The notes under the pieces were generated by a model that had not been told where the DNA came from, searched no databases, and saw nothing but the letters and a program-made list of their open reading frames with translations. A stretch of 64,000 nt of DNA from Methanotrichaceae archaeon (GTDB taxonomy: Archaea; Halobacteriota; Methanosarcinia; Methanotrichales; Methanotrichaceae), in the NCBI GenBank assembly GCA_963803145.1, contig CAWDLW010000016.1, positions 64,001 through 128,000 of the forward strand, given 5' to 3'. Positions 1 to 64,000 of this stretch are shown in pieces. Position 1 is the first letter of the stretch. Each line of letters starts with the position of its first letter. Both the position numbers and the translations under genes were made by a program.

Positions 1-2
1 TC

Positions 3-821
3 AGGGCTGTTTACAATTATTACAACTACTCTAATGATATAGAATTCATCCGCAGCATATGGCCTTCTCTTCTGAGCATCATTGAGCGCTATTCAGGAAA
101 AGGCGATGGCTTCGGTATGGATTCAGACGGATTAATTAATGCGGACCCAGCTCTCACATGGATGGATGCTCGCGTTGATGGAAGGCCGATTACCCCCAGG
201 GCAGGAAAAGCATGTGAAATAAATGCTCTCTGGTATGATGCTCTGTTGATAATGGAATCCTTTGCCCAGGTTCTGGAAGTGCCCTGGAATACAGAGCTAT
301 CCAAACGTGTGAAGGAGAGCTACCAGAGATTCTGGAACAGCGAGACCGGCTGCCTATTCGATGTAATCGATCACGAGGATGCATCCATCAGGCCTAATCA
401 GATCATAGCAGTCTCTGTCGATGATCTCCTGCCGATGATAAAGCGAAAACGTATCTTGGAAACGGTGACTCGTGAGCTCCTAACGCCTTATGGGCTCAGG
501 ACACTATCACCCCGAGATCCACGGTATCTGGGGAGGTACGAAGGAGGACCCGCGCAGAGGGACGCGGCATATCACCAGGGAACTGTCTGGCCCTGGCTCA
601 TCGGTCCATATATTGATGCTTTCCTTTCTGTTAACGGCCAATCAGATGAGAGCAAGGCAAAAGCAAGGGAGATATTACGGCCGCTGGCTGAGCTGGATGT
701 CGTGGGAATCAATACAGTCCCCGAGCTCTTCGACGGAGACGCGCCGCATAGGCCCGGTGGGTGCATATCGCAGGCATGGTCAGTGGCGGAGCTGCTTAGG
801 GCATGGAGCAGGGTACAGTAG
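3..821 (+). CDS. Glycogen debranching enzyme / amylo-alpha-1,6-glucosidase, C-terminal part (5' end outside window)
   Basis: Motifs LTWMDA, ITPRAGKACEINALWY, IRPNQ, LLTPYGLRTL, AYHQGTVWPWL and ISQAWSVAE. The frame is open from the window edge (RAVYNYY...). Confidence 0.92.
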   Translation, partial: RAVYNYYNYSNDIEFIRSIWPSLLSIIERYSGKGDGFGMDSDGLINADPALTWMDARVDGRPITPRAGKACEINALWYDALLIMESFAQVLEVPWNTELSKRVKESYQRFWNSETGCLFDVIDHEDASIRPNQIIAVSVDDLLPMIKRKRILETVTRELLTPYGLRTLSPRDPRYLGRYEGGPAQRDAAYHQGTVWPWLIGPYIDAFLSVNGQSDESKAKAREILRPLAELDVVGINTVPELFDGDAPHRPGGCISQAWSVAELLRAWSRVQ

Positions 822-1290
822 CGATGATAATAATGGTAATGATAATAGGATAATTACGATATTAGCATTCGCTAGCTAGATAAACCTCTCTTTGAGTTAT
901 CCCTGCTTATGCCACATGGATTTCTAAGGGCCTCATTATACATCACAATTCTGGCACTCATTACGGCTTTGTCTACACAGTGGCAGGACGATCTTATCTA
1001 GACAAGAATTCGATTGAAGGGAGCCTTTTATGTCGATGTTCCTTCTTAACACCATGAATGCGTGTAATAGAAACGCAGTTACAATTAAAGCAAAAACATC
1101 TCCGTCGCTATCGCTTGAAGAAGTCCGCAAGCTAGTAAAAGAAAATTGTGAGCCTGGGTTAAACCGCTTAATGGTTGCACGTGGCCGCTTTGATAAAGGA
1201 CTATAGGAACCGGCAATAGATCGATTTATCCTCGCGAGATGGCCCTGCAAAGTAAGAACCTAATAAGAATACTAGCCTACTCGAGAGATT

Positions 1291-1740
1291 TTAACTCTCA
1301 TGGGCTGTAAGTTCGGCATCAATTTTGCTAAGTTCATCAAGCTTATCACCCAATAGATCATCCAAACACTTGATTAATTTCATTATATCGGCAGCAATCA
1401 TTCCAAATTCTTCTTCATCAAGAAAGGCATGGTAGAAATTTGCATGAAATTTTTCAACTTTACCATATATGCGGGATAATTCTGTTCCCACTTTCTCTCC
1501 AAATGCGCTAATTAAATATTCTCTAGTGAAGTTACTGGAAACACAATGTTGTGTTGATGGTTTACCATTCACCAAAAGATAAAGCGCATTGGTAAGGCAT
1601 GAAACAACGCCCCATAATGCTTCACCCGCTTTCTCTCTATCTCTTTTTTCCATCTCCCATTCGAAATTTTGAAGATAACGGTTAGAACGTTCTCTGTATT
1701 CACTTGCTTTATTTATAATTCTTGCAATTTCCTCGTTCAT
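1291..1740 (-). CDS. PaREP1-like (HEPN-related) protein
   Basis: EKAGEALWG helix plus C-terminal (K)FHANFYH resembles the PaREP1 signature; AT-rich. Confidence 0.6.
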   Translation of the reverse strand: MNEEIARIINKASEYRERSNRYLQNFEWEMEKRDREKAGEALWGVVSCLTNALYLLVNGKPSTQHCVSSNFTREYLISAFGEKVGTELSRIYGKVEKFHANFYHAFLDEEEFGMIAADIMKLIKCLDDLLGDKLDELSKIDAELTAHES

Positions 1741-2135
1741 GCTTTAAGATCCGCCATTGTATAAAGGCTGACTTCATTACCATTTTTTGTTATAGCTCTG
1801 TCAAGCTTTGCCGAGATATAAAACGCAATAACTAAACCATATTCTCTAAGTAGCGTTTCCCAACAACTCTTTGAAATGAAAAGGTAATCAGTTGAGAGAA
1901 GAGAATATAGTACAAACTCTATTTCTTTACCGCGGAGTTCAGGAAATTCCTTTTTATCGATGTCTTCAACTTTCAAAATTGTTCCTTTAACGATATCTCC
2001 TTCTTTAAGAGAATATGCCTCGGAAAGCTTTGAAGAAGGAATATCAAACTTAAACTTACTCGCTTTATCCTTTAAATTGTAAGGAACACCACCCCCCCAG
2101 GGTGATGTGTATTTTGACTCAACTATTAAAGCCAT
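1737..2135 (-). CDS. Hypothetical protein with AbrB/MazE-like swapped-hairpin motif(s)
   Basis: FDIPSSKLSEAYSLKEGDIV resembles the AbrB motif. ATG at 2135 is preceded by GAGGT. ATGA overlap with the PaREP1-like gene. Confidence 0.45.
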   Translation of the reverse strand: MALIVESKYTSPWGGGVPYNLKDKASKFKFDIPSSKLSEAYSLKEGDIVKGTILKVEDIDKKEFPELRGKEIEFVLYSLLSTDYLFISKSCWETLLREYGLVIAFYISAKLDRAITKNGNEVSLYTMADLKA

Positions 2136-2144
2136 ATTTGTTAC

Positions 2145-2177
2145 CTCGCTATTCAACAAGTCTCGCTATTCAACAAG
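2145..2177. repeat. Tandem direct repeat CTCGCTATTCAACAAG x2 just upstream of the AbrB-like gene
   Basis: Two exact 16-bp copies (2145-2160 and 2162-2177). Confidence 0.9.
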
Positions 2178-2618
2178 TTGAGTCTTTCTCTTCAATTAAA
2201 ACTTATCTAGAGATGACCCGGCGAGGCAAGGATTTACAGACCTAACCCACGACTAAGATATAACGCGAGATGGCCAATGATGAGTAAATCGGATGTATAG
2301 ACAAGAAACTTGATTACAAGAGGATTTTCTTCGAAGGTTCTTTCACATAGGATATCACCCATTGAGAGATAGCAAACATAAGAATTACTGCCAGCTTAGT
2401 AAGGCAAAAGATAACAAAGGATGAGCGGAGATTGAGAAGTTCTTAGCAGATATTTTTAAATCCATCCTCTTTTTGAACGCGTTGGGCGACGGGATAACCC
2501 GCAAAGGATGCTGAAAATTATCTATAGATGATTCGTTTACACATAAACGGCAGTCCAAGGGTAAATCGCTAAGGGAACGGATATAAGCAAAAGAGGGATC
2601 CGACCAATTTGCATCAGT

Positions 2619-3389
2619 TCATCCGCCCTTCCGAGTTTCTGGGACAGTTGGAGCACTCAAACAGCTTAACACATAATCCAGCAGCTTCAGAAACAACGGG
2701 CTGGCTCTATCCCTTGGTCTGCCGAGTTCAATCTTCAAAATCTCCCTAACCATTCCCGGTCTGGAACTGAGAATTATCAGCCGGTCGGCTAGGTAAATCG
2801 CCTCCTCTACGCTATGGGTTACCACTATTGTGGCCTTTCCTGTTCTTTCCTGGATACTCAGGATATCCTGCTGGATCTGTTTTCTTGTCTGAGGGTCCAG
2901 AGCTGAGAAAGGTTCATCCATTAAAAGGAGCTTTGGCTCAAGGGTAAGGGCTCTGGCAACAGCCACCCTCTGGCGCATCCCTCCAGAAAGCTCATAAGGA
3001 TAGCGATCCCCGCTATCCTGAAGACCAACCATAGAAAGGTACTGCATTGATTTTGTGCGAATCTCCTCTTTGGGTATACCCCTCATCTCCAGGCCTATGG
3101 AAATGTTCCTATTCACGCTGAGCCAGGGAAGCAGAGCATGCTCCCGAAAGGTCATGCCTAGCTGAGGACTCGGGCGCTCCACCCTCTCGCCATCAAGCAG
3201 CACATCTCCACTGGTAGGCTGCTCGAGACCAGCGATTATCCTTAGAAGTGTCGTTTTCCCGCAGCCCGATGGCCCTAGAATTGCCACTATCTCTCCATCC
3301 GATACATCGAAGTTTATATCCTGAAGAGTTATTACCCGGCTTTTTCCCGAGCCGAACTCCTTACTTACCCCCTTCAACTGAAGCATCAT
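2619..3389 (-). CDS. ABC transporter ATP-binding protein, SsuB/TauB/NrtD type
   Basis: Walker A GPSGCGKT, signature LSGGMRQR, Walker B LLMDEPF and VTH. The Q-loop reads TFRE instead of the usual VFQ. Confidence 0.92.
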   Translation of the reverse strand: MMLQLKGVSKEFGSGKSRVITLQDINFDVSDGEIVAILGPSGCGKTTLLRIIAGLEQPTSGDVLLDGERVERPSPQLGMTFREHALLPWLSVNRNISIGLEMRGIPKEEIRTKSMQYLSMVGLQDSGDRYPYELSGGMRQRVAVARALTLEPKLLLMDEPFSALDPQTRKQIQQDILSIQERTGKATIVVTHSVEEAIYLADRLIILSSRPGMVREILKIELGRPRDRASPLFLKLLDYVLSCLSAPTVPETRKGG

Positions 3390-4153
3390 CGTTCGAGCCC
3401 CCTCCAGGAAAACCATCGTCTTTCGACAGCCACAAAGATCCTATCGACTCCTATACCTATAATCCCAATGGCTATCATTCCTGCCATCACAACCTGAATC
3501 TGTCCCCAGCTATATGCGTACATTATAAGGTAACCAAGGCCAGTGCTGGTTCCCGGCAGCATCTCTGCAGCAACTACGCACATCCAGGCGATGCCGAATC
3601 CAATACGCATGCCGGTCCATATTTCGGGTGCAGCTGCTGGAAGGATCACCCGGATCATCAGATCACGCTCCCTGGCGCCCATCATGGTAATTGCCTCGAT
3701 CCAAGCCTTCTTTACTCCTCTAACTCCTTGAAGGGTGTTAAGAAGCACTGGGAAAAAGGCCCCTAAAGCTATGATAAACACTATAGATGCCAGACCTATC
3801 TTCAGCCAGGCCAGGGCCAAGGGCACCCACGCCAAAGGAGGAACAGGCCGCAGAGCGGATATCATACCATCTAATGCCTCTTTGAACGGCTCCCATCTGC
3901 CCATTGCTATTCCCAGCGGAACTGCCAGACAGGCTGCGACAAGAAATCCGAGGCCAACTCTCTGGAGGCTCATGAGAGCGTTTTCGATTAAAGATCCGCT
4001 GCCCATGATATCAGTTCCCGGAGAGAGCAGGACCAACAACACCGATTGGATACTCGGGAGGATGAACTGGTTGTGAATGGAGATGGATAGGACTTCCCAG
4101 AGAATAATTACAGCCAGAGGCAGCACCAGCTTTAGAAGCGTTCTCCTGTTCAC
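3386..4153 (-). CDS. ABC transporter permease, SsuC/TauC type
   Basis: LRPVPPLAWVPL, EAA-like loop EAITMMGA, WMCVVAAEM and GLGYLI; several TM segments. Confidence 0.92.
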   Translation of the reverse strand: MNRRTLLKLVLPLAVIILWEVLSISIHNQFILPSIQSVLLVLLSPGTDIMGSGSLIENALMSLQRVGLGFLVAACLAVPLGIAMGRWEPFKEALDGMISALRPVPPLAWVPLALAWLKIGLASIVFIIALGAFFPVLLNTLQGVRGVKKAWIEAITMMGARERDLMIRVILPAAAPEIWTGMRIGFGIAWMCVVAAEMLPGTSTGLGYLIMYAYSWGQIQVVMAGMIAIGIIGIGVDRIFVAVERRWFSWRGLER

Positions 4154-4214
4154 GTCATCAATCTCCTTTCAATCTCTTTTCATTGCCAGCCGTTTTCGGA
4201 ACGGATTAAATTGT

Positions 4215-5407
4215 TCACACCTTAACACCCTGAATGCCCGATTCATTGAAGGCAATCTGCATAATAACATCAGTGATGGTTCCCAGATCAGGATCCCCGA
4301 GCTTGAGCGGCCTTCCTGCAGCAGATCTGGCTCTGGCCAATGCGACAAAGTCTTCCCAGCTTCTGGCATTGAAGTCTGCCCGTAGAACCAGTCCAGATCC
4401 CTCGTTCTGCACCGGCAGAATTATTCTTTCTTTGCCGCCCAAAAGTATGGAACCGATAGCAGGAGTTACTCCTACATAGGCCATATCCATGCAGTCCTGC
4501 TCCATCAGTGTAGTTAGCGTGAGGCCAGTAGGAGCTGTGACCAGCCCAACCTCCGCCACCTTTTCACCTTTAACCACCAGATCAAGCACTTGAGGCCTAG
4601 TTGAATTATCCTGCGGCTTTAGTGCAATCCCGTAGCGATCGTTAAAGTACCTCCAGTTCTTGATGGCTGCAAACAGAGGTGCCTGATGGTCGATCATCAG
4701 ATAGCCGACGACCAATCTGTGTTCAAGGGGCTTGGGAGTACTTAGTGTGCCTGAATTGATCATCGTTTTGGCGGCACTGTAAGGACCTGGATCGAAGAAC
4801 GAAATGTTTTTAACGCCTGCCCCCAGCTGCCGGGCGATTCATCGAGAAGACAGGCCATCTGAGAAACGAGTGCGTCAATGCCTCGCCACCAGGCATCATC
4901 AGGTTCGCAAGAGAATATCAGGTACGGTCGGGAGTCTTCGAATACCTCATGTGAAGATATGGCACCCTCTCCCAGAGTGTAGTTTTTGCTGCCCATCAGC
5001 CAGTCTGCTGTGATCTCAGTAGATGCGTGGGGATTCTCGCAGACCCACTGAGTGGCCCTGATGTTCAGGTAGCAAAAAGCGCTGACCAGATCCTGGTGAT
5101 TCTCCAAAAGGCGGTCACTGGCCACCAGGACGCAGCATGGGTGATTGCGCCAGCCTGGTGGAAAATCTTTGGAAGCGACCACAATCCTTCCAATTCCTGA
5201 CTCTTCAGCCATCGACAGATAGGGCTGCCAGGCGAAATATCCGTCTATCTGGCCAGTGGCCAGGAGCATGGGCATAAGATTTACACCTTTGCAGTAGAGT
5301 AGCTCTACCTTAGACGGAGTTTCAGCTGCCGTGGAGGGCTGGGCTGAAAATCCGATATCGGAGAGAAAAATTCCGAGGAGAAGCACGACCGCAAAGATGC
5401 GATGCAT
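4215..5407 (-). pseudogene. ABC substrate-binding protein (SsuA/TauA/NrtA class), split by a frameshift near 4805-4840 and apparently circularly permuted
   Basis: The upstream ORF has a signal peptide plus IDGYFAWQPY...HPCC. The downstream ORF has VGYLMIDHQAPLF...EGSGLV...GTITDVIM. The downstream frame is open upstream of its ATG (GVKNISFFDPGPYSAAKT). Confidence 0.75.
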
Positions 5408-5559
5408 GGTAGTCGCTCATCCGGCTTATCATATATACAACTTCGCTAAGATTATATCCAAGCCCTCTCTAGCAAATCAAAGACCTTATAGAACTAAATG
5501 GGTAGCATTACTGCTCGCGTGCCCGGGCCAGGGCATTGCAGCCCCTTGTTGTGTTATGG

Positions 5560-5688
5560 TTAATTATCAACATCGCTCGCCGGTCCAAAGTCGTCTCTCA
5601 GCACCGACCCGAAGAGAGATAGACGCCGGATATGATGCCTCCGGCAAAAATCTGCTATTTTATCCATATCAATAGGTATGCGAGCCAT
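5560..5688 (-). pseudogene. Truncated minimal nucleotidyltransferase (MNT antitoxin) fragment, not in ORF track
   Basis: My translation is [42 protein letters not shown]. It has the GS...DxD motif and stops immediately afterwards. Confidence 0.85.
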
Positions 5689-5735
5689 GTCTATTTACTG
5701 CCAATATTCGCTCTGCCTAGCATACTACTTTGGAT

Positions 5736-6005
5736 TCATCCCCGCCTGCACGCCCAGGCGGGCGCTAGCTTGTGCCTGAATGCAGGTGCGCGCGGGGCAA
5801 CCGGGACCGCTGGGAGGATGGCCAAATCCAGATCGCCGGGAGGCTTGGGGGACTTCTCTCCCTTACCTGCCAGGGAACCGAAGAGGTAGGCCAGGAGTAC
5901 GCCTTCCTTTTTGAAAAGAGACGAAAGGTTCTCCAGGCGGTTCTGAATATCTGGAGGAAGCGGTTTAAGCCTGTACCAGCGCTCGGGGATGCCCAAAATC
6001 AACAC
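5736..6005 (-). pseudogene. Truncated minimal nucleotidyltransferase (MNT) fragment
   Basis: VLLAYLFGSLA...GDLDLAIL, after which homology is lost in GC-rich junction sequence. Confidence 0.75.
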
Positions 6006-6187
6006 TCCTTAATACATGAGTAAAGGCTATCGTCTATCGAAATGTATTCACGGATATGAAGCACACTGCCATCAATGATCTCTGCTTTGATCCTCAGAAA
6101 ATAGAAAGTATCTCCCGTCTTGAAGTCTAGAACATCGTATTTTTTAACTATTTCATCCCTGAGCGATTCTAATGTCTTTAGCATCAT
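5999..6187 (-). pseudogene. Truncated DUF6516/TumE-like toxin
   Basis: YFLRIKAEIIDGSVLHIREY...YS resembles the DUF6516 N-terminal half. The C-terminal RWDNAPHH-type region is missing. Confidence 0.55.
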
Positions 6188-6440
6188 CGATCCTTCTAAT
6201 TTTGGCCTCCAGGTCCCTAAGGCTCTCAGCATAGGCTTTCCATTCGATCAGATCATCCCATTCTTCAAAGCTCTCCTCTCTTTGTTTTATCCTGGTGCCG
6301 AATGCCTCTAGGCTGCAACCATACTTCCTTTCAAAGGATTTGATCCGCTCCCTTATGGGCGCCATCTGGGAGATGGCTTTCAGCCGCTCAAAGGCCTTGA
6401 TATCTTCTGCAGAGACAACGATGCTCATGATTAGCATCAA
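6153..6440 (-). CDS. Putative antitoxin (TumA-like), partner of the DUF6516 toxin
   Basis: FERKYGCSLEAF...EEWDDLIEWKA motif; overlaps the toxin start; GGAGG RBS. Confidence 0.6.
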   Translation of the reverse strand: MMLIMSIVVSAEDIKAFERLKAISQMAPIRERIKSFERKYGCSLEAFGTRIKQREESFEEWDDLIEWKAYAESLRDLEAKIRRIDDAKDIRIAQG

Positions 6441-7002
6441 TTATGATCCTCCTTTGATTTATACTATTTTGATGCTTTGAGGAACGCCAAGTCCAGTACC
6501 ATTTCTAGCAAAGTATAACTTAATTTCAAAAGCCTGCATCTTTATGACTATGAATTTACCTTTTAATTTGCTTTATTGTCACCTAGCGAGATTCAACTAT
6601 AAAGCGCTATGATTTTCGGGTAAGTGTTGAATCGCGCCCGAAGAATGAAAATGATCATTAGCTCTACACTTTCTTTTGGCGCTAAAACTAACGGCTATCT
6701 TAGCGCGCTCCAACGCCCGTGCAGGCTACCCCTAACCCCTATCTGGGGGAAGGCCTTAGAAAACGACAAGCCATACGGTTGATGAGAGCAAGATAAACGA
6801 ATCTTTCTTACGTTGAAGACAAATACTATAATTCTTTCAATCGTTGGCTTTTTGAGTCGGCATTGAAGAATAAAAATTATCGCCAGCTAATGATAATCTA
6901 ATGTTTTTGTAGCATTGCGAAAAGGTTTCTGCCCTTGATAACATATTTAAATAAGTCAACGATTTAAATCTTGTGAACGTATATGATTCGGTTTAAAACT
7001 GA

Positions 7003-7599
7003 AGGGAAGATAATAATCTTAGCCCGTTTGAGGGGAAAGAATTTAATTTTATAAAATTTTTTTATATAAAAGGTGGCAATGGTATCGAATATGTTAAACA
7101 ACATGACTTATGTGTCTGCTTAATTGATGATATGAAACTACCTTCACTCTTTATTTCATCAGGAAAAGTATCATTAGGCGCAGATGTTGCAATAATTGGC
7201 TTTCCAACGTTCGATAGTCTCCAAAGAGTTGAGAATACGCCCTATGTTAAAAAGTCGATAATTAGTAGTGCATTGCGTTACCCCTTCAATACGGATGCAG
7301 AGGAGTTTATCTCCGAAAGAATTGCAATAGACGGGGATTTAGGAGATGGCTTCAGCGGTAGCCCTGTAATTTCAATAAAAGATTTCAAAGTAGTGGGTAT
7401 TATAGATTATTCGCCTGTTGAAATGAGTGAAGGAACCGCAAAAATGGATAAAACGTCGAAGACTCCTCCCTTAGAAGGTATTGCAGCGGTTGCATATCCA
7501 TGTGGGATCACCTTAGCTATTCCTGCAGTTAGGATAAATCAATATCTAGATTTAGTTGAAAACATGGACAGGTCTCGAGTAGTAGAAATGAATATTTAA
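7003..7599 (+). pseudogene. Trypsin-like serine protease, N-terminally truncated
   Basis: GFSGSPV (catalytic Ser) and IIGFP. The open frame upstream of the ATG at 7132 has HDLCVCLI (catalytic Asp region), but stop codons lie further upstream and there is no His motif. Confidence 0.65.
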
Positions 7600-7656
7600 A
7601 ATGCAGTTCCGTATCGCTCACAAGCTCAAGAATATATAAATCTCTGGCATTGGTAA

Positions 7657-10092
7657 TCACTCCCCCTCAATCCTCTTCCTCATCTCCCCAGCCTCTTTCG
7701 CATCCTCAGCCTTGCCCAGCACTCGAGCCACTGCCTCGATCGCCTCCAGGTAGCGCACGATCTGGTCCAGGTAATTTATCAAATCTCCTTGGTATGCATA
7801 CATTCCATATTTATCGCTGAAATCATCTATAATCTCAGCGGGGCTCTTGCCTTCAGCTCGCAGCTCAAGTATCTTAATTGAGATATTCTTCTGGGGGCAG
7901 CCGCAGTAGGGGGTATCCATGCAAGTACAGCGCAGAAAATCCTTTGCAAAATCAAGACACTGCTTCTGGATCTTTCTCTCAAGATCATTTAAATCAGCGC
8001 TGCTCAAAAGATCCAGGAACGAGCCGTGAAGCGCCCGCTGAGATATGTTCATCTTCAGAGAGGTCGATATCTGCTCAGCAAACTTGAGGTAAAGATCTTC
8101 GAAGCTCTCCAAACTCACGGCCACCTCAAGCGGCGATACGCCCTTTTCGAGCTGTTCAGCCATCAGCTTCACCTCATCCGGCGTGAGAAAATGGGCGGCT
8201 GCCACAGCGCCAAGCTTTGTCGGCTCGATCCCCTTTATAAGCCCAGCCTTCGCGAGGGCCTTCAAAGAAGTATCAAGATCATCCAACCCTAACGTCAGCT
8301 CATGCAGACTCTCAAGCTCCTGGCGTGATCGCGCTGCCACTGCATTTGCCAGGACCTCCTCGAGCTGTTGCTCTTCTGAATACTCAGGCGCTACATTCTC
8401 CATCTCGCCATGAAGCAGCGCCAGTGCCACTTCATCTTCAGTCTCGCCACGTGAAGAAGTGAATCTTCTTCCGGGCTCAGCAAGGATATAGACCAATCCT
8501 TTATCGTGGTAACCAGGACGGCCTGCTCGTCCGAGCATCTGGTTGAACTCATGGACGTTCAGCCATTCTATCCCCATAGCAAGAGATTCAAAGATTACGT
8601 GCGATGCAGGAAAATCTACTCCCGCGGCGAGCGCTGCAGTAGTAACAACAGTATTTATCTTTCCCTGGCCGAACAGCTCCTCAATCCTCTTGCGCTCATA
8701 GTACTGAAGACCCGCATGATAGGCCGCTGCACCTTGTATCGATTGTGCGAGATTGTAGCAGTTCTTCCTTGAGTTTGTGAATATTATCGTCTGGCCGCGG
8801 TAACCTGTGGAGGATGTATGCTGCTCTCCCTCCTTCACTAGGTCTCTCATCAGTCGTCTCTTCTCGGGTCCGGAAGAAAATATCAGATGACGCTCTATGG
8901 GAATGGGCCTGACCTCGTACTCTACAAGAGCTGCTCCGAGTCGCTTGGCGAGGATAGCAGGATTGCCGACTGTGGCCGATAGGAATATGAACTGAGCCTC
9001 GGGTGCAACAAGCTTCAGCCTGGCAATCATGCCAGCAAGCCGATGTCCACGCTCGGCATCCTCCAGCATGTGCACTTCATCTATTACTACAGTGCCGATC
9101 TTTCCCAGGTTTCTTCTGGTTCTTATCACCTGATCTATGCCCTCATAGGTTCCTGCGATTATATCGGCATTCAGATCCTGACGCATCTTCCGACCATGGC
9201 CGAGCCTTATCCTGCTCACGCCTACGCGAATGGATGTAGAGAATCCTAATTCACCATAGGCTGACAGCTGGTCATACTTCTGGTTTGCCAGTGCAACAAG
9301 AGGGACAAGAAAGAGAAGCTTTCCCTTTCCTTCGATCAGATTCTTAATCCCTGCTAGCTCGCCTATCAGACTCTTGCCTGTGGCAGTAGCGGATACAACA
9401 AGCTGGCTAACGCCATCAAGAAGTCCGGCCTGAACCGATCTTGACTGAACCGGCAGAAGCTTTGTCAGCCTTTTCTTGAGCATTGCCATAAGCGCATCGG
9501 GAAGCTCAATCTCTTCAAGGTCAAGCGTTGCCTCCTCCCGGCTGGCTGGTATAACATCGAACCTTGTCAGCTCAGGGTCCAGCTTCTCTAGCGATAAGAG
9601 CTTCAGAACATCGTCCAGATTGCGCCTCTTTTTCAGTATGCGCGCCAGGTGCGATTTGCCTGCCCTGCTTAGCCCTCGGAAATCCGCCTCGCGTACAAGC
9701 TCGGCAGCTGCACAGTTCTCGCAGATCCTTGAGCCCTTGTAGGTTATCGCATCTTTGCCGACATAGGTTACCCTATGCTCTCCAAGGCAGTGGTTGCATA
9801 TGCTGACACGGCGGCAGTCCAGCTGAAATGCCTTCAGGAGCTCTAGAAACTTGTTCTCGAGTGCCTCGTCTCCATGGGCTAAGTAGATGGCACCTGCTTT
9901 TCTAAGCAGCTTCAGCGCATCCTCAGGAGGAAGATACTTCTCGACATCCTTCTTAATGAGGAACTTGCCAACCCTCGGCCCCTGGGGCATATCCTTCAAT
10001 CGAAGATAGCCTTCGAAAAGTGTTTTACCATCGCGCAGCGGCAGCAGCATTATTCTTGAACGGTCAGCCTTTGCCAGCACTTGAAAAGCCAT
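7657..10092 (-). CDS. Archaea-specific SF2 DEAD/DEAH helicase (COG1202 / DUF5814 type)
   Basis: SATATGKS, DEVH, LSAT, QMLGRAGRP and C-terminal CTCxxxPYCGC. Confidence 0.92.
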   Translation of the reverse strand: MAFQVLAKADRSRIMLLPLRDGKTLFEGYLRLKDMPQGPRVGKFLIKKDVEKYLPPEDALKLLRKAGAIYLAHGDEALENKFLELLKAFQLDCRRVSICNHCLGEHRVTYVGKDAITYKGSRICENCAAAELVREADFRGLSRAGKSHLARILKKRRNLDDVLKLLSLEKLDPELTRFDVIPASREEATLDLEEIELPDALMAMLKKRLTKLLPVQSRSVQAGLLDGVSQLVVSATATGKSLIGELAGIKNLIEGKGKLLFLVPLVALANQKYDQLSAYGELGFSTSIRVGVSRIRLGHGRKMRQDLNADIIAGTYEGIDQVIRTRRNLGKIGTVVIDEVHMLEDAERGHRLAGMIARLKLVAPEAQFIFLSATVGNPAILAKRLGAALVEYEVRPIPIERHLIFSSGPEKRRLMRDLVKEGEQHTSSTGYRGQTIIFTNSRKNCYNLAQSIQGAAAYHAGLQYYERKRIEELFGQGKINTVVTTAALAAGVDFPASHVIFESLAMGIEWLNVHEFNQMLGRAGRPGYHDKGLVYILAEPGRRFTSSRGETEDEVALALLHGEMENVAPEYSEEQQLEEVLANAVAARSRQELESLHELTLGLDDLDTSLKALAKAGLIKGIEPTKLGAVAAAHFLTPDEVKLMAEQLEKGVSPLEVAVSLESFEDLYLKFAEQISTSLKMNISQRALHGSFLDLLSSADLNDLERKIQKQCLDFAKDFLRCTCMDTPYCGCPQKNISIKILELRAEGKSPAEIIDDFSDKYGMYAYQGDLINYLDQIVRYLEAIEAVARVLGKAEDAKEAGEMRKRIEGE

Positions 10093-10100
10093 TCTGTAAA

Positions 10101-10889
10101 TTATCCTAAAGTAAGATCGATAAGCTCGTATTTCAGGCCCTCTGATTCAAGGCGGTTGAGCAGATTCGGGATCTGTTCATCAACGCTTACCACCAGAGAG
10201 CTGATTCCATGATAAGCCGACTCTACGGCCGACTCTTTCGCTCCAAATACGACATCTGGCTCACGTCCAGCCTTTCTGAGCGCCACAAGAGCCTCTATTC
10301 CAAGACAGCCCACAATCTTATTTCTTAAGAGAACCTTCGATAGAGCATTCAGGTCCACTTTACGCGAGCCGCCCAATTGAGAGCGTGGCACTTTGCATAC
10401 GGTTATCTTTCCTTCTTCGAGGCCGATAAGCCCATGCAGGTCGGATACGCCAACATCTTCGCCCGCTTTCACATCGGATATAGTTATGCCGCTAGCATCT
10501 ATACCTATCTTCTTGCTCGCATAGAGGAGTCCATCCATCATTTCCAGTGATACCCTCTCGCCCTCTGATAGATCGATCTCAGCTATTGCTGTCCAGACAG
10601 AGACGTGGGCAATTACCTCCTCCATAACCACGCGGGCATAACGCTTCAGCTCAGCTGCACTCTCCAGGAGCCATTCGACGCCCTCTTTGGTTATATTATA
10701 GCGCATTCTGCCGTCTGTAGTGACAAGTCCGTCTGCCACAAGTTCTTTGATATACTCGGAGATCGCCTGAGGAGTGACCCCCAGCCGATCAGCGACCTCC
10801 TTCTGGCGCAGATTGGGCTGATGCGCAGCTATTTCTACAAGTATCTGAAAACGAGAACTTTCGCGCTTGCTTTGGAGGACGTTGGCCAT
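10101..10889 (-). CDS. Winged-helix transcriptional regulator (COG1497-like)
   Basis: QKEVADRLGVTPQAISEYIKEL HTH followed by RYNITKEGVE. Confidence 0.85.
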   Translation of the reverse strand: MANVLQSKRESSRFQILVEIAAHQPNLRQKEVADRLGVTPQAISEYIKELVADGLVTTDGRMRYNITKEGVEWLLESAAELKRYARVVMEEVIAHVSVWTAIAEIDLSEGERVSLEMMDGLLYASKKIGIDASGITISDVKAGEDVGVSDLHGLIGLEEGKITVCKVPRSQLGGSRKVDLNALSKVLLRNKIVGCLGIEALVALRKAGREPDVVFGAKESAVESAYHGISSLVVSVDEQIPNLLNRLESEGLKYELIDLTLG

Positions 10890-10897
10890 TTCGATTT

Positions 10898-11416
10898 TCA
10901 GTGCTCCTCATCATAAAGCTCTATTCTCTGCCCCCTCACTGCCAGATTCTCAGCTCTCTTTGCAACACCCTTTAGAAAGACCTGGCTTAGATTCATCTCT
11001 CTTGATAGATTGGACAGTGAATTGTTGCCCGCCATTACCTGCTTTTGCAGACTCTCAATTACATCACGCAAGTCTTCATCTGACATGAAGGTCAAGCCAA
11101 TGATTTCACTCAGATCCTCCATGGAAGCTCCGAAGCTGGCCTGGATGCGGGAATAAGTGGAATGATATTCCTTCTCGGGGCTTCCTCCTGCCTCGGGCGC
11201 CCTCCACTTAGTCTCAATCAGGCCGCTCTTTCGAAGCAGAGACACGCTTCTATGGACAGTGCTCTTGTCTCCAACGGCCTCAACTAGCTCACGCTCGGTA
11301 TGCCAGCCTTTACAAAGCTCATCGAAGACCTTTTTGTGAACCTCCGAGCCGAATGCCTGCAAAAGTGGGACTAGGTCGGAGGGATCATTGATGATTCGAG
11401 TTCTCTTTCCGTTCAC
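10898..11416 (-). CDS. Conserved methanogen ArsR-like wHTH protein
   Basis: RTRIINDPSDLVPLL...LIETKWR..PEKEYH pattern; adjacent to and co-oriented with the COG1497 gene. Confidence 0.75.
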   Translation of the reverse strand: MNGKRTRIINDPSDLVPLLQAFGSEVHKKVFDELCKGWHTERELVEAVGDKSTVHRSVSLLRKSGLIETKWRAPEAGGSPEKEYHSTYSRIQASFGASMEDLSEIIGLTFMSDEDLRDVIESLQKQVMAGNNSLSNLSREMNLSQVFLKGVAKRAENLAVRGQRIELYDEEH

Positions 11417-11534
11417 AAAGAATCTCCTTTGGGCATTATCCTTTAGATTTGATAAGGCTTTTGAGGGACATTATACAATATATATGGATTTTATATCTCC
11501 GTTGAATATGAATTTGGTAAATGTATCCCTCGCC

Positions 11535-13442
11535 TCAGATCATCCTGATAGTCTCTAGATTCATAGGAGCCATAGTAGGGATCCTGTATCTCTTGTAAAC
11601 AGAGCTAGCCAGATCAAGGCAGTTGCCTTCCTCGCCGTGGTTTGTCAGGACTCGTCCTGGCTTCGGGTATACCCTGCGGATATACTCCATGAGCTGGTTT
11701 CGATCAGAGTGCCCTGAGAAGCCATCCACAGTTGTCACCTCAAGATTGATCTTTACGGTTTGAGTCTTGCCCTCCACAGATAATGGAAGTTCCTTCCAGC
11801 CCTTCTGGATGCGCCGCCCCAGTGTGCCTTCTGCCTGATATCCAACTATGACAAGTGTGTTCTTCTCGTCAGGTCCGAGCCTCTTCAAGTATTCCATTAT
11901 AGGCCCTCCGTTAAGCATGCCGCTTGTTGCAAGTATGACACACGGAGGCCCCTCAATTATGTTCGTTCTTTGGTTGGGGGTCTCAACCTGCACAAAGCAC
12001 TCTGAGAGGAATGGATTGATACCCTTATGGAATATCAGCTCTCGCAGATCGTTGTTCAGATATTCGGGATAAGTCGTATGAATTGCAGTCGCCTCATAGA
12101 TCATGCCATCCAGATAGACAGGCACCTCATCCACCGTCTTCCTGCGTATCGCCTCCTCTAGGACTATCATGACCTCTTGGCTTCTGCCCACAGCAAACGC
12201 AGGAATTATGACCTTTCCGCCTCGTTTAATAGTATCCCGAACGACATTGATGAGATTTGTCTCAGCATCCTTACGAGACGGCTGGATGCTATTAGCTCCT
12301 CCATAGGTAGCTTCTGTTATCAGCGTCTCAAGCCTCGGGAAGTTGCTTACGGCGGGGTCAAAGAGCCTAGTCCTCTCGAATTTGAAGTCGCCTGTGAAGG
12401 CCACGTTGTAAAGCCCGTCTCCGATATGGAAGTGAGCAATGGAAGATCCAAGGATGTGGCCGGCGTTATGCATTGTGAGCTTGGTATCTGGAGCAATATC
12501 CGTAACATCCCCATAGTTGAGGGTAATGGTATGCTTTAGCGCCTGGCGGATCATGCTGGAGTCATAAGGTAGCCTCTTTCCCTCGCGCCCTGCCACCTCT
12601 ATGTAATCCAGTTGTAGTAGCACGAAGAGATCCCGCGTAGGCGGAGTGCAATAGATGGGCCCTTCATAACCGTACTTGTAAAGCATCGGCACAAGGCCCG
12701 CGTGATCTAAGTGGGCATGTGTGAGAACAACTGCGTCAATCTGATTGAGAGGATAAACCTCTGGAACGTAAAGGTACGGTGTTGCCGAATCATCTGAGCC
12801 CACATTTATGCCGCAGTCGATGATTATTCTGGACTCTGGTGTTGACAGAAGCATACAGCTTCTACCAACCTCACGGCATCCGCCGAGTGTTGATATCCTC
12901 ACCCACTGATCTTTTGAAGCTAGGTCTCTGTGTATTTTTCTGCCTACTGTTCTTAATATGCTTTTGCGTTCATTTTGGACACTTCTTAGGTAATCCTTTA
13001 TGTTCGCTATTGTTGACGAACGTACAGGCGGTGTTCTGACAACCTTAGGGGTCCAGCCTATCATTTTTGTTATCTCGCGTAAAGTAGCACCATGGCGACC
13101 TATGACAAGGCCGGGCTTTTCTGCCTCGATCACAACCTCCCCTGTCTCGCCATCAAAAAAATAATCAGAGATTGCTGCCTCTTTTGGCACAACATCCTGA
13201 ATTTTCTTTATAGCTGCCTCAGGCTCTGCCAGCACCTTCAGGTCTGGTCTCACAACGACGCGCTTTCGAAGATCCTTTGCTAAGGATCGGATTATCTCTC
13301 CATCATCCGCCAGGCGTTTTGGATCATCTGTATAGATAACCAGTTCTGGACCCTCGAACTCGAGGCCAGTCACATTTATATCCGGCGGCAGCTTGCTCTG
13401 CACCTTGCGCTTAAGCTCAAAAAGTACCTCTTCAACCGACAA
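11535..13442 (-). CDS. fttA: Beta-CASP ribonuclease aCPSF1 (transcription termination factor FttA)
   Basis: N-terminal KH domains (LVIGRHG), [14 protein letters not shown] and FSGHSD; next to psmB, which is conserved synteny. Confidence 0.96.
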
Positions 13443-13461
13443 TAGAACACACCCAAAAAAG

Positions 13462-14085
13462 TTAAAGTAACTTCATTATCTCCTGGTTCTCTAGCTCGCC
13501 GACCTCCTCATATTTATCTTTGGTAATCCTGACGAGCTCTATCTTATTGCCAGATGCAGAGTCCCTCTTCATGGCATTATGTATGGCTCTAGCAGCTAGC
13601 GTAGTTCCTTCCTCGATGCTTATGCCAGGGCGATACATCGACTCAAGAACACCGTATGCTATGGGTGATCCAGATCCTGTGGAGACTACTTTCTTCTCCT
13701 CAATTTGGCCGCCCAGAGCATCAAGGGAATATATTTTAGGTCCATACCTGTCCACACCACCCAAGATTAGCTGTACATAGAATGGGTAGTATCTCCTTGA
13801 GGAGAGGATATTGGATAGCATCGTAGTAAGGGCCTTCACACTCATGGGCTCGCCCCTCTGCATTCTATAAAGCCTCGATTCGACCTGAACCATTCGAACA
13901 AGCGCCTGCGCATCACCTACTACGCCTGCTGTTGTCATTCCTATTAAATCATCGACCTGATAGATCTTCTTGGCTGTAGTGCTGGCTATAAAATTGCCCA
14001 TGGTAGCACGACTCTCCGATGCGAGAACTACACCACCATCGCAGAGTATACCTACCGTAGTTGTACCTTTGAACACCTCTACCAT
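13462..14085 (-). CDS. psmB: Proteasome subunit beta
   Basis: Short propeptide followed by GTTTVG, plus GSGSPIAYG and RDSASG. Confidence 0.97.
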
Positions 14086-14209
14086 CTAATTACCTCAACT
14101 AAAATCAGAAAACGGATAAGATCTCATTTCCTTCTACGATATATATACTTTCCGCCGCAGGGTCTCAGCATACGAACTCTAGAAATATCAATAGCGTTCA
14201 TGCGGTAGT

Positions 14210-15028
14210 GTGATCAATGGACTGAGCGACTGGATATATAGATACTACGTATATCCCATAATTTACGACACAGGTTATAATCCAGTAGATACAGTTACCT
14301 GGGCCATCATTCTCGGGATAGCGGTTCTAGGCTTGATCAGGCTCTTTCGCAAGCTGGACCTTCGTATGGATGAAGGTCTCATTCTATATACTCTGCCATA
14401 TATATTCGCAGGCTCAAGCCTTAGGGTGATCGAGGATACTGGGCTGGTAGCACCTCCTTGGAGATATCTTCTTATAACGCCTTTGATCTACTTCCTGGTC
14501 TTCATGGTGACATTCACATCACTACTACTAAACAGGAAGATCTTTGGAAAGGATTTCTATAAAGGATATGCTGCAATCGGTATTATCTGGACAATCCTCA
14601 ATATCTCAGCCTTAGCAGCAATAGGCTTCAAAAATGCCTGGGTAATCGTACTCATCTTCGGCTTAGGCTCGGGCTTTGCCGGATCGTTATACATTCTAAG
14701 ACTGGGAGTCCCATGGCTGGGGTTCCTAGATGATAATTATAACATGATGATAATTTATGCTCATATGCTTGATGCCAGCTCAACCTACATCGGAGTTGAC
14801 TGGTTCGGATACTACGAGAAGCATGTAGTTCCAACCTTTATTATCAACCTGACAGGAACTGCAGCAATAATGTATCCATTGAAGCTGCTGGTGCTGCTGC
14901 CTGCTCTGAGCATGATCGATAAGAGCTTGGGAGATCCATCGCTCAGAAACCTAGCGAAGCTTGTCCTTATAACATTAGGCTTAGCTCCTGCAGTAAGGAA
15001 CACCCTGCGCCTTGCCTTGGGAATTTGA
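14210..15028 (+). CDS. DUF63 family membrane protein
   Basis: GYNPVDT, LRVIED, HMLDASST, YYEKHV and LGLAPAVRN. Confidence 0.88.
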   Translation: MINGLSDWIYRYYVYPIIYDTGYNPVDTVTWAIILGIAVLGLIRLFRKLDLRMDEGLILYTLPYIFAGSSLRVIEDTGLVAPPWRYLLITPLIYFLVFMVTFTSLLLNRKIFGKDFYKGYAAIGIIWTILNISALAAIGFKNAWVIVLIFGLGSGFAGSLYILRLGVPWLGFLDDNYNMMIIYAHMLDASSTYIGVDWFGYYEKHVVPTFIINLTGTAAIMYPLKLLVLLPALSMIDKSLGDPSLRNLAKLVLITLGLAPAVRNTLRLALGI

Positions 15029-15053
15029 ATGAGGATAAGAGAAGCGCAGAATT

Positions 15054-16871
15054 TTATTCTGCGTTCGCTCTCTGGATCTCAATCTTATCGCCTTGTTTCA
15101 GTCTTCTCAATATTTGCTTGGCCATTTCTGAAGATTTGGCGACCTTGATGTCGCCCTTGCGGCCGACAGTTGCGGTGAATATAAGATCGCCACCTACGTA
15201 AACATCCACAGGTTCGCCCATGCACTCGTTCAGCCAGATAATGATATGTCTTGTGGTCTCCTCCACTTTGGGAACAAGTTCTCCCTCACAGGCATCCTCG
15301 CGAGTGCGAACATCTATATGCATACCAAGGGTCTTCTCTATCTGCTCGATGTTGCGACCTGATTTCCCTATGACTTTGGCGGCATCTTGCTGAGGAACAT
15401 GGATCACGGCGCTTGAATCTGTGAGCATTTGAACATCGACGGGCCCTCGAACATGATGGGCAATCTCCTTCTCTATCTCCCGCGATGCCAGTTTCCAAGA
15501 GGGCTTATGGGGCATCATCTTCACTGGCATAACCACGATCTGCTCGCCATAGGTATACATTTCATACTCGGCAACGCCAGTCTCAAAATCCTTTACGACA
15601 ATAACTGGCCTCGCCAAATCGACCTCCGTCATGCCTGCAGGGACCTTAACGACGAACTCGATATCATAAACCTTTGTGACCTCACCCTTCTCTATAAAGA
15701 TCACAGTATCCACGACCTGAGGTATCATGCCAAGCTCGATTCGGCCCAGTAGGCGCTGCAAGGCATCTATCGGCTTATTGGCATGAACAACTCCTATCAT
15801 TCCCACGCCTGCAAGCCGCATATCTGCGAAGACGCGGAAGTCGTTGGTCTTCCTGACCTCATCGTAGATTGTATAATCTGGACGAACGAGCAGTAGTATG
15901 TCTGCGGATGCCTCCATGCTGCCTTCAAGAGGGCCATATTGCGTGATCTCAGGAGGAACCTGTAGGTCCCGTGGAGATTCAAGGGTCTTTACAACGTAAT
16001 TACACTTCAGCAGGTACTCGGCTACACCTGCGGCGAAAGTTGATTTCCCTGAGCCCGGCGGCCCTGCGATGAGAAGACCTCGCTGGCTTGATCTTAGGCG
16101 CTCCTTCAGCTCTGCGCTATGTTTGTAGGAATCAAGATCGACCTTTGCGACAGGCCGCACCGCTGTTATTTCCAGGCCATCTGAGAAGGGTGGCTTCGTT
16201 ATGGCTATCCTCATCGTCCCAAGCTGGATGACTGACGCGCCCATCTTCTCGATTTCCACAGAGCCATCAGGATCGACCTTCACTCTTTCGAAGATCTCTC
16301 TGGAGACGTCTCGAAGCTCTTTATCGCTAAGTGGCTTATCACCCAAACGGACCAAGCTGAAATCCCCGACTTTCCCTCGCTTGGCCATTGGAACTGCGCC
16401 TTCCTTAAGGTGAACGGAGAGCGTATCCTCTGTAAAGTACCTCTCAAGGGAGATTGGCTTGATAGCCTCTCTTTGTGGGCGCACATACTCAACATTGAGG
16501 CCCATCGCCTGTGCGACCCTATACTGGACCTGATCGCTTGTCATAAATGAGGCGCCAAGCTCAAGGGCTACATCCCTTATCATAGCGTCTATCTCGCCGC
16601 CTCCTGCGAGCTTAATCTGATCTAGGTTCGGCCTGATTCCAACATACTCAAGCTCAATTTTTCCGGACTTTGCAAGCTCAGATAGCCTCCTGAGTTCCTC
16701 AAGCCCTTTAAGGCCCGTTTCCCTTCCATGATTTGCCTGTGCCTCAAGCTCTGCTACGACTGCCTCAGGGATTACGATTCTCCTTCCTAGAAGATCGCCT
16801 GCTTTTACCCTGGCAGATATCCTGCCGTCTATAACTACGCTGGTATCTGGCACCAATTGTTGCGCCATCAT
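15054..16871 (-). CDS. PIN-domain ATPase with KH domain (PINA, PINc/VapC family ATPase)
   Basis: N-terminal VPDTSVVIDG PIN domain, GPPGSGKST, IYDEVRK and C-terminal KH VIGKSG. Confidence 0.93.
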   Translation of the reverse strand: MMAQQLVPDTSVVIDGRISARVKAGDLLGRRIVIPEAVVAELEAQANHGRETGLKGLEELRRLSELAKSGKIELEYVGIRPNLDQIKLAGGGEIDAMIRDVALELGASFMTSDQVQYRVAQAMGLNVEYVRPQREAIKPISLERYFTEDTLSVHLKEGAVPMAKRGKVGDFSLVRLGDKPLSDKELRDVSREIFERVKVDPDGSVEIEKMGASVIQLGTMRIAITKPPFSDGLEITAVRPVAKVDLDSYKHSAELKERLRSSQRGLLIAGPPGSGKSTFAAGVAEYLLKCNYVVKTLESPRDLQVPPEITQYGPLEGSMEASADILLLVRPDYTIYDEVRKTNDFRVFADMRLAGVGMIGVVHANKPIDALQRLLGRIELGMIPQVVDTVIFIEKGEVTKVYDIEFVVKVPAGMTEVDLARPVIVVKDFETGVAEYEMYTYGEQIVVMPVKMMPHKPSWKLASREIEKEIAHHVRGPVDVQMLTDSSAVIHVPQQDAAKVIGKSGRNIEQIEKTLGMHIDVRTREDACEGELVPKVEETTRHIIIWLNECMGEPVDVYVGGDLIFTATVGRKGDIKVAKSSEMAKQILRRLKQGDKIEIQRANAE

Positions 16872-16920
16872 CTATAACATCCTTTTAATTATCAATTTAT
16901 CCATTAAGTCTAAAATAAAG

Positions 16921-17604
16921 CTAGAGATATACTATATCCATCTTTCGCTTTTTAGCAATCCATTCCAGAATATAGTCTATATCCATTTGTCGCCTGATCT
17001 GTTTGTTCGCTGCTATGAACAAGATTGGCCTCTCCTTAAGAACACCTGTAATCTTCTGAGATGCCAGAGGCCCGAATCCAGGGTCAAGCCTCCTGAGAAT
17101 ACAAAGTTTCAGATCGCTCGGCGTAAAGGTTCCATCCAATTCATATCCGAACTCTATACAAATGTTTCCGGGCTTCTGGCTCATTCTAAAAGATGCTTTA
17201 TAGCTGGCAAAGCGTTTCTTATCATACAGCTTTCTATCTTCGAACGCTGGCTTGAGATCCTCATCGAGGATTGCATTAGCAAGGCTTTCTAGATCCTTCT
17301 GGGCCTTTTGAGAGTACTCTGTGCAGCCTGCCATCTTGAGAGTTCCTAATCGATCCAAAGAAAGCCTATTGGCATGGCAATAATCGCAGCTATCAATGGT
17401 ACAGAGATCATCTAATGTAGGGAATGAAGATAGAGCATAATTATCGCAACCTTTGCATTTTATGCTTACTATAGTCCTCTTGTCGAGGAAAGGCATTATA
17501 CCCTCGAGGGCTGCTAATGCTTCTATGGCGCCTGGATCTAACTGTCCCTCAAGGCATCTTTTGATATCTTCTATGGCGATAAGTAGCTCATTGTCCTTTT
17601 CCAT
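16921..17604 (-). CDS. Hypothetical protein with CxxC...CxxC zinc-binding motifs
   Basis: 227-aa ORF with CKGC and CDYC. Confidence 0.6.
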   Translation of the reverse strand: MEKDNELLIAIEDIKRCLEGQLDPGAIEALAALEGIMPFLDKRTIVSIKCKGCDNYALSSFPTLDDLCTIDSCDYCHANRLSLDRLGTLKMAGCTEYSQKAQKDLESLANAILDEDLKPAFEDRKLYDKKRFASYKASFRMSQKPGNICIEFGYELDGTFTPSDLKLCILRRLDPGFGPLASQKITGVLKERPILFIAANKQIRRQMDIDYILEWIAKKRKMDIVYL

Positions 17605-17753
17605 GTATTATCCTTCAGCATAATAGCTCTGCCTTTGGCAAATATGAACCTTAACGTAGCACATGATCTTACATAAAAACCTGCCGTGACTCCGAAAAAT
17701 CTATATCTTCACCTATCCTCCTCGCGGAGAAGAGGAAAGAGGAGGTCAGCCTG

Positions 17754-18290
17754 TTGAAAGAGATTCGAATACACGGCCGTGGAGGTCAGGGATCTGTTAC
17801 TGCGGCCGAATTGATAGCCATTGCAGCCTTTGAGGATAAAAAATTTTCGCAGGCATTCCCCGCATTTGGAGTTGAGCGGAGGGGCGCGCCAGTAATGGCC
17901 TTTGCAAGAATTGCCGATAGGCCAATCAGAATAAGAAGCCAGATCTATGAGCCGGACTATGTTGTCGTCCAGGACGTCACGCTGTTAGATGTGGTCAACG
18001 TCGCCAGCGGCCTTAAGCCCGATGGCAAGATAATAATAAACACCGATAGACCCAAGGAGAATCTGAAGCTCAGTACAAAGGCCGAGGTTGTGACAATAGA
18101 TGCCACAAGGATCGCTATGGATATCCTGGGAAGGCCGATTGTAAATACAACTATGCTGGGGGCATTCTGCGGTGCCACAAAGGAGGTCGGCCTAGATAGC
18201 CTGAATAAGGCGATCTTGGAGAGATTTAAGGGAGAGCTTGGCAGGAAGAACCTGCTTGCGATAAAGACCGCTTATGAGAGGGTTTCCTGA
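17754..18290 (+). CDS. porC: Pyruvate:ferredoxin oxidoreductase gamma subunit
   Basis: [11 protein letters not shown] and [10 protein letters not shown]. Confidence 0.95.
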
Positions 18291-18622
18291 TGCAGGAACT
18301 GAAGGCAGGCAAATTGGTTAGGCCGGGCAGCACCGCTGATACTAAAACGGGTGCCTGGCGGACATTCGTACCGGAGGTCGAACACAAAAATTGCATAAAA
18401 TGCAGCCTCTGTGAGATCTACTGCCCTGAGGGCAGCGTACATCAGGTTCAAACAGGAGATGTTGAGACACTAACAAAGCTTGGGTACACGACGGAACAGC
18501 AGAAGTCGCTGCCCAAGAATGAGGTGGTCTTCCTCCCGGACCTGAACTATTGCAAAGGATGTGGAATTTGCGCAAATGAATGCCCGCGAAAAGCAATAAC
18601 CATGGTCCTGGAGGAGAAATAA
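18290..18622 (+). CDS. porD: Pyruvate:ferredoxin oxidoreductase delta subunit
   Basis: KTGAWR and two CxxCxxCxxxCP motifs. Confidence 0.93.
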   Translation: MQELKAGKLVRPGSTADTKTGAWRTFVPEVEHKNCIKCSLCEIYCPEGSVHQVQTGDVETLTKLGYTTEQQKSLPKNEVVFLPDLNYCKGCGICANECPRKAITMVLEEK

Positions 18623-19798
18623 ATGATGAAGGTTGTTGAAGGTTCGTATGCTATTGCTCATGCGGTCATGTGCTGCTTGCCGGATGTTATTTCAGCATAT
18701 CCGATAACGCCTCAGACGCATATCGTTGAGCATCTCTCACAGCTGGTTGCGGATGGCGAGCTCAATAGCGAGTTTCTGACGGTCGATTCTGAGTTCTCAG
18801 CGCTCTCGGTACTCGTAGGTGCAAGCGCGATGGGTGCCAGGTGCTACTCTTCGACTACAAGCCAGGGACTTGCGCTGATGTACGAGGTCCTTTATAACGT
18901 CTCAGGCATGCGGCTGCCGATAGTCATGACTGTAGCAAACCGTGCGCTTGGTGCGCCGCTTAACATCTGGAATGACCAGCAGGATTCGATAGGTGCACGC
19001 GATGTCGGATGGCTGCAGATCTATGCGGAAAATGTCCAAGAGGCCGCGGATGCCACGCCTCAGGCGTATAAAATATGCGAGGACCCTGATATACTGACTC
19101 CAATAATGGTCTGCATGGATGGCTTCATCCTGACTCATGTCTACGAGCCGGTAGAGCTTCTTGATAAAGATGCTATCAAGGGATTTCTGCCTGATTTTAA
19201 GCCCGCTAATATTCTAGACCCAGCCAATCCCATAACCTTTGGAGCATTCGCAGATCCCTCGACGTATACTGAGTTCAGGTATCAACAGTATGAGGCGCAG
19301 AAGCGTGCTCTTGTGAAGATAGAAAATGTCGCAAAGGAGTTCGGCGAGACCTTCGGAAGGTACTACGGAGGCCTCATAGACACTTACAGGTCAGATGATG
19401 CTGATATAGTAATAGTGACACTTGGGTCCGTTATAGGCACCATCAAGGATGCAATAGATCAGATGAGATCCGATGGTTTAGCGGTCGGACTTGTCAAAGT
19501 GAGATGCTATAGACCCTTCCCTGTAGAGGCGCTTAGAAAGGCGCTGAAGGATGCGAGCGTTATCGCAGTTCTTGAAAAGGATGTATCGATAGGAAATGAG
19601 GCAGGGCTTCTGGTAGACCTGAAGGCTGCATTCTATAACAGCAAGATAAGAATACCCATCATAGGCTTCACCGCAGGCTTAGGCGGCAGAGACATAACTG
19701 TCAATGACATAAGGAAGATGGTTGATAAGGCTGCTGCAGCTCGCAAAGGAATAGAGCATGAGTTCGAGTTTCTCACTTTGAGAACGGAGATCCTTTAG
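18623..19798 (+). CDS. porA: Pyruvate:ferredoxin oxidoreductase alpha subunit
   Basis: AYPITPQT, SEFSA, TTSQGL and GLGGRD. Confidence 0.95.
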   Translation: MMKVVEGSYAIAHAVMCCLPDVISAYPITPQTHIVEHLSQLVADGELNSEFLTVDSEFSALSVLVGASAMGARCYSSTTSQGLALMYEVLYNVSGMRLPIVMTVANRALGAPLNIWNDQQDSIGARDVGWLQIYAENVQEAADATPQAYKICEDPDILTPIMVCMDGFILTHVYEPVELLDKDAIKGFLPDFKPANILDPANPITFGAFADPSTYTEFRYQQYEAQKRALVKIENVAKEFGETFGRYYGGLIDTYRSDDADIVIVTLGSVIGTIKDAIDQMRSDGLAVGLVKVRCYRPFPVEALRKALKDASVIAVLEKDVSIGNEAGLLVDLKAAFYNSKIRIPIIGFTAGLGGRDITVNDIRKMVDKAAAARKGIEHEFEFLTLRTEIL

Positions 19799-19809
19799 GA
19801 GGACTTAAT

Positions 19810-20685
19810 ATGGAAACTTCACTGCTTGCACCTGGACATAGGGCATGCGCAGGATGTGCCATGCCTACGGCGATCAAGCTTGTCTTAGATGCTTCAGGCC
19901 CAAACACAATCGTAGCCTCGCCGACTAGCTGTCTTGAGGTCACTACAACGCCCTTCCCAGAGAGCGCCTGGTGTGTCCCATGGATTCATTCGTTGTTCGA
20001 GAATGCCGCAGCTGTTGCATCCGGGGTCGAAGTAATGCTGAAGCGAAGGTGCCAAGATACCAATGTAATAGTGATTGGCGGAGATGGAAGCACATTCGAT
20101 ATAGGCATGGGCTCAAACTCAGGAATGTTCGAACGCGGCCACAAGATCCTCTACGTCTGCTACGATAATGAAGCCTACATGAATACTGGAGTTCAGCGCA
20201 GCGGGTCGACTCCTTTCTGCGCTAATACAACTACTACTCCCGCGGGACAACGAAGTATGGGCAATCCCAGGCCCAAGAAGGACATGCCAGCCATAGCGTT
20301 GGCACATAAGGTACCATATGTCGCTACAGCATCGATCGCATATCCGGTTGATTTGAGAAAGAAGGTAAAACGTGCCCTGGAGACACAAGGGCCGTCATAC
20401 ATACAGATAAACGCGCCATGTATTACAGGCTGGACCTTCGAGGCCGGCACAACCGTCGAGATTGCCAGAGCAGCCGTGGAAACGGGGCTATGGCCTCTGC
20501 TTGAGTGGATGAATGGAAATCTAACGGAAGTAAAGAAGATCCGCAGGCCAAAGCCTGTTGAGGATTATCTCAAGCTGCAGGGCAGATACAAGCATCTGTT
20601 CAAGAAGGCTGAGGGTGCGAACGATATAAAGGATATTCAGATGATCGCTACTGAGAACATAGCCAAGTACAAATTGGTTGATTAG
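19810..20685 (+). CDS. porB: Pyruvate:ferredoxin oxidoreductase beta subunit
   Basis: GHRACAGC and TPP-binding GGDG...DNEAYMNTG. Confidence 0.95.
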   Translation: METSLLAPGHRACAGCAMPTAIKLVLDASGPNTIVASPTSCLEVTTTPFPESAWCVPWIHSLFENAAAVASGVEVMLKRRCQDTNVIVIGGDGSTFDIGMGSNSGMFERGHKILYVCYDNEAYMNTGVQRSGSTPFCANTTTTPAGQRSMGNPRPKKDMPAIALAHKVPYVATASIAYPVDLRKKVKRALETQGPSYIQINAPCITGWTFEAGTTVEIARAAVETGLWPLLEWMNGNLTEVKKIRRPKPVEDYLKLQGRYKHLFKKAEGANDIKDIQMIATENIAKYKLVD

Positions 20686-20687
20686 GC

Positions 20688-21323
20688 ATGTACATTGGCC
20701 GGATAGTAATAGTAGGCAAAGCCTACGGATATGCTTGGGCAGGATACAGGGTATCCTCCCGCTCATTTCCCAACCGCCGTGCGGCAATACGTGGCAGAAG
20801 CGTAATTGTCTCGCCCATAAACTCATCGGATCTTGCAAAGAACCCCTATATCGCATACAATTGCATAAGGACGGGAAAGGACTTTGCAGTTGTTGCAAAT
20901 GGAACACAGGCTGACATGATCTTTGAGAAGATCGAAGATGGAGCAAGGCCAATAGAAGCCATTGCATTGAGCCTTGTAGCCTATGGATATGAGCGCGATG
21001 ATTTTGATACGCCTCGCCTGGCAGGGGCTGTTCGGGGGGATATTGCCTGGCTCGGAATAGCAAAGAAAGATGAGTTCCGCTTTAAGGAGTTTCGCTTGGA
21101 TGATGGCGATGCTATTATGGTCGCCACTTACGAAAAGGCTGATTTCGAGCCGGTCGTTGTCACAGGCAAAAATGCAACCGAAATAGCAGAATATGCCTTT
21201 GAGCTGCCATTTGAGAAGCCTGTATGTTCTGCAGCTGCTTTTGCAACAGGTGCATCCAAAGATCAGGGATTCGAGCTTGCTGTCTACAATCCGGCCTCAT
21301 GGAGGGTGAATTATGGAAATTAA
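20688..21323 (+). CDS. purO: IMP cyclohydrolase (archaeal type)
   Basis: MYIGR, YRVSSRSFPNR, NPYIAYNC and YERDDFDTPR. Confidence 0.93.
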   Translation: MYIGRIVIVGKAYGYAWAGYRVSSRSFPNRRAAIRGRSVIVSPINSSDLAKNPYIAYNCIRTGKDFAVVANGTQADMIFEKIEDGARPIEAIALSLVAYGYERDDFDTPRLAGAVRGDIAWLGIAKKDEFRFKEFRLDDGDAIMVATYEKADFEPVVVTGKNATEIAEYAFELPFEKPVCSAAAFATGASKDQGFELAVYNPASWRVNYGN

Positions 21324-22203
21324 TGGCGTTCAGATTGATGATACATTTGCCGAGGCATTTCCAATAAAGATTGGAAGGGTGCTGGTAACGGCGATAAGTG
21401 AGCGATGGGCGGTCGCGGCTGCACGTGAAGCGACAGGCTTTGGAACCTCGGTCATAGGATGCCCCGCTGAAGCAGGTATTGAAAGCATTGCCAGCGCTAG
21501 CGAGACGCCTGACGGGAGGCCAGGAGCTTACATCCAGATCTGCAACATGGGCTTCAAGAACCTTGAGAATTCACTGCTTTACCGCATAGGCCAGTGCGTG
21601 CTGACAGCACCCACAACTGCTGTATTCAACGGCTTGCCAGACGCTCAGAAGCAGTTCGATACCGGCAAGAAGCTGAGCTTCTTTGGAGATGGCTATCAGA
21701 AGCAGATCGATTATCTGGGCAGGAAGTTCTGGAAGATACCGATCATGTCGGGCGAGTTTCTGATAGAGGAGAACATAGGCGCAGTGGATGGAATCGCAGG
21801 CGGGAACTTCTACATACTTGCGGACAATCAAGCTGCGGCTTTAACTGCGGCTGAGATTGCAGTGGATGAGATCAATAAGCTTGCGGGAACAATAACGCCG
21901 TTCCCAGGTGGAGTCGTTGCCAGTGGATCGAAGGTCGGATCGAAGTATAAGTTCTTGAAGGCGTCAACAAACACATCCTATTGCCCATCTCTGAGGGAGG
22001 ATGGAATATGCGCTCTGCCTGAGGAGATCAAGTCCGGCTACGAGATTGTAATCAATGGTCTCAACCGCGAGGCAATTGAGCAGTCCATGAGGGCTGGGAT
22101 AAAGGCTGCCTGTACAGTTCCAGGAGTAGTCAAGATAACAGCAGCAAACTTTGGCGGAAAGCTGGGGCCTCATCAGTTCAATCTGCAGAAGATATTGGGG
22201 TAG
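21313..22203 (+). CDS. ftr: Formylmethanofuran:tetrahydromethanopterin formyltransferase
   Basis: DTFAEAF, TGFGTSVIGC, TPDGRPG, RIGQCVLT and FPGGVVASGSK. Confidence 0.96.
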   Translation: MEINGVQIDDTFAEAFPIKIGRVLVTAISERWAVAAAREATGFGTSVIGCPAEAGIESIASASETPDGRPGAYIQICNMGFKNLENSLLYRIGQCVLTAPTTAVFNGLPDAQKQFDTGKKLSFFGDGYQKQIDYLGRKFWKIPIMSGEFLIEENIGAVDGIAGGNFYILADNQAAALTAAEIAVDEINKLAGTITPFPGGVVASGSKVGSKYKFLKASTNTSYCPSLREDGICALPEEIKSGYEIVINGLNREAIEQSMRAGIKAACTVPGVVKITAANFGGKLGPHQFNLQKILG

Positions 22204-22307
22204 ATAGGCCCAGTTTTCTATTTTTTGCATGCGATTGTGTTAATTTTAGCGTAATATCCTCAAGCTCTGCTAATGTGATATAACGACCGGCAGAAAGTGT
22301 AAACTGC

Positions 22308-22628
22308 ATGATGCCCATCTCTTTAATAAAGAGGCAGGTTATGAGCGACCAAATTGAAGCAGTGCGCGAAAAGATAATCGATGTTTTGCACAGGAATGAT
22401 GTCAAAAGGGCATCGTTCTTCGGATCAATCGTTAGAGGCGAGATGACGGAGGAGAGCGATGTCGATATACTGGTCGAGTTTGAGGGCAGAAAGAGTCTCC
22501 TGGATCTTGCCCATCTGAAGAACGACCTTGAGGACACTATCAACAGGCGGGTGGATATCCTTACCTACAAATCGCTGCATCCCCGTCTCAAAGATAGAAT
22601 TCTGGCCGAGCAGGTCCCGATAATATGA
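22308..22628 (+). CDS. Minimal nucleotidyltransferase (MNT/MntA antitoxin)
   Basis: FFGSIVRGE...SDVDILVEF...RRVDIL. Confidence 0.9.
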   Translation: MMPISLIKRQVMSDQIEAVREKIIDVLHRNDVKRASFFGSIVRGEMTEESDVDILVEFEGRKSLLDLAHLKNDLEDTINRRVDILTYKSLHPRLKDRILAEQVPII

Positions 22629-22693
22629 AGAAAGACCCCGCGGTCTTCATCGGTCATATAATGGACAGCATTGAGCCCATAGAGAAACCCTAA
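22625..22693 (+). pseudogene. HEPN/DUF86 toxin, 5' remnant
   Basis: MKKDPAVFIGHIMDSIEPIEKP* overlaps the MNT stop. It matches a DUF86 N-terminus (D..FL.HI.DSI..IE); the RxxxxH motif is absent. Confidence 0.75.
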
Positions 22694-22742
22694 TGGGATT
22701 GCCAAGGTACGATTGGGAGATGCTTGAGAGAGATGGATGTAG

Positions 22743-23711
22743 ATGTGCACTCAAAAGATTGGGGATATATGCATATTTGGCGTCGGGGGTGTTGGCGGCT
22801 ATTTTGGAGGCAAGATAGCATACAGCCTGAGCCGGGATTATGACCATCAGTTTCAGGTCTCCTTTATAGCACGGGGGCCTCATAAGGAAGAAATTATTAA
22901 GAGAGGCCTGATTTTAAATACCGCTGAAGAGGGAAGCCTAGTCTGTCGACCCACTTTGATCACAGATGACCTCAGCTCAATTCCTAAAGCAGATTTGATC
23001 CTTCTTTGTGTAAAAAGCTATGATCTCAAGCCTGCCCTTGCTCAGATAGCATGCAACATGAAAGAGGAGTCTGTTATAATTCCCTTGCTTAATGGTGTGG
23101 ATATCTACGAGAGGATACGAGCCGTGATAAGCTCAGGTTTAGTCTTCCCGGCCTGCGTATATATCGGATCCCATATCGAATCCCTGGGGGTGATCTCACA
23201 GGCAGGAGGCGATGGAGTTATTCTCATCGGTCCCGATCCAAATAGCCCCAATGTCTTCCCTAAGAATGTGCTCGATCTGTTCAATGATACAGGCATCAAA
23301 TGCCGGTGGACTGAGAACCCCTATATAGCTATCTGGGAAAAATTCATCTTCATCTCTTCCTTCGGGCTGGTTACGGCCAGCACTGGCAAAGCCATCAACG
23401 AGGTGTTATCAGATAAGAATCTCCTGCAAGAGGTCACAGGAATTATGCATGAATCGATTGATATCGCCCTGAGGAAAGGGATCGAACTGCCAGAGGATAT
23501 AGAAAAGAGAACTCTGGAGAAGGCGAGAGGATTTCCCCCTGGCACAAAGACCTCGTTCCAGAGGGATATTGAGCAGAAGGGTGCAAGAAATGAGGGTGAT
23601 ATATTCGGTGGGGCGATCCTCAGATTGGGAGCGCGATATGGGGTGCCGACTCCGATTACGCGCCGTGTCTATGGCCAAATTGTGCAGAAGTTAACTGCCA
23701 TCGGGGATTAG
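22743..23711 (+). CDS. panE: 2-dehydropantoate 2-reductase
   Basis: GVGGVGG, VKSYDL, LLNG, IWEKF and TSFQRD...NE. Confidence 0.88.
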   Translation: MCTQKIGDICIFGVGGVGGYFGGKIAYSLSRDYDHQFQVSFIARGPHKEEIIKRGLILNTAEEGSLVCRPTLITDDLSSIPKADLILLCVKSYDLKPALAQIACNMKEESVIIPLLNGVDIYERIRAVISSGLVFPACVYIGSHIESLGVISQAGGDGVILIGPDPNSPNVFPKNVLDLFNDTGIKCRWTENPYIAIWEKFIFISSFGLVTASTGKAINEVLSDKNLLQEVTGIMHESIDIALRKGIELPEDIEKRTLEKARGFPPGTKTSFQRDIEQKGARNEGDIFGGAILRLGARYGVPTPITRRVYGQIVQKLTAIGD

Positions 23712-23978
23712 CTTGATATTGCCAGACACTGCAGCCTAAGTCAAGTCTCTGAAACACATCGATTTCCAATAGATGAGATAAATATAATTGGCAATCAAAT
23801 CTCTTCTGCATTGGGGGCAGAAGGATTTCTAGGTGTTCTTTACGGCATCTGCGATGCCAGCAGTTTTGAACGGATTCATGAATTAGTGGAAGACTTACTT
23901 CCTTCTTCCCAATCACAAATGCCATAAATCGTGCAGTAGATTTACAAAGATTGCTCTTATACCTCGCTCAATCTTTGA

Positions 23979-24758
23979 TCACCTGGGCGGGAAATTCCTG
24001 GGATCTATCACAAACCAAGCGCCATCAATTCCCTGACCTTTGGCACCCCCCGGCATAGTATCATTTATATAGCGATATAGCGGCCATCCCTTATACGCTA
24101 TCTGCTTCATGCCATTCGCGCTTGTAAATGTCGTGAAATCCGATTGGTTTAGTCCAGGCATAACTGTGATCACTGGTGTATAGAACGGTCTCCATACTTT
24201 AAGACAGGTGCCTATGCAGCTACTGATGCCGTTCCCACGAAGATCCCCTTTGAAGTAATAAAGTGCAGTGCCGTTTCTGTCTGCCAGGAATTCGCTCAAG
24301 TTAGTGCTATTGTATATGTTTATACTATAATTGTATATGCTTATGCCATAAATGCCGCTGTTTACATTTTTTTCAGACGATTGTGTCAGATTCTTCCCCT
24401 CAAAGGTTGCATTATTATCTGTCGGTGGAGCTATTTGTTTCTTGCTCAGGATGGAGGCATTCGAGTTTATCGGCAATTCCGATTGTTTTTGTTTCTCAAT
24501 AGATCCATTGGGGGCAGCCTGTGAATTCTGTGGACTCAGCAGCATATTCTCTTCCAGGGTTGCATTTATATCTCCTGAGAAATCCAATCTTTGCTCTCCC
24601 TCAGGTGGAGCCGGAGGCGCTGGTAAGGGCTCTAGCTGGATATTCTCATTATCATTAGGCAGCGGTTGAGCATTAGCCATGCACTGCATATATCCAAAGG
24701 AGAAAATGATCGCAGCTAGAACTATTGCCATTTGAGCCATTTTAGACCGCATCCACAT
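23979..24758 (-). CDS. Secreted protein with COG4315 (Lipoprotein_15) repeat domain
   Basis: Signal peptide; G.ALYYF..D...C...C..VWRP and QIAYKGWPLY...GQG..GAW. Confidence 0.82.
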   Translation of the reverse strand: MWMRSKMAQMAIVLAAIIFSFGYMQCMANAQPLPNDNENIQLEPLPAPPAPPEGEQRLDFSGDINATLEENMLLSPQNSQAAPNGSIEKQKQSELPINSNASILSKKQIAPPTDNNATFEGKNLTQSSEKNVNSGIYGISIYNYSINIYNSTNLSEFLADRNGTALYYFKGDLRGNGISSCIGTCLKVWRPFYTPVITVMPGLNQSDFTTFTSANGMKQIAYKGWPLYRYINDTMPGGAKGQGIDGAWFVIDPRNFPPR

Positions 24759-24941
24759 GCTAAATCACACAGAACTTATACACCCTTTAAATTTTTAAAG
24801 GTTTGCTTTCCTAGGGCTAACCTGGCAATGGACGTACTCAAGGATAGCAGTGCTCAACAATAGCAGCAATATTAGCTTATTAGCGGCTGGCATACGCTTA
24901 TCAATTGGGCATGCGAAAGCCTGAGACCAGAGGTAAAGAAG

Positions 24942-25442
24942 ATGCCGGCAAAAGAGATTGAGGAGATGTGCAATAAGATCATTAAATGGCTCAATGAGGA
25001 GGGGATTTTCAAGGAGAGAATCAAAGATGAAAATTTGCAGTTTCATGTTGCTGTAGAGTTTCCCTCTGGCTCCGGGCGCCATCTTAGCGTTATCCAGCCC
25101 AAGAACAGGGAGGACATGATAGTTGTCCTGAGCAGAATAATGCTTGCTGATGTTCATAAGCTTGCCCTTCAGGCCATGCCCAGAAAGGAGCGCATCAAGC
25201 TTCTGTGGAATATGCGCTATGCACTGCTCTTCCAGGAGTCGAGCTTCGAGATGCAGCCCGGGGGCGAGAGCTTGGAGGGCATCCAGTTCACGCGTGAGAT
25301 CTATTACGACGGCTTGACGAAGAACAAGCTTATGGAGGCAATGAGGGAGAACTTCAAATGCGAGCTTTTTGTTGTTTGGAAATTCCAAGAGGTATTCGGC
25401 GATAAACCCGGGCCAGGGCCTGCAGAATCGATGTACTGCTAG
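24942..25442 (+). CDS. DUF2299-like conserved archaeal protein
   Basis: I.KWL.EEG...IYYDGLTKNKLM pattern; GAGG RBS. Confidence 0.7.
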   Translation: MPAKEIEEMCNKIIKWLNEEGIFKERIKDENLQFHVAVEFPSGSGRHLSVIQPKNREDMIVVLSRIMLADVHKLALQAMPRKERIKLLWNMRYALLFQESSFEMQPGGESLEGIQFTREIYYDGLTKNKLMEAMRENFKCELFVVWKFQEVFGDKPGPGPAESMYC

Positions 25443-25495
25443 CTGTTACCACAATCGCATTATTGCTCGTAAAAAAAGAAAAGAGGGACCTTCCG

Positions 25496-26242
25496 CTAGC
25501 TTATCTCGTAGGTCATGGATATGCTTGCGGTAACCTCCATCTGGCCAGGTAGGACTGGTGTTGGGGCTGCTGCAGACACTAAATCATATCTGGCTGCAGG
25601 TGTGGCGTAGCTATATCCTCCTGATATCTCAAGCACGCGTCCAAGCTTCACGCCCGCTGCGTTGGCCATGATCTGGGCCTTTCTCTGAGCATCCTCTATC
25701 GCTAGCACAAGAGCCCTATCCATCTGAGGCTTTGAATCCCTAAGCTGGAAGCTGATGCTCTGAACATTGTTCGAGCCTGCAGCTGTGGCGGCATCGAGAA
25801 TCTTTCCCACTCCCTGGGTATTGTTAGTCATCACAGTGACTTGGTTTGTTGCAACGAACTCTGGTGGCTTTGTTGCATTTCCAGTTACGGTTATTGTTGA
25901 CTGATCATTTGTTGTGGGCAGGGATAGGCTGTAGGTGCTTGTCTGGATATTGGATTTATTTATTCCTGCAGTAAGTAGTGCATTTATGGTCTTATTCATA
26001 AGCTCGGCATTCTGGGTGGCTGCAACTGAGGCGCTTATGTTCCTTGTCTCCACACCCAAGACAATTATCGCCTGATCTGGAGCTGCATCAACTTTGCCAT
26101 CGCCCTGGATTATAATCTTAGATGCATTGTTGATATCAGCCGCAGACCCTGTAGAGACAATAGCCATGAGCAGCACTGATCCTAAAAGCATTATGCAAAA
26201 TCCTTTCATAATTTTTCCCACTAATTGAGTGTGCTCAAACAT
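25496..26242 (-). CDS. SIMPL (DUF541) domain secreted protein
   Basis: G.GKV.AAPDQA..., IQTS, AIEDAQRKA and PGQMEVTASI. Confidence 0.9.
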   Translation of the reverse strand: MFEHTQLVGKIMKGFCIMLLGSVLLMAIVSTGSAADINNASKIIIQGDGKVDAAPDQAIIVLGVETRNISASVAATQNAELMNKTINALLTAGINKSNIQTSTYSLSLPTTNDQSTITVTGNATKPPEFVATNQVTVMTNNTQGVGKILDAATAAGSNNVQSISFQLRDSKPQMDRALVLAIEDAQRKAQIMANAAGVKLGRVLEISGGYSYATPAARYDLVSAAAPTPVLPGQMEVTASISMTYEIS

Positions 26243-26309
26243 TCATAAGGATTATGGTAGGATGCGCAAGATATAATAAAAAAGTGTGGTCGTTGTTATC
26301 CTATTACTA

Positions 26310-26990
26310 TCATGCTATCTCATAGGTCACAATCACATAGGACGTAACATCTACCATTCCCGGCTGAGCCATGCTGATATTAGGATATGCTCCATAATCG
26401 GATATATCCACTACCTTTCCAATACTCACGCCTGCAGCGCTTGCCTCTGCTTCTGCGTTCTCTCTCGCGTTTTGCACGGCACTCTTTTTGGCCTCAGCAA
26501 TTGCATTCTTGGGATTGCTCAGGCTGTAGCCCGTAACTGAAGCATCTGCGCCTGTTGATTTGGCAGCATTGATGACATCGTTTATTCTTTCCTGATCGGT
26601 TGTATTGATTTTGACTGATGCTGACCTAACAACCTTGTTGGCTGAGCTGGATGTAACGTCGCAAATCGAGGTGTTATTGACCAGTCTACAGACTTTGCCA
26701 CTCGATTCGAAGCTTGAAGTGCTACTTGCCTGTCCTGAGAGTATATCCTGCTTATTCACTCCAGCGGCAGCAATTGCATCCTCCGCTCTGTTCAGCTTAT
26801 TCTGGGCATCAGCTGTTGCCAGAGTGGCATTCTGGTTATTGCTTTCAGCGCTCACAGTGATAATAGTAACATCTGCAGGCACCGTCACAGTTCCCTCTCC
26901 ATTTGCTGAAACCGTATTTTGTGCTACACAGGCCGAGACGGCAAGAACTATGATTCCACATAGGATGGCTAATGTTCTCACAATCTTCAT
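26310..26990 (-). CDS. SIMPL (DUF541) domain secreted protein, paralog
   Basis: GEGTVTVPAD, AVQNARENA and PGMVDVTSYV. Confidence 0.85.
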   Translation of the reverse strand: MKIVRTLAILCGIIVLAVSACVAQNTVSANGEGTVTVPADVTIITVSAESNNQNATLATADAQNKLNRAEDAIAAAGVNKQDILSGQASSTSSFESSGKVCRLVNNTSICDVTSSSANKVVRSASVKINTTDQERINDVINAAKSTGADASVTGYSLSNPKNAIAEAKKSAVQNARENAEAEASAAGVSIGKVVDISDYGAYPNISMAQPGMVDVTSYVIVTYEIA

Positions 26991-27128
26991 GATATTCCCC
27001 CGGTAGTTGGTATGTATTGATGGTATTAAAGCAGTCGGTTCGAGTAGGAACTCGAGTCCGGCAAGATTTTATTTGGATTATTTCAAGTTTCGTTTTACTT
27101 TAAGTTTTATTTAAATTATGAACTGAAC

Positions 27129-27151
27129 CACAAAATACTATGATTCTCAGG
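27129..27151. repeat. 23-bp dispersed motif CACAAAAYACTATGATTCTCAGG (copy 1), possible IS/MITE terminus
   Basis: 22/23 identical to the reverse complement of 41335-41357. Confidence 0.6.
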
Positions 27152-27192
27152 CGGCTTTAACCATACGAAGAATAAGAATGATCAATGCAAGC

Positions 27193-28044
27193 TTACTGTA
27201 TGCGTTTGGTTTTTGCCTTTGTGAAAATACGGCATTTCAAGTTGACAGGGATGAATAGGTTTAAGTGCATCAGCAAAAGCTCAGCTCTCCCCAGGAAGAG
27301 GTACCCAGAATCGTTTAATGCAAAATGGAATTTAGATAGGATGCTCGCCTGTGTCTCTGCGTTGAAGTACATCAGTGTGTTTCTGCATATCAAGAGGTCC
27401 AGATGCGGTATTATAGCATCCTGCGTCAGATTATGCCGCCCGAAGATCACAGATCTCCGAAGATCTGGCCTAACGATGAATGTGCCTCCTATAATTTGGA
27501 AGTATTTGTCTCTTAGCGCTGTGGGCACTTTCTCCAGGTCATTCATCGTGTAGCTTGCATGGCGCGCCTGAGCTAAGGCTGCTTCATCTATATCTGTAGC
27601 AAAGATCTTGACATCATCCTTGAATCTTCTCTCGCCTAAGAGTTCGGCCATAAGCATCGCTATGGTATATGCCTCCTCACCTGTAGCACAGCCTGTAGAC
27701 CATATTCTAATGGGATCGTCCTCATTTTTCGATGAGATTATCTTAGGCAGTGATTCCTTTGCCAGGTACTCCCATGCCTCCTTATCTCTGAAGAAGGATG
27801 TGATGTTAATCAGAATAGTATTGAATAGTTCTTGAAACTCATTCGGATGATTCTCTAGGCAGCTCTTGTAATCAGAGATGTCGGAGATGTTGATGATCTG
27901 CATACGTCTGCGAATGCGTCTTGCCAGGCTCTCTCGCTTATAGCCTGTAAAATCGAAGCCACGATTGTGCTTTATGTAATCTAGCAGGGCCTCTAGCTTT
28001 TTCTTGTAATCCTCATCTTCTTTGGCTATTTCCCTGGAGCTCAT
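27193..28044 (-). CDS. cheR: CheR-type protein-glutamate O-methyltransferase (stand-alone)
   Basis: GFDFTGYK, INITSFFRD, IRIWSTGCATGEEAY and DLLICRN. Confidence 0.92.
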   Translation of the reverse strand: MSSREIAKEDEDYKKKLEALLDYIKHNRGFDFTGYKRESLARRIRRRMQIINISDISDYKSCLENHPNEFQELFNTILINITSFFRDKEAWEYLAKESLPKIISSKNEDDPIRIWSTGCATGEEAYTIAMLMAELLGERRFKDDVKIFATDIDEAALAQARHASYTMNDLEKVPTALRDKYFQIIGGTFIVRPDLRRSVIFGRHNLTQDAIIPHLDLLICRNTLMYFNAETQASILSKFHFALNDSGYLFLGRAELLLMHLNLFIPVNLKCRIFTKAKTKRIQ

Positions 28045-28046
28045 AT

Positions 28047-28150
28047 CTATAGATCCTTGATCACAAATGCTATGAGAGCTGTAGATGCTTCATCTGGCAG
28101 AAGACCGAAACAGATTGATTGGGCACCGTATAGCTGCAGATTACATCCTC
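28047..28150 (-). pseudogene. Degenerate remnant of a CheB methylesterase C-terminus
   Basis: Across two frames it reads M*SAAIR...FGLLPDEASTALIAFV*, like the CheB end MPxxAIxxGxVDFVLPxxEIxxxL. It lies directly upstream of cheR. Confidence 0.35.
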
Positions 28151-28404
28151 GAGAGTTTTGTAATCACCTTTTCTTTCCGGTTTCTATATCGTCCATCTAA
28201 TTTGTATTCTACATGCTCATAGCTCTATTGCTGTCCGGGGAGGACAGAACGGTGGCTATAGCCCTATTAGAGTATCAACAATGCTTGAGTTTCGCGAGGC
28301 AAGACATTTTGCTCCAGGTCCCATTCGATTCTCTAAAATATACTCAGAATTAGATTTTGGCCTCAACCATCAGCTTTAACTCCACGACTCGCTTGCATCC
28401 GATT

Positions 28405-29205
28405 ATGAGTAAGATCGGAAAATCCATCAGGTTAGAGCGTATCATTGATCGAAAGACGAGGCGGACGGTCATAGTTCCGATGGATCATGGTATATCAGTG
28501 GGACCAATTGATGGGCTGATCGATATGCCTGCGACTGTAAACAAAGTTGCTGAGGGTGGAGCAAATGCTGTTCTTGGCCATATGGGGCTGCCGATGCACG
28601 GCCACAGAGGCTACGGCAGAGATATAGGCCTAATAATTCACCTCTCTGCATCATCATCGCTCAGCCCAGATCCCAACCATAAGGTCCTTGTGACGAGAGT
28701 GGAGGATGCAATAAGGGTAGGCGCAGATGCAGTCAGCATTCATGTCAATATCGGTGCTGAAGATGAGGCTGAGATGCTAAGGGATCTGGGCAGAACTGCA
28801 AGAACATGCGATCTCTGGGGGATTCCATTGATTGCAATGATGTATCCGCGAGGGACAAAGGTGAAATCCGAGCACAGCGTGGAGTATGTGAAGCTTGCAG
28901 CACGCATAGGCTCTGAGCTCGGTGCAGATATAATCAAGACCAATTATACAGGCTCTCCCGAGACCTTCAAAGAGGTCGTGAGAGGATGCAATGCTCCAGT
29001 CGTGATCGCAGGTGGTCCGAAGATGAACACAGAGAGGGATCTATTGCAGATGGTTTATGATGCTCTGGGCGTTGGAGCTGCAGGAGTGGCTATTGGCCGA
29101 AACATATTCCAGGCCGAGAACCCCACGCTCCTTGTGAGGAAGCTCAGCTCAATAGTCCACAAGGGGTACACTGTGGAAGAGGCTGAAGGTATCAAGCTGG
29201 ATTAA
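28405..29205 (+). CDS. aroA': 2-amino-3,7-dideoxy-D-threo-hept-6-ulosonate (ADH) synthase, DhnA-type aldolase
   Basis: [34 protein letters not shown] and GRNIFQ. Confidence 0.88.
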
Positions 29206-29474
29206 CGGCATGTGCCATCAAAGGCAACATACCTCTATCTTTATCAGCCTTGATGGTCTTACTTAAGATATTTCCAGCCTTATCAAAAGACGGTCCAATC
29301 TGCATTATATTTAGCATTGTTATCTATCTTACCTTATATCCGCTATAGCGTCATCGCAAGCATATATTTCCATTGCTCTCTTCTATTAGAAAATCGTACA
29401 GAGGAAGAAATAAATAACATCATATACAAATCTGTAAAGGGATTTGCAATTTTACCATAACCCGGAGTAAGAAC

Positions 29475-29780
29475 ATGAATGAGAAAGAGAATAACCAATT
29501 GATGGTAGGAGTTTGCCCGAGCTGCGGAAAGCCATTCAGAATCGAAAAGGAAAGCGGCGGAGAGGAGTGGAGATATTGTGCAGATGTCTGCATGAACCCT
29601 GCTGCGATACCTACGGGAGTTAGGCTCCAGGCCGATCAGGCAACATACCATTACATAGATGGAAACATGAATGAGTTCAAACGTGATGAATATATTAAAG
29701 TTCACGGCATAGATCCATTGCCCATATGGGAAGCGATCGAGAAATGGCGTGAAGAGCAGATCAAGAAGTGGAAGATGTAA
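29475..29780 (+). CDS. Small hypothetical protein with CPSC...CxxxC motifs
   Basis: 101-aa ORF with GGAG RBS. Confidence 0.6.
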   Translation: MNEKENNQLMVGVCPSCGKPFRIEKESGGEEWRYCADVCMNPAAIPTGVRLQADQATYHYIDGNMNEFKRDEYIKVHGIDPLPIWEAIEKWREEQIKKWKM

Positions 29781-29931
29781 GTATATTGGACATCATTGAC
29801 GAGTTGTGCTTAAAGATTTGTGCTTATAAAAGGCGCAATCTTAACATCTATTTTCATTTTTTCTGCTTTATCGTCCTGCTGCGGACAAGCTAAATATACA
29901 TTCTATAGATACAGCTTCATGAAATGGAAGC

Positions 29932-30283
29932 ATAAACTATAGAAGAATAGGGATCGCAATAGCTCAGGGAGCCATCTTCGGCATAATATGCGTATATGGA
30001 ACGATGAATAGTGTACTGCTATCGCCCATTATCCTCGCGACTATTCTATATGATAGAATTCTCTTAGGCATAGTGATAGGAATCGCCTATGGTCTAAATC
30101 TTCATCCTATTATCAGGTGTGGAGCTCTTGTAGCCATTGTGAGCTTTGGCATAACCATTCCCGTCAGGCGTTGCAGGCGGTGCACTTCTCTTGGGTGCAG
30201 GAATCATCTACGGGGGCATAATAGACCTGATTGCTGCAAAGTTTTTTAAGATTAATATTCTTATAATATTTACCGATTCATAA
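29932..30283 (+). pseudogene. Small 4-TM membrane protein, frameshifted
   Basis: One frame reads INYRRIGIAIAQGAIFGIICVYG...YDRILLGIVIG...ITIP. The continuation SGVAGGALLLGAGIIYGGIIDLIAAKF is in another frame (shift near 30160). No in-frame start is present. Confidence 0.6.
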
Positions 30284-30390
30284 TCCAATAATTGGTCTTT
30301 AAGATAACGGTCTTCTTGTATACAGTGGTTACGTCTGCGTAATGATATCGACCGCAAGGTATATCCACTTCATGCAATATATGAGGAAGC

Positions 30391-31077
30391 ATGAGATATA
30401 TAGCCCTTATAGCACTTACCCTGATATCAGCAGCCATGTTGGCAGTTCTGGTGGAAGGCCAGGATGCAGACAGCTGGTTTGCCCAATCGGCACGGGATTA
30501 CTCCAATGGCTCTTATGCGGTCGCACTTCAGGATATAAACAGGTACTTAGGGCAGAACTCTACGGATGCGAACGGCTGGAGTTTAAAGGGATTGATCCAG
30601 ATAAAGCTGAAAAAGAATGAAGATGCCTTAAACAGCTTCGATAAGGTGACTGAGCTTGACAGCTCCAATGCTCAAGCATGGAATGATAAGGGTCTGTTAC
30701 AGGGCGCGCTTGGAAAAAATGATGACGCTATTGAGTCTATCGACATGGCACTGGAGCTCAACCCAAAGAGCGCAAGCACCTGGTATAACAAGGGACTTGT
30801 GCTGGAAAACATGGGAAGATATAACGAGTCTGTAGATGCTCTTAACAATGCAACCAAGATAGATAGCTCACTTGTTCAGGCATGGACTGAAGAGGGAAAG
30901 ATACTGAAGGCCGGAGGGGACTATGAGGATGCCCTCAAGTGTTTCGATAAAGCGACACAGCTGCAGCCCAGAAACAAAGATGCTTGGAATGCAAAGGGCG
31001 ATGTTCTCACAGCCCTTGGCCAAAGTGACGAGGCAAAGGTGGCCTATGGGATGGCCGGGAAAACTAATGTCAAATAA
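30391..31077 (+). CDS. Secreted TPR-repeat protein
   Basis: Signal peptide; repeated AW.xKG...A...FDKA..L units. Confidence 0.9.
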   Translation: MRYIALIALTLISAAMLAVLVEGQDADSWFAQSARDYSNGSYAVALQDINRYLGQNSTDANGWSLKGLIQIKLKKNEDALNSFDKVTELDSSNAQAWNDKGLLQGALGKNDDAIESIDMALELNPKSASTWYNKGLVLENMGRYNESVDALNNATKIDSSLVQAWTEEGKILKAGGDYEDALKCFDKATQLQPRNKDAWNAKGDVLTALGQSDEAKVAYGMAGKTNVK

Positions 31078-31454
31078 TTTTTATAACATATTTTTATTTC
31101 AGCGTTACAGCGCTGGTTGAATGAAATTGCATTAAACTAGTAAGCGATATCGGGGGATAGTTATTAAGAAGTAACCAAACGATCTCTTTTCTTCACCCGA
31201 TGTTCGTTGGCGTAAATGGGCACAAAATCTTTGATGCTAACATTAAAGGGCTCTTCCGCATAGGTTCTGGGCAAGGTTTGTAGCGTTGATATTAATGTGT
31301 AATTTGAATCAGCCTCGCATTTATCCCTCCTGGATTTCCGATTTTCGGTTTGGTTAGCAGTAAGTTGATAGCTAATAGATTCATGGGTATGGTGGCAATA
31401 GAGAAAAATTCCGCGACCTTAACGTTCTGGAATAGGTTAATGAGGAATCTTATA

Positions 31455-31748
31455 CTACCTCGTTATGTCCGATGTTTTTTGATCCCTCAGCTTATTGATC
31501 TCCTGCTCAGCCTGTGCTTTGACAACAAATGTTCCGTAATGGGGCTTGACTATAGGAAATATGAGATCCGAATCCTCTATCGCTAAAGCTATTGGAGGAA
31601 CTCCCACTAGGTAGCAGTCCTTTAAGACCTTATACCCGGGCTGAACATAATAGACCTCCTTGAAGTTCCTCTGGATAAACTCCCTGGCATCCTTAAAGGT
31701 AGCTCCTTCAAGGAGCACGTCGTGTTTTATATTATCTATGCATTTCAT
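31455..31748 (-). CDS. DUF1894 family protein
   Basis: MKCID...YYVQPGY...GVPPI...KPHYGTFV. Confidence 0.8.
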   Translation of the reverse strand: MKCIDNIKHDVLLEGATFKDAREFIQRNFKEVYYVQPGYKVLKDCYLVGVPPIALAIEDSDLIFPIVKPHYGTFVVKAQAEQEINKLRDQKTSDITR

Positions 31749-31847
31749 ATCTGGCAGGCTCTATAGCATTGCATCGATCACAATCGGAATTATTATAGAA
31801 CTAGGCAGGTAATCTATATCAAGTTATGTCACCCGAGATAAGGCAGA

Positions 31848-32753
31848 ATGAAATGCATCCGGTGTGACGAGAATGCCATAGTTTCGCAAAGATATTCGGG
31901 CAAGCACCTATGTGGTAGCCATTTCATAGAGGACTTCGACAAAAGGGTCGAGGAAACGCTGGAAAAAAGGCTTATGATAACGCAAGGTGATCGAATAGCT
32001 GTTGCTGTGAGTGGTGGGAAGGATAGTACAGCCCTCCTGTATGCTCTGAATAAAATTCTGATAGGCAAGGGCACGAGGATCTTTGCGATAACCGTAGATG
32101 AAGGAATAAATGGCTATAGAGATGATACGATAAGATCCGCTGAAAGGATTGCAGAAGACCTCGGAATTGAGCATAAGATCGTCTCATTCAGAGACTTGTA
32201 CGGCTTTGATCTGGATGAGATTATCGAAGGAAAAGAGGCGGCTCCGTGTACTTACTGCGGAGTGTTTAGAAAGAATGCACTGAATAGAACCGCGAAGCGG
32301 ATGAGTGCTACAAAAGTGGCAACCGGCCACAATCTCGACGATGAAGCTCAATCAGTTTTGATGAACTACATGAAAGGCGACATTGAGCGTCTGATGAGGT
32401 TCAGACCCAGGCGTATTCAGCCAGGGCTTGTCCCTAGGATCAAGCCTTTTCGCGAGATCCTCGAGAAAGAGACAGCCCTTTACTGCATGATCAATGGGAT
32501 CTATGCAGAGTCACGTGAGTGCCCTTATGCCAAGCTGTCGTTAAGGGCCGATGTCAGAGATATGATAAACAGGCTCGAAAACCTCTATCCGGGGACGAAG
32601 CATTCGGTTTTGAAGGGTTTTGAAAAGGTAACGGAGCTTGCTGGCAGCGAATGGACTCAGATGGATCTGGCATCATGTGGGATCTGCGGCGAGCCGTGTG
32701 TCAAGGATGTCTGCAAGGCATGTGAGCTGCTGGGCAAGCTGAAGGGTGCTTAG
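31848..32753 (+). CDS. ncsA: TIGR00269-type tRNA 2-thiolation protein (NcsA/TtuA, PP-loop)
   Basis: N- and C-terminal zinc fingers, SGGKDS, CTYCGVFR, TGHNLDD and CPY. Confidence 0.88.
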   Translation: MKCIRCDENAIVSQRYSGKHLCGSHFIEDFDKRVEETLEKRLMITQGDRIAVAVSGGKDSTALLYALNKILIGKGTRIFAITVDEGINGYRDDTIRSAERIAEDLGIEHKIVSFRDLYGFDLDEIIEGKEAAPCTYCGVFRKNALNRTAKRMSATKVATGHNLDDEAQSVLMNYMKGDIERLMRFRPRRIQPGLVPRIKPFREILEKETALYCMINGIYAESRECPYAKLSLRADVRDMINRLENLYPGTKHSVLKGFEKVTELAGSEWTQMDLASCGICGEPCVKDVCKACELLGKLKGA

Positions 32754-32792
32754 TGTATCTAGCGATCTCCTTCCCAGCTAGGGCTTCCTGCT

Positions 32793-33635
32793 TCAAAGAA
32801 CACCTTCGGGTTTATCCACAGGCTTGATCCCACTGACTTTTATGCTAGATATCGAACCTTCGACCTCTTTTAGCTGTCCTTCAGACACCATCAAGCCCTC
32901 CAAAATTCTACCGCCTATTGGATCGTTAGCCACACAGTCTAATGGGAAAATTGATTCATCGACCACAGAGACCTCCTTAAACCCGGCTGATTTAATGGCA
33001 TCCAGGTACTTATCCTTCATCAAGGCGCCTGAGATGCAGCCGACATATGCTTCGACCGATTCTCTTACGAATCCCGGCAGTTTCTTGAGTAAAACGATAT
33101 CCGATACCATTAGCCTTCCACCTGGTTTAAGCACCCTGAATGCCTCTTTGAATGCTCTCTCCTTACTCGGCACCAGATTGATGACGCAGTTGGAGATTAT
33201 TACATCGATGGAATTATCCTCGACAGGCAATTTTTCAATCTCTCCCTGTCTGAATTCCACGTTCTTGTAGCCTCCTTTCAGGGCGTTGGCTCTCGCCTGT
33301 GCCAACATCTCTGCAGTCATGTCAACCCCTATGACCTTACCATTCGGACCTACCTTATTTGAAGCCAGGAAACAGTCGAAACCTGCACCTGATCCAAGAT
33401 CGAGAACAGTCTCTCCATCTTTAATCGATGCAAGGGCAGTCGGGTTGCCACAGCCTAGTCCCAAGTTTGATCCTGAAGGCACCGCCTGCATTTCCTCATC
33501 AGTGTAGCCGATTCTCTTGCTGATCTCCTTGGGCTTAGCGGTTCCACAGCATCCTACTGAACAGCAGCTGTCGTTCTGGTTTGCAGCTCGGGCATATTTC
33601 TCCCTTACCACCTTCTTTATCTCTTGCTCATTCAT
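32793..33635 (-). CDS. arsM: Arsenite S-adenosylmethionine methyltransferase
   Basis: N-terminal CC..CC, GLGCGNP, LDLGSGAGFD, SNCVINL and YVGCISGA. Confidence 0.93.
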   Translation of the reverse strand: MNEQEIKKVVREKYARAANQNDSCCSVGCCGTAKPKEISKRIGYTDEEMQAVPSGSNLGLGCGNPTALASIKDGETVLDLGSGAGFDCFLASNKVGPNGKVIGVDMTAEMLAQARANALKGGYKNVEFRQGEIEKLPVEDNSIDVIISNCVINLVPSKERAFKEAFRVLKPGGRLMVSDIVLLKKLPGFVRESVEAYVGCISGALMKDKYLDAIKSAGFKEVSVVDESIFPLDCVANDPIGGRILEGLMVSEGQLKEVEGSISSIKVSGIKPVDKPEGVL

Positions 33636-33701
33636 GTTTCCACCTTTTATCTAAAATATTTAATATGATTTTTATCAAAATGTACCTATCTGACTACAAT
33701 A

Positions 33702-33989
33702 TTATCTCTTGAAAATTTCATCCATAACTGGCCCGAGCATCGACTTTACCATGCCCTCAAGCTCTTCGACCTTGATCAGAGAGAGACAGCAGATCTTTCC
33801 ATTTCTCTCCATGCTCACCACTGCCAATTTATCTCCAGGCTTTATCTTTGCCTTTTCTCTGATATCCTTGGGAAGAACCATCTGTCCCCTTTCATCCACA
33901 GTTACTATCGATTCCACTTTGCAGCAGCTCATTATGCCAGGCGTGCAGCACTGTTCCATCTCATTTTCAGCGGTCATATCATACTCCAA
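33702..33989 (-). CDS. AbrB/MazE-family regulator with vicinal cysteines (HgcC-like / HgcAB-associated family)
   Basis: CCKVESIVTVDERGQMVLPKDIREKAKIKPGDKL...KICCL. Confidence 0.8.
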   Translation of the reverse strand: MEYDMTAENEMEQCCTPGIMSCCKVESIVTVDERGQMVLPKDIREKAKIKPGDKLAVVSMERNGKICCLSLIKVEELEGMVKSMLGPVMDEIFKR

Positions 33990-34000
33990 GCCACCATTGC

Positions 34001-34048
34001 ATTCTCTGAGAATTTAAACTTTTCTGATAAATCCGTATATTCTGACAA
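34001..34048. promoter_or_regulatory. Three TCTGANAA direct repeats at 18-bp spacing plus palindrome ATTCTC-T-GAGAAT, upstream of the AbrB-like gene and arsM
   Basis: Copies start at 34005, 34023 and 34041. Confidence 0.55.
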
Positions 34049-34105
34049 AAAGGGATGTTCAATTTAAAATGGAATATCGGCTCTTAGGCGTAAGGCAATG
34101 GAAAG

Positions 34106-34553
34106 CTACTGGAACGTTTTGACTATCCATTCCCTTATTTCATCTCTCACTTGCCTGAAGACTTTGAGCTGTTCATCCTCTGAACCTTCTGCGGTGCTCG
34201 GATCTTTAAAAGTCTTATGGACGGTCTTTTTGGCTGCCGGAGCTGTAGCTGGAGCCTTAAGGCTTATCCCGCAAATCGGGCACGCTTCTTTGGCCTTATC
34301 GCAAACTGTGACCGCCAGGTCGAATAGAATGCCTCGATACTCGTCCATTGTTTTCGAGTGCAGGCCAGATATATCGATGCCAATTTCATTCATGACCTCA
34401 ACAGCGCGAGGGTCAATCCGCGTTGCTTCAATCCCTGCACTATAGGCTTCATACCGATCTCCATACAAAGTCCTCAGCAATCCTTCCGCCATTTGAGATC
34501 TGGCAGAGTTGTGGAAACACAGAAATAGGACTTTCTTTTGCCTCGAGCTTCAT
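34106..34553 (-). pseudogene. arsC: Thioredoxin-coupled (LMWP-type) arsenate reductase with its start codon out of frame
   Basis: KKVLFLCFHNSARSQMAEG, TVCD...CPIC and FKDP. The ATG at 34553 is out of frame with the P-loop (GAG GCA AAA GAA AGT vs AAG AAA GTC). Confidence 0.85.
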
Positions 34554-34584
34554 ATTTCGATGTCATATATCCCACACTTACACA

Positions 34585-35202
34585 TTATACTCGTCCAGCT
34601 CTATTGGTTACAGTGTTTAGTCTATACAAGCTCTGCCGAGCATCCGGGAAGTAAAAGCACTCCTTGATTAGACTTTCCTCTTTTAGCTTGACCAATGCAT
34701 ATCTGACTGTGTTGGTATGTAGATGGGTCTTGCTTATGAGATCCTTCAGTGTCAGAGGGCCGTCAGATGCTAGGATATCAAAGACCTGCTTTGCCGAAGG
34801 CGGCAGATACTCTATCACATCCAGGTCAGGCGGTCCTGTAGCATCAAAATTGGCCTGAGAGGAAGCCGGATACGCGATTTTATTAACAGAGCGCGAAGAA
34901 CTTGTAGAGAGGCTCTCCTGACCATATGAGCTGGAACTGCCCTTGCCAAAGTAAGAGTGGCCTGAGTTAGACGCCTCTATGATGGAGTACAACGAAACCT
35001 GACAGGTAGATCCTTGGGACGGAGGAGAATTTTGACATTTGCCACTACAGTTCATTGCGTGAGAGCACTTAAAACCCCCTGACATGAGTGGGCAGCTATT
35101 TTCGATATGTACTTGTACCTGAGGGAGTGCAGGGGCCGGGGCTACAAGGATGCATAGAACTGCTAACGCTGCAAGCCATCTTATGATCTTAATCTCACTC
35201 AC
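34585..35202 (-). CDS. N-terminal signal/anchor and Cys-rich linker fused to a MarR-like wHTH
   Basis: C-terminal LPPSAKQVF..L...GPLT...TVRYAL..L...DARQSLY; hydrophobic N-terminus; GGAGG RBS. Confidence 0.7.
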   Translation of the reverse strand: MSEIKIIRWLAALAVLCILVAPAPALPQVQVHIENSCPLMSGGFKCSHAMNCSGKCQNSPPSQGSTCQVSLYSIIEASNSGHSYFGKGSSSSYGQESLSTSSSRSVNKIAYPASSQANFDATGPPDLDVIEYLPPSAKQVFDILASDGPLTLKDLISKTHLHTNTVRYALVKLKEESLIKECFYFPDARQSLYRLNTVTNRAGRV

Positions 35203-35544
35203 CTCCGTTCCCTTCTTAATGATCTACGATTGCAAGTTCCTCTCTAAAGATGATCCCCAATATATAAAGAGCCATCTGAGCTCCTGAACTGCTTAATATG
35301 CCCTGGGCTTTGATAAAGCCAATACTTTGTAATATCCATCGGCGATGTAGTCTCTAGGACTATTTATCCCAAGGCATTTGTGCTTAATGAATATACTATC
35401 GCATCAAAAAAGAAATAGCTACAAACAATTAATCACAAATTACATCATAATTCGTTCCAAGTCACCATCAACGTTTGTGCAAACCTAAATCGTCATATGC
35501 CTGTTATGTATTGTATCTCAATGTAAAAAAGATGAAGTGATTTC

Positions 35545-36150
35545 GTGATAAGATCAAAATTCATTTTGGCTTCTATGACTATAGCTCTTATGCTAGTTGT
35601 GGCATGTTTGGCTTCTAATGCAGCTGCGCAATCGTGTAGCGGATGTACGCAATCATCATGCCCCTATTCGCAAGAGTGGAACGCGAAGAGCTTTTTGGAG
35701 GATACGCCAACAGAAACCGGCCTCAGTGCCACTGGAGAGAACGCTATTAGAGATTCGGATAAATCAAACAGCTCTATAGATGTGCCAGCGCTAAGCGTTG
35801 ATCTGAAGAATGCAAGTGCCGAGCCTAATCCAGTGAACTTAGGACGCCCTGTTAGAATCACCGCAGTTCTCAGTGAAAACTCTGCAATCACGAATGTGAG
35901 CAATATGGCAGCTTACGCGATCATCAGAAATTCTGTCGGCATACAGGTCGGCAATGTAAACCTAGAGCACACCTCTGGAAATGAATATGACGGCGTCTGG
36001 AACGCCAGTATTGCAACAGGAACCTACAATGCCGCTATAATGGCATCTGCATCAGGCGTATCCAAGACATTTGATAATGCCATGCAGATTGAGGTAATCG
36101 GCTCTGATAACACCACAGGAAACACGCGCACCTACAAAAAGCTGGGATGA
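35545..36150 (+). CDS. Secreted protein with CxxC and an Ig-like beta domain (paralog of the rhodanese C-terminal domain)
   Basis: Signal peptide and CSGC. The segment NASAEPNP...EYDGVW...ASASGVSKTF aligns with the C-terminus of 56991-58388. Confidence 0.75.
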   Translation: MIRSKFILASMTIALMLVVACLASNAAAQSCSGCTQSSCPYSQEWNAKSFLEDTPTETGLSATGENAIRDSDKSNSSIDVPALSVDLKNASAEPNPVNLGRPVRITAVLSENSAITNVSNMAAYAIIRNSVGIQVGNVNLEHTSGNEYDGVWNASIATGTYNAAIMASASGVSKTFDNAMQIEVIGSDNTTGNTRTYKKLG

Positions 36151-36174
36151 TGCTGGCTGGGGGTTTACTCATAT

Positions 36175-37464
36175 ATGATCAGTTACGCGCTGAAGGAATT
36201 AAGGAATAGGAAAAAGAAATATTTCCTAAATATAATGGTAATTGGCCTCGTCGTGGTTCTGCTCATCACTCTAAATTCCTTGGGCATTGCATTTAAAGAA
36301 GCATCGAAGCTGCCCTTTGAGAACATCCACAGCAGCATAATCGTTCAGAGGAGCGGGAACGTCCCGGTGAACACATCTGGCGCAGTCACCCCTTGCTCAC
36401 TTGCTCCCATAAATGGCGAGTACTTATCACAGATAAACAAAATTAGCGGGGTGAAGGGGATATCCTACGGGCTGTTTCTGTGGGCATTCGATAAAGACAA
36501 CTTCAAACGCGTCCTCGGAGTGAACTGGAGTGATGATCGAGGCAAAATGATCGGGTCGGAGCTGATCGAGGGGTCTTTGCCGCAGTCCGACTCTGATGCA
36601 TTAGTTGAGAGAGGCTATGCGCAGCAGCACGGATTAAAACTTAACCAAAAAATGAAAGTATCCGGAACCGATTTTACTATATCGGGCATCGTCGAGACTT
36701 CGGGAAAAGACGTTGTGTCCTCGGATGTTTTCGTCAACCTGAGCTCAGCTCAAATCATGGCTTACAACTCAAAGAATCTCCAGGACACTGAGAAATTTAA
36801 TAAAGGCGACATTAATATAATCTTTGTAGATGCTGACCAGACGAACGTAAAGGAAGTGACAGATAACCTGAAGGCACTTTTCAGCTCGTCTCCCTCAAAC
36901 GGCGGGAAGACGCCAACGGGCCAGACCACAGGTGCCTTCAGCATCTATACGCCGGAATCGTTCGAGAGCCAGATATCATCGCTTTTCTTGATATCGGATA
37001 AACTGATATTAACCGTCTCGCTGGTGGCTTTGATCGGCGCTGTGCTGATCGTCATTAAAAGCATGAGTCACGCGCTCATGGAAAGAAGGAAGGAATTTGG
37101 CATAATGAAGGCAGTTGGCTTCAGGAGCAGGGACATACGGAATGAGGTCGCTGCTGAGACGCTTCTCCAGGCCTTAATAGGGTACGGAATCGGGATCGTG
37201 ATGTCTTTAATCGCTATATTTGCACTGGCAAAAACCACCGTGTCGATAGCCATACCTTGGGAAATGAGCCCCTATCCACATTTCCTCACATCGGACCCGA
37301 ACCTCATAGCTCCAGTACAGACGTATCCCTTCCCTATCAAGTTCGAGGTGGTGTACTCGGCAGAAGTATTGATAGCAGTCTTCGCAATCAGCCTTCTGAC
37401 GGTATTGGTCTTGAACAGATACATAAATGGGCTTAATGCCATGGAGGTGCTAAGGTATGAGTGA
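36175..37464 (+). CDS. MacB/FtsX-type ABC permease
   Basis: N-terminal TM, large extracytoplasmic domain and ERRKEFGIMKAVG. Confidence 0.88.
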   Translation: MISYALKELRNRKKKYFLNIMVIGLVVVLLITLNSLGIAFKEASKLPFENIHSSIIVQRSGNVPVNTSGAVTPCSLAPINGEYLSQINKISGVKGISYGLFLWAFDKDNFKRVLGVNWSDDRGKMIGSELIEGSLPQSDSDALVERGYAQQHGLKLNQKMKVSGTDFTISGIVETSGKDVVSSDVFVNLSSAQIMAYNSKNLQDTEKFNKGDINIIFVDADQTNVKEVTDNLKALFSSSPSNGGKTPTGQTTGAFSIYTPESFESQISSLFLISDKLILTVSLVALIGAVLIVIKSMSHALMERRKEFGIMKAVGFRSRDIRNEVAAETLLQALIGYGIGIVMSLIAIFALAKTTVSIAIPWEMSPYPHFLTSDPNLIAPVQTYPFPIKFEVVYSAEVLIAVFAISLLTVLVLNRYINGLNAMEVLRYE

Positions 37465-38122
37465 GATAATTATCGCAAATAATCTGTCCAAAACACTGGG
37501 CGATGTCAAGGCGGTCAGCGCCGTCTCCCTCGATGTGAGAAAGGGCGATTTCCTCGCCATTCAGGGATCGTCGGGATCGGGGAAGACAACGCTATTGAGC
37601 CTTCTGTCAGGACTTGATAGGGCAGACGCTGGAGAGATCACGTTCGGTGGAGAAGATATCACCTCCATGAGCGAAGATGAACTTGCCCTGTTCAGAAGAA
37701 AAAACGTGGGTATCGTTTTTCAATCGTACAACCTGATACCGACTCTGAACGTCCTTGAGAACATCGCCCTGCCTTTATTCCCGGAGAGTGGAAATAAAAA
37801 AGAGATGTTTGAAGGAGCAAAAACGGTTGCAGAGAGCGTAGGGTTAAGCCAGCGCCTGAATCACTATCCGAACGAACTGTCGGGTGGTGAGCAGCAGAGA
37901 GTGGCGATCGCTAGAGCATTGATCAATGACCCAAAGGTCATCTTTGCAGATGAGCCTACGGGAAACCTTGACTCTGAGACGGGCCGGAAGATGATGGATC
38001 TCCTGAAGAGCCTCAACAAAGAGAAGGGTGTGACAATTGTCATGGTCACCCATGATAACGGCCTGGCAAAAGAGGCTGATAGATTGATAGAAATAAAAGA
38101 TGGAGTGGTAACAAATGAGTAA
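37457..38122 (+). CDS. LolD/MacB-type ABC ATP-binding protein
   Basis: GSSGSGKT, LSGGEQQR and ADEPTGNLD. Confidence 0.93.
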   Translation: MSEIIIANNLSKTLGDVKAVSAVSLDVRKGDFLAIQGSSGSGKTTLLSLLSGLDRADAGEITFGGEDITSMSEDELALFRRKNVGIVFQSYNLIPTLNVLENIALPLFPESGNKKEMFEGAKTVAESVGLSQRLNHYPNELSGGEQQRVAIARALINDPKVIFADEPTGNLDSETGRKMMDLLKSLNKEKGVTIVMVTHDNGLAKEADRLIEIKDGVVTNE

Positions 38123-38519
38123 AAAGATTTTAGCAGTATGTGTCCTGTGCCTATTATCCTTGACATGTGGGGCGGTAGCGACCTCGACAGATAAGGTGAA
38201 TATCGATGTAGCGGGAATGATAAATCACGGCCCAATGCAGCCGACCGTCACAGCGATAAAAGAAGTGACCTCTAAGTATGGCGATAATGTGACCGTGAAC
38301 TGGATAGACATCACGACCGATGCAGGCCAGAAGTGGGTCCAGGATTGCGGCCTGACAGCGCACATGAACATTCTCATAAATGGATATTACAAGTATACGC
38401 TGGACGGAAAGGAAGTGACCTTCCAATGGTTTGAAGGCCAATACTGGACCAAAGAAGATTTGGATGCCGTAATCAACGATGTTCTGAGCAACAATGGCAA
38501 GGCGACACCCATAAGCTGA
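38115..38519 (+). CDS. Small secreted accessory protein (possible thioredoxin-like fold, no CxxC)
   Basis: Signal peptide; embedded in the ABC operon with overlapping ends. Confidence 0.65.
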   Translation: MSKKILAVCVLCLLSLTCGAVATSTDKVNIDVAGMINHGPMQPTVTAIKEVTSKYGDNVTVNWIDITTDAGQKWVQDCGLTAHMNILINGYYKYTLDGKEVTFQWFEGQYWTKEDLDAVINDVLSNNGKATPIS

Positions 38520-38544
38520 GCAATTGAAACGTGGAGACAGATTA

Positions 38545-39723
38545 ATGTACATCCCATATATTTTTAAGGAGATGTTCCGGAGGAAGTCCAGAACGCTGAC
38601 CAATGTGCTGACAATCGCGGTAATTATTGCAATGCTCCTCTCAGTTACCGCCATCATGAACGCTTACACCTCCGCCATCTATCTCCCGTTCAAAGACGTT
38701 GGTTCTGATATAATACTCCAGAAATCATATAACACGACGAACTTGACCTCGGGGATAAGATTGCCCTTTGAGAAAGGGACTTTTAGCGATAATGAGATAG
38801 CAAGCATCTCAACTCTTCGCCATGTTCAGGATATCTCAAGATCTCTTGTGCTATGGGACTTTAACAAAAAAGGGTTTACATCGATAGAAGGCATTAAAAC
38901 AGACAGCTTCACGGGCAAAAAGCTCAGTTCCTGGGTTACTAAAGGCAGGTTCATAAATGCCAGTGACAACAATAAGGCCGTCTTGGAAAGCCACTTCGCC
39001 AAGTTCAATCACCTGAAGGTTGGTGATAATATATCCTTGGGGAGCAAGACTTTCAAGGTCGTAGGCATATTGACAATAGGTGAAGGAAGCCCCATATTCG
39101 CGAACAATATATATATAAAATCATCGGACGCTCAAAATATCAGCGGCATAAAAGAATACGATCAGTTATATTTAAAGATAGACGATATCTCCAATGAGGA
39201 AGCGGTGAAAGAGGAAATCAGTCGGATCGACCCCACGATAACTGCTATCTCCGGGAACTACATCTCAGCGTCACTCAGTAACGTATTGAGCATATATGGC
39301 ACGTTCTATTGGGTTGGCGTGGGTGTTATGGCTCTGATAGCCATTCTGGTGCTGTTTAAGGTTAATGCGATGGCGCTTCTTGAAAGGAGAAGGGATATCG
39401 CAATACTGCAATCTGTTGGGTGGACGAAGAAGGAGATAACCAAACAGATTCTCTATGAGACATCTATGCAAACAATGTTGGGATTTGTCCTGGGAACTAT
39501 CGCCAGCATTGCAGTTATATCCTTCCTTGAGACCGTCAGCATTCAGAGCACCTCTACGGGTCTGGAGAGCACTCCTACAACAATAACAATGCCATTAACT
39601 CTTTCCTCAAGCATCATAGCAGATTACCTTGGCGTGATTATTGTAATCTCTCTCCTAGTATCGTATCTGCTGGCGAGGAAAATAGCAGCGATCAAGCCAT
39701 CAGAGAACCTGAGGAGTATGTAA
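38545..39723 (+). CDS. MacB/FtsX-type ABC permease (second)
   Basis: RRKSRT, ERRRDIAILQSVGW and IKPSENLR. Confidence 0.88.
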   Translation: MYIPYIFKEMFRRKSRTLTNVLTIAVIIAMLLSVTAIMNAYTSAIYLPFKDVGSDIILQKSYNTTNLTSGIRLPFEKGTFSDNEIASISTLRHVQDISRSLVLWDFNKKGFTSIEGIKTDSFTGKKLSSWVTKGRFINASDNNKAVLESHFAKFNHLKVGDNISLGSKTFKVVGILTIGEGSPIFANNIYIKSSDAQNISGIKEYDQLYLKIDDISNEEAVKEEISRIDPTITAISGNYISASLSNVLSIYGTFYWVGVGVMALIAILVLFKVNAMALLERRRDIAILQSVGWTKKEITKQILYETSMQTMLGFVLGTIASIAVISFLETVSIQSTSTGLESTPTTITMPLTLSSSIIADYLGVIIVISLLVSYLLARKIAAIKPSENLRSM

Positions 39724-40026
39724 ATGAATGTATCCCTTTGTGCTATTGGACGTTGTGAGGATCGCCATGCCCTCTAAGCCGTTACGGGCAAGTGCGACAT
39801 GGCCTTAGATCCTTTTCGCGCGCTAGCTATCTTTAGTTAGCTATTAGCAGTCGATATTTCTACGATCCCCAACACATTTTACAGCAAATTCGGTTCAATA
39901 CCTATTAAACTGCTTTAGGAAACTAGAAATGCTTCCAGATTGAAGTATTCCTTGACATTTAGTACGCCCTACGAAATGTCAGTTAAGCAGCAACAGGGTG
40001 ACTTTCAGCGTTTCCCTGTTGTTCGC

Positions 40027-40182
40027 TTATCTTCTGACATCTTCTTTCATCAATTGCGTTAAGGCATATGCAATTGCATGGCTGCGCGTAGCAAACCTAT
40101 TTTCTTCGATTTCTTTATCCATCCACTTTAATTGATCATCATCTACTGTGATGGATATCTGGACTTTCTTTTTCGCAGTCAT
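40027..40182 (-). CDS. Ribbon-helix-helix (CopG/Arc/MetJ) protein, not in ORF track
   Basis: My translation is MTAKKKVQISITVDDDQLKWMDKEIEENRFATRSHAIAYALTQLMKEDVRR*. Confidence 0.85.
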   Translation of the reverse strand: MTAKKKVQISITVDDDQLKWMDKEIEENRFATRSHAIAYALTQLMKEDVRR

Positions 40183-40273
40183 ATTGCATCTCTATAAATG
40201 ATATAGCATAAATACTTTGCTTATTGGATAAGTATTTATAGGATAGAATCCTATGGGGTGATGGGTGTACTAA

Positions 40274-40555
40274 ATGTATGGAAAAACAACCTTTGAGTAT
40301 GAGCTAGAACCCCTAGCAGCAGAGCTAATTGAGCGCAATCCAATGGGCTTTTTAAGTGAGGTTGAATTTGGCTGGCCCTGTATAATAGCAATCCATGTCC
40401 TGGAGAGCAGTTGTCTGGATACACCCAAGGTAATTATCCAATGCTCCTCTCAGAAGATCAGAGCTTTTGAGACCGCCTGTCGGAGGGCGAAGGCCGCATG
40501 CATGCAATTCAGATCTCCTGTGAGCGCTCCGTCCACAGCTGCGAAGGCGATCTAA
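40274..40555 (+). CDS. Hypothetical protein
   Basis: ORF divergent from the RHH gene and abutting the next ORF. Confidence 0.5.
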   Translation: MYGKTTFEYELEPLAAELIERNPMGFLSEVEFGWPCIIAIHVLESSCLDTPKVIIQCSSQKIRAFETACRRAKAACMQFRSPVSAPSTAAKAI

Positions 40556-41119
40556 GTGGCTGCCCCCAACCTTTCTGAAAACATAGTGCTGATAGCAACC
40601 GATTCAGTAACTACAGGCATGTTATCAGGGCTGAGCATGGCGCTGGACGAGCTTCATCCCATGGCAGCCAAGATTGCCGATTTGAAAAAGGATACTCTGG
40701 AAAAAGAGGCAGCAGTCTTGAAAGCGATCCTGGAAAAGGTCACACCACTGGTGCCCCTGTTGAGTACGGACTATGAGCAATGTTACCGCCGAAAGATAGT
40801 CATTCTGACCAGAGAAGAAAGGATACAGTTTGAGAAGGGTCTAGGTTTTTTCAGCGAGTACAAGCTAATCCTCTATGAGAACGGCCGGTTGGTAAGGATG
40901 CATCGCTATGGCGAATGGTCGGAAAGTCCGCGCCTGGGATGGGAAAATATCGATGAGGATAAGCTTACACCCGAGGCAGCTATAACCGCATTCGGTCTCA
41001 CGGCTATTTCAGAGGGCTTGATAAAGGTTCTTGGCAACGCCTCATCAATAGTTATCATTAAAGAGGAGCTTGAAGGCAGGCTCTCAGCTTTAACCATGGC
41101 CCTGGAGGCTCTACTGTGA
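40556..41119 (+). CDS. Hypothetical protein
   Basis: 187-aa ORF with protein-like composition. Confidence 0.6.
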   Translation: MAAPNLSENIVLIATDSVTTGMLSGLSMALDELHPMAAKIADLKKDTLEKEAAVLKAILEKVTPLVPLLSTDYEQCYRRKIVILTREERIQFEKGLGFFSEYKLILYENGRLVRMHRYGEWSESPRLGWENIDEDKLTPEAAITAFGLTAISEGLIKVLGNASSIVIIKEELEGRLSALTMALEALL

Positions 41120-41334
41120 GGCAGTGGCAAATGCCAACGAATAAATGGGCGATAAAATAGCTATGTTGGTCTACCTATATTGAGTTGTTGAACATCGTCT
41201 TTGTACCTTTGTATGGGAGGTAATCTTGAAAGTACATGAAGCCCAAAAACGCTCTTTGTGCCTTGCTATGAAAAACATTCGATTATCGCCAGCAGGCGAT
41301 CATTTTTCGTTCTTCAGGCGCGATTCAACACCTA

Positions 41335-41357
41335 CCTGAGAATCATAGTGTTTTGTG
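41335..41357. repeat. 23-bp dispersed motif (copy 2, inverted relative to 27129-27151)
   Basis: CCTGAGAATCATAGTGTTTTGTG. Confidence 0.6.
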
Positions 41358-41645
41358 TGGTACGAAAATGGTCCCTATCCTGGGACTATTTTCATCTTCA
41401 GGGGTGACAGCCAGGTCATGAACGTTTCTTTGTGGTGAATCTCGTTTAGCCTCGCTGCCAACCAAACGGACAGCATTCAATTACAAAGGACATGAAGGAC
41501 GCACAAAGAAATATTCAATTTGGTTTTGGGATGACCTCATTTCTAAGATCTCCCATTTCACGGCAAATTCAGCTCACTACCAAGCTTGATCTCAAGCCCC
41601 TATCGAAAGGTTTATAGCCATATACTATAATGGTTAAGTAGAATA

Positions 41646-41659
41646 CTTGAATATTCAAG
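41646..41659. promoter_or_regulatory. Perfect palindrome CTTGAATATTCAAG, candidate operator of the downstream wHTH
   Basis: 14-bp palindrome between a TATA-like TTTATA and the start at 41697. Confidence 0.55.
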
Positions 41660-41696
41660 GATTATCCTGTGCGAAGGTCATAACCTGCCTGAACGA

Positions 41697-41984
41697 ATGA
41701 AGAGCATTCGAAAGTATATCCATGCACTGCACTGCCCTACTCGATGGGATATCATAGACTGCATCGGCACTGGCCAGAAAAGCTCAAAGGAGATCTACGA
41801 TGATCTAAAACTTGGCGAGGCTGGAATAAGTCCTGCCGGGCTTTACTATCATCTTTCAGCTCTTCGAAAGGCTGGGATCATCGAGGTAGCATCCTTTCGA
41901 GAGACGCAGGGCGGCATACCTGAGAAGGTATGGAAACTGAAGACTACAAAGATTGTAATTGATCTGTTGGAAGAAAAAGAGTAG
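41697..41984 (+). CDS. ArsR-like winged-helix regulator
   Basis: ALHCPTRWDII...LYYHLSALRKAGII...GIPEKVW. Confidence 0.85.
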   Translation: MKSIRKYIHALHCPTRWDIIDCIGTGQKSSKEIYDDLKLGEAGISPAGLYYHLSALRKAGIIEVASFRETQGGIPEKVWKLKTTKIVIDLLEEKE

Positions 41985-42041
41985 CTCAGCGACTAGATGT
42001 ATCTAGCTAAAGCTATCCAAGACTCAAGGAGGTAAGCAAAA

Positions 42042-42374
42042 ATGAAGGAAAAAGCCAGGCCGTTTAAGTTCACCGAAGCTCTCGGTGAAGAAATAAACAC
42101 TCCATTTGGGAAGCTGGCATCGGAGATATTCAAAGATGGAGCACTATCCGCAAAAGACAAAGCTATTATCGCAGTAGCATGCGCAGTTGCGGTTAAATGC
42201 GAGTATTGCGCCAAGGTACAAAAAGAACATGCGTTGATGGCTGGTGCTAAAAGAGAAGAACTTCTAGAGGCTGCAGCAGTTGCAGGGCTGGTACGCATGG
42301 GCTCTGGATTCCAAATTGCATCGTCGCTTTTAGACAATGCAGAAAGTGGGAATGAATGCCGGAATTGCGGATAG
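42042..42374 (+). CDS. Carboxymuconolactone decarboxylase / AhpD-like protein
   Basis: [15 protein letters not shown]...KCEYC...AGA..EELLEA. Confidence 0.88.
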
Positions 42375-42459
42375 TAAGAGATGCAGGAATTAGTGTAGCA
42401 ACATTAAATTATTTTAAATAATTAATATATCTGGTAGAAATAAATTGGGGTGAGAAGAT

Positions 42460-42678
42460 ATGTGTTGTGGAGAAGAAATGCATGGGCACCATGCAGGGCA
42501 CATGGGCCACGGCGCTCATCATAAGGGTATGGCACACGGCATGTGCGACTGTGGCTGTGGAGGACGGAGATTCCTGAGCAAGAAGGAAAGAATGGAGATG
42601 CTTGAAGAGTATAGCGAATCTCTCAAGTGCGAGCTGGAAGGTGTTGAGGAAGAGCTGAAAGAACTCAGAGGTGAGTAA
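42460..42678 (+). CDS. Small His/Cys-rich coiled-coil protein (DUF5320-like)
   Basis: MCC..HGHH..CDCGC-GRRFLSKKE..LEEY..L..EL. Confidence 0.75.
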   Translation: MCCGEEMHGHHAGHMGHGAHHKGMAHGMCDCGCGGRRFLSKKERMEMLEEYSESLKCELEGVEEELKELRGE

Positions 42679-42720
42679 GCGGATCACTTGATCCGCCAAT
42701 TATTATTTAATAGAGGAATT

Positions 42721-43710
42721 ATGACAACCAGGTTGGACCTGATCAGCGATCCTGCGATTCAAGTCACCGATTTGACGAAGCGTTATGGTGATTTCCTTGC
42801 CGTCGACCATCTTTGCTTTCAGGTCCAAAAAGGCGAGATCTTCGGCTTCCTGGGCCCAAATGGCTCAGGGAAGACCACCACCATCAGGATGCTTGTTGGA
42901 CTATCGAAACCAACGGAAGGCAGAGCCAGCATCTTGGGTCATGATGTCCTTTCTAACATAACCGAGGCCAAAAGATACATGGGTGTGGTCCCCGACATTT
43001 CCAACCTGTATGATGAACTCTCTGCCAGAAATAACCTGCTATTTATGGCCAAGCTCTACGGAGTCCCGCGTGACCAGCGCGAATCGAAGGCCGACGAACT
43101 CCTGAAAATTTTCGGCCTCTACGAACAAAGAAACGACCGTTTCGATACATTCTCCCGTGGCATGAAGCGTGCCTTGACCATCGCAGCAGCCCTGATACAC
43201 AGCCCGAAGATCCTATTTCTGGATGAGCCTACAACCGGGCTGGATGTAGTGGCGGCTCGTTCCCTTCGCAACCTGATATCCAATCTGCATAGCCAGGGCC
43301 TGACCATCTTCCTCACAACCCATTACCTTGAGGAGGCGGATCTTTTGTGTGATCGCATCGCCATTTTGGTCAAGGGCAAGATCGTAAAGATCGGTACTCC
43401 TGAAGAATTAAAGCACCTGACAGAAGAGAGATCGGTGATAGAGATCACCTTTACCGAGGGTATACGTGCCCGGATGGAGGAACTATCTGGCAGGATTCCT
43501 GGAACGAAAATAATTGTCCTGGAAGATAATAAAGTGCGTATTTATGGCGGCGATCCTCCCAGTATATTCGAAGAAGTCTCGCAGTTTGCAAAAGATACGG
43601 GGATAGGGCTGGAATTGGTTAATAGCATAAGACCAAGTCTGGAAGACGCATTCATGAGAATAACCGGCTTGAGCCCCGTTGTTATGGCCATTGAGAAAGG
43701 GGGCAAGTAA
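42721..43710 (+). CDS. ABC-2 (DrrA-like) ATP-binding protein
   Basis: GPNGSGKTT, FSRGMK, LDEPT and TTHYLEEA. Confidence 0.92.
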   Translation: MTTRLDLISDPAIQVTDLTKRYGDFLAVDHLCFQVQKGEIFGFLGPNGSGKTTTIRMLVGLSKPTEGRASILGHDVLSNITEAKRYMGVVPDISNLYDELSARNNLLFMAKLYGVPRDQRESKADELLKIFGLYEQRNDRFDTFSRGMKRALTIAAALIHSPKILFLDEPTTGLDVVAARSLRNLISNLHSQGLTIFLTTHYLEEADLLCDRIAILVKGKIVKIGTPEELKHLTEERSVIEITFTEGIRARMEELSGRIPGTKIIVLEDNKVRIYGGDPPSIFEEVSQFAKDTGIGLELVNSIRPSLEDAFMRITGLSPVVMAIEKGGK

Positions 43711-43711
43711 G

Positions 43712-44440
43712 ATGTGGCAAGATGAGCTGCGGGGGATTTATTACATTGCCCTGAAGGATATGAGGACCTACTATTTCAAACCGCCCGCAGTAAGCTGGGG
43801 AGTCATCTTCCCAGTTGTCTGGATTCTGGCCTTCTATCTGAGGAACCCCAGAAACTTCGAAGATCTTATTCCTGGCCTGATCGCCATGACAATCCTATTC
43901 AGCACTACCGCTGCCGAAGCAGTGGTCATAAACTTCGAGCTGAAGCTGGGGTCACTTGAGAGACTCTTGCTGGCGCCCATAAGTATAGCTTCGGTGCTCA
44001 TCGGCAAAGTCCTTGGAGGTTTTATATTTGGACTTTTGATGACGATAATAGTGACTTCAGTCTCGATACTCTATCTTGGGCTTCATCCGAACATTCTTGC
44101 GCTAGCCGCAATCGCAATTCCCTCGCTGCTCGTCTTCTCTTCTATGGGCGCATTCTTCAGTGTCGCTGTGAAAGAGGTATTCGAGGCCCAGACTTTGCTC
44201 AATCTGCCAAGGTTCATAATGATCTTCCTTTGCGGCGTTGTTTATCCTATATCGGCCATGCCCGGATGGTTGCAATACCTTGCTCGCCTTCTGCCACTCA
44301 CATATACCGTTGATGGCCTGCGCAGATCATTCTCACTCAGTTCGAACTCTTCGATATTCATAGATCTGCTTGTACTTATCGGATACTTTTTGATTCTCAT
44401 TATTCCAGCGATAAAGCTATTGAACAAGAAGTTTGAATGA
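43712..44440 (+). CDS. ABC-2 type permease
   Basis: GSLERLLLAP, FLCGVVYP and LPLTY. Confidence 0.9.
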   Translation: MWQDELRGIYYIALKDMRTYYFKPPAVSWGVIFPVVWILAFYLRNPRNFEDLIPGLIAMTILFSTTAAEAVVINFELKLGSLERLLLAPISIASVLIGKVLGGFIFGLLMTIIVTSVSILYLGLHPNILALAAIAIPSLLVFSSMGAFFSVAVKEVFEAQTLLNLPRFIMIFLCGVVYPISAMPGWLQYLARLLPLTYTVDGLRRSFSLSSNSSIFIDLLVLIGYFLILIIPAIKLLNKKFE

Positions 44441-44484
44441 AGAGTGTCTGATTTCGTCTCTACAAAGGCTAAAAAGCAAGATAT

Positions 44485-44504
44485 ATATCGTCTTATGGCG
44501 ATAT
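44485..44504. promoter_or_regulatory. Candidate ArsR operator ATATCG-N8-CGATAT
   Basis: Perfect inverted repeat overlapping a TATA-like ATATAT upstream of arsR; similar sites at 49571 and 53971. Confidence 0.65.
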
Positions 44505-44540
44505 GTTTATATTTGAATATGTCTCTATATCAGATCAATC

Positions 44541-44879
44541 ATGGCTCAAACATCAGTCTCGGATTTGCGGGTGAAGGTCCTGAGTGCCTTATCGGACCCT
44601 ACCCGTCTGGAGATAATCGAATATCTCAGACCTGGGGAGAGGTGCGTCTGCGAAATCATTCCGGCTTTTCAGCGGTCCCAGTCCACCATTTCTAAACACC
44701 TGAATATCCTCTACGATGCAGGCATCCTCGATCGCCGAATAGATGGAAAGAAAACTCTCTACAGCATAAAAGATCCTCAGGTTTTCGAGATTATCAAAGC
44801 GGTAGATGCCCTGGCTTTGAGACAGATCTCCAACTTGGCTGAGGCAGGAAAGATTCTGGAAAAATCCCTATGTAAGTAA
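44541..44879 (+). CDS. arsR: ArsR/SmtB metalloregulator
   Basis: ALSDPTRLEI..GERCVCEI...QSTISKHL. Confidence 0.9.
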   Translation: MAQTSVSDLRVKVLSALSDPTRLEIIEYLRPGERCVCEIIPAFQRSQSTISKHLNILYDAGILDRRIDGKKTLYSIKDPQVFEIIKAVDALALRQISNLAEAGKILEKSLCK

Positions 44880-44891
44880 GAAGCTGATCCT

Positions 44892-46010
44892 ATGGTTACA
44901 TACATTCAAATGTTTATGCCTGCTCTTCAGGCCGGGATTACAACTCTGCTCGGGTACCTCTCAGCACACGTTTTGACCTGCCTGGTGCCGGCATTCTTTA
45001 TCGCTGGGGCAATAGCAGCACTGCTGCAGAAGGAGACTGTGCTGAAATACTTCGGGGCGGGTGCTCCCAAGTGGCTTTGTTACTCAGTTGCCGCCACTTC
45101 GGGAACTATCCTGGCGGTCTGCAGCTGTACCATACTTCCCATGTTTGCGGGCATAGAGAAGAAAGGCGCTGGTATCGGTCCTGCTACCGCCTTTCTCTTC
45201 TCAGGCCCTGCAATCAACTTGCTGGCGATTGTGCTCACTGCAAGAGTGCTGGGCGTGGATATCGGCATTGCCAGAGCAGTAGCTGCCGTCTCCATGTCTG
45301 TGGTCATCGGTCTGATCATGGCGGCTATATTCGAAAGAAGCCCGCCGAAATGCGAGGTAGAGCCGGGAAAAGATTCTATCGTGACTGCCAATCCTGCACA
45401 AGCGACTGAAGATACGGGAGGACATGGCGGTCTAAAGCACAAGTCGATATTGTTGCTGGTGCTTCTGATCGGAGTGCTTCTCTCAGCCACGTCATCACTG
45501 CAGTTCGCGCTGAAATGGATGATAGTGGCAGCTTTCGTACTGGCGTCCGCTTATATACTGAAAAGACACTTCTCCGATGATGAGCGGAGCATCTTCTTCA
45601 GTGAAACATGGGACCTCGCGAAGAAGATCTTCCCCCTCCTGATCGTAGGGACGTTCATTACAGGCGTGATTGGTTATTTCCTGCCTGTGGATCTGATCCG
45701 AGCGATATTCGGCTCGAACAGCTTCCTGGCCTGCTTCGTCGCCTCGATCGTAGGTGCACTGCTCTATATGCCGACCCTTTTGGAGATACCCATAGTCGGG
45801 ACGCTCTTTGGGTACAGCACCGGAGTAACCGCTCCAGGTCCGGCTCTGGCCCTACTGCTTTCGGGACCATCTCTGAGCCTCCCGAGCATGATAGTGATCA
45901 TGAGGGTGATAGGCCCGAAAAAAGGAGGCGCTTACATCATCCTTGTAGTGATTATCTCGACATTGGTTGGAATGCTATACGGATCGATTGTAGGATATAA
46001 AATTGTTTAA
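44892..46010 (+). CDS. DUF318/ArsP-family permease
   Basis: HVLTCLVPAF, AVCSCTILP, FLFSGPAIN and GPSLSLPS. Confidence 0.88.
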   Translation: MVTYIQMFMPALQAGITTLLGYLSAHVLTCLVPAFFIAGAIAALLQKETVLKYFGAGAPKWLCYSVAATSGTILAVCSCTILPMFAGIEKKGAGIGPATAFLFSGPAINLLAIVLTARVLGVDIGIARAVAAVSMSVVIGLIMAAIFERSPPKCEVEPGKDSIVTANPAQATEDTGGHGGLKHKSILLLVLLIGVLLSATSSLQFALKWMIVAAFVLASAYILKRHFSDDERSIFFSETWDLAKKIFPLLIVGTFITGVIGYFLPVDLIRAIFGSNSFLACFVASIVGALLYMPTLLEIPIVGTLFGYSTGVTAPGPALALLLSGPSLSLPSMIVIMRVIGPKKGGAYIILVVIISTLVGMLYGSIVGYKIV

Positions 46011-46034
46011 AATTTGAAATTGAGGTGAAAGGTA

Positions 46035-46268
46035 ATGAAGATAGAGATCCTCGGAACAGGCTGTGCCAAGTGCAAAAGCCTGACGAAGAACGTAGAGAAG
46101 GCAGTTGCCGAGCTGGGCATCCAGGCGGAAGTTGTCAAGGTGGACAGCATTCAGGAGATCATGAACAGAGGAGTCATGATGACTCCTGCCCTTTATATTG
46201 ACGGCCAATCCAAGATTGTCGGCAAAACGGCGACCGTGGATGAGATCAAGAAGATGCTGAAGAAGTGA
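46035..46268 (+). CDS. Small redox-active disulfide protein (MTH895-type thioredoxin)
   Basis: MKIEILGTGCAKC...VMMTPAL.IDG. Confidence 0.92.
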   Translation: MKIEILGTGCAKCKSLTKNVEKAVAELGIQAEVVKVDSIQEIMNRGVMMTPALYIDGQSKIVGKTATVDEIKKMLKK

Positions 46269-46277
46269 GGTTTATTC

Positions 46278-46661
46278 ATGGAAGAAAAGAAGACGTGTCT
46301 TTGCAGCAACTCGGATGTGCGCATTGTGGCATGCTCGGGTGCCTCAAATGTGGGCCAGATAGCGAATCAGGCAGCAATAGATCTGGCAAAAGAAAAAGTG
46401 GGCGGATTCTTCTGTCTGGCGGGAGTTGGAGCACATATCAAAGGAATGGTCAAATCCGGGAAAGAGGCAGATTTGGTTATTGCAATAGACGGATGTCCTG
46501 TGCAGTGTGCAGCGAAGACTTTGCAGCATGCGGAGATTGAGCCTGCTGTACAGATTATTGTGACCGAACTGGGAATTGAAAAGTCCCACGATATCTCAGT
46601 CGATAAAAAGGATTGCTCGATTGTTGTTGAAAGGGTAAAAGAGGAAATTGGCAGTGAATAG
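46278..46661 (+). CDS. DGC-domain putative zinc-binding protein
   Basis: ACSGASNVGQ, FCLAG and AIDGCPVQC. Confidence 0.92.
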   Translation: MEEKKTCLCSNSDVRIVACSGASNVGQIANQAAIDLAKEKVGGFFCLAGVGAHIKGMVKSGKEADLVIAIDGCPVQCAAKTLQHAEIEPAVQIIVTELGIEKSHDISVDKKDCSIVVERVKEEIGSE

Positions 46662-46964
46662 CTGAATTTGCTGAGCGCCTGAACTATAACGGAAAATTCA
46701 GACGCATTGAGTGGGGTGCCAGATTTTGCTGGCACTCACTTACAATGAGTTATGGGTACATTGACCATATTAGTTTCGCTTTTTATAGTTAATCCTCTAG
46801 CTTTTTGCACTAAGAAATCGCTCTACCCAGGGCTTTGAATATCCATCTTTTTTAAATCAATGATTAACTATATATAATATCTTAATAAAAGCCCTTTCTG
46901 GCGGATTATCCGATAAAATGCAATTACGGCAAATAATTTATACAGCTGGAGCCCATTATCAATT

Positions 46965-47603
46965 ATGGCAGATTTTAAAAAAGTCGACATCCCGCAGGGA
47001 GTCTGGGACTTCCATGGACATCTCTGTCCGTTCATGCCGATCGGGTACCGGATGGGACAGGTCGCCATGCGGGAACTGGGCGTTTCGCACATCGGGGATC
47101 ACGGCGCATTCGGCCTCTCCGAAATGGGCGTCGGCCACCCGCAGACCTGCATGATCGACGGGTTCATGGCAGTCACCGGCTGCACGTATGGGAAACTCAT
47201 GATGGAGCGGCTCAATTATGGGAAGGTCGCCTGTCTTCTTGTTGTTCCGGGGAAGGGCGCGGTCCGCGTATACCTGAAATCGGAGTTCCAGGACGCTCTT
47301 GGCAAGCAGGAATTCTTCGTGTACCGGAAGAAAGGGATCGAGCCCTCGCAGATACCGTCAGACGTTGTGAAAAACGTGGTGGATGTAGTCCTGACAGCAC
47401 AAGAATCAGAGATGTTCACAGTCACCAAACTGCCGGATTACACATTCAGCCGCCTTAAAGGCTCCTTTGCCAAGACGAAGTGCAGCAAATGCGGCGAGTA
47501 CGTCTTCGAGCGCTACGTGCGGATGGTGGACGGTAAGCCTGAGTGCATTCCCTGCTCGGGTTATGACCAGACCTGGGTGAATGTCCTGAAAGGCACACAG
47601 TAA
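46965..47603 (+). CDS. FmdE-family protein with C-terminal zinc finger
   Basis: FHGHLCP, C..DG...TGCT.GK and CSKCGE...CIPC. Confidence 0.9.
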   Translation: MADFKKVDIPQGVWDFHGHLCPFMPIGYRMGQVAMRELGVSHIGDHGAFGLSEMGVGHPQTCMIDGFMAVTGCTYGKLMMERLNYGKVACLLVVPGKGAVRVYLKSEFQDALGKQEFFVYRKKGIEPSQIPSDVVKNVVDVVLTAQESEMFTVTKLPDYTFSRLKGSFAKTKCSKCGEYVFERYVRMVDGKPECIPCSGYDQTWVNVLKGTQ

Positions 47604-47614
47604 ACCGGTGAATC

Positions 47615-48388
47615 ATGGACAGCACCCTCCTGATCGCAATCGCTGCGGTCTTCATAGTCTCCATTATTTTCTCGATGTTCGGCCAGGGCGGCGGATCGCT
47701 CTACACCCCCATTCTCTTTCTGTTAGGGTACGCGGCGCTGACTTCGATCTCAACCTCGCTCACACTCAATCTCATCACTGCGCTGTCCGCATCGATCGTG
47801 TACTACCGGTCAAACCTCGTAGACATCCGGTTCGCGTTCTTCTTCGTACCGGGTATCTGCCTCGGTGCTTTCCTTGGCGGGGTGATGGCCGCGCTCATTA
47901 ATCCCGCGATCCTGATGTGGCTGTTCGTCGTCTTTCTTCTCGGTGCAGGAGGGCGAATGGTCTACACGTACTGGGAGAAGGCATCACCCGAAGGTACCTG
48001 CCCAGTACAATTTTCCAAAGGGATGTACGCCCTCATCGTGATCTTCAGCTTTTTTGTCGGCATCATATCCGGTCTGCTTGGTGTCGGCGGTGGCATCCTC
48101 ATCGTGCCGTTTCTGATATTCCTCTGTCGCTACCCGACGAAAAATTCTGCAGGCGTGGTGAGTTTCATCGTCATCTTCTCATCGCTGTTCGGTGTCTTCG
48201 GGCACCTGACTAGCGGCGGTTTCGATATTCCCCTGATTCTCGGCTGTGCGGTTGCGGTCTTTGTCGGAGCAACGATTGGAGCACGAAGCATGGTGAAGAT
48301 TCAAAGCGGGTATATTAAGGCGGGATTCGGTGTGATCCTCTGGGTATTTGCGATTCAGCTTATTCTCAAGCTGATGCATATTTTTTAA
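47615..48388 (+). CDS. TauE/SafE sulfite-exporter family membrane protein
   Basis: FSMFGQGGG..YTP and SGLLGVGGG..IVP. Confidence 0.9.
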   Translation: MDSTLLIAIAAVFIVSIIFSMFGQGGGSLYTPILFLLGYAALTSISTSLTLNLITALSASIVYYRSNLVDIRFAFFFVPGICLGAFLGGVMAALINPAILMWLFVVFLLGAGGRMVYTYWEKASPEGTCPVQFSKGMYALIVIFSFFVGIISGLLGVGGGILIVPFLIFLCRYPTKNSAGVVSFIVIFSSLFGVFGHLTSGGFDIPLILGCAVAVFVGATIGARSMVKIQSGYIKAGFGVILWVFAIQLILKLMHIF

Positions 48389-48488
48389 TATTTTTTGCAT
48401 TAGTTTCAAGTATCTTTATTGAGAAATGAGGATAAAATGATATTTAAAGATATATCAATATCGAAAAGACGGAAGGTCTAGTATAACA

Positions 48489-48770
48489 TCATCTCTGGCC
48501 GAAAGACTCCTTCACCACTTCGGTCAGAATGGGACCTGCCTGGTCAATCACGTTAGCTTCATAGAGCCACCCCTTGCGCTCGGGAAGAACGCCGGTCACC
48601 ATTATGGCTTTGCTCTCGTATTCGACTAGGCTAATCTCGTGGGAGGCCACCAGCTCTTCAGCTATGGATGCTGGCCTGGCTATGCGAGTCAGCTTGACTG
48701 TACAACATTGATGGCGCGGTGTTAAAATCGCGAACCGACCGTCCTGTACTATGCCTAAAAATTTATCCAT
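48489..48770 (-). CDS. Hypothetical protein with a CC motif
   Basis: MDKFLGIV...HQCCTV; GGAG RBS. Confidence 0.55.
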   Translation of the reverse strand: MDKFLGIVQDGRFAILTPRHQCCTVKLTRIARPASIAEELVASHEISLVEYESKAIMVTGVLPERKGWLYEANVIDQAGPILTEVVKESFGQR

Positions 48771-48901
48771 TTCAATCGCTCCTTGGGATTGCACTTATAT
48801 ATTTAGCTATGTAATAGCTGCTATTCCTAATTAAATATCTTTTGATGGATGAGTTAAAAAACAGTTATAAAATTTATCTGTGTCCAAAAGCTTTATAAAA
48901 G

Positions 48902-49288
48902 AATGCTGTGGAGGTTCAGCACATCCTAGTTTTCGGCGTAGGCATGATTTAGGCAACTTTCTGCTTTGCCTCGTTGAGTATATTGCTGTCAGTTTACCCT
49001 CCCACAGACGTGCCTGCCACAGTGATGATGCTCTCCTCGCTGGTGAGATTTCCCCTGGTCTTCATAAGCGGCGTCTTTCTTCCCGTAGAGGAGCTGCCCG
49101 CTTGGGGAAGGGCAATTTCATCTGTTTCACCTCTGACATATTTCATAGACCTTGCGAGATACTCAACTATGGGCATAAGCTTTTACTCCGTTCCAATTGA
49201 TCTGGCAGTTCTAGTGCTGTTCACCATACTCATCCTACTGATATCCATAAAGCTCCATGAAAGATTTCTGCCTCAGCGGCTGTCCTAG
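48902..49288 (+). pseudogene. ABC-2 permease, 3' fragment with in-frame TAG
   Basis: ...FGVGMI*ATFCFASL...FPLVFISGVF..SPLTYF; the 5' half is missing. Confidence 0.75.
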
Positions 49289-49570
49289 GCAAGAGGTACA
49301 ATTTTGCTTAGAAGGCCGCCAAAAGTCCTCTTATCTGGGATACTTCATCATAGAGCAGGCGGTTTCCCACTACCATTTTATTCATGGATTCGATAACGCA
49401 TCGGCATTTATTGATATGTCTTCGAGTTTCTTATCCTATCTGTCTAACCATATTTTTAGCATATTGCTTTTTAAATTTCCTGCGCTACCAATTTTATACC
49501 TAAATTACCAAATTTTTCCATCAAAAATCAGCATTTAAGGTTATAATCCTAAATTATCCGTAATCCTTAT

Positions 49571-49590
49571 ATATCGGCGAAGATTGATAC
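49571..49590. promoter_or_regulatory. Candidate ArsR operator ATATCG-N8-TGATAC
   Basis: Follows TTAT(ATAT), upstream of the small ORF-arsR-permease unit. Confidence 0.55.
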
Positions 49591-49607
49591 GTTATCAGTG
49601 AAAAGCT

Positions 49608-49895
49608 ATGTTAGACAAAATCATCGGAAAAGGCAACAGTGGTTGTGGCTGCTGCGGTTCACGAATTGTCAGTATGCGACAGGTTAACGTTGGCGGTCAT
49701 AGCGTGGGAATAGCAGGTATGGATGAAACATTCCAGGAGTACTTCAAAAAGGGGAAGGAGCCAGAGGATTCCACAGCGAATGAGCTGTTGGAAGATCTGA
49801 AGAAGCTTAATTTCATCGCCGAGGGCACTGAGGGTATGTATAAGAAGGCATTCTTGGAGGAGTACAAGAGATATTACGGTGTCAGGAAGATTTGA
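49608..49895 (+). CDS. Small protein with N-terminal CGCC motif
   Basis: GCGCCG...QVNVGG..VGI.G...NFI....Y..AF.EEY. Confidence 0.7.
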   Translation: MLDKIIGKGNSGCGCCGSRIVSMRQVNVGGHSVGIAGMDETFQEYFKKGKEPEDSTANELLEDLKKLNFIAEGTEGMYKKAFLEEYKRYYGVRKI

Positions 49896-49898
49896 GAG

Positions 49899-50327
49899 GT
49901 GATGCTAATATCGCCCGATAACGAGACTTATGATGACTCGGATATCGATGAGGATGCAATATGCACTCTCGCGAGGCTCATCGGCGATTCAACTAAAGCC
50001 AGGATGAGGGCCAGGAAGCTCTCTTCTTTGATGAACCGGATTGAGATAGAAACCACTGAAGAAGATATCGAAGTTTTCAAGGCTATAGCTGATCCCTGTC
50101 GCTTCAAGATTCTGAAGCTTCTCATTGAGGGAGAGCTCTGCGTCTGCGAGATTATGACCGCATTAAAAAAGCCTCAATCCTCCACTTCTCACCATTTATC
50201 CATCATGAAGGAGGCCGGACTGGTCAAAGAACGCAGAGACGGCAAATGGTCCTATTATCGGATTGCAGATGGAGCGGTGATAGAGATAGTCAGAGAGGCT
50301 GAGGCCTTGAAGAAAAATAGAGCTTGA
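49899..50327 (+). CDS. arsR: ArsR/SmtB metalloregulator with N-terminal extension
   Basis: FKAIADPCR, ELCVCEI and QSSTSHHL. Confidence 0.9.
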   Translation: MMLISPDNETYDDSDIDEDAICTLARLIGDSTKARMRARKLSSLMNRIEIETTEEDIEVFKAIADPCRFKILKLLIEGELCVCEIMTALKKPQSSTSHHLSIMKEAGLVKERRDGKWSYYRIADGAVIEIVREAEALKKNRA

Positions 50328-51241
50328 AGGAAAAAGAGATGTTATGGGATAACTTAATTGTTGCAGCGAATTTCTTTCTGGAAATCGCTGTAGAGTTGAT
50401 GGTTTTATTCATAGGCATAACCTTCCTGGTGGGATTGATCCAGGAATATGTCTCAGATGAAACCATCAAAAGAGCCCTGGGTGGGCGTCGTAAAATCTTG
50501 GGCAGCATCCTTGGAGCAGGATTTGGGGCCCTCACACCATTCTGTTCCTGCTCGACCATACCCCTGCTACTGGGGATGCTGAACGCCGGTGTGCCTTTTG
50601 CGTCTGCCATGTCGTTCCTGTTTGCATCGCCCCTATTGAACCCGGTAATCCTCTCTCTGTTCGTGATATTGATGGGGTGGAAAGTGGCAGCCCTATACTT
50701 TGCGGTCACTTTCATAGGCTCGATTATCATAGCCCTTATCCTCGATGAGCTGGGATTTGCAGGCCAGGTCAAACCAGTGGCTGCCATAAGAAACAACGGT
50801 TGTGGCTGCCATCAGGGCTCGGATCTTAAGTCGCGGGTAGGCAGGTCTGCTGTATTTGCCAAAAACCTTTTCCTGCAGCTCATGCCGTACCTCCTAATAG
50901 GCGCTGGAATCGGTGCCTTCATCCACGGCTTTGTTCCCACAGATGTGATCTCCCGAGTGGCAGGACCAAATAATCCCTTCGCCATTCCAGTAGCTGCAGC
51001 AATTGGGGTGCCCATTTACATAAGAGCTGAGACTATGATACCCATAGGCCTCGCCCTCATAGAGAAGGGAATGTCCGTAGGTGCCGTCCTAGCACTCGTC
51101 ATCGGAGGTGCTGGTGCGAGCATTCCTGAGCTGACGCTTCTTTCGGCCATATTCGAGAAGAAGATGCTGGCAGCCTTCGTGGTCACCATCTTCGTCATAG
51201 CTGTGGCTGCGGGTTACCTGGCCAACATGCTGGTTACCTGA
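50324..51241 (+). CDS. DUF318/ArsP-family permease (second)
   Basis: TPFCSCSTIP, FLFASPLLNP and GGAGASIPE. Confidence 0.9.
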   Translation: MKEKEMLWDNLIVAANFFLEIAVELMVLFIGITFLVGLIQEYVSDETIKRALGGRRKILGSILGAGFGALTPFCSCSTIPLLLGMLNAGVPFASAMSFLFASPLLNPVILSLFVILMGWKVAALYFAVTFIGSIIIALILDELGFAGQVKPVAAIRNNGCGCHQGSDLKSRVGRSAVFAKNLFLQLMPYLLIGAGIGAFIHGFVPTDVISRVAGPNNPFAIPVAAAIGVPIYIRAETMIPIGLALIEKGMSVGAVLALVIGGAGASIPELTLLSAIFEKKMLAAFVVTIFVIAVAAGYLANMLVT

Positions 51242-51268
51242 TGGAAACAAAGAGGGAAAAGAAAAACT

Positions 51269-51553
51269 ATGGATATGCAGGGACGAAAAGAAATCCTAGA
51301 GGAGGTAGATAGTCTCTGTACCCTTCACGAAAAGATCACACAATCTTCAGAGTGCAGGGAGTTTAACCACCGCACTGCTCTCCTTCTGCAGAGGCTGGAA
51401 GACGAAGGCTATACTCGGCTGGCGGATAGAGCCATGTACCTCCTATCATACTGCAACCCAAAGGATCTCTCTCAGTGTGACAGCATCCAGCGTGCCAAAG
51501 ACGCCCTGGAGAGATTAAGGGATCTGGCCAGAGAGAGCCTGGCAAAAGATTGA
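51269..51553 (+). CDS. Hypothetical protein with four Cys
   Basis: 94-aa ORF co-oriented after the permease. Confidence 0.6.
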   Translation: MDMQGRKEILEEVDSLCTLHEKITQSSECREFNHRTALLLQRLEDEGYTRLADRAMYLLSYCNPKDLSQCDSIQRAKDALERLRDLARESLAKD

Positions 51554-51664
51554 TAAGAGTACTGATTGTTGGCCTGAGATCGGAAAAAGATGGGCGGGAG
51601 AATTTTCTATCTCAAATGTTATACGCGGTTAATGAGGCATCTAACCTCTCGCACACGAGTCCAC

Positions 51665-53074
51665 TCACCAGAGCTTGAACCCAAAATATCTCACTGCGTA
51701 GATCAGGCCGATCAGTATCACCGCCAGCCCAAAGAGCTTTGTGACCCACTTTCCCATAGAGATATATTTTTCTCCTATCTCTCCCCCGACCGCTCTGGAG
51801 AAAGTCGCTATAGGAATCACTGGCACCCCGTGACCAATGCCAAAGACAAATAGCATCATTCCTCCTGCCAGGGGCGTCACGTTCTGGGAGATGAGCCAGA
51901 TGAGCACTGGGAAGACTAGTGAGACGGCACAGGGAGCCCAGCCAAGAGCAAAGAATATGCCCAATGTGAATGCTCCTATGAAGGCTGAGTACTTAAAAAG
52001 ATCCATAGAGAAGTGAACGAGCCTCTCCATAATGCCCTTCTCCGCCGGAGGATCATCTGGATCGGCCTTATGGAAGGAAAGAGATGATCTTACTGGCTCG
52101 ATGATCTCTCCAATGGGCTTGATGATATTTACTCCAAGAATGATCATCAACAGGCCTGCCGCCAGGTCGAAGAATTGCGCCTGACGGATGAAGACCCCTA
52201 TATCCGACAGGAACAGCCCGACCACGAAGAAAACCAGTGCCATTCCCATGGTGAATGCCACGCCTATCATGAACCCTTCCTTCGAGGCAGAGGCGCTCTT
52301 TTTCAGGTACTCCTCCTTTCTGCGGGAGGTCATAACGTAGGAGAACATGGCAAGCAACAGTGCCACAGAACACGGCGATAAAGAGGTTATAATTCCTAGG
52401 AACAGCATTCCCAGGTAGGTCACACTACGACTCGGCATCACGCCTGTGCTGTTGAACCCCGCTCCTGTCGTCTCCCCTCGTTCTATGCCTTTTATTTTGC
52501 TGTAGAGCGAATCGGCGCTCTGTATGCCATCAATTTCGCCCTTGCCGAGCTGATAGACATGATATACGCTCGCTATCTGCCCTTCTTTATTGATCAAGAT
52601 CAGAGTGGGATTTGCAAAACCTCCTTCTAAGGTCGAGTAGTCGATATACTTGCTGGTGAGTGGGTAGGGCTCAAAATCCTCAATCCACGGCCAGCTCACA
52701 TTAATATTCCACCAGGATTCGGCTAGAGATTTTCCATCCTTGGAGTAAGGAGACTTTCTAACATTCAGAGTTACTATCTCTATGCCTGGGTCTTTCTGCT
52801 TCAGCTTCGCCAGCTCTTCAGTCTGAGATTTAAGAGCGTGCTCGCATTCCCTGCACAACGGATTTTCTATGTTCGTTATATGCAGAAGTACAACCTCTCC
52901 TCTGTAATCGCTCAGCGATATGGAATTGCCGTTGATATCGACGGCATGAAAATCAGGAGCTAAGGCTGCCTCTTGCGACAATCCTGAAAAAGAACTGCAG
53001 AAAATTATACAGCCGACAATGATAAAAAGAATAAGAGATCCTGTAATCTGGGATTTATCGATCTTCAGAGGCAT
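51665..53074 (-). CDS. ccdA: Thioredoxin/TlpA-like domain fused to a CcdA/DsbD transmembrane domain
   Basis: APDF...LSDYRG, CREC, SLSPCS and GWAPC. Confidence 0.85.
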   Translation of the reverse strand: MPLKIDKSQITGSLILFIIVGCIIFCSSFSGLSQEAALAPDFHAVDINGNSISLSDYRGEVVLLHITNIENPLCRECEHALKSQTEELAKLKQKDPGIEIVTLNVRKSPYSKDGKSLAESWWNINVSWPWIEDFEPYPLTSKYIDYSTLEGGFANPTLILINKEGQIASVYHVYQLGKGEIDGIQSADSLYSKIKGIERGETTGAGFNSTGVMPSRSVTYLGMLFLGIITSLSPCSVALLLAMFSYVMTSRRKEEYLKKSASASKEGFMIGVAFTMGMALVFFVVGLFLSDIGVFIRQAQFFDLAAGLLMIILGVNIIKPIGEIIEPVRSSLSFHKADPDDPPAEKGIMERLVHFSMDLFKYSAFIGAFTLGIFFALGWAPCAVSLVFPVLIWLISQNVTPLAGGMMLFVFGIGHGVPVIPIATFSRAVGGEIGEKYISMGKWVTKLFGLAVILIGLIYAVRYFGFKLW

Positions 53075-53095
53075 TTCAAAATCCCTTATCCGGGT

Positions 53096-53653
53096 CTAGT
53101 TTTTCCAGCCTGCGGAATTTGAATCGTAGTAGCTTATTGCATCCTTGACGTAATCCTCAATCCAAGCTTTGCCGGTGACATCCTCAGTGCTGTGCCATAC
53201 AGGCTGGACTTTCCCATTTGAATCGGGCGCGAGAGTTACTATTATTGTCATTGGCACGTAGGTGACGCCGCCATTCGGGTCGTACGCCTGGAGAGCCTGC
53301 TCAGCTCTTGCATCGCTTCCATCAGCCGGAATATCGTAATAGGTGAACTTATTTCCATACTCTTTCACAACCTCTGCCATGGCATCGGTTTGAGGCTTGC
53401 AGTAATCGCAACCCTTGTGAACGTAAACGACTACAGGCTTGCTCTTGAGAGCATCAAGCACCCATGAAGGATGATTGACCTCTGAGCCGAAACCAGGAGA
53501 TTGAGAGGGATATGTGGTCCACCAATCATCATTTCCTGATCCAACTGAATGCTCAAAGCTTGGCGAACCGGAAACTGCCATGCAAATTGCTAGTACAGCT
53601 ATTGTAAATAACGATGCTGCAAAACATAATTTATTAGATAATCCCATTAACAC
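53096..53653 (-). CDS. Secreted thioredoxin-family protein
   Basis: Signal peptide, KPVVVYV..GCDYC and YVP. Confidence 0.82.
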   Translation of the reverse strand: MLMGLSNKLCFAASLFTIAVLAICMAVSGSPSFEHSVGSGNDDWWTTYPSQSPGFGSEVNHPSWVLDALKSKPVVVYVHKGCDYCKPQTDAMAEVVKEYGNKFTYYDIPADGSDARAEQALQAYDPNGGVTYVPMTIIVTLAPDSNGKVQPVWHSTEDVTGKAWIEDYVKDAISYYDSNSAGWKN

Positions 53654-53970
53654 TCCCCGTTTATCTTTCCATATTTCCTGAAATCTCCCTCACCAACCAA
53701 TTCTTTTAAGGAGTTAAGGAGGCATCATCATATATCCGAACTTCTGTAATTCCTCTGTCGTATTCTTCTATACTAATTATTTAATTCTTTAATTTGCTAA
53801 AGCATTCTAGAGCAATCATATTTATGGCTTTCGGATTGAAAGGTATTTGCCTCGATAAACCTTTTAATAATAGATAGCGATTTTTATGATGTCCTAAGAC
53901 TCAATGTGATACAAATTGATGATTATTTCTCTGACATAGTAGAAAAATAGGAAATAGGCAAAATGTTTAT

Positions 53971-53990
53971 ATATCGAGATACATTGATGT
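53971..53990. promoter_or_regulatory. Candidate ArsR operator ATATCG-N8-TGATGT
   Basis: Follows TTTAT(ATAT), upstream of the zinc-finger ORF and arsR. Confidence 0.55.
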
Positions 53991-54094
53991 GTTGTAACAG
54001 ATAGAGCATTACTAAAGAAAAGGAAAAATTTCGTAAATACCCGATAGCCAATACTTAACATGGATATAGTGACACCAAATTTAAAATAGCTGGG

Positions 54095-54286
54095 ATGAGC
54101 GATAATATTACAGGAAGAAAAAAGAGTTTAGAGCCTATGAAATGCGATGTCTGTGGCAATGAGGGCGTATCCTTTCTCAAAGTAAACCATAGAGTTCTTG
54201 GAAGCATAAAGATCTGCCGTAATTGCTTCGAAAAGGAGCGCCTTAATCTAATTCCCCAAAAAGGCGGGTGCTCATGTTGCAGCTGA
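54095..54286 (+). CDS. Small zinc-finger protein ending in CSCCS
   Basis: CDVC...CRNC...GGCSCCS*; overlaps the arsR start. Confidence 0.65.
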   Translation: MSDNITGRKKSLEPMKCDVCGNEGVSFLKVNHRVLGSIKICRNCFEKERLNLIPQKGGCSCCS

Positions 54287-54690
54287 ATGACGAGTGCGAT
54301 AATGAAGCTGATGATGGCAAAGATGCCATTTGCAGTATGACAAGGCTAATCGGCGACCCTGAAAAAGCCAGAGAGAAGGTGAAAAAGCTTCGTGCTCTTA
54401 TGAAGAAGCTAGATTCGGATAGCGCTGATTTGGAAGTGGAAATCTTCAAGGCGGCAGCAGATCCATGCAGGCTTAAAATTCTAAAGCTTCTGAGGGATGG
54501 AGAGCTCTGTGTCTGTGAGATAATGACCGCACTGGACAGACCCCAGTCCTCAACATCTCATCATCTATCTATACTAAAAGATGCGGGACTTATTAAAGAG
54601 CGCAAGGAGGGCAAATGGTCTCGATATCGTCTATCTGACGGGGCAGTCATTGAGATGCTTAACCAGGTTAGGCTTCTGAGGGATAAATGA
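54274..54690 (+). CDS. arsR: ArsR/SmtB metalloregulator, paralog of 49899-50327
   Basis: DAICS..RLIGD, DPCR, ELCVCEI and QSSTSHHL. Confidence 0.9.
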   Translation: MLQLNDECDNEADDGKDAICSMTRLIGDPEKAREKVKKLRALMKKLDSDSADLEVEIFKAAADPCRLKILKLLRDGELCVCEIMTALDRPQSSTSHHLSILKDAGLIKERKEGKWSRYRLSDGAVIEMLNQVRLLRDK

Positions 54691-54700
54691 CATTCATGTT

Positions 54701-54874
54701 TTAATAGAGAGGATATCGGCTTAGCTCGCTATTTACATTGCTATCATTTAACTCTAAAACTATACCTCGATTGGGCGATTCAGCCATCAAAGTATCGTTT
54801 GTAACTATGAGAGCCATTCCTGTGCCAATTGATGCTAACAAAGCAATCAGAGTAAAATATACTATTGTATGCAT
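54701..54874 (-). pseudogene. Secreted thioredoxin, 5' remnant
   Basis: Signal peptide followed by VLELNDSNVNSELSRYPLY*; it stops just before the expected WCxxC. Confidence 0.55.
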
Positions 54875-55461
54875 TCCGCTCCGTCCTTTTATAATTACTC
54901 TAAAGACTTGATATATCAAATCATATTGAGCCTATGTTCTATGATAAGTTATTTACAGTGTAAAATATTTAAAACTGATGTATGCTAGAACTCTGATAAT
55001 TATATACAGTATCTTTTCATAGCAATTGAGATCAAGAAAATTAATACCATTATGCCATTTATCAAGGATCATCAATGTAAGAATTTCTATGGCAAGAATC
55101 ATTAGAATTATAAGCTCTGATATCTATATGCGCGCATATCCACATGTATAATTATGTCGTTCCCATTTAATCCTCAAATATTATATAAGCGTACAAATGT
55201 TGATCATAGATTATCGATCAGAAAAGTGGTCCTATATGAATGGCACTAGATAGCGATAAGGGATTCAAATGAATGTCCAATTAAAGTAATTTCCAGTAAA
55301 TATTGCAGTTACAATTAAAACATCCTTAACTACCGTATTGATGACATTTTCTTAATCTAATTTCCATTTATTTTATTAAAGAGTTGGGCTAAATTAGTGT
55401 TTGTGTTTCGCTAAATTTCCTAGACCTTGCGAAACATTTGGGAAAGATAAGGAGGAATGCT

Positions 55462-56394
55462 ATGAAAACTCTTATAGAACTAGCCATAGGCTTCCTGCTG
55501 CTGGTGTCAGCGGCTGCAGCCACGGGAAACTGGAACTGCGAGAATGTTAATATTTATCAGGAGGCAATTGGAAACTGTATCACAGGCGATGTCAATTTAG
55601 CCCAGATAACAGATGCATCGTCGTTTGTCTTCGGCTCCAACAATGAAGTAGACCAGTGCATGAGCCTCAGCGCCGATGCTAACTGCCTGACAGGCGTTGG
55701 AGAACAGACTAACCTCATACAAAGAGGCGATCTGACCGGCAATGCAACAGGCTGCAACAACGATCTCGATCAGGGAATCGATTTCAGTGCCTACACCAAC
55801 TGCCTGACGGATAGCAACATGACTCAGTGGGGCATGCAGGTTGGAGAGGCAATCGGTAGCTGTAACGAGTTTGATCAGTACGCTGCAGCCGATGCCTGTA
55901 ATAACGCTCTGACAATGAGCGATCAGAAGCAGATATCAGACTTCAATGTATGCGCTACGGGCGACAACAACTATGTCGATCAGTGTCTCTACCAGGAAGC
56001 TTCGGATAACTGTTTGACAAGCTCAGCACTCTGGCAGCAGACCGCTAAGACAGCCGATATTCTTGGATGCGATAATAGTGTCTACCAGGATAACAACCTC
56101 CAGTTTGCAGATTATAACTGCCTGACAGGCTCAGTATTGAACCAGGTAATCTGCGAGAATGCTCAGGTAACTGGCAGCGGTAACGAGGTTGATCAGGGAT
56201 CTTGTAACGCTATTGAGACTGATGCCAACTTCAACTGCATGACCAATGCAGAAATGCTGCAGTCCATTAACAGCAATGCCGTCTTAGCTGGATGCAATAA
56301 CTATGTTGATCATGAAATTTACTTCAACACAGATTGCAACTCCCTAACAGGCGGAATGCTGACACAGATGTCCACAGTCAACAGCAACGATTAA
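55462..56394 (+). CDS. Secreted Cys/Asn/Gln-rich repeat protein (probable beta-solenoid)
   Basis: Signal peptide ending AAAA; seven 35-39-aa repeats NCLT...Q...GxxNxVDQ plus one partial repeat; GGAGG RBS. Confidence 0.85.
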   Translation: MKTLIELAIGFLLLVSAAAATGNWNCENVNIYQEAIGNCITGDVNLAQITDASSFVFGSNNEVDQCMSLSADANCLTGVGEQTNLIQRGDLTGNATGCNNDLDQGIDFSAYTNCLTDSNMTQWGMQVGEAIGSCNEFDQYAAADACNNALTMSDQKQISDFNVCATGDNNYVDQCLYQEASDNCLTSSALWQQTAKTADILGCDNSVYQDNNLQFADYNCLTGSVLNQVICENAQVTGSGNEVDQGSCNAIETDANFNCMTNAEMLQSINSNAVLAGCNNYVDHEIYFNTDCNSLTGGMLTQMSTVNSND

Positions 56395-56404
56395 ATCTGA
56401 AGCA

Positions 56405-56429
56405 AAAGGCGAGAGTTCCTCTTGCCTTT
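56405..56429 (+). terminator. Hairpin downstream of the repeat-protein gene
   Basis: AAAGGCGAGAG-ttc-CTCTTGCCTTT followed by a T-rich tract. Confidence 0.45.
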
Positions 56430-56605
56430 GAAATTTTATTGGATGGTACTAATATTGCTTGCCTCCCATCTCTCAAACCCAACTGGGCTGCGGACAGGAA
56501 GCCAGTATTCTCTGTAACAACCCTGCCGGTAGCCTGGTTGAATTTTTGTTTTTCGGAAATATATAATTTGATTTTATCGAAATTATCGTGAAACGCTAAG
56601 TTCAT

Positions 56606-56617
56606 ATATGCGCATAT
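56606..56617. promoter_or_regulatory. Palindrome ATATGCGCATAT immediately upstream of arsR (56632)
   Basis: Perfect 12-bp palindrome; a related ATATGCGCGCATAT lies at 55126-55139. Confidence 0.5.
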
Positions 56618-56631
56618 TAGAATCTGAATGA

Positions 56632-56994
56632 ATGAATCGGATGGAAGGATACATTGAGCTATTTAAAGCGCTTTCAGATGAGACACGCCTGAAACTAATA
56701 GTCTTGCTTTACAAGAGAGAGTTTTGCGTCTGTCAAATCGAGGCTGCTTTGGGCATCTCTCAAACAAAAGCTTCTCGACACCTTGCTATTTTGAGACGTG
56801 CAGGATTGTTAAAAGCCAGGCGGAATGGTCTGTGGGTATATTATACTCTTGATGTGCCGGATGACAAATTTGAAGCTGGCTTATTCGAAAATCTCTCCGA
56901 TTCCTTGTCTACCGAGCTAATCTCTATGGTAGACCGAGCTAAAAAGAAAGTTTGTACAACTCAATTAGCCCCTTCATGCGGGGAAACTACATGA
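56632..56994 (+). CDS. arsR: ArsR/SmtB metalloregulator
   Basis: FKALSDETRL, EFCVCQI, SRHL and C-terminal Cys residues. Confidence 0.9.
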   Translation: MNRMEGYIELFKALSDETRLKLIVLLYKREFCVCQIEAALGISQTKASRHLAILRRAGLLKARRNGLWVYYTLDVPDDKFEAGLFENLSDSLSTELISMVDRAKKKVCTTQLAPSCGETT

Positions 56995-58388
56995 TACGCT
57001 CAAAAATTCTCTTTATTATTATAGCCGTAGCTTTACTCGCCTTTACGGTTGCTGCAGTCCCAAATGCCAGTGCAGATGAATGCAAAAACTGTATCTCCTC
57101 CGAAGACGGGACTCAAATTGGATTGAATAACCCAGAAACCGGATCTAACGCGGCTGAAGACAGCACTAACAATGTTCCTGAAAACAGTGCCGCTTTGAAG
57201 CAGCGCGGCAGCTTCACAGAGATGCTGGTGCCAATTTCAGGCATATCCAGCTCAGATATCATTCTGGATGTAAGCCCAAATGCTAGTGAGTATATTGAAG
57301 GCGCGATCTATATCCCATACACCAAATTCTATACAGAAGGAGGAGACCTAAGATCAGTATCAGAGATCTCCAAGGATCTTGGAGATGCAGGGATTGCTCA
57401 TGATGACTCTGTTATAGTTTACGGCGAGTGCCTTCCTTGTGGTGGGGGTCCTTCAACTGCAACCTACGTTTACTGGGTGCTGAAGTACCTTGGCCATGAT
57501 AAGGTAAAGGTGTTCGACGGTGGTATCAAGGATTGGAGAGCTGCCGGGCTTCCAACGGAGGCTGAACCGAAGACACTGCCAAAGACCAACTATATCCCTT
57601 CCATCAAGCCGAATCTTCTCGCCGCCTATGACTATGTTAAAAATGGCAATGCCCAGATAATAGATGCAAGAACACCTGAGGAGTATAATGTTAGCTCTAT
57701 ACCAGAGTCCATCAATATGCCTTATGATAAGGTTCTGAATGGAAGCAAGATCAATGATAAGGTTGCCCTAACAGATCTGTTCATAGGATTGAACAAAGAT
57801 AAGCCGGTAGTCGTTTACACCAATACGGGTGTCAAGGCATCATTGCTCTGGTTTGCACTGGAGCTTGAAGGCTATGATGCAAGGATTTACTCGTGGGCAG
57901 ACTGGTTTGCAAACCAGCCGAAGCTGGATATCAGCCTTAAGGATGCAAGTGCTGACCCCAATCCAGCAAATCCTGGAAATGCTGTCATGATCACTGCAAC
58001 ATTCGGCGAAGGTAATAGGACTAGTTTTGGCTCGAATGCTTCAGACAATGAGGCTGTGCCCCCCAACGAAGTGAAGCTTACAACCAAGGGATGTGCAAAC
58101 TGTGGTTTCGGAGGCTTTCCCAAGCCTGACACATCGGGCGGAATAGCCAAGATTGGCGATACCTATCGAAAAGCATCGGATAATACGCTCAATTGCACTG
58201 CAACTATTACTAACTCCGCTGGCAAAGAGGTAGGCGAAGTTAAGATGCGTCAGGTTTCTGGAGATGAATACGCAGGTATCTGGACAGCCAGCGTCCCTGC
58301 AGGAGTTTATAGCATGAGTTTGGTCGCCTCGGCATCCGGTACATCCAAAACCTTCAGAGATGCGCTAGAGCTAAGGATAATCAATTAG
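56991..58388 (+). CDS. Secreted tandem-rhodanese (sulfurtransferase-like) protein with C-terminal Ig-like domain
   Basis: Signal peptide, IEGAI.IP, LGHDKVKVFDGG..W, IIDARTPEEY...IP.S and KPVVVY; ATGA overlap with arsR. Confidence 0.85.
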   Translation: MIRSKILFIIIAVALLAFTVAAVPNASADECKNCISSEDGTQIGLNNPETGSNAAEDSTNNVPENSAALKQRGSFTEMLVPISGISSSDIILDVSPNASEYIEGAIYIPYTKFYTEGGDLRSVSEISKDLGDAGIAHDDSVIVYGECLPCGGGPSTATYVYWVLKYLGHDKVKVFDGGIKDWRAAGLPTEAEPKTLPKTNYIPSIKPNLLAAYDYVKNGNAQIIDARTPEEYNVSSIPESINMPYDKVLNGSKINDKVALTDLFIGLNKDKPVVVYTNTGVKASLLWFALELEGYDARIYSWADWFANQPKLDISLKDASADPNPANPGNAVMITATFGEGNRTSFGSNASDNEAVPPNEVKLTTKGCANCGFGGFPKPDTSGGIAKIGDTYRKASDNTLNCTATITNSAGKEVGEVKMRQVSGDEYAGIWTASVPAGVYSMSLVASASGTSKTFRDALELRIIN

Positions 58389-58445
58389 GGCCATGAGAAC
58401 ATCAAGTAATAAGAACATAGATAGATCAGAAGAGGGGAGTATACA

Positions 58446-59534
58446 ATGACGGATGGGATAAGCAAAGGTCTAGACTTCCTATCCAGATTTTTAACCGTAT
58501 GGATCTTCGCAGCGATGATTTTAGGCATCGCAATAGGCTATTTTGCTCCAGGCATAACAAAATTCATACTGAGCCTTCAGGTCGGCACAACATCAATTCC
58601 CATAGCAATCGGCCTGATATTGATGATGTATCCGCCCCTTGCCAAGGTGAAGTACGAGGATCTGGGCACCGTTTTTGGAGATAAGAAGGTTCTAGCACTC
58701 TCCCTAACTCAAAATTGGATTGTTGGTCCACTGCTCATGTTTGCTCTGGCAGTAATATTCCTGCGTGATTATCCCCATCTGATGTACGGCCTGATCCTGA
58801 TTGGTCTTGCTCGATGCATTGCCATGGTCATAGTCTGGAATGAGCTTGCCTGTGGATGTACTGAGTACTGCGCTGGTTTAGTGGGGCTGAACTCAGTATT
58901 CCAGGTATTTCTGTATTCAGTCTACGCATACATATTCATCACAATCTTGCCAGCCTGGCTTGGTGTGGCGGCTGGAACAGCCGTTAACGTCACAATAGCC
59001 CAGATAGCGGAGAGCGTCTTCATCTACCTGGGGATTCCATTCCTTGCAGGAATTATCACCAGGTACACGCTGATAAGGGCAAAGGGCAAGGGCTGGTATG
59101 AGACACAATTCATTCCCAGGATCTCTCCGATCACGCTAATTGCGCTGCTCTTCACAATCGTTGTGATGTTCTCCCTCAAAGGAGGGTACATCGTGGAGCT
59201 ACCTCTGGACGTGGTAAGAGTTGCCATTCCTCTGATCATCTATTTCCTGATCATGTTCTCTTCCAGCTTCTACATGTCATACAAGCTGGGAGTGAACTAC
59301 GAGAATACGGCCGCACTATCATTCACCGCTGCCAGCAACAACTTCGAGCTGGCGATAGCCGTGGCAGTGGCCGTTTTTGGCATCGCTTCACAGGAGGCAT
59401 TTGCTGCTGTAATTGGACCTCTCATTGAGGTTCCAGTGCTCATCTCTCTTGTGAATGTTGCATTGAAGCTGAGGGATAGGTACTACCCCGGTGCACCTGA
59501 AAAGATATTTTGTGAAAAGGATGTAGGAAGGTGA
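58446..59534 (+). CDS. acr3: Acr3-family arsenite efflux pump
   Basis: [34 protein letters not shown] and GPLIEVP. Confidence 0.96.
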
Positions 59535-59539
59535 GATAA

Positions 59540-60337
59540 ATGGCAGGATCGCCCGCTAATGTAAAGCTCGTAAGCAATGCCATGGCCAATGTCACGAGAA
59601 GAAAGATCATGGTCATGCTTGTGGAAGGGGATAGGAAACGTGAGGATATCGAAAAGGCTGCAGGAGCCTCCATGCTTGACTACCATTTGCAGATGCTGCA
59701 ACAGGCTGGATTGGTCTCAATAAAGGACGAAATTGTATCACTCACGGATTTCGGCAAAAACTTCATGGAATCAAAAACTGAAAAGCCCGCAGAGGCCAAA
59801 TGGGATCTTGCAGGCACAAAGCCCATTGAGATCGCCGAGGTCAGGCAGCTTCTGCCCTGCATAGCAGACAAAACAAAGTTCAGAATAATCTCCAGAGTTG
59901 AGCCGCCGTTAGGCGGAGCTCTCAAGCTTCTGGAGCCATTGTTTCCCAGGGCCAGATATTCCGAGAAGATAGGGGCGCTGATTATCCAGAGGGGAAATAT
60001 CTTGATTACAGCCTATTCGACTGGAAATGTCACTATGACCATGATCAGTAGCGAGGACGAGGCGAAACAGATTCTGGACGATCTGAAGAGAAAAATCAAC
60101 GAAGCAATAGCCAAAGGCGTCACTCCTGTGCCCCGAGAGAAGATCAAGGTAGATCATACGGAGATCTACGAGTATCTGCCCAAGACCAACTGCAAGATCT
60201 GCGGAGATCAGAGCTGTTATACCTTTGCGATAAGGCTGATGGGCAGGGAGACCACGCTGGACAAATGTACCCCATTGTTGGACCCCAAATATGCTACTAA
60301 CCTCGAGCATCTGAGGGCATTGCTGGAGTACATCTGA
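59540..60337 (+). CDS. ArsR-like wHTH fused to a C-terminal [4Fe-4S] domain (FeS / AcsC-N-type)
   Basis: N-terminal LDYHLQML..AGL, LPCIAD, and LPKTNCKICGDQSCYTFA...KC. Confidence 0.82.
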   Translation: MAGSPANVKLVSNAMANVTRRKIMVMLVEGDRKREDIEKAAGASMLDYHLQMLQQAGLVSIKDEIVSLTDFGKNFMESKTEKPAEAKWDLAGTKPIEIAEVRQLLPCIADKTKFRIISRVEPPLGGALKLLEPLFPRARYSEKIGALIIQRGNILITAYSTGNVTMTMISSEDEAKQILDDLKRKINEAIAKGVTPVPREKIKVDHTEIYEYLPKTNCKICGDQSCYTFAIRLMGRETTLDKCTPLLDPKYATNLEHLRALLEYI

Positions 60338-60339
60338 AG

Positions 60340-60705
60340 ATGAAGACTATTACCATCATTCTCACGGATGGTCCGTATATCTCGGAATATGCAGAGATTG
60401 CCTGCAAGATCGCAAAGGCTGCTTTGAAGAAGTATAATGTAAATATCTTCCTCTATCTGGATGGAGTGCACATTCCAAAGATTGGCCAGGAACCTGCGTT
60501 CTTCGCAGACATTGGGGCGCTTTTCCAGGAGCTAGCCAGTGAGGGGGCAAGGATCGAGGCATGCCCGAGATGTGCCAATGCACGCGGCTATCATGCGGCA
60601 GAAGGCATATGTGAAGACTATCTGCCAGGGATCAAGATCACTAGCCTTTACAGTCTGGCGCAGATGCTTAAGGAGACCGACAAAGTGGTGGCTCTATCAA
60701 GATGA
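60340..60705 (+). CDS. DsrE/TusD-like sulfur-relay subunit
   Basis: DGPY..E, FLYLDGV and ACPRCANARG (contains the conserved Cys). Confidence 0.85.
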   Translation: MKTITIILTDGPYISEYAEIACKIAKAALKKYNVNIFLYLDGVHIPKIGQEPAFFADIGALFQELASEGARIEACPRCANARGYHAAEGICEDYLPGIKITSLYSLAQMLKETDKVVALSR

Positions 60706-61043
60706 GATCTATCTTCTATCTTTTGGATGTGGCACCTTATGGCAGCGAAAAGGCATTTGGCTCGCTCAATGCTGCTGTAGTGAGCATCGGAATGGACATA
60801 GTTGTAGGTCTCTATGCCGATGGTGTCTACCTTGCTCTTGCAGGCCAGAACAGCAGAGCTTTGGGAGTTCCCAATCTCTCCGATATAATTTACGCGTATC
60901 CCGAGATCAATGTCTTAGCCCATGAGCCTTCGCTGGTAGAGCGAGGTCTTTTTGACCAGGGATTGATCGAGAGGGTGGAGCTCGTCGATGAGAATATGTT
61001 CTTGGAGGCGATCCTGGCATCGGATTCCATAATATTATTGTGA
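60702..61043 (+). CDS. DsrF/TusC-like sulfur-relay subunit
   Basis: APYGSE, ADGVY...GQ and SL.ERG; no Cys. Confidence 0.82.
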   Translation: MRSIFYLLDVAPYGSEKAFGSLNAAVVSIGMDIVVGLYADGVYLALAGQNSRALGVPNLSDIIYAYPEINVLAHEPSLVERGLFDQGLIERVELVDENMFLEAILASDSIILL

Positions 61044-61053
61044 GGCATTAGAA

Positions 61054-61383
61054 ATGGATAGTGGCAGACTTCTCAATGAGTCTTATAGTCCCAAAATGGA
61101 TGTTTTCCTCCTGACCAAGCCCCCGAAAAGCGATCGGGCCAGGATATGCCTGCAACTGATAGTGCGATCGGAAAATGCCGTTCTGTACCTTGCAGGAGAC
61201 GGAGTTTATAATTTGTTAGATGAGGCATTCAAAGTCCTGCCAAGGGAGAGGTTCTTTGCCTGCAAGGAGGATCTGGAGGCAAGAGGCGTTCAACCTGGGG
61301 GGATATTGACCACATCGAGCGATTTCTATGAAATGCTGGTAGAGGATATAATGTCAGATGGAAATAGAATCTATACGTTTTAA
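61054..61383 (+). CDS. DsrH/TusB-like sulfur-relay subunit
   Basis: LTKPP, LAGDGVY and EDLEARG. Confidence 0.82.
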   Translation: MDSGRLLNESYSPKMDVFLLTKPPKSDRARICLQLIVRSENAVLYLAGDGVYNLLDEAFKVLPRERFFACKEDLEARGVQPGGILTTSSDFYEMLVEDIMSDGNRIYTF

Positions 61384-61595
61384 CAAATGCAGGAGCAAAA
61401 AGCATTGATAGCAGAAGCGGTTCTTATTCTGTCACCACGGCTAACTTAATTTTAAATTGAATCATACCTGCAAACAAAACAATTATAATTTATAATTTAG
61501 ATAGATCGCGAAAAGATTATATAAGCTATCTCCCATGTCCTCAATGGTTGATGCCTTATGATAATGATCCAAGAAGACCACAGGTGAGGATTTAA

Positions 61596-62192
61596 ATGGA
61601 TTATTTATTAATTGCATCATTGTGGATAGCATACTGTTTACTTCATAGCTTTTTAGTCAGCACCAGCTTTACAAATCAGCTGACTCGTTTATTGAAGAAT
61701 TATTATGCCTTTTACAGGATTTTCTTTGTATCTTTTTCATTGGCTCTACTTATTCCTTTAATTAGATATACCGATCAATTCGATAGTAATATAATTATAA
61801 CTTATGGCCCACCTTGGAACATTGTACGATATATACTTCTTTTGGGTTCTTTATCCATGTTCTTCTGGGCTTTTTTCTTCGATTATGATTCTCTATCGTT
61901 TTTTGGCATTCGCCAAATACTAAACTTTGGGAAGGAGAAGAAAATAAATCCTTCCGAGGATTTGAAAAGGGATGGATTATTGGGAGTCGTAAGACATCCG
62001 ATGTATTTTGCTTTAATAATTGCTTTATGGTGCACTACATTCACGATGACTGGTATAATGGTAAATACAATATTAACAGCTTATGTTATTATGGGAACAA
62101 TTCTTGAAGAAAAGAAACTTGTGTTAGAATTCGGTGATACATACGTCAAATATCAACAGGAAGTGCCAATGTTGATTCCGTTTACTAAGTGA
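61596..62192 (+). CDS. ICMT/NnrU/MddA-like membrane methyltransferase
   Basis: LHS, FFGIRQ, G..VRHPMY and EE..L..EFG..Y..YQ..VPMLIP; very AT-rich. Confidence 0.8.
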   Translation: MDYLLIASLWIAYCLLHSFLVSTSFTNQLTRLLKNYYAFYRIFFVSFSLALLIPLIRYTDQFDSNIIITYGPPWNIVRYILLLGSLSMFFWAFFFDYDSLSFFGIRQILNFGKEKKINPSEDLKRDGLLGVVRHPMYFALIIALWCTTFTMTGIMVNTILTAYVIMGTILEEKKLVLEFGDTYVKYQQEVPMLIPFTK

Positions 62193-62417
62193 AAGGTTAT
62201 ATAGCTCACATTTTGGTAGGAGACGGGATCAATAATTTGTTGGATAGGGCATTCGAAGCCCTGCTGACGAAGTGGTTTTGCCTGAAGAAGGATCTCGTAG
62301 GCAAATGATGAAAGAAATCCCATTCACAGAGGATCGCTCAAATATTATGCCGTGGGGATAGACGAATAATTGAAATCCTTTCATGCTCATCCTGCAGCCA
62401 ATAAATGAGGATCTAAA

Positions 62418-63491
62418 ATGAAAGTCTTAGCTCTCAATAGCAGTCTTCGCCAGGATGGCGAGAGCAGAACTGAGCTGATGCTGAGTCACCTGGTCAAAGG
62501 TATGCGTGAAGCCGGAGCCGAGGTCGAGGTTGTTAACCTTCGTGATAAGACGATCCACTATTGCATGGGCTGCTTCTCCTGCGATACCATAACGCCTGGG
62601 CAGTGCATCATCCAGGACGACATGACCCGGGAGCTCTATCCCAAGTGGCTTGCCAGTGACCTTTGCATCTACGCGACTCCTCTCTTCCACTGGACCTTGA
62701 ACGCCCCCATGAAGGCCTTCATAGAGCGCACATGGCCCGTGATGGAGCCCTTCTTTGTCCAGGCAGCCGATGGCAGATGGGTCCATCCCATACGCCACGA
62801 GCCCCCAAAGGCAGTTGTTTTGTCTGTAGCCGGTTTTGCCGAGAGCTGGATCTTTGAGTCCCTCTCTCATTACGCCAACTTCCTCTGGGGCAGAAGAGGG
62901 AAGCTGGTTGCTGAGATTTATCGTCCTGGTGCAATGTTCATGACCAGCCTTGGCCCTGAGAAGCTGGCCGATATCCTGGGAGCCACGGAGCAGGCAGGGC
63001 GAGAGCTGGTTCTAAATAACTGCGTTCTTCCTGAGACTTTAGCCCGCATACAGCAACCCCTTGCTGATCTGGATATCATTGCCAAGGCTGCAAATATGTT
63101 CTGGAGGACCTGCATAGATGAAGGGGTAAATCCCAAAGCCTTCGGCGAAAGGGTGAGGATCCCGCGTCCCCATTCCCTGGACGATTATCTGACCTTAATG
63201 CAGCTGGCCTTTTCAGCCAAAGGCGCCGGTGATACTAACGCTGTGGTGCAATTCGAGTTCATGGGCGAGACTGGGATGACTGGGGGTGACTGCCACATCG
63301 TCATCGATAAAGGGACGATACGGACTGGCATGGGAAAAGCATCCCAACCGGACGTCGTAGTCAGGGCTCCTTTTGAGCTGTGGATGGATATAATCTCGGG
63401 AAAGGCTAATCCAGTGCAGATGTTCATGGATGGGAAGTGCAGCGCTGAGGGAGACTTATCCCTGCTAATGAAGATGAGCCAATGGTTCTGA
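62418..63491 (+). CDS. Iron-sulfur flavoprotein/flavodoxin domain fused to an SCP2 lipid-binding domain
   Basis: ALNSSLR, CMGCFSC..C...DDM and ATPL; C-terminal VQFEF.G...PD..V....W..I..GK.NP..MFM.GK...EGDL. Confidence 0.82.
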   Translation: MKVLALNSSLRQDGESRTELMLSHLVKGMREAGAEVEVVNLRDKTIHYCMGCFSCDTITPGQCIIQDDMTRELYPKWLASDLCIYATPLFHWTLNAPMKAFIERTWPVMEPFFVQAADGRWVHPIRHEPPKAVVLSVAGFAESWIFESLSHYANFLWGRRGKLVAEIYRPGAMFMTSLGPEKLADILGATEQAGRELVLNNCVLPETLARIQQPLADLDIIAKAANMFWRTCIDEGVNPKAFGERVRIPRPHSLDDYLTLMQLAFSAKGAGDTNAVVQFEFMGETGMTGGDCHIVIDKGTIRTGMGKASQPDVVVRAPFELWMDIISGKANPVQMFMDGKCSAEGDLSLLMKMSQWF

Positions 63492-63642
63492 TTATCACCT
63501 CTAATTCCTATTTCTTCCTTTGTTTTGTCCAAAACGTGATACCCCGTAGCCTGCCGAGGATAGGACAAAGAGAATTGGTATCAAATCTTAGGCCCAACAT
63601 GGTAATCAGTGGCGAATATAGCAAATCGTCGGGATCATTTTG

Positions 63643-63999
63643 TTAGGGCTTAACTGCAGACGCCCTGTTCCAATAGAAATACGCCGAAGCATATGGATTC
63701 ATCCTCAAGTTATCAAGTTCAGCAATTGCTGCTTGAATAAGCGATTCCGAGACGCCAAATGATAGCAAATGTGCCTCAGCTCCTTTAATGATCTCTATAG
63801 AGTTCACTATCCATGGATCAAATGTAGGCATGTCATAATGATGCACTTCAGGTCCAATCGATAAACTGATTGAGCGGAATCCGGCTTGTTTTAGAAGGCT
63901 GAATAGTTTCTTGCCGATCTCGGCATCTCCCCCAATATGCGATTGCAGATCTGCAAACTTTCCCAGCATCAGAGAATATGAGGGGCAATCAGGGTACAG
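63643..63999 (-). CDS. Class I SAM-dependent methyltransferase, C-terminal part (5' end outside window)
   Basis: LYPDCP...GGDAEIGKKL..LL..AGF pattern; the frame is open to the window edge. Confidence 0.65.
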   Translation of the reverse strand: MYPDCPSYSLMLGKFADLQSHIGGDAEIGKKLFSLLKQAGFRSISLSIGPEVHHYDMPTFDPWIVNSIEIIKGAEAHLLSFGVSESLIQAAIAELDNLRMNPYASAYFYWNRASAVKP

Positions 64000-64000
64000 A

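Follow-up and report, generated by a model that had tools for sequence, protein, structure and literature searches.

A conserved arsenic island of the Methanotrichaceae with a predicted ArsR-controlled operon joining acr3, an iron-sulfur protein and DsrE/F/H-like genes

Among the described systems closest to the locus considered here are the canonical arsR-acr3 operons, the DsrEFH, TusBCD and YchN proteins and, by analogy, ArsD. ArsD is the As(III) metallochaperone of the arsRDABC operon, where it serves the ArsA ATPase; it was initially taken for a second regulator. Wherever they have been studied, proteins of the DsrE family carry sulfur (PMC6620896). In the literature searched, we found no description of DsrE/F/H-like proteins, wHTH-FeS proteins, pseudo-rhodaneses or TlpA-CcdA proteins as ars genes, and no published account of the whole architecture, as an earlier note on this DNA had supposed. 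The combination of acr3 with a sulfur-carrier-like complex and an iron-sulfur protein recurs family-wide and is, apparently, undescribed.

The window is a stretch of 64,000 nucleotides from a Methanotrichaceae archaeon. Its ORF listing contains a run of seven co-oriented plus-strand ORFs at 56632-61383, preceded by a palindrome.

56601..56622, no strand: palindrome, candidate ArsR operator (predicted role)
56632..56994, plus strand: gene 1, ArsR/SmtB repressor, 120 aa, with the CxC motif EFCVCQ (NF033788)
56991..58388, plus strand: gene 2, exported tandem rhodanese-fold protein, 465 aa, with a signal peptide (PF00581)
58446..59534, plus strand: gene 3, Acr3 arsenite efflux permease (TIGR00832)
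59540..60337, plus strand: gene 4, three-domain wHTH / TBP-like / [4Fe-4S]-type protein (PF04060, HTH_5, predicted model)
60340..60705, plus strand: gene 5, DsrE/YchN-like subunit (PF02635)
60702..61043, plus strand: gene 6, DsrF-like subunit with no cysteine (PF02635, alignment of 68 sequences)
61054..61383, plus strand: gene 7, DsrH-like subunit (PF04077 and TIGR03011, both scores below cut-off)

The start of gene 2 at 56991 is an ATG internal to a listed TTG ORF. From gene 1 to gene 7, the intergenic gaps are -4, 57, 5, 2, -4 and 10 bp, which reproduces exactly all six values of the earlier note; the stretch from acr3 to dsrH accounts for those of 5, 2, -4 and 10 bp. Since the same gene order is kept in many genomes, the arrangement is beyond chance, as judged by sequence comparison. 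Gene 1 belongs to the ArsR family (94 bits with NF033788, cut-off 55), and its CxC pair is a putative As(III) site in the alpha3 helix, by comparison with the R773 ArsR. The acr3 gene is present in a single copy in the genome; its product scores 446.7 bits with TIGR00832 (equivalog cut-off 282.8) over model positions 1-327 and is, by family membership, a predicted arsenite exporter.

The palindrome has arms at 56601-56611 and 56612-56622. Its core, ATATGCGCATAT, is perfect over 12 nt (56606-56617) and stops 14 nt short of the first arsR codon; an A/T-rich TATA-like stretch lies upstream at about 56557-56569. The window contains a single copy of the 18-nt version, with 0.07 expected, and at least one match was seen in 6 of 100 shuffles. 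The identical 18-mer, TTCATATATGCGCATATT, closely precedes an arsR of 76% identity in another genome (locus L043), where the DNA flanking it differs from that in the window. The palindrome of the earlier note is confirmed. We lean slightly towards reading the seven genes as an ArsR-controlled arsenic-detoxification operon within a conserved arsenic island.

Gene 2 has the rhodanese fold (PF00581, 85.1 bits in two stretches) and matches solved tandem rhodaneses. In its C-domain, the position of the catalytic cysteine is occupied by threonine, YTntgvkaS being aligned to YCriaerS of 1uar, and serine or threonine replaces this cysteine in all 26 aligned relatives. Hence a canonical persulfide carrier is ruled out for this gene, and of the secreted, persulfide-moving rhodanese proposed earlier, the export and the fold stand, but the persulfide chemistry loses its catalytic residue. 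The protein has other cysteine motifs, ECKNC and a GECLPCGGG insert, and a C-terminal extension of about 150 aa after the motif region.

The three DsrE/F/H-like proteins are recognised at the level of the family and fall short of the equivalogs. PF02635 gives 65.5 bits for the DsrE-like and 29.1 bits for the DsrF-like protein (cut-off 22.7), and PF04077 gives 24.0 bits for the DsrH-like one, against a cut-off of 24.4. The equivalog scores are all below their cut-offs: 33.2 against 89.25 for TusD, 28.5 against 94.15 for TusC and 38.7 against 49.2 for TusB (TIGR03011). The DsrE-like protein carries Cys75-x-x-Cys78 within the motif A-C-x-R-C-A-x-A-R-G, invariant in 75 of 75 sequences. Its best solved relative is YchN (1jx7) with CKTC, and Cys75 is aligned with the cysteine of A. 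vinosum DsrE (2hy5). The conserved part of the DsrH-like protein starts at Met15 (61096); Cys32, which we equate with Cys20 of A. vinosum DsrH, is present in 65/65 sequences, and Cys70 in 58/65. The DsrC/TusE acceptor (PF04358) was not found in the 99.3%-complete genome, and the only TusA gene lies on a different contig beside a different, lone DsrE. Given the sub-equivalog scores, the YchN-like CxxC and the failure to find DsrC/TusE in the genome, a canonical Dsr/Tus relay is not supported. Thus, of the DsrEFH(TusDCB)-like sulfur relay suggested earlier, the conserved DsrE and DsrH cysteines remain, while the equivalog scores and the acceptor do not back it.

Genes 4 to 7 (wHTH-FeS, dsrE, dsrF, dsrH), hereafter the block, form a stable four-gene unit that is nearly invariant in the Methanotrichaceae. 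Among 37 genomes of the family, this one included, the block directly follows acr3 in 13 and is situated within 6 kb of it in eight more. Both acr3 and the block are present in 26 of these genomes and absent from eight, with acr3 only in two and the block only in one; as related genomes are not independent, these counts overstate the association. In 80 public loci, the Fe-S gene is followed by the complete dsr trio 63 times, most of the others ending at contig ends, and 68 loci have at least one ars marker. The acr3 gene is adjacent to the block in 20 of the 80 and lies within 7 kb in 16 more. The acr3-dsrEFH-FeS/wHTH linkage, noted earlier from this DNA alone, is conserved family-wide and not unique to one genome. 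The block probably has a function connected with arsenic.

In the remaining 44 loci acr3 is absent from the fetched flanks, many being stand-alone arsR2-block units, so the block can work away from acr3. Of the 60 loci in which acr3 is not adjacent, 34 have an ArsR gene no more than 200 bp upstream. In the ArsR paralogue heading the stand-alone block, the CxC pair is missing in 17 of 33 sequences, other conserved cysteines being present; therefore its ligand may differ from As(III). In the Methanosarcinaceae, the block is present in 6 of 21 genomes, away from acr3, with one exception at 2.75 kb, and the exceptional genome has no dsrEFH at that site. Both the 44 loci and the loss of the CxC pair would fit a unit of general sulfur or persulfide homeostasis, serving in sulfide/polysulfide stress or in sulfur supply under a persulfide-type sensor of the ArsR/SmtB family, and sharing a stress island with acr3. 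So would the sub-threshold matches of the window ArsR proteins to the sulfite sensor BigR, and the sulfur carried by studied DsrE-family proteins (PMC6620896). However, such a unit accounts poorly for an acr3 gene a few bp away in 13/37 family genomes and 20/80 loci, for the block coming and going with acr3 (26, 8, 2 and 1 genomes), for its position in another genus group, flanked by TlpA-DsbD and arsC-arsM, and for the Fe-S core adjoining acr3 in distant families. The failure to find DsrC/TusE in the genome, and a TusA that accompanies another DsrE, speak against it too, and we consider it rather improbable.

Gene 4 comprises a predicted ArsR-like wHTH (residues about 1-80), one putative TBP-like repeat (about 97-192) and a PF04060 domain (about 206-262; 39.4 bits, cut-off 23). 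All 19 aligned sequences have the putative cluster ligands Cys218, 221, 226 and 243, and the C-terminus shows 38% identity to CFeSP (2ycl_A) over 52 columns. The middle part matched no family in the Pfam domain search; in the predicted structure (pLDDT 78) its best Foldseek matches are the archaeal TBPs 2z8u and 1mp9 (E 0.005-0.009 over 82-95 columns, none at E <= 0.001). Cys107, Asp110 and Arg115 of this repeat are invariant in the same alignment, Cys107 being the sole extra invariant cysteine besides those of the cluster (19/19). At the N-terminus the model has three helices and a beta-hairpin matching OhrR and YodB, with a recognition helix resembling that of ArsR and nearly invariant residues A14, N17, R20, R21, H49, L50 and L53. 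Of the wHTH-[4Fe-4S] fusion recognised in the earlier note, the four-cysteine PF04060 domain is confirmed, and a wHTH with an ArsR-like recognition helix is predicted.

When the Fe-S protein was modelled together with DsrE/F/H, the predicted complex scored 0.59, against 0.29 for the best control. Of 157 solved complexes, 116 pass the mark applied, as do two of 215 mismatched pairs, with the reservation that only 18 of the 157 pass it at scores of 0.60 or less, where both passing mismatches also fall. The runs agreed in at least 79% of contacts, with partner pLDDT of at least 76; they used our own alignments and four chains, to which the calibration applies only roughly. The model hints that the Fe-S protein may bind the DsrEFH-like complex.

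In other families, short homologues without the HTH (about 180-205 aa, TBP-like and FeS) match residues 96-263. Of 12 such loci, four have an Acr3 (at least 59% identity) 1.1-2 kb away and three more have weaker ars-like neighbours; the families with the acr3-linked genes have no dsrEFH. Since the acr3-adjacent core is found where dsrEFH is lacking, the Fe-S protein, and not the sulfur-relay genes, is by this comparison the more general arsenic-linked element. As the HTH-less homologues stay arsenic-linked, the conserved function of gene 4 sits in the TBP-like and Fe-S part. One Methanolobus locus has wHTH-FeS without dsrEFH, and because the Fe-S protein is also found without DsrEFH, the two need not act together.

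We put the chances that gene 4 acts as a transcription factor at about even. That it is purely a second one, a redox-, sulfide- or arsenic-sensing Fe-S regulator, with DsrEFH as regulated cargo that repairs, for example, arsenic-damaged thiols or Fe-S proteins and has no direct action on arsenic, appears unlikely. The near-invariance of the wHTH residues and the ArsR-like recognition helix would suit such a role, the wHTH and TBP-like parts are both DNA-binding folds in other proteins, and the position of gene 4 resembles that of a regulator gene heading dsrEFH. The arsenic link of the HTH-less homologues tells against it, as do the two tandem copies in Methanosarcina, the HTH_5 score just under the cut-off (21.1 bits against 22) and, tentatively, the predicted binding to DsrEFH.

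Judging from conserved gene neighbourhoods, the operon is one part of a Methanotrichaceae arsenic island of about 12 kb. Further members of this conserved island are arsP, arsC, arsM, the exported thioredoxin-like protein and the TlpA-CcdA/DsbD fusion. The additional genes in the window are as follows.

32793-33635, minus strand: ArsM, listed with the 32793..34531 group
33702-33989, minus strand: AbrB/MazE-like small protein, between ArsM and ArsC
about 34106-34531, minus strand: LMWP-type ArsC, listed with the 32793..34531 group
49899-50327, plus strand: third ArsR, recurring in related loci
50324-51241, plus strand: ArsP-type permease (ArsP_1, 212.8 bits), recurring in related loci
51665-53074, minus strand: TlpA-like/CcdA-DsbD membrane fusion, recurrent module neighbour
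53096-53653, minus strand: exported thioredoxin-like protein with the motif GCDYC, recurrent module neighbour
54095-54286, plus strand: small zinc-ribbon ORF, overlapping the second ArsR
54268-54690, plus strand: second ArsR with ELCVCE, of the type heading rhod-acr3 in most relatives

The ArsR upstream of rhod-acr3 has the motif E-x-C-x-C-E in 24 of 24 sequences. The exported thioredoxin-like protein and the TlpA-CcdA/DsbD fusion are a predicted extracytoplasmic thiol-reducing pair: the former and the TlpA-like domain have a CxxC each, and there are two membrane cysteines. In the Methanocrinis and M. harundinacea loci, this pair immediately precedes wHTH-FeS and is co-oriented with it, and the block is placed between TlpA-DsbD and arsC-arsM. 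It is quite improbable that the Fe-S protein is a cytoplasmic ferredoxin-type electron donor to the CcdA/DsbD conduit, replacing thioredoxin in strict anaerobes and keeping exported cysteine proteins reduced, with DsrEFH as a lineage-specific adaptor: the order exp185, TlpA-DsbD, wHTH-FeS, dsrEFH in those loci (a single strand, genes about 50 bp apart), the string of a DsbD-like gene with a short Fe-S gene and acr3 at locus L127, and the use of PF04060 as an electron-transfer module in CFeSP and RnfB agree with it, but the pair in the window is on the opposite strand 6.5 kb off, many block loci have no DsbD gene within the flanks, and gene 4 has only one extra invariant cysteine.

For an arsenic-detoxification operon, a mechanism may be proposed as follows. 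The DsrEFH-like complex would serve as a cysteine platform in the cytoplasm, each E/F/H unit contributing up to four conserved thiols. In this sulfide-rich compartment it would take up either As(III) itself or the sulfane sulfur of arsenic bound to sulfide (thioarsenicals), and free arsenite would thereby be delivered to Acr3. Its partner, the Fe-S protein, would return electrons and so reset the cysteines, Cys107 being beside the [4Fe-4S] domain; alternatively, it might report their state to DNA via the wHTH. Outside the cell, the cysteine-motif pseudo-rhodanese would handle exported arsenic, while the TlpA-CcdA fusion and the exported thioredoxin-like protein would maintain it in the reduced state. 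As for the cargo, persulfide sulfur carried by the block is a possibility to which we give about one chance in three, and direct binding of As(III), chaperone- or buffer-like, is a somewhat more doubtful one. The combination hints at a new step in arsenic handling by anaerobes of sulfide-rich habitats.

The locus resembles canonical arsR-acr3 operons and islands in its CxC ArsR, its single Acr3 well over the cut-off, the nearby arsC, arsM and arsP, and the palindrome before arsR. It differs from the operons in adding the DsrE/F/H-like complex, the wHTH/TBP-like/[4Fe-4S] protein, the cysteine-motif pseudo-rhodanese and the TlpA-CcdA set. With ArsD it may be compared by analogy, as a small cysteine-bearing cytoplasmic protein is again encoded beside the pump in an ars operon; however, there is no relation in sequence or fold, and the pump here is Acr3. 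The PF04060 domain with four invariant cysteines is shared with RnfB and with the N-terminal [4Fe-4S] domain of the large subunit of the corrinoid iron-sulfur protein, AcsC/CdhE (2ycl), but here it is fused to predicted TBP-like and wHTH parts, and the TIM-barrel, corrinoid and ferredoxin parts are missing. The association of an ArsR-family regulator with an exported rhodanese fold and a DsbD-type conduit recalls CcdA/DsbD with TlpA/ResA and TsoR/TsoB, the latter being rhodanese/DsbD fusion entries of NCBIfam. The matches to TsoB and TsoR are, however, sub-threshold (20.1 against 805 and 49.7 against 115), the rhodanese and DsbD parts in the window are separate genes, and the rhodanese lacks the catalytic cysteine. 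Finally, as in A. vinosum DsrEFH and E. coli TusBCD, three adjacent genes of the DsrE, DsrE and DsrH families are present and DsrF has no cysteine; there is also a cysteine at the DsrE active-site position (A-C...A-R-G) and another at the DsrH position. The CxxC of the window DsrE is shared with E. coli YchN (1jx7) and not with Dsr/Tus, a second DsrH cysteine occupies a DsrE-type position (58/65), and the constant partner is the Fe-S protein instead of TusA or DsrC.

The operon (56632-61383) consists of seven genes, given here with assignments from the ORF list, Pfam and NCBIfam:

56632-56994, + strand: gene 1, ArsR
56991-58388, + strand: gene 2, tandem rhodanese-fold protein with a signal peptide
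58446-59534, + strand: gene 3, Acr3 (446.7 bits against a cut-off of 282.8)
59540-60337, + strand: gene 4, PF04060 Fe-S domain protein that also has a weak ArsR-type HTH (21.1 against 22)
60340-60705, + strand: DsrE-like protein
60702-61043, + strand: DsrF-like protein
61054-61383, + strand: DsrH-like protein

The ORF list reproduces exactly the earlier note's description of seven co-oriented genes with gaps of -4, 57, 5, 2, -4 and 10 bp. The palindrome noted before arsR is likewise present, at 56601-56622 with a perfect 12-nt core at 56606-56617; it is situated 14 nt before arsR, after an A/T-rich TATA-like stretch. An identical 18-mer precedes arsR in locus L043 of a relative, where the gene has 76% identity to that of the window and the flanking DNA is unlike; hence an operator role is plausible, and the palindrome may be considered a candidate operator. 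The preceding gene ends with a hairpin and a T-run (56405-56438), as seen in a promoter and terminator scan, the sigma-70 part of which is inapplicable to an archaeon. The 212 bp 3' of dsrH are A/T-rich, with TATA-like boxes ahead of the next gene. Spacing and synteny suggest that the seven genes form a single transcript.

The gene 212 bp after dsrH (61596-62192) encodes a membrane methyltransferase with a sub-threshold match (74 against 270 bits) to the methanethiol S-methyltransferase MddA. It is followed by an FMN-reductase/SCP2 fusion (62418-63491); in a same-genus relative, the FMN-reductase/SCP2 gene is directly 3' of dsrH.

Gene 4 together with dsrE, dsrF and dsrH is called the block below. 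Sixty relatives were searched with gene 4 and with the Acr3 model, and 37 loci were fetched and annotated by tblastn with the window proteins. The linkage of acr3 to the block, proposed from this one genome, extends beyond it: acr3 directly precedes gene 4 in 13 of the 37 Methanotrichaceae genomes. Both the block and acr3 are present in 26 of these 37 (the source genome included) and both are absent in eight; acr3 occurs without the block in two (G001 and G019) and the block without acr3 in one (G029). Since the genomes are kin, these co-occurrence counts are descriptive and not a test. In eight more genomes acr3 is at most 6 kb from gene 4, four times on the same strand and four times divergently at about 3 kb. 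Among the remaining five with both, four have them on different, mostly short contigs, and one, G011, has a degraded acr3 with three TAG stops beside a gene-4 fragment with one (G011:C111:11602-12642). The same genome also has an intact arsR-block copy, and the TAG codons of the degraded pair could alternatively be read as pyrrolysine in this order.

The genes lying between acr3 and the block in the split loci (an AbiJ-like protein, a DUF3795 protein, a TPMT-like methyltransferase) look unrelated. The last of these, of the TPMT/TehB-like kind, is located at 5351-6028 (minus strand) of locus L047, with the AbiJ-like gene alongside, in a 3-kb insert between acr3 and a block headed by arsR2, the ArsR paralogue typical of stand-alone block copies.

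An alignment of gene 4, scanned against 185,579 species genomes, yielded 168 relatives, the best 80 of which were analysed. The closest among these 80 belong to the Methanotrichaceae (Methanothrix/Methanosaeta, Methanocrinis), and those further off to Methanosarcina and Methanolobus. Gene 4 is followed by dsrE, dsrF and dsrH, all three, in 63 of the 80 loci, the exceptions being mostly contig ends. One genome (locus L053/L011, 8004-9003) has the order gene 4-dsrE-dsrH-dsrF instead, with another dsrF-like piece 5.4 kb upstream on the other strand. As for acr3 (at least 60% identity), it is adjacent in 20 of the best 80, further off within the locus in another 16 and missing from it in 44; an ArsR gene is found within 200 bp upstream in 34 of the 60 loci without adjacent acr3. 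Several MAGs carry two or three block copies, of which one follows acr3 and one has an ArsR of its own in front. The ArsR preceding rhodanese and acr3 has a CxC pair in all 24 cases, as against only 16 of 33 for the paralogue preceding the stand-alone block, and the latter may thus have a non-arsenic ligand. These stand-alone copies fit a rival explanation, that the block is a general persulfide module sharing a stress island. Some ars marker is present in 68 of the best 80 loci.

The AlphaFold model of gene 4 (pLDDT 78) divides into three domains: a wHTH, a middle one and, at the C-terminus, the Fe-S domain. Structurally, the middle domain best matches single repeats of archaeal TBP, with E of 0.005-0.009 and none at or below 0.001, while by structure comparison the C-terminal domain is like the [4Fe-4S] domain of the corrinoid iron-sulfur protein. 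Middle-domain Cys107, Asp110 and Arg115 and the four cluster cysteines are invariant in 19 sequences. The ESM Atlas yields only unnamed archaeal "(Fe-S)-binding protein" clusters at 0.88-0.89, under the 0.9 level, and serves as a lead only.

In a sample of 401 genomes of the phylum, the Fe-S core is matched in 56, including 10 of 12 and 19 of 52 genomes in two Methanosarcinales families and 19 of 64, 6 of 54 and 1 of 4 in three others. In these three the match spans only residues ~96-263, and the proteins, of about 180-205 aa, have no HTH. Of twelve such short loci fetched, four have Acr3 (at least 59% identity) 1.1-2 kb away, three more have weaker ars-like neighbours, one of them also with dsrE and dsrF, and five, two with cut flanks, have no ars neighbours. 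In one distant locus an AbrB-like gene, acr3 and arsC are followed by an opposite-strand permease and then by the Fe-S gene, in which the LPCIAD motif is again present. The link to arsenic holds for the Fe-S core by itself. In a Methanolobus MAG (L097, 4870-6928), gene 4 is full-length but dsrEFH is missing. On one side of it are genes for a DGC-domain protein, an MtrA-like (corrinoid-type) protein and, unmatched, a protein of 211 aa, all of which it follows; on the other side are two Acr3/SBF-type permeases. This context could hint at methyl transfer on arsenic.

A second rival makes gene 4 a pure regulator, as its wHTH would allow; the short Fe-S proteins and the predicted contact with DsrEFH point the other way. 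The gene 4-DsrEFH complex scores 0.59 against 0.29 for the best control, with at least 79% of contacts in agreement between runs and a partner pLDDT of at least 76; in the calibration, 116 of 157 solved complexes passed the mark, as did 2 of 215 mismatches, and scores up to 0.60 account for only 18 of the 157 and for both passing mismatches. The job, with author-made alignments and four chains, was unlike the calibration set. The model hints that gene 4 may bind DsrEFH.

The source genome (4.13 Mb, 51 contigs, 99.3% complete, 6.8% contaminated; the window is on contig 16) has a single acr3, two ArsM-level matches, two LMWP-type ArsC matches and one TusA, on another contig, adjoining a lone DsrE. 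The window contains, besides the operon:

49899-51241, upstream of the operon: arsR-arsP
51665-53074, strand opposite to arsR-arsP: TlpA-like/CcdA-DsbD fusion with the motif CRECE and two membrane Cys
53096-53653: exported thioredoxin-like protein with the motif GCDYC
54095-54690: small zinc-ribbon ORF overlapping a second arsR
55438-56394: Cys-rich repeat protein, unmatched
32.8-34.5 kb: arsM and arsC

Together with these genes the operon makes up a bigger arsenic island. The island genes of the window are found again around the block in relatives. In M. harundinacea and Methanocrinis the left part reads rhodanese <- acr3 <- arsR <- zinc ribbon and the right part exported thioredoxin-like -> TlpA-DsbD -> gene 4 -> dsrE -> dsrF -> dsrH -> arsC (-> arsM), with arsP in the opposite orientation at the end; undisputed arsenic genes are on both sides of the block. 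The order TlpA-DsbD, gene 4 suits a third rival, on which the Fe-S protein is an electron donor to CcdA; in the window TlpA-DsbD stands on the opposite strand, 6.5 kb off.

The 63-aa zinc-ribbon ORF (54095-54286, CxxC...CxxC) overlaps the start of the second arsR (54268-54690) by 19 nt, the two being in different frames. Many related loci, too, have this pair ahead of arsR, which suggests that the zinc-ribbon protein is a conserved small partner of ArsR of the second type. The exported 318-aa protein between the two arsR genes, made up of some ten repeats with Cys (...N-C-L-T...), is matched by neither Pfam nor NCBIfam, and tblastn finds it in none of the fetched loci; it seems to be an insertion peculiar to the source genome. 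In the ArsC-like gene (34106-34531, minus strand) the open frame has its first ATG, GTG or TTG only after the P-loop VLFLCFHNSARSQ, and relatives align across the N-terminus; the start codon is either unusual or lost. A small AbrB/MazE-fold protein (33702-33989, minus strand) adjoins arsM, and in a distant family a Cys-rich AbrB-like protein directly precedes acr3 (L129, 3134-3370); archaea may use AbrB-like proteins as an alternative kind of arsenic regulator.

Among solved structures, YchN is the best relative of DsrE, with the CxxC common to both. DsrE Cys75 and Cys78 are invariant (75 of 75), DsrH has Cys32 in 65 of 65 sequences and Cys70 in 58, and DsrF is without Cys. The three proteins score well under the TusD/C/B cut-offs, and no match to DsrC/TusE was found in the source genome at its 99.3% completeness; these low scores and the missing TusE rule out DsrEFH as the tRNA-thiolation TusBCD.

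In gene 2, alignment to 1uar places Thr at the catalytic Cys position of solved rhodaneses in the C-terminal domain, and this position is Ser or Thr in all 26 aligned acr3-linked relatives. Most relatives start with G-C-S-C-S-G-G after a lipobox-like signal peptide; the window protein is one of a subgroup in which ECKNC and an inserted GECLPCGGG loop occur. Gene 2 thus encodes an exported Cys-motif pseudo-rhodanese, possibly lipid-anchored. A canonical rhodanese sulfurtransferase is ruled out by the missing catalytic Cys, and an Acr2/Cdc25-type arsenate reductase by export and the lack of a Cys-X5-Arg loop.

Gene content, motifs, synteny and co-occurrence are established by the sequences. Beyond these, we propose a two-sided thiol system around Acr3, its chemistry wholly inferred. 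Inside the cell, the Cys-rich DsrEFH/YchN-like complex would accept As(III), or sulfane sulfur from sulfide-bound arsenic, leaving free arsenite to the pump, and the Fe-S partner would reset or sense this complex. Outside, the pseudo-rhodanese would be held reduced via TlpA-CcdA and the exported thioredoxin-like protein. The full claim, held tentatively and with the odds against it, is that gene 4 (TBP-like/[4Fe-4S] fused to a wHTH) and YchN-type DsrEFH form in the Methanosarcinales an undescribed anaerobic arsenic-sulfur pathway, a ferredoxin-level, Fe-S-driven Cys relay that thiolates or dethiolates arsenic or passes As(III) to Acr3, coupled through CcdA to the extracytoplasmic Cys-protein set.

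In rice paddies, wetlands and digesters, the dominant producers of methane from acetate are Methanothrix-type methanogens, and arsenic there is largely sulfide-bound; rice is affected by thioarsenicals and methylated arsenic. To our knowledge, the handling of sulfur-bound arsenic by strict anaerobes is not explained by the ars genes described so far. The conserved gene set links a Cys-rich carrier complex, an Fe-S protein and an outward thiol-reducing chain to an arsenite pump, and offers concrete, clonable candidates for this step. It also gives the first functional context to an unannotated archaeal (Fe-S)-binding protein family, to the YchN-type DsrEFH variant and to a rhodanese-fold protein without the catalytic Cys. 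If true, the arsenic-sulfur pathway would supply the enzymatic connection that has been missing between arsenic and sulfur cycling in methanogenic soils and sediments.

A full-text literature search, with subscription journals mostly outside it, found no description of such a gene set. The operon is a real, conserved extension of the ars operon, apparently undescribed so far. Loose parallels are the DsrE/F-like genes of Thioalkalivibrio that change under As(III) in an unclear role (PMC6620896), one rhodanese-domain gene up under As(III) in P. mercurii ND132 (bioRxiv 10.1101/2022.10.17.512643) and TusA-DsrE up under selenium depletion in M. maripaludis (PMC11097638).
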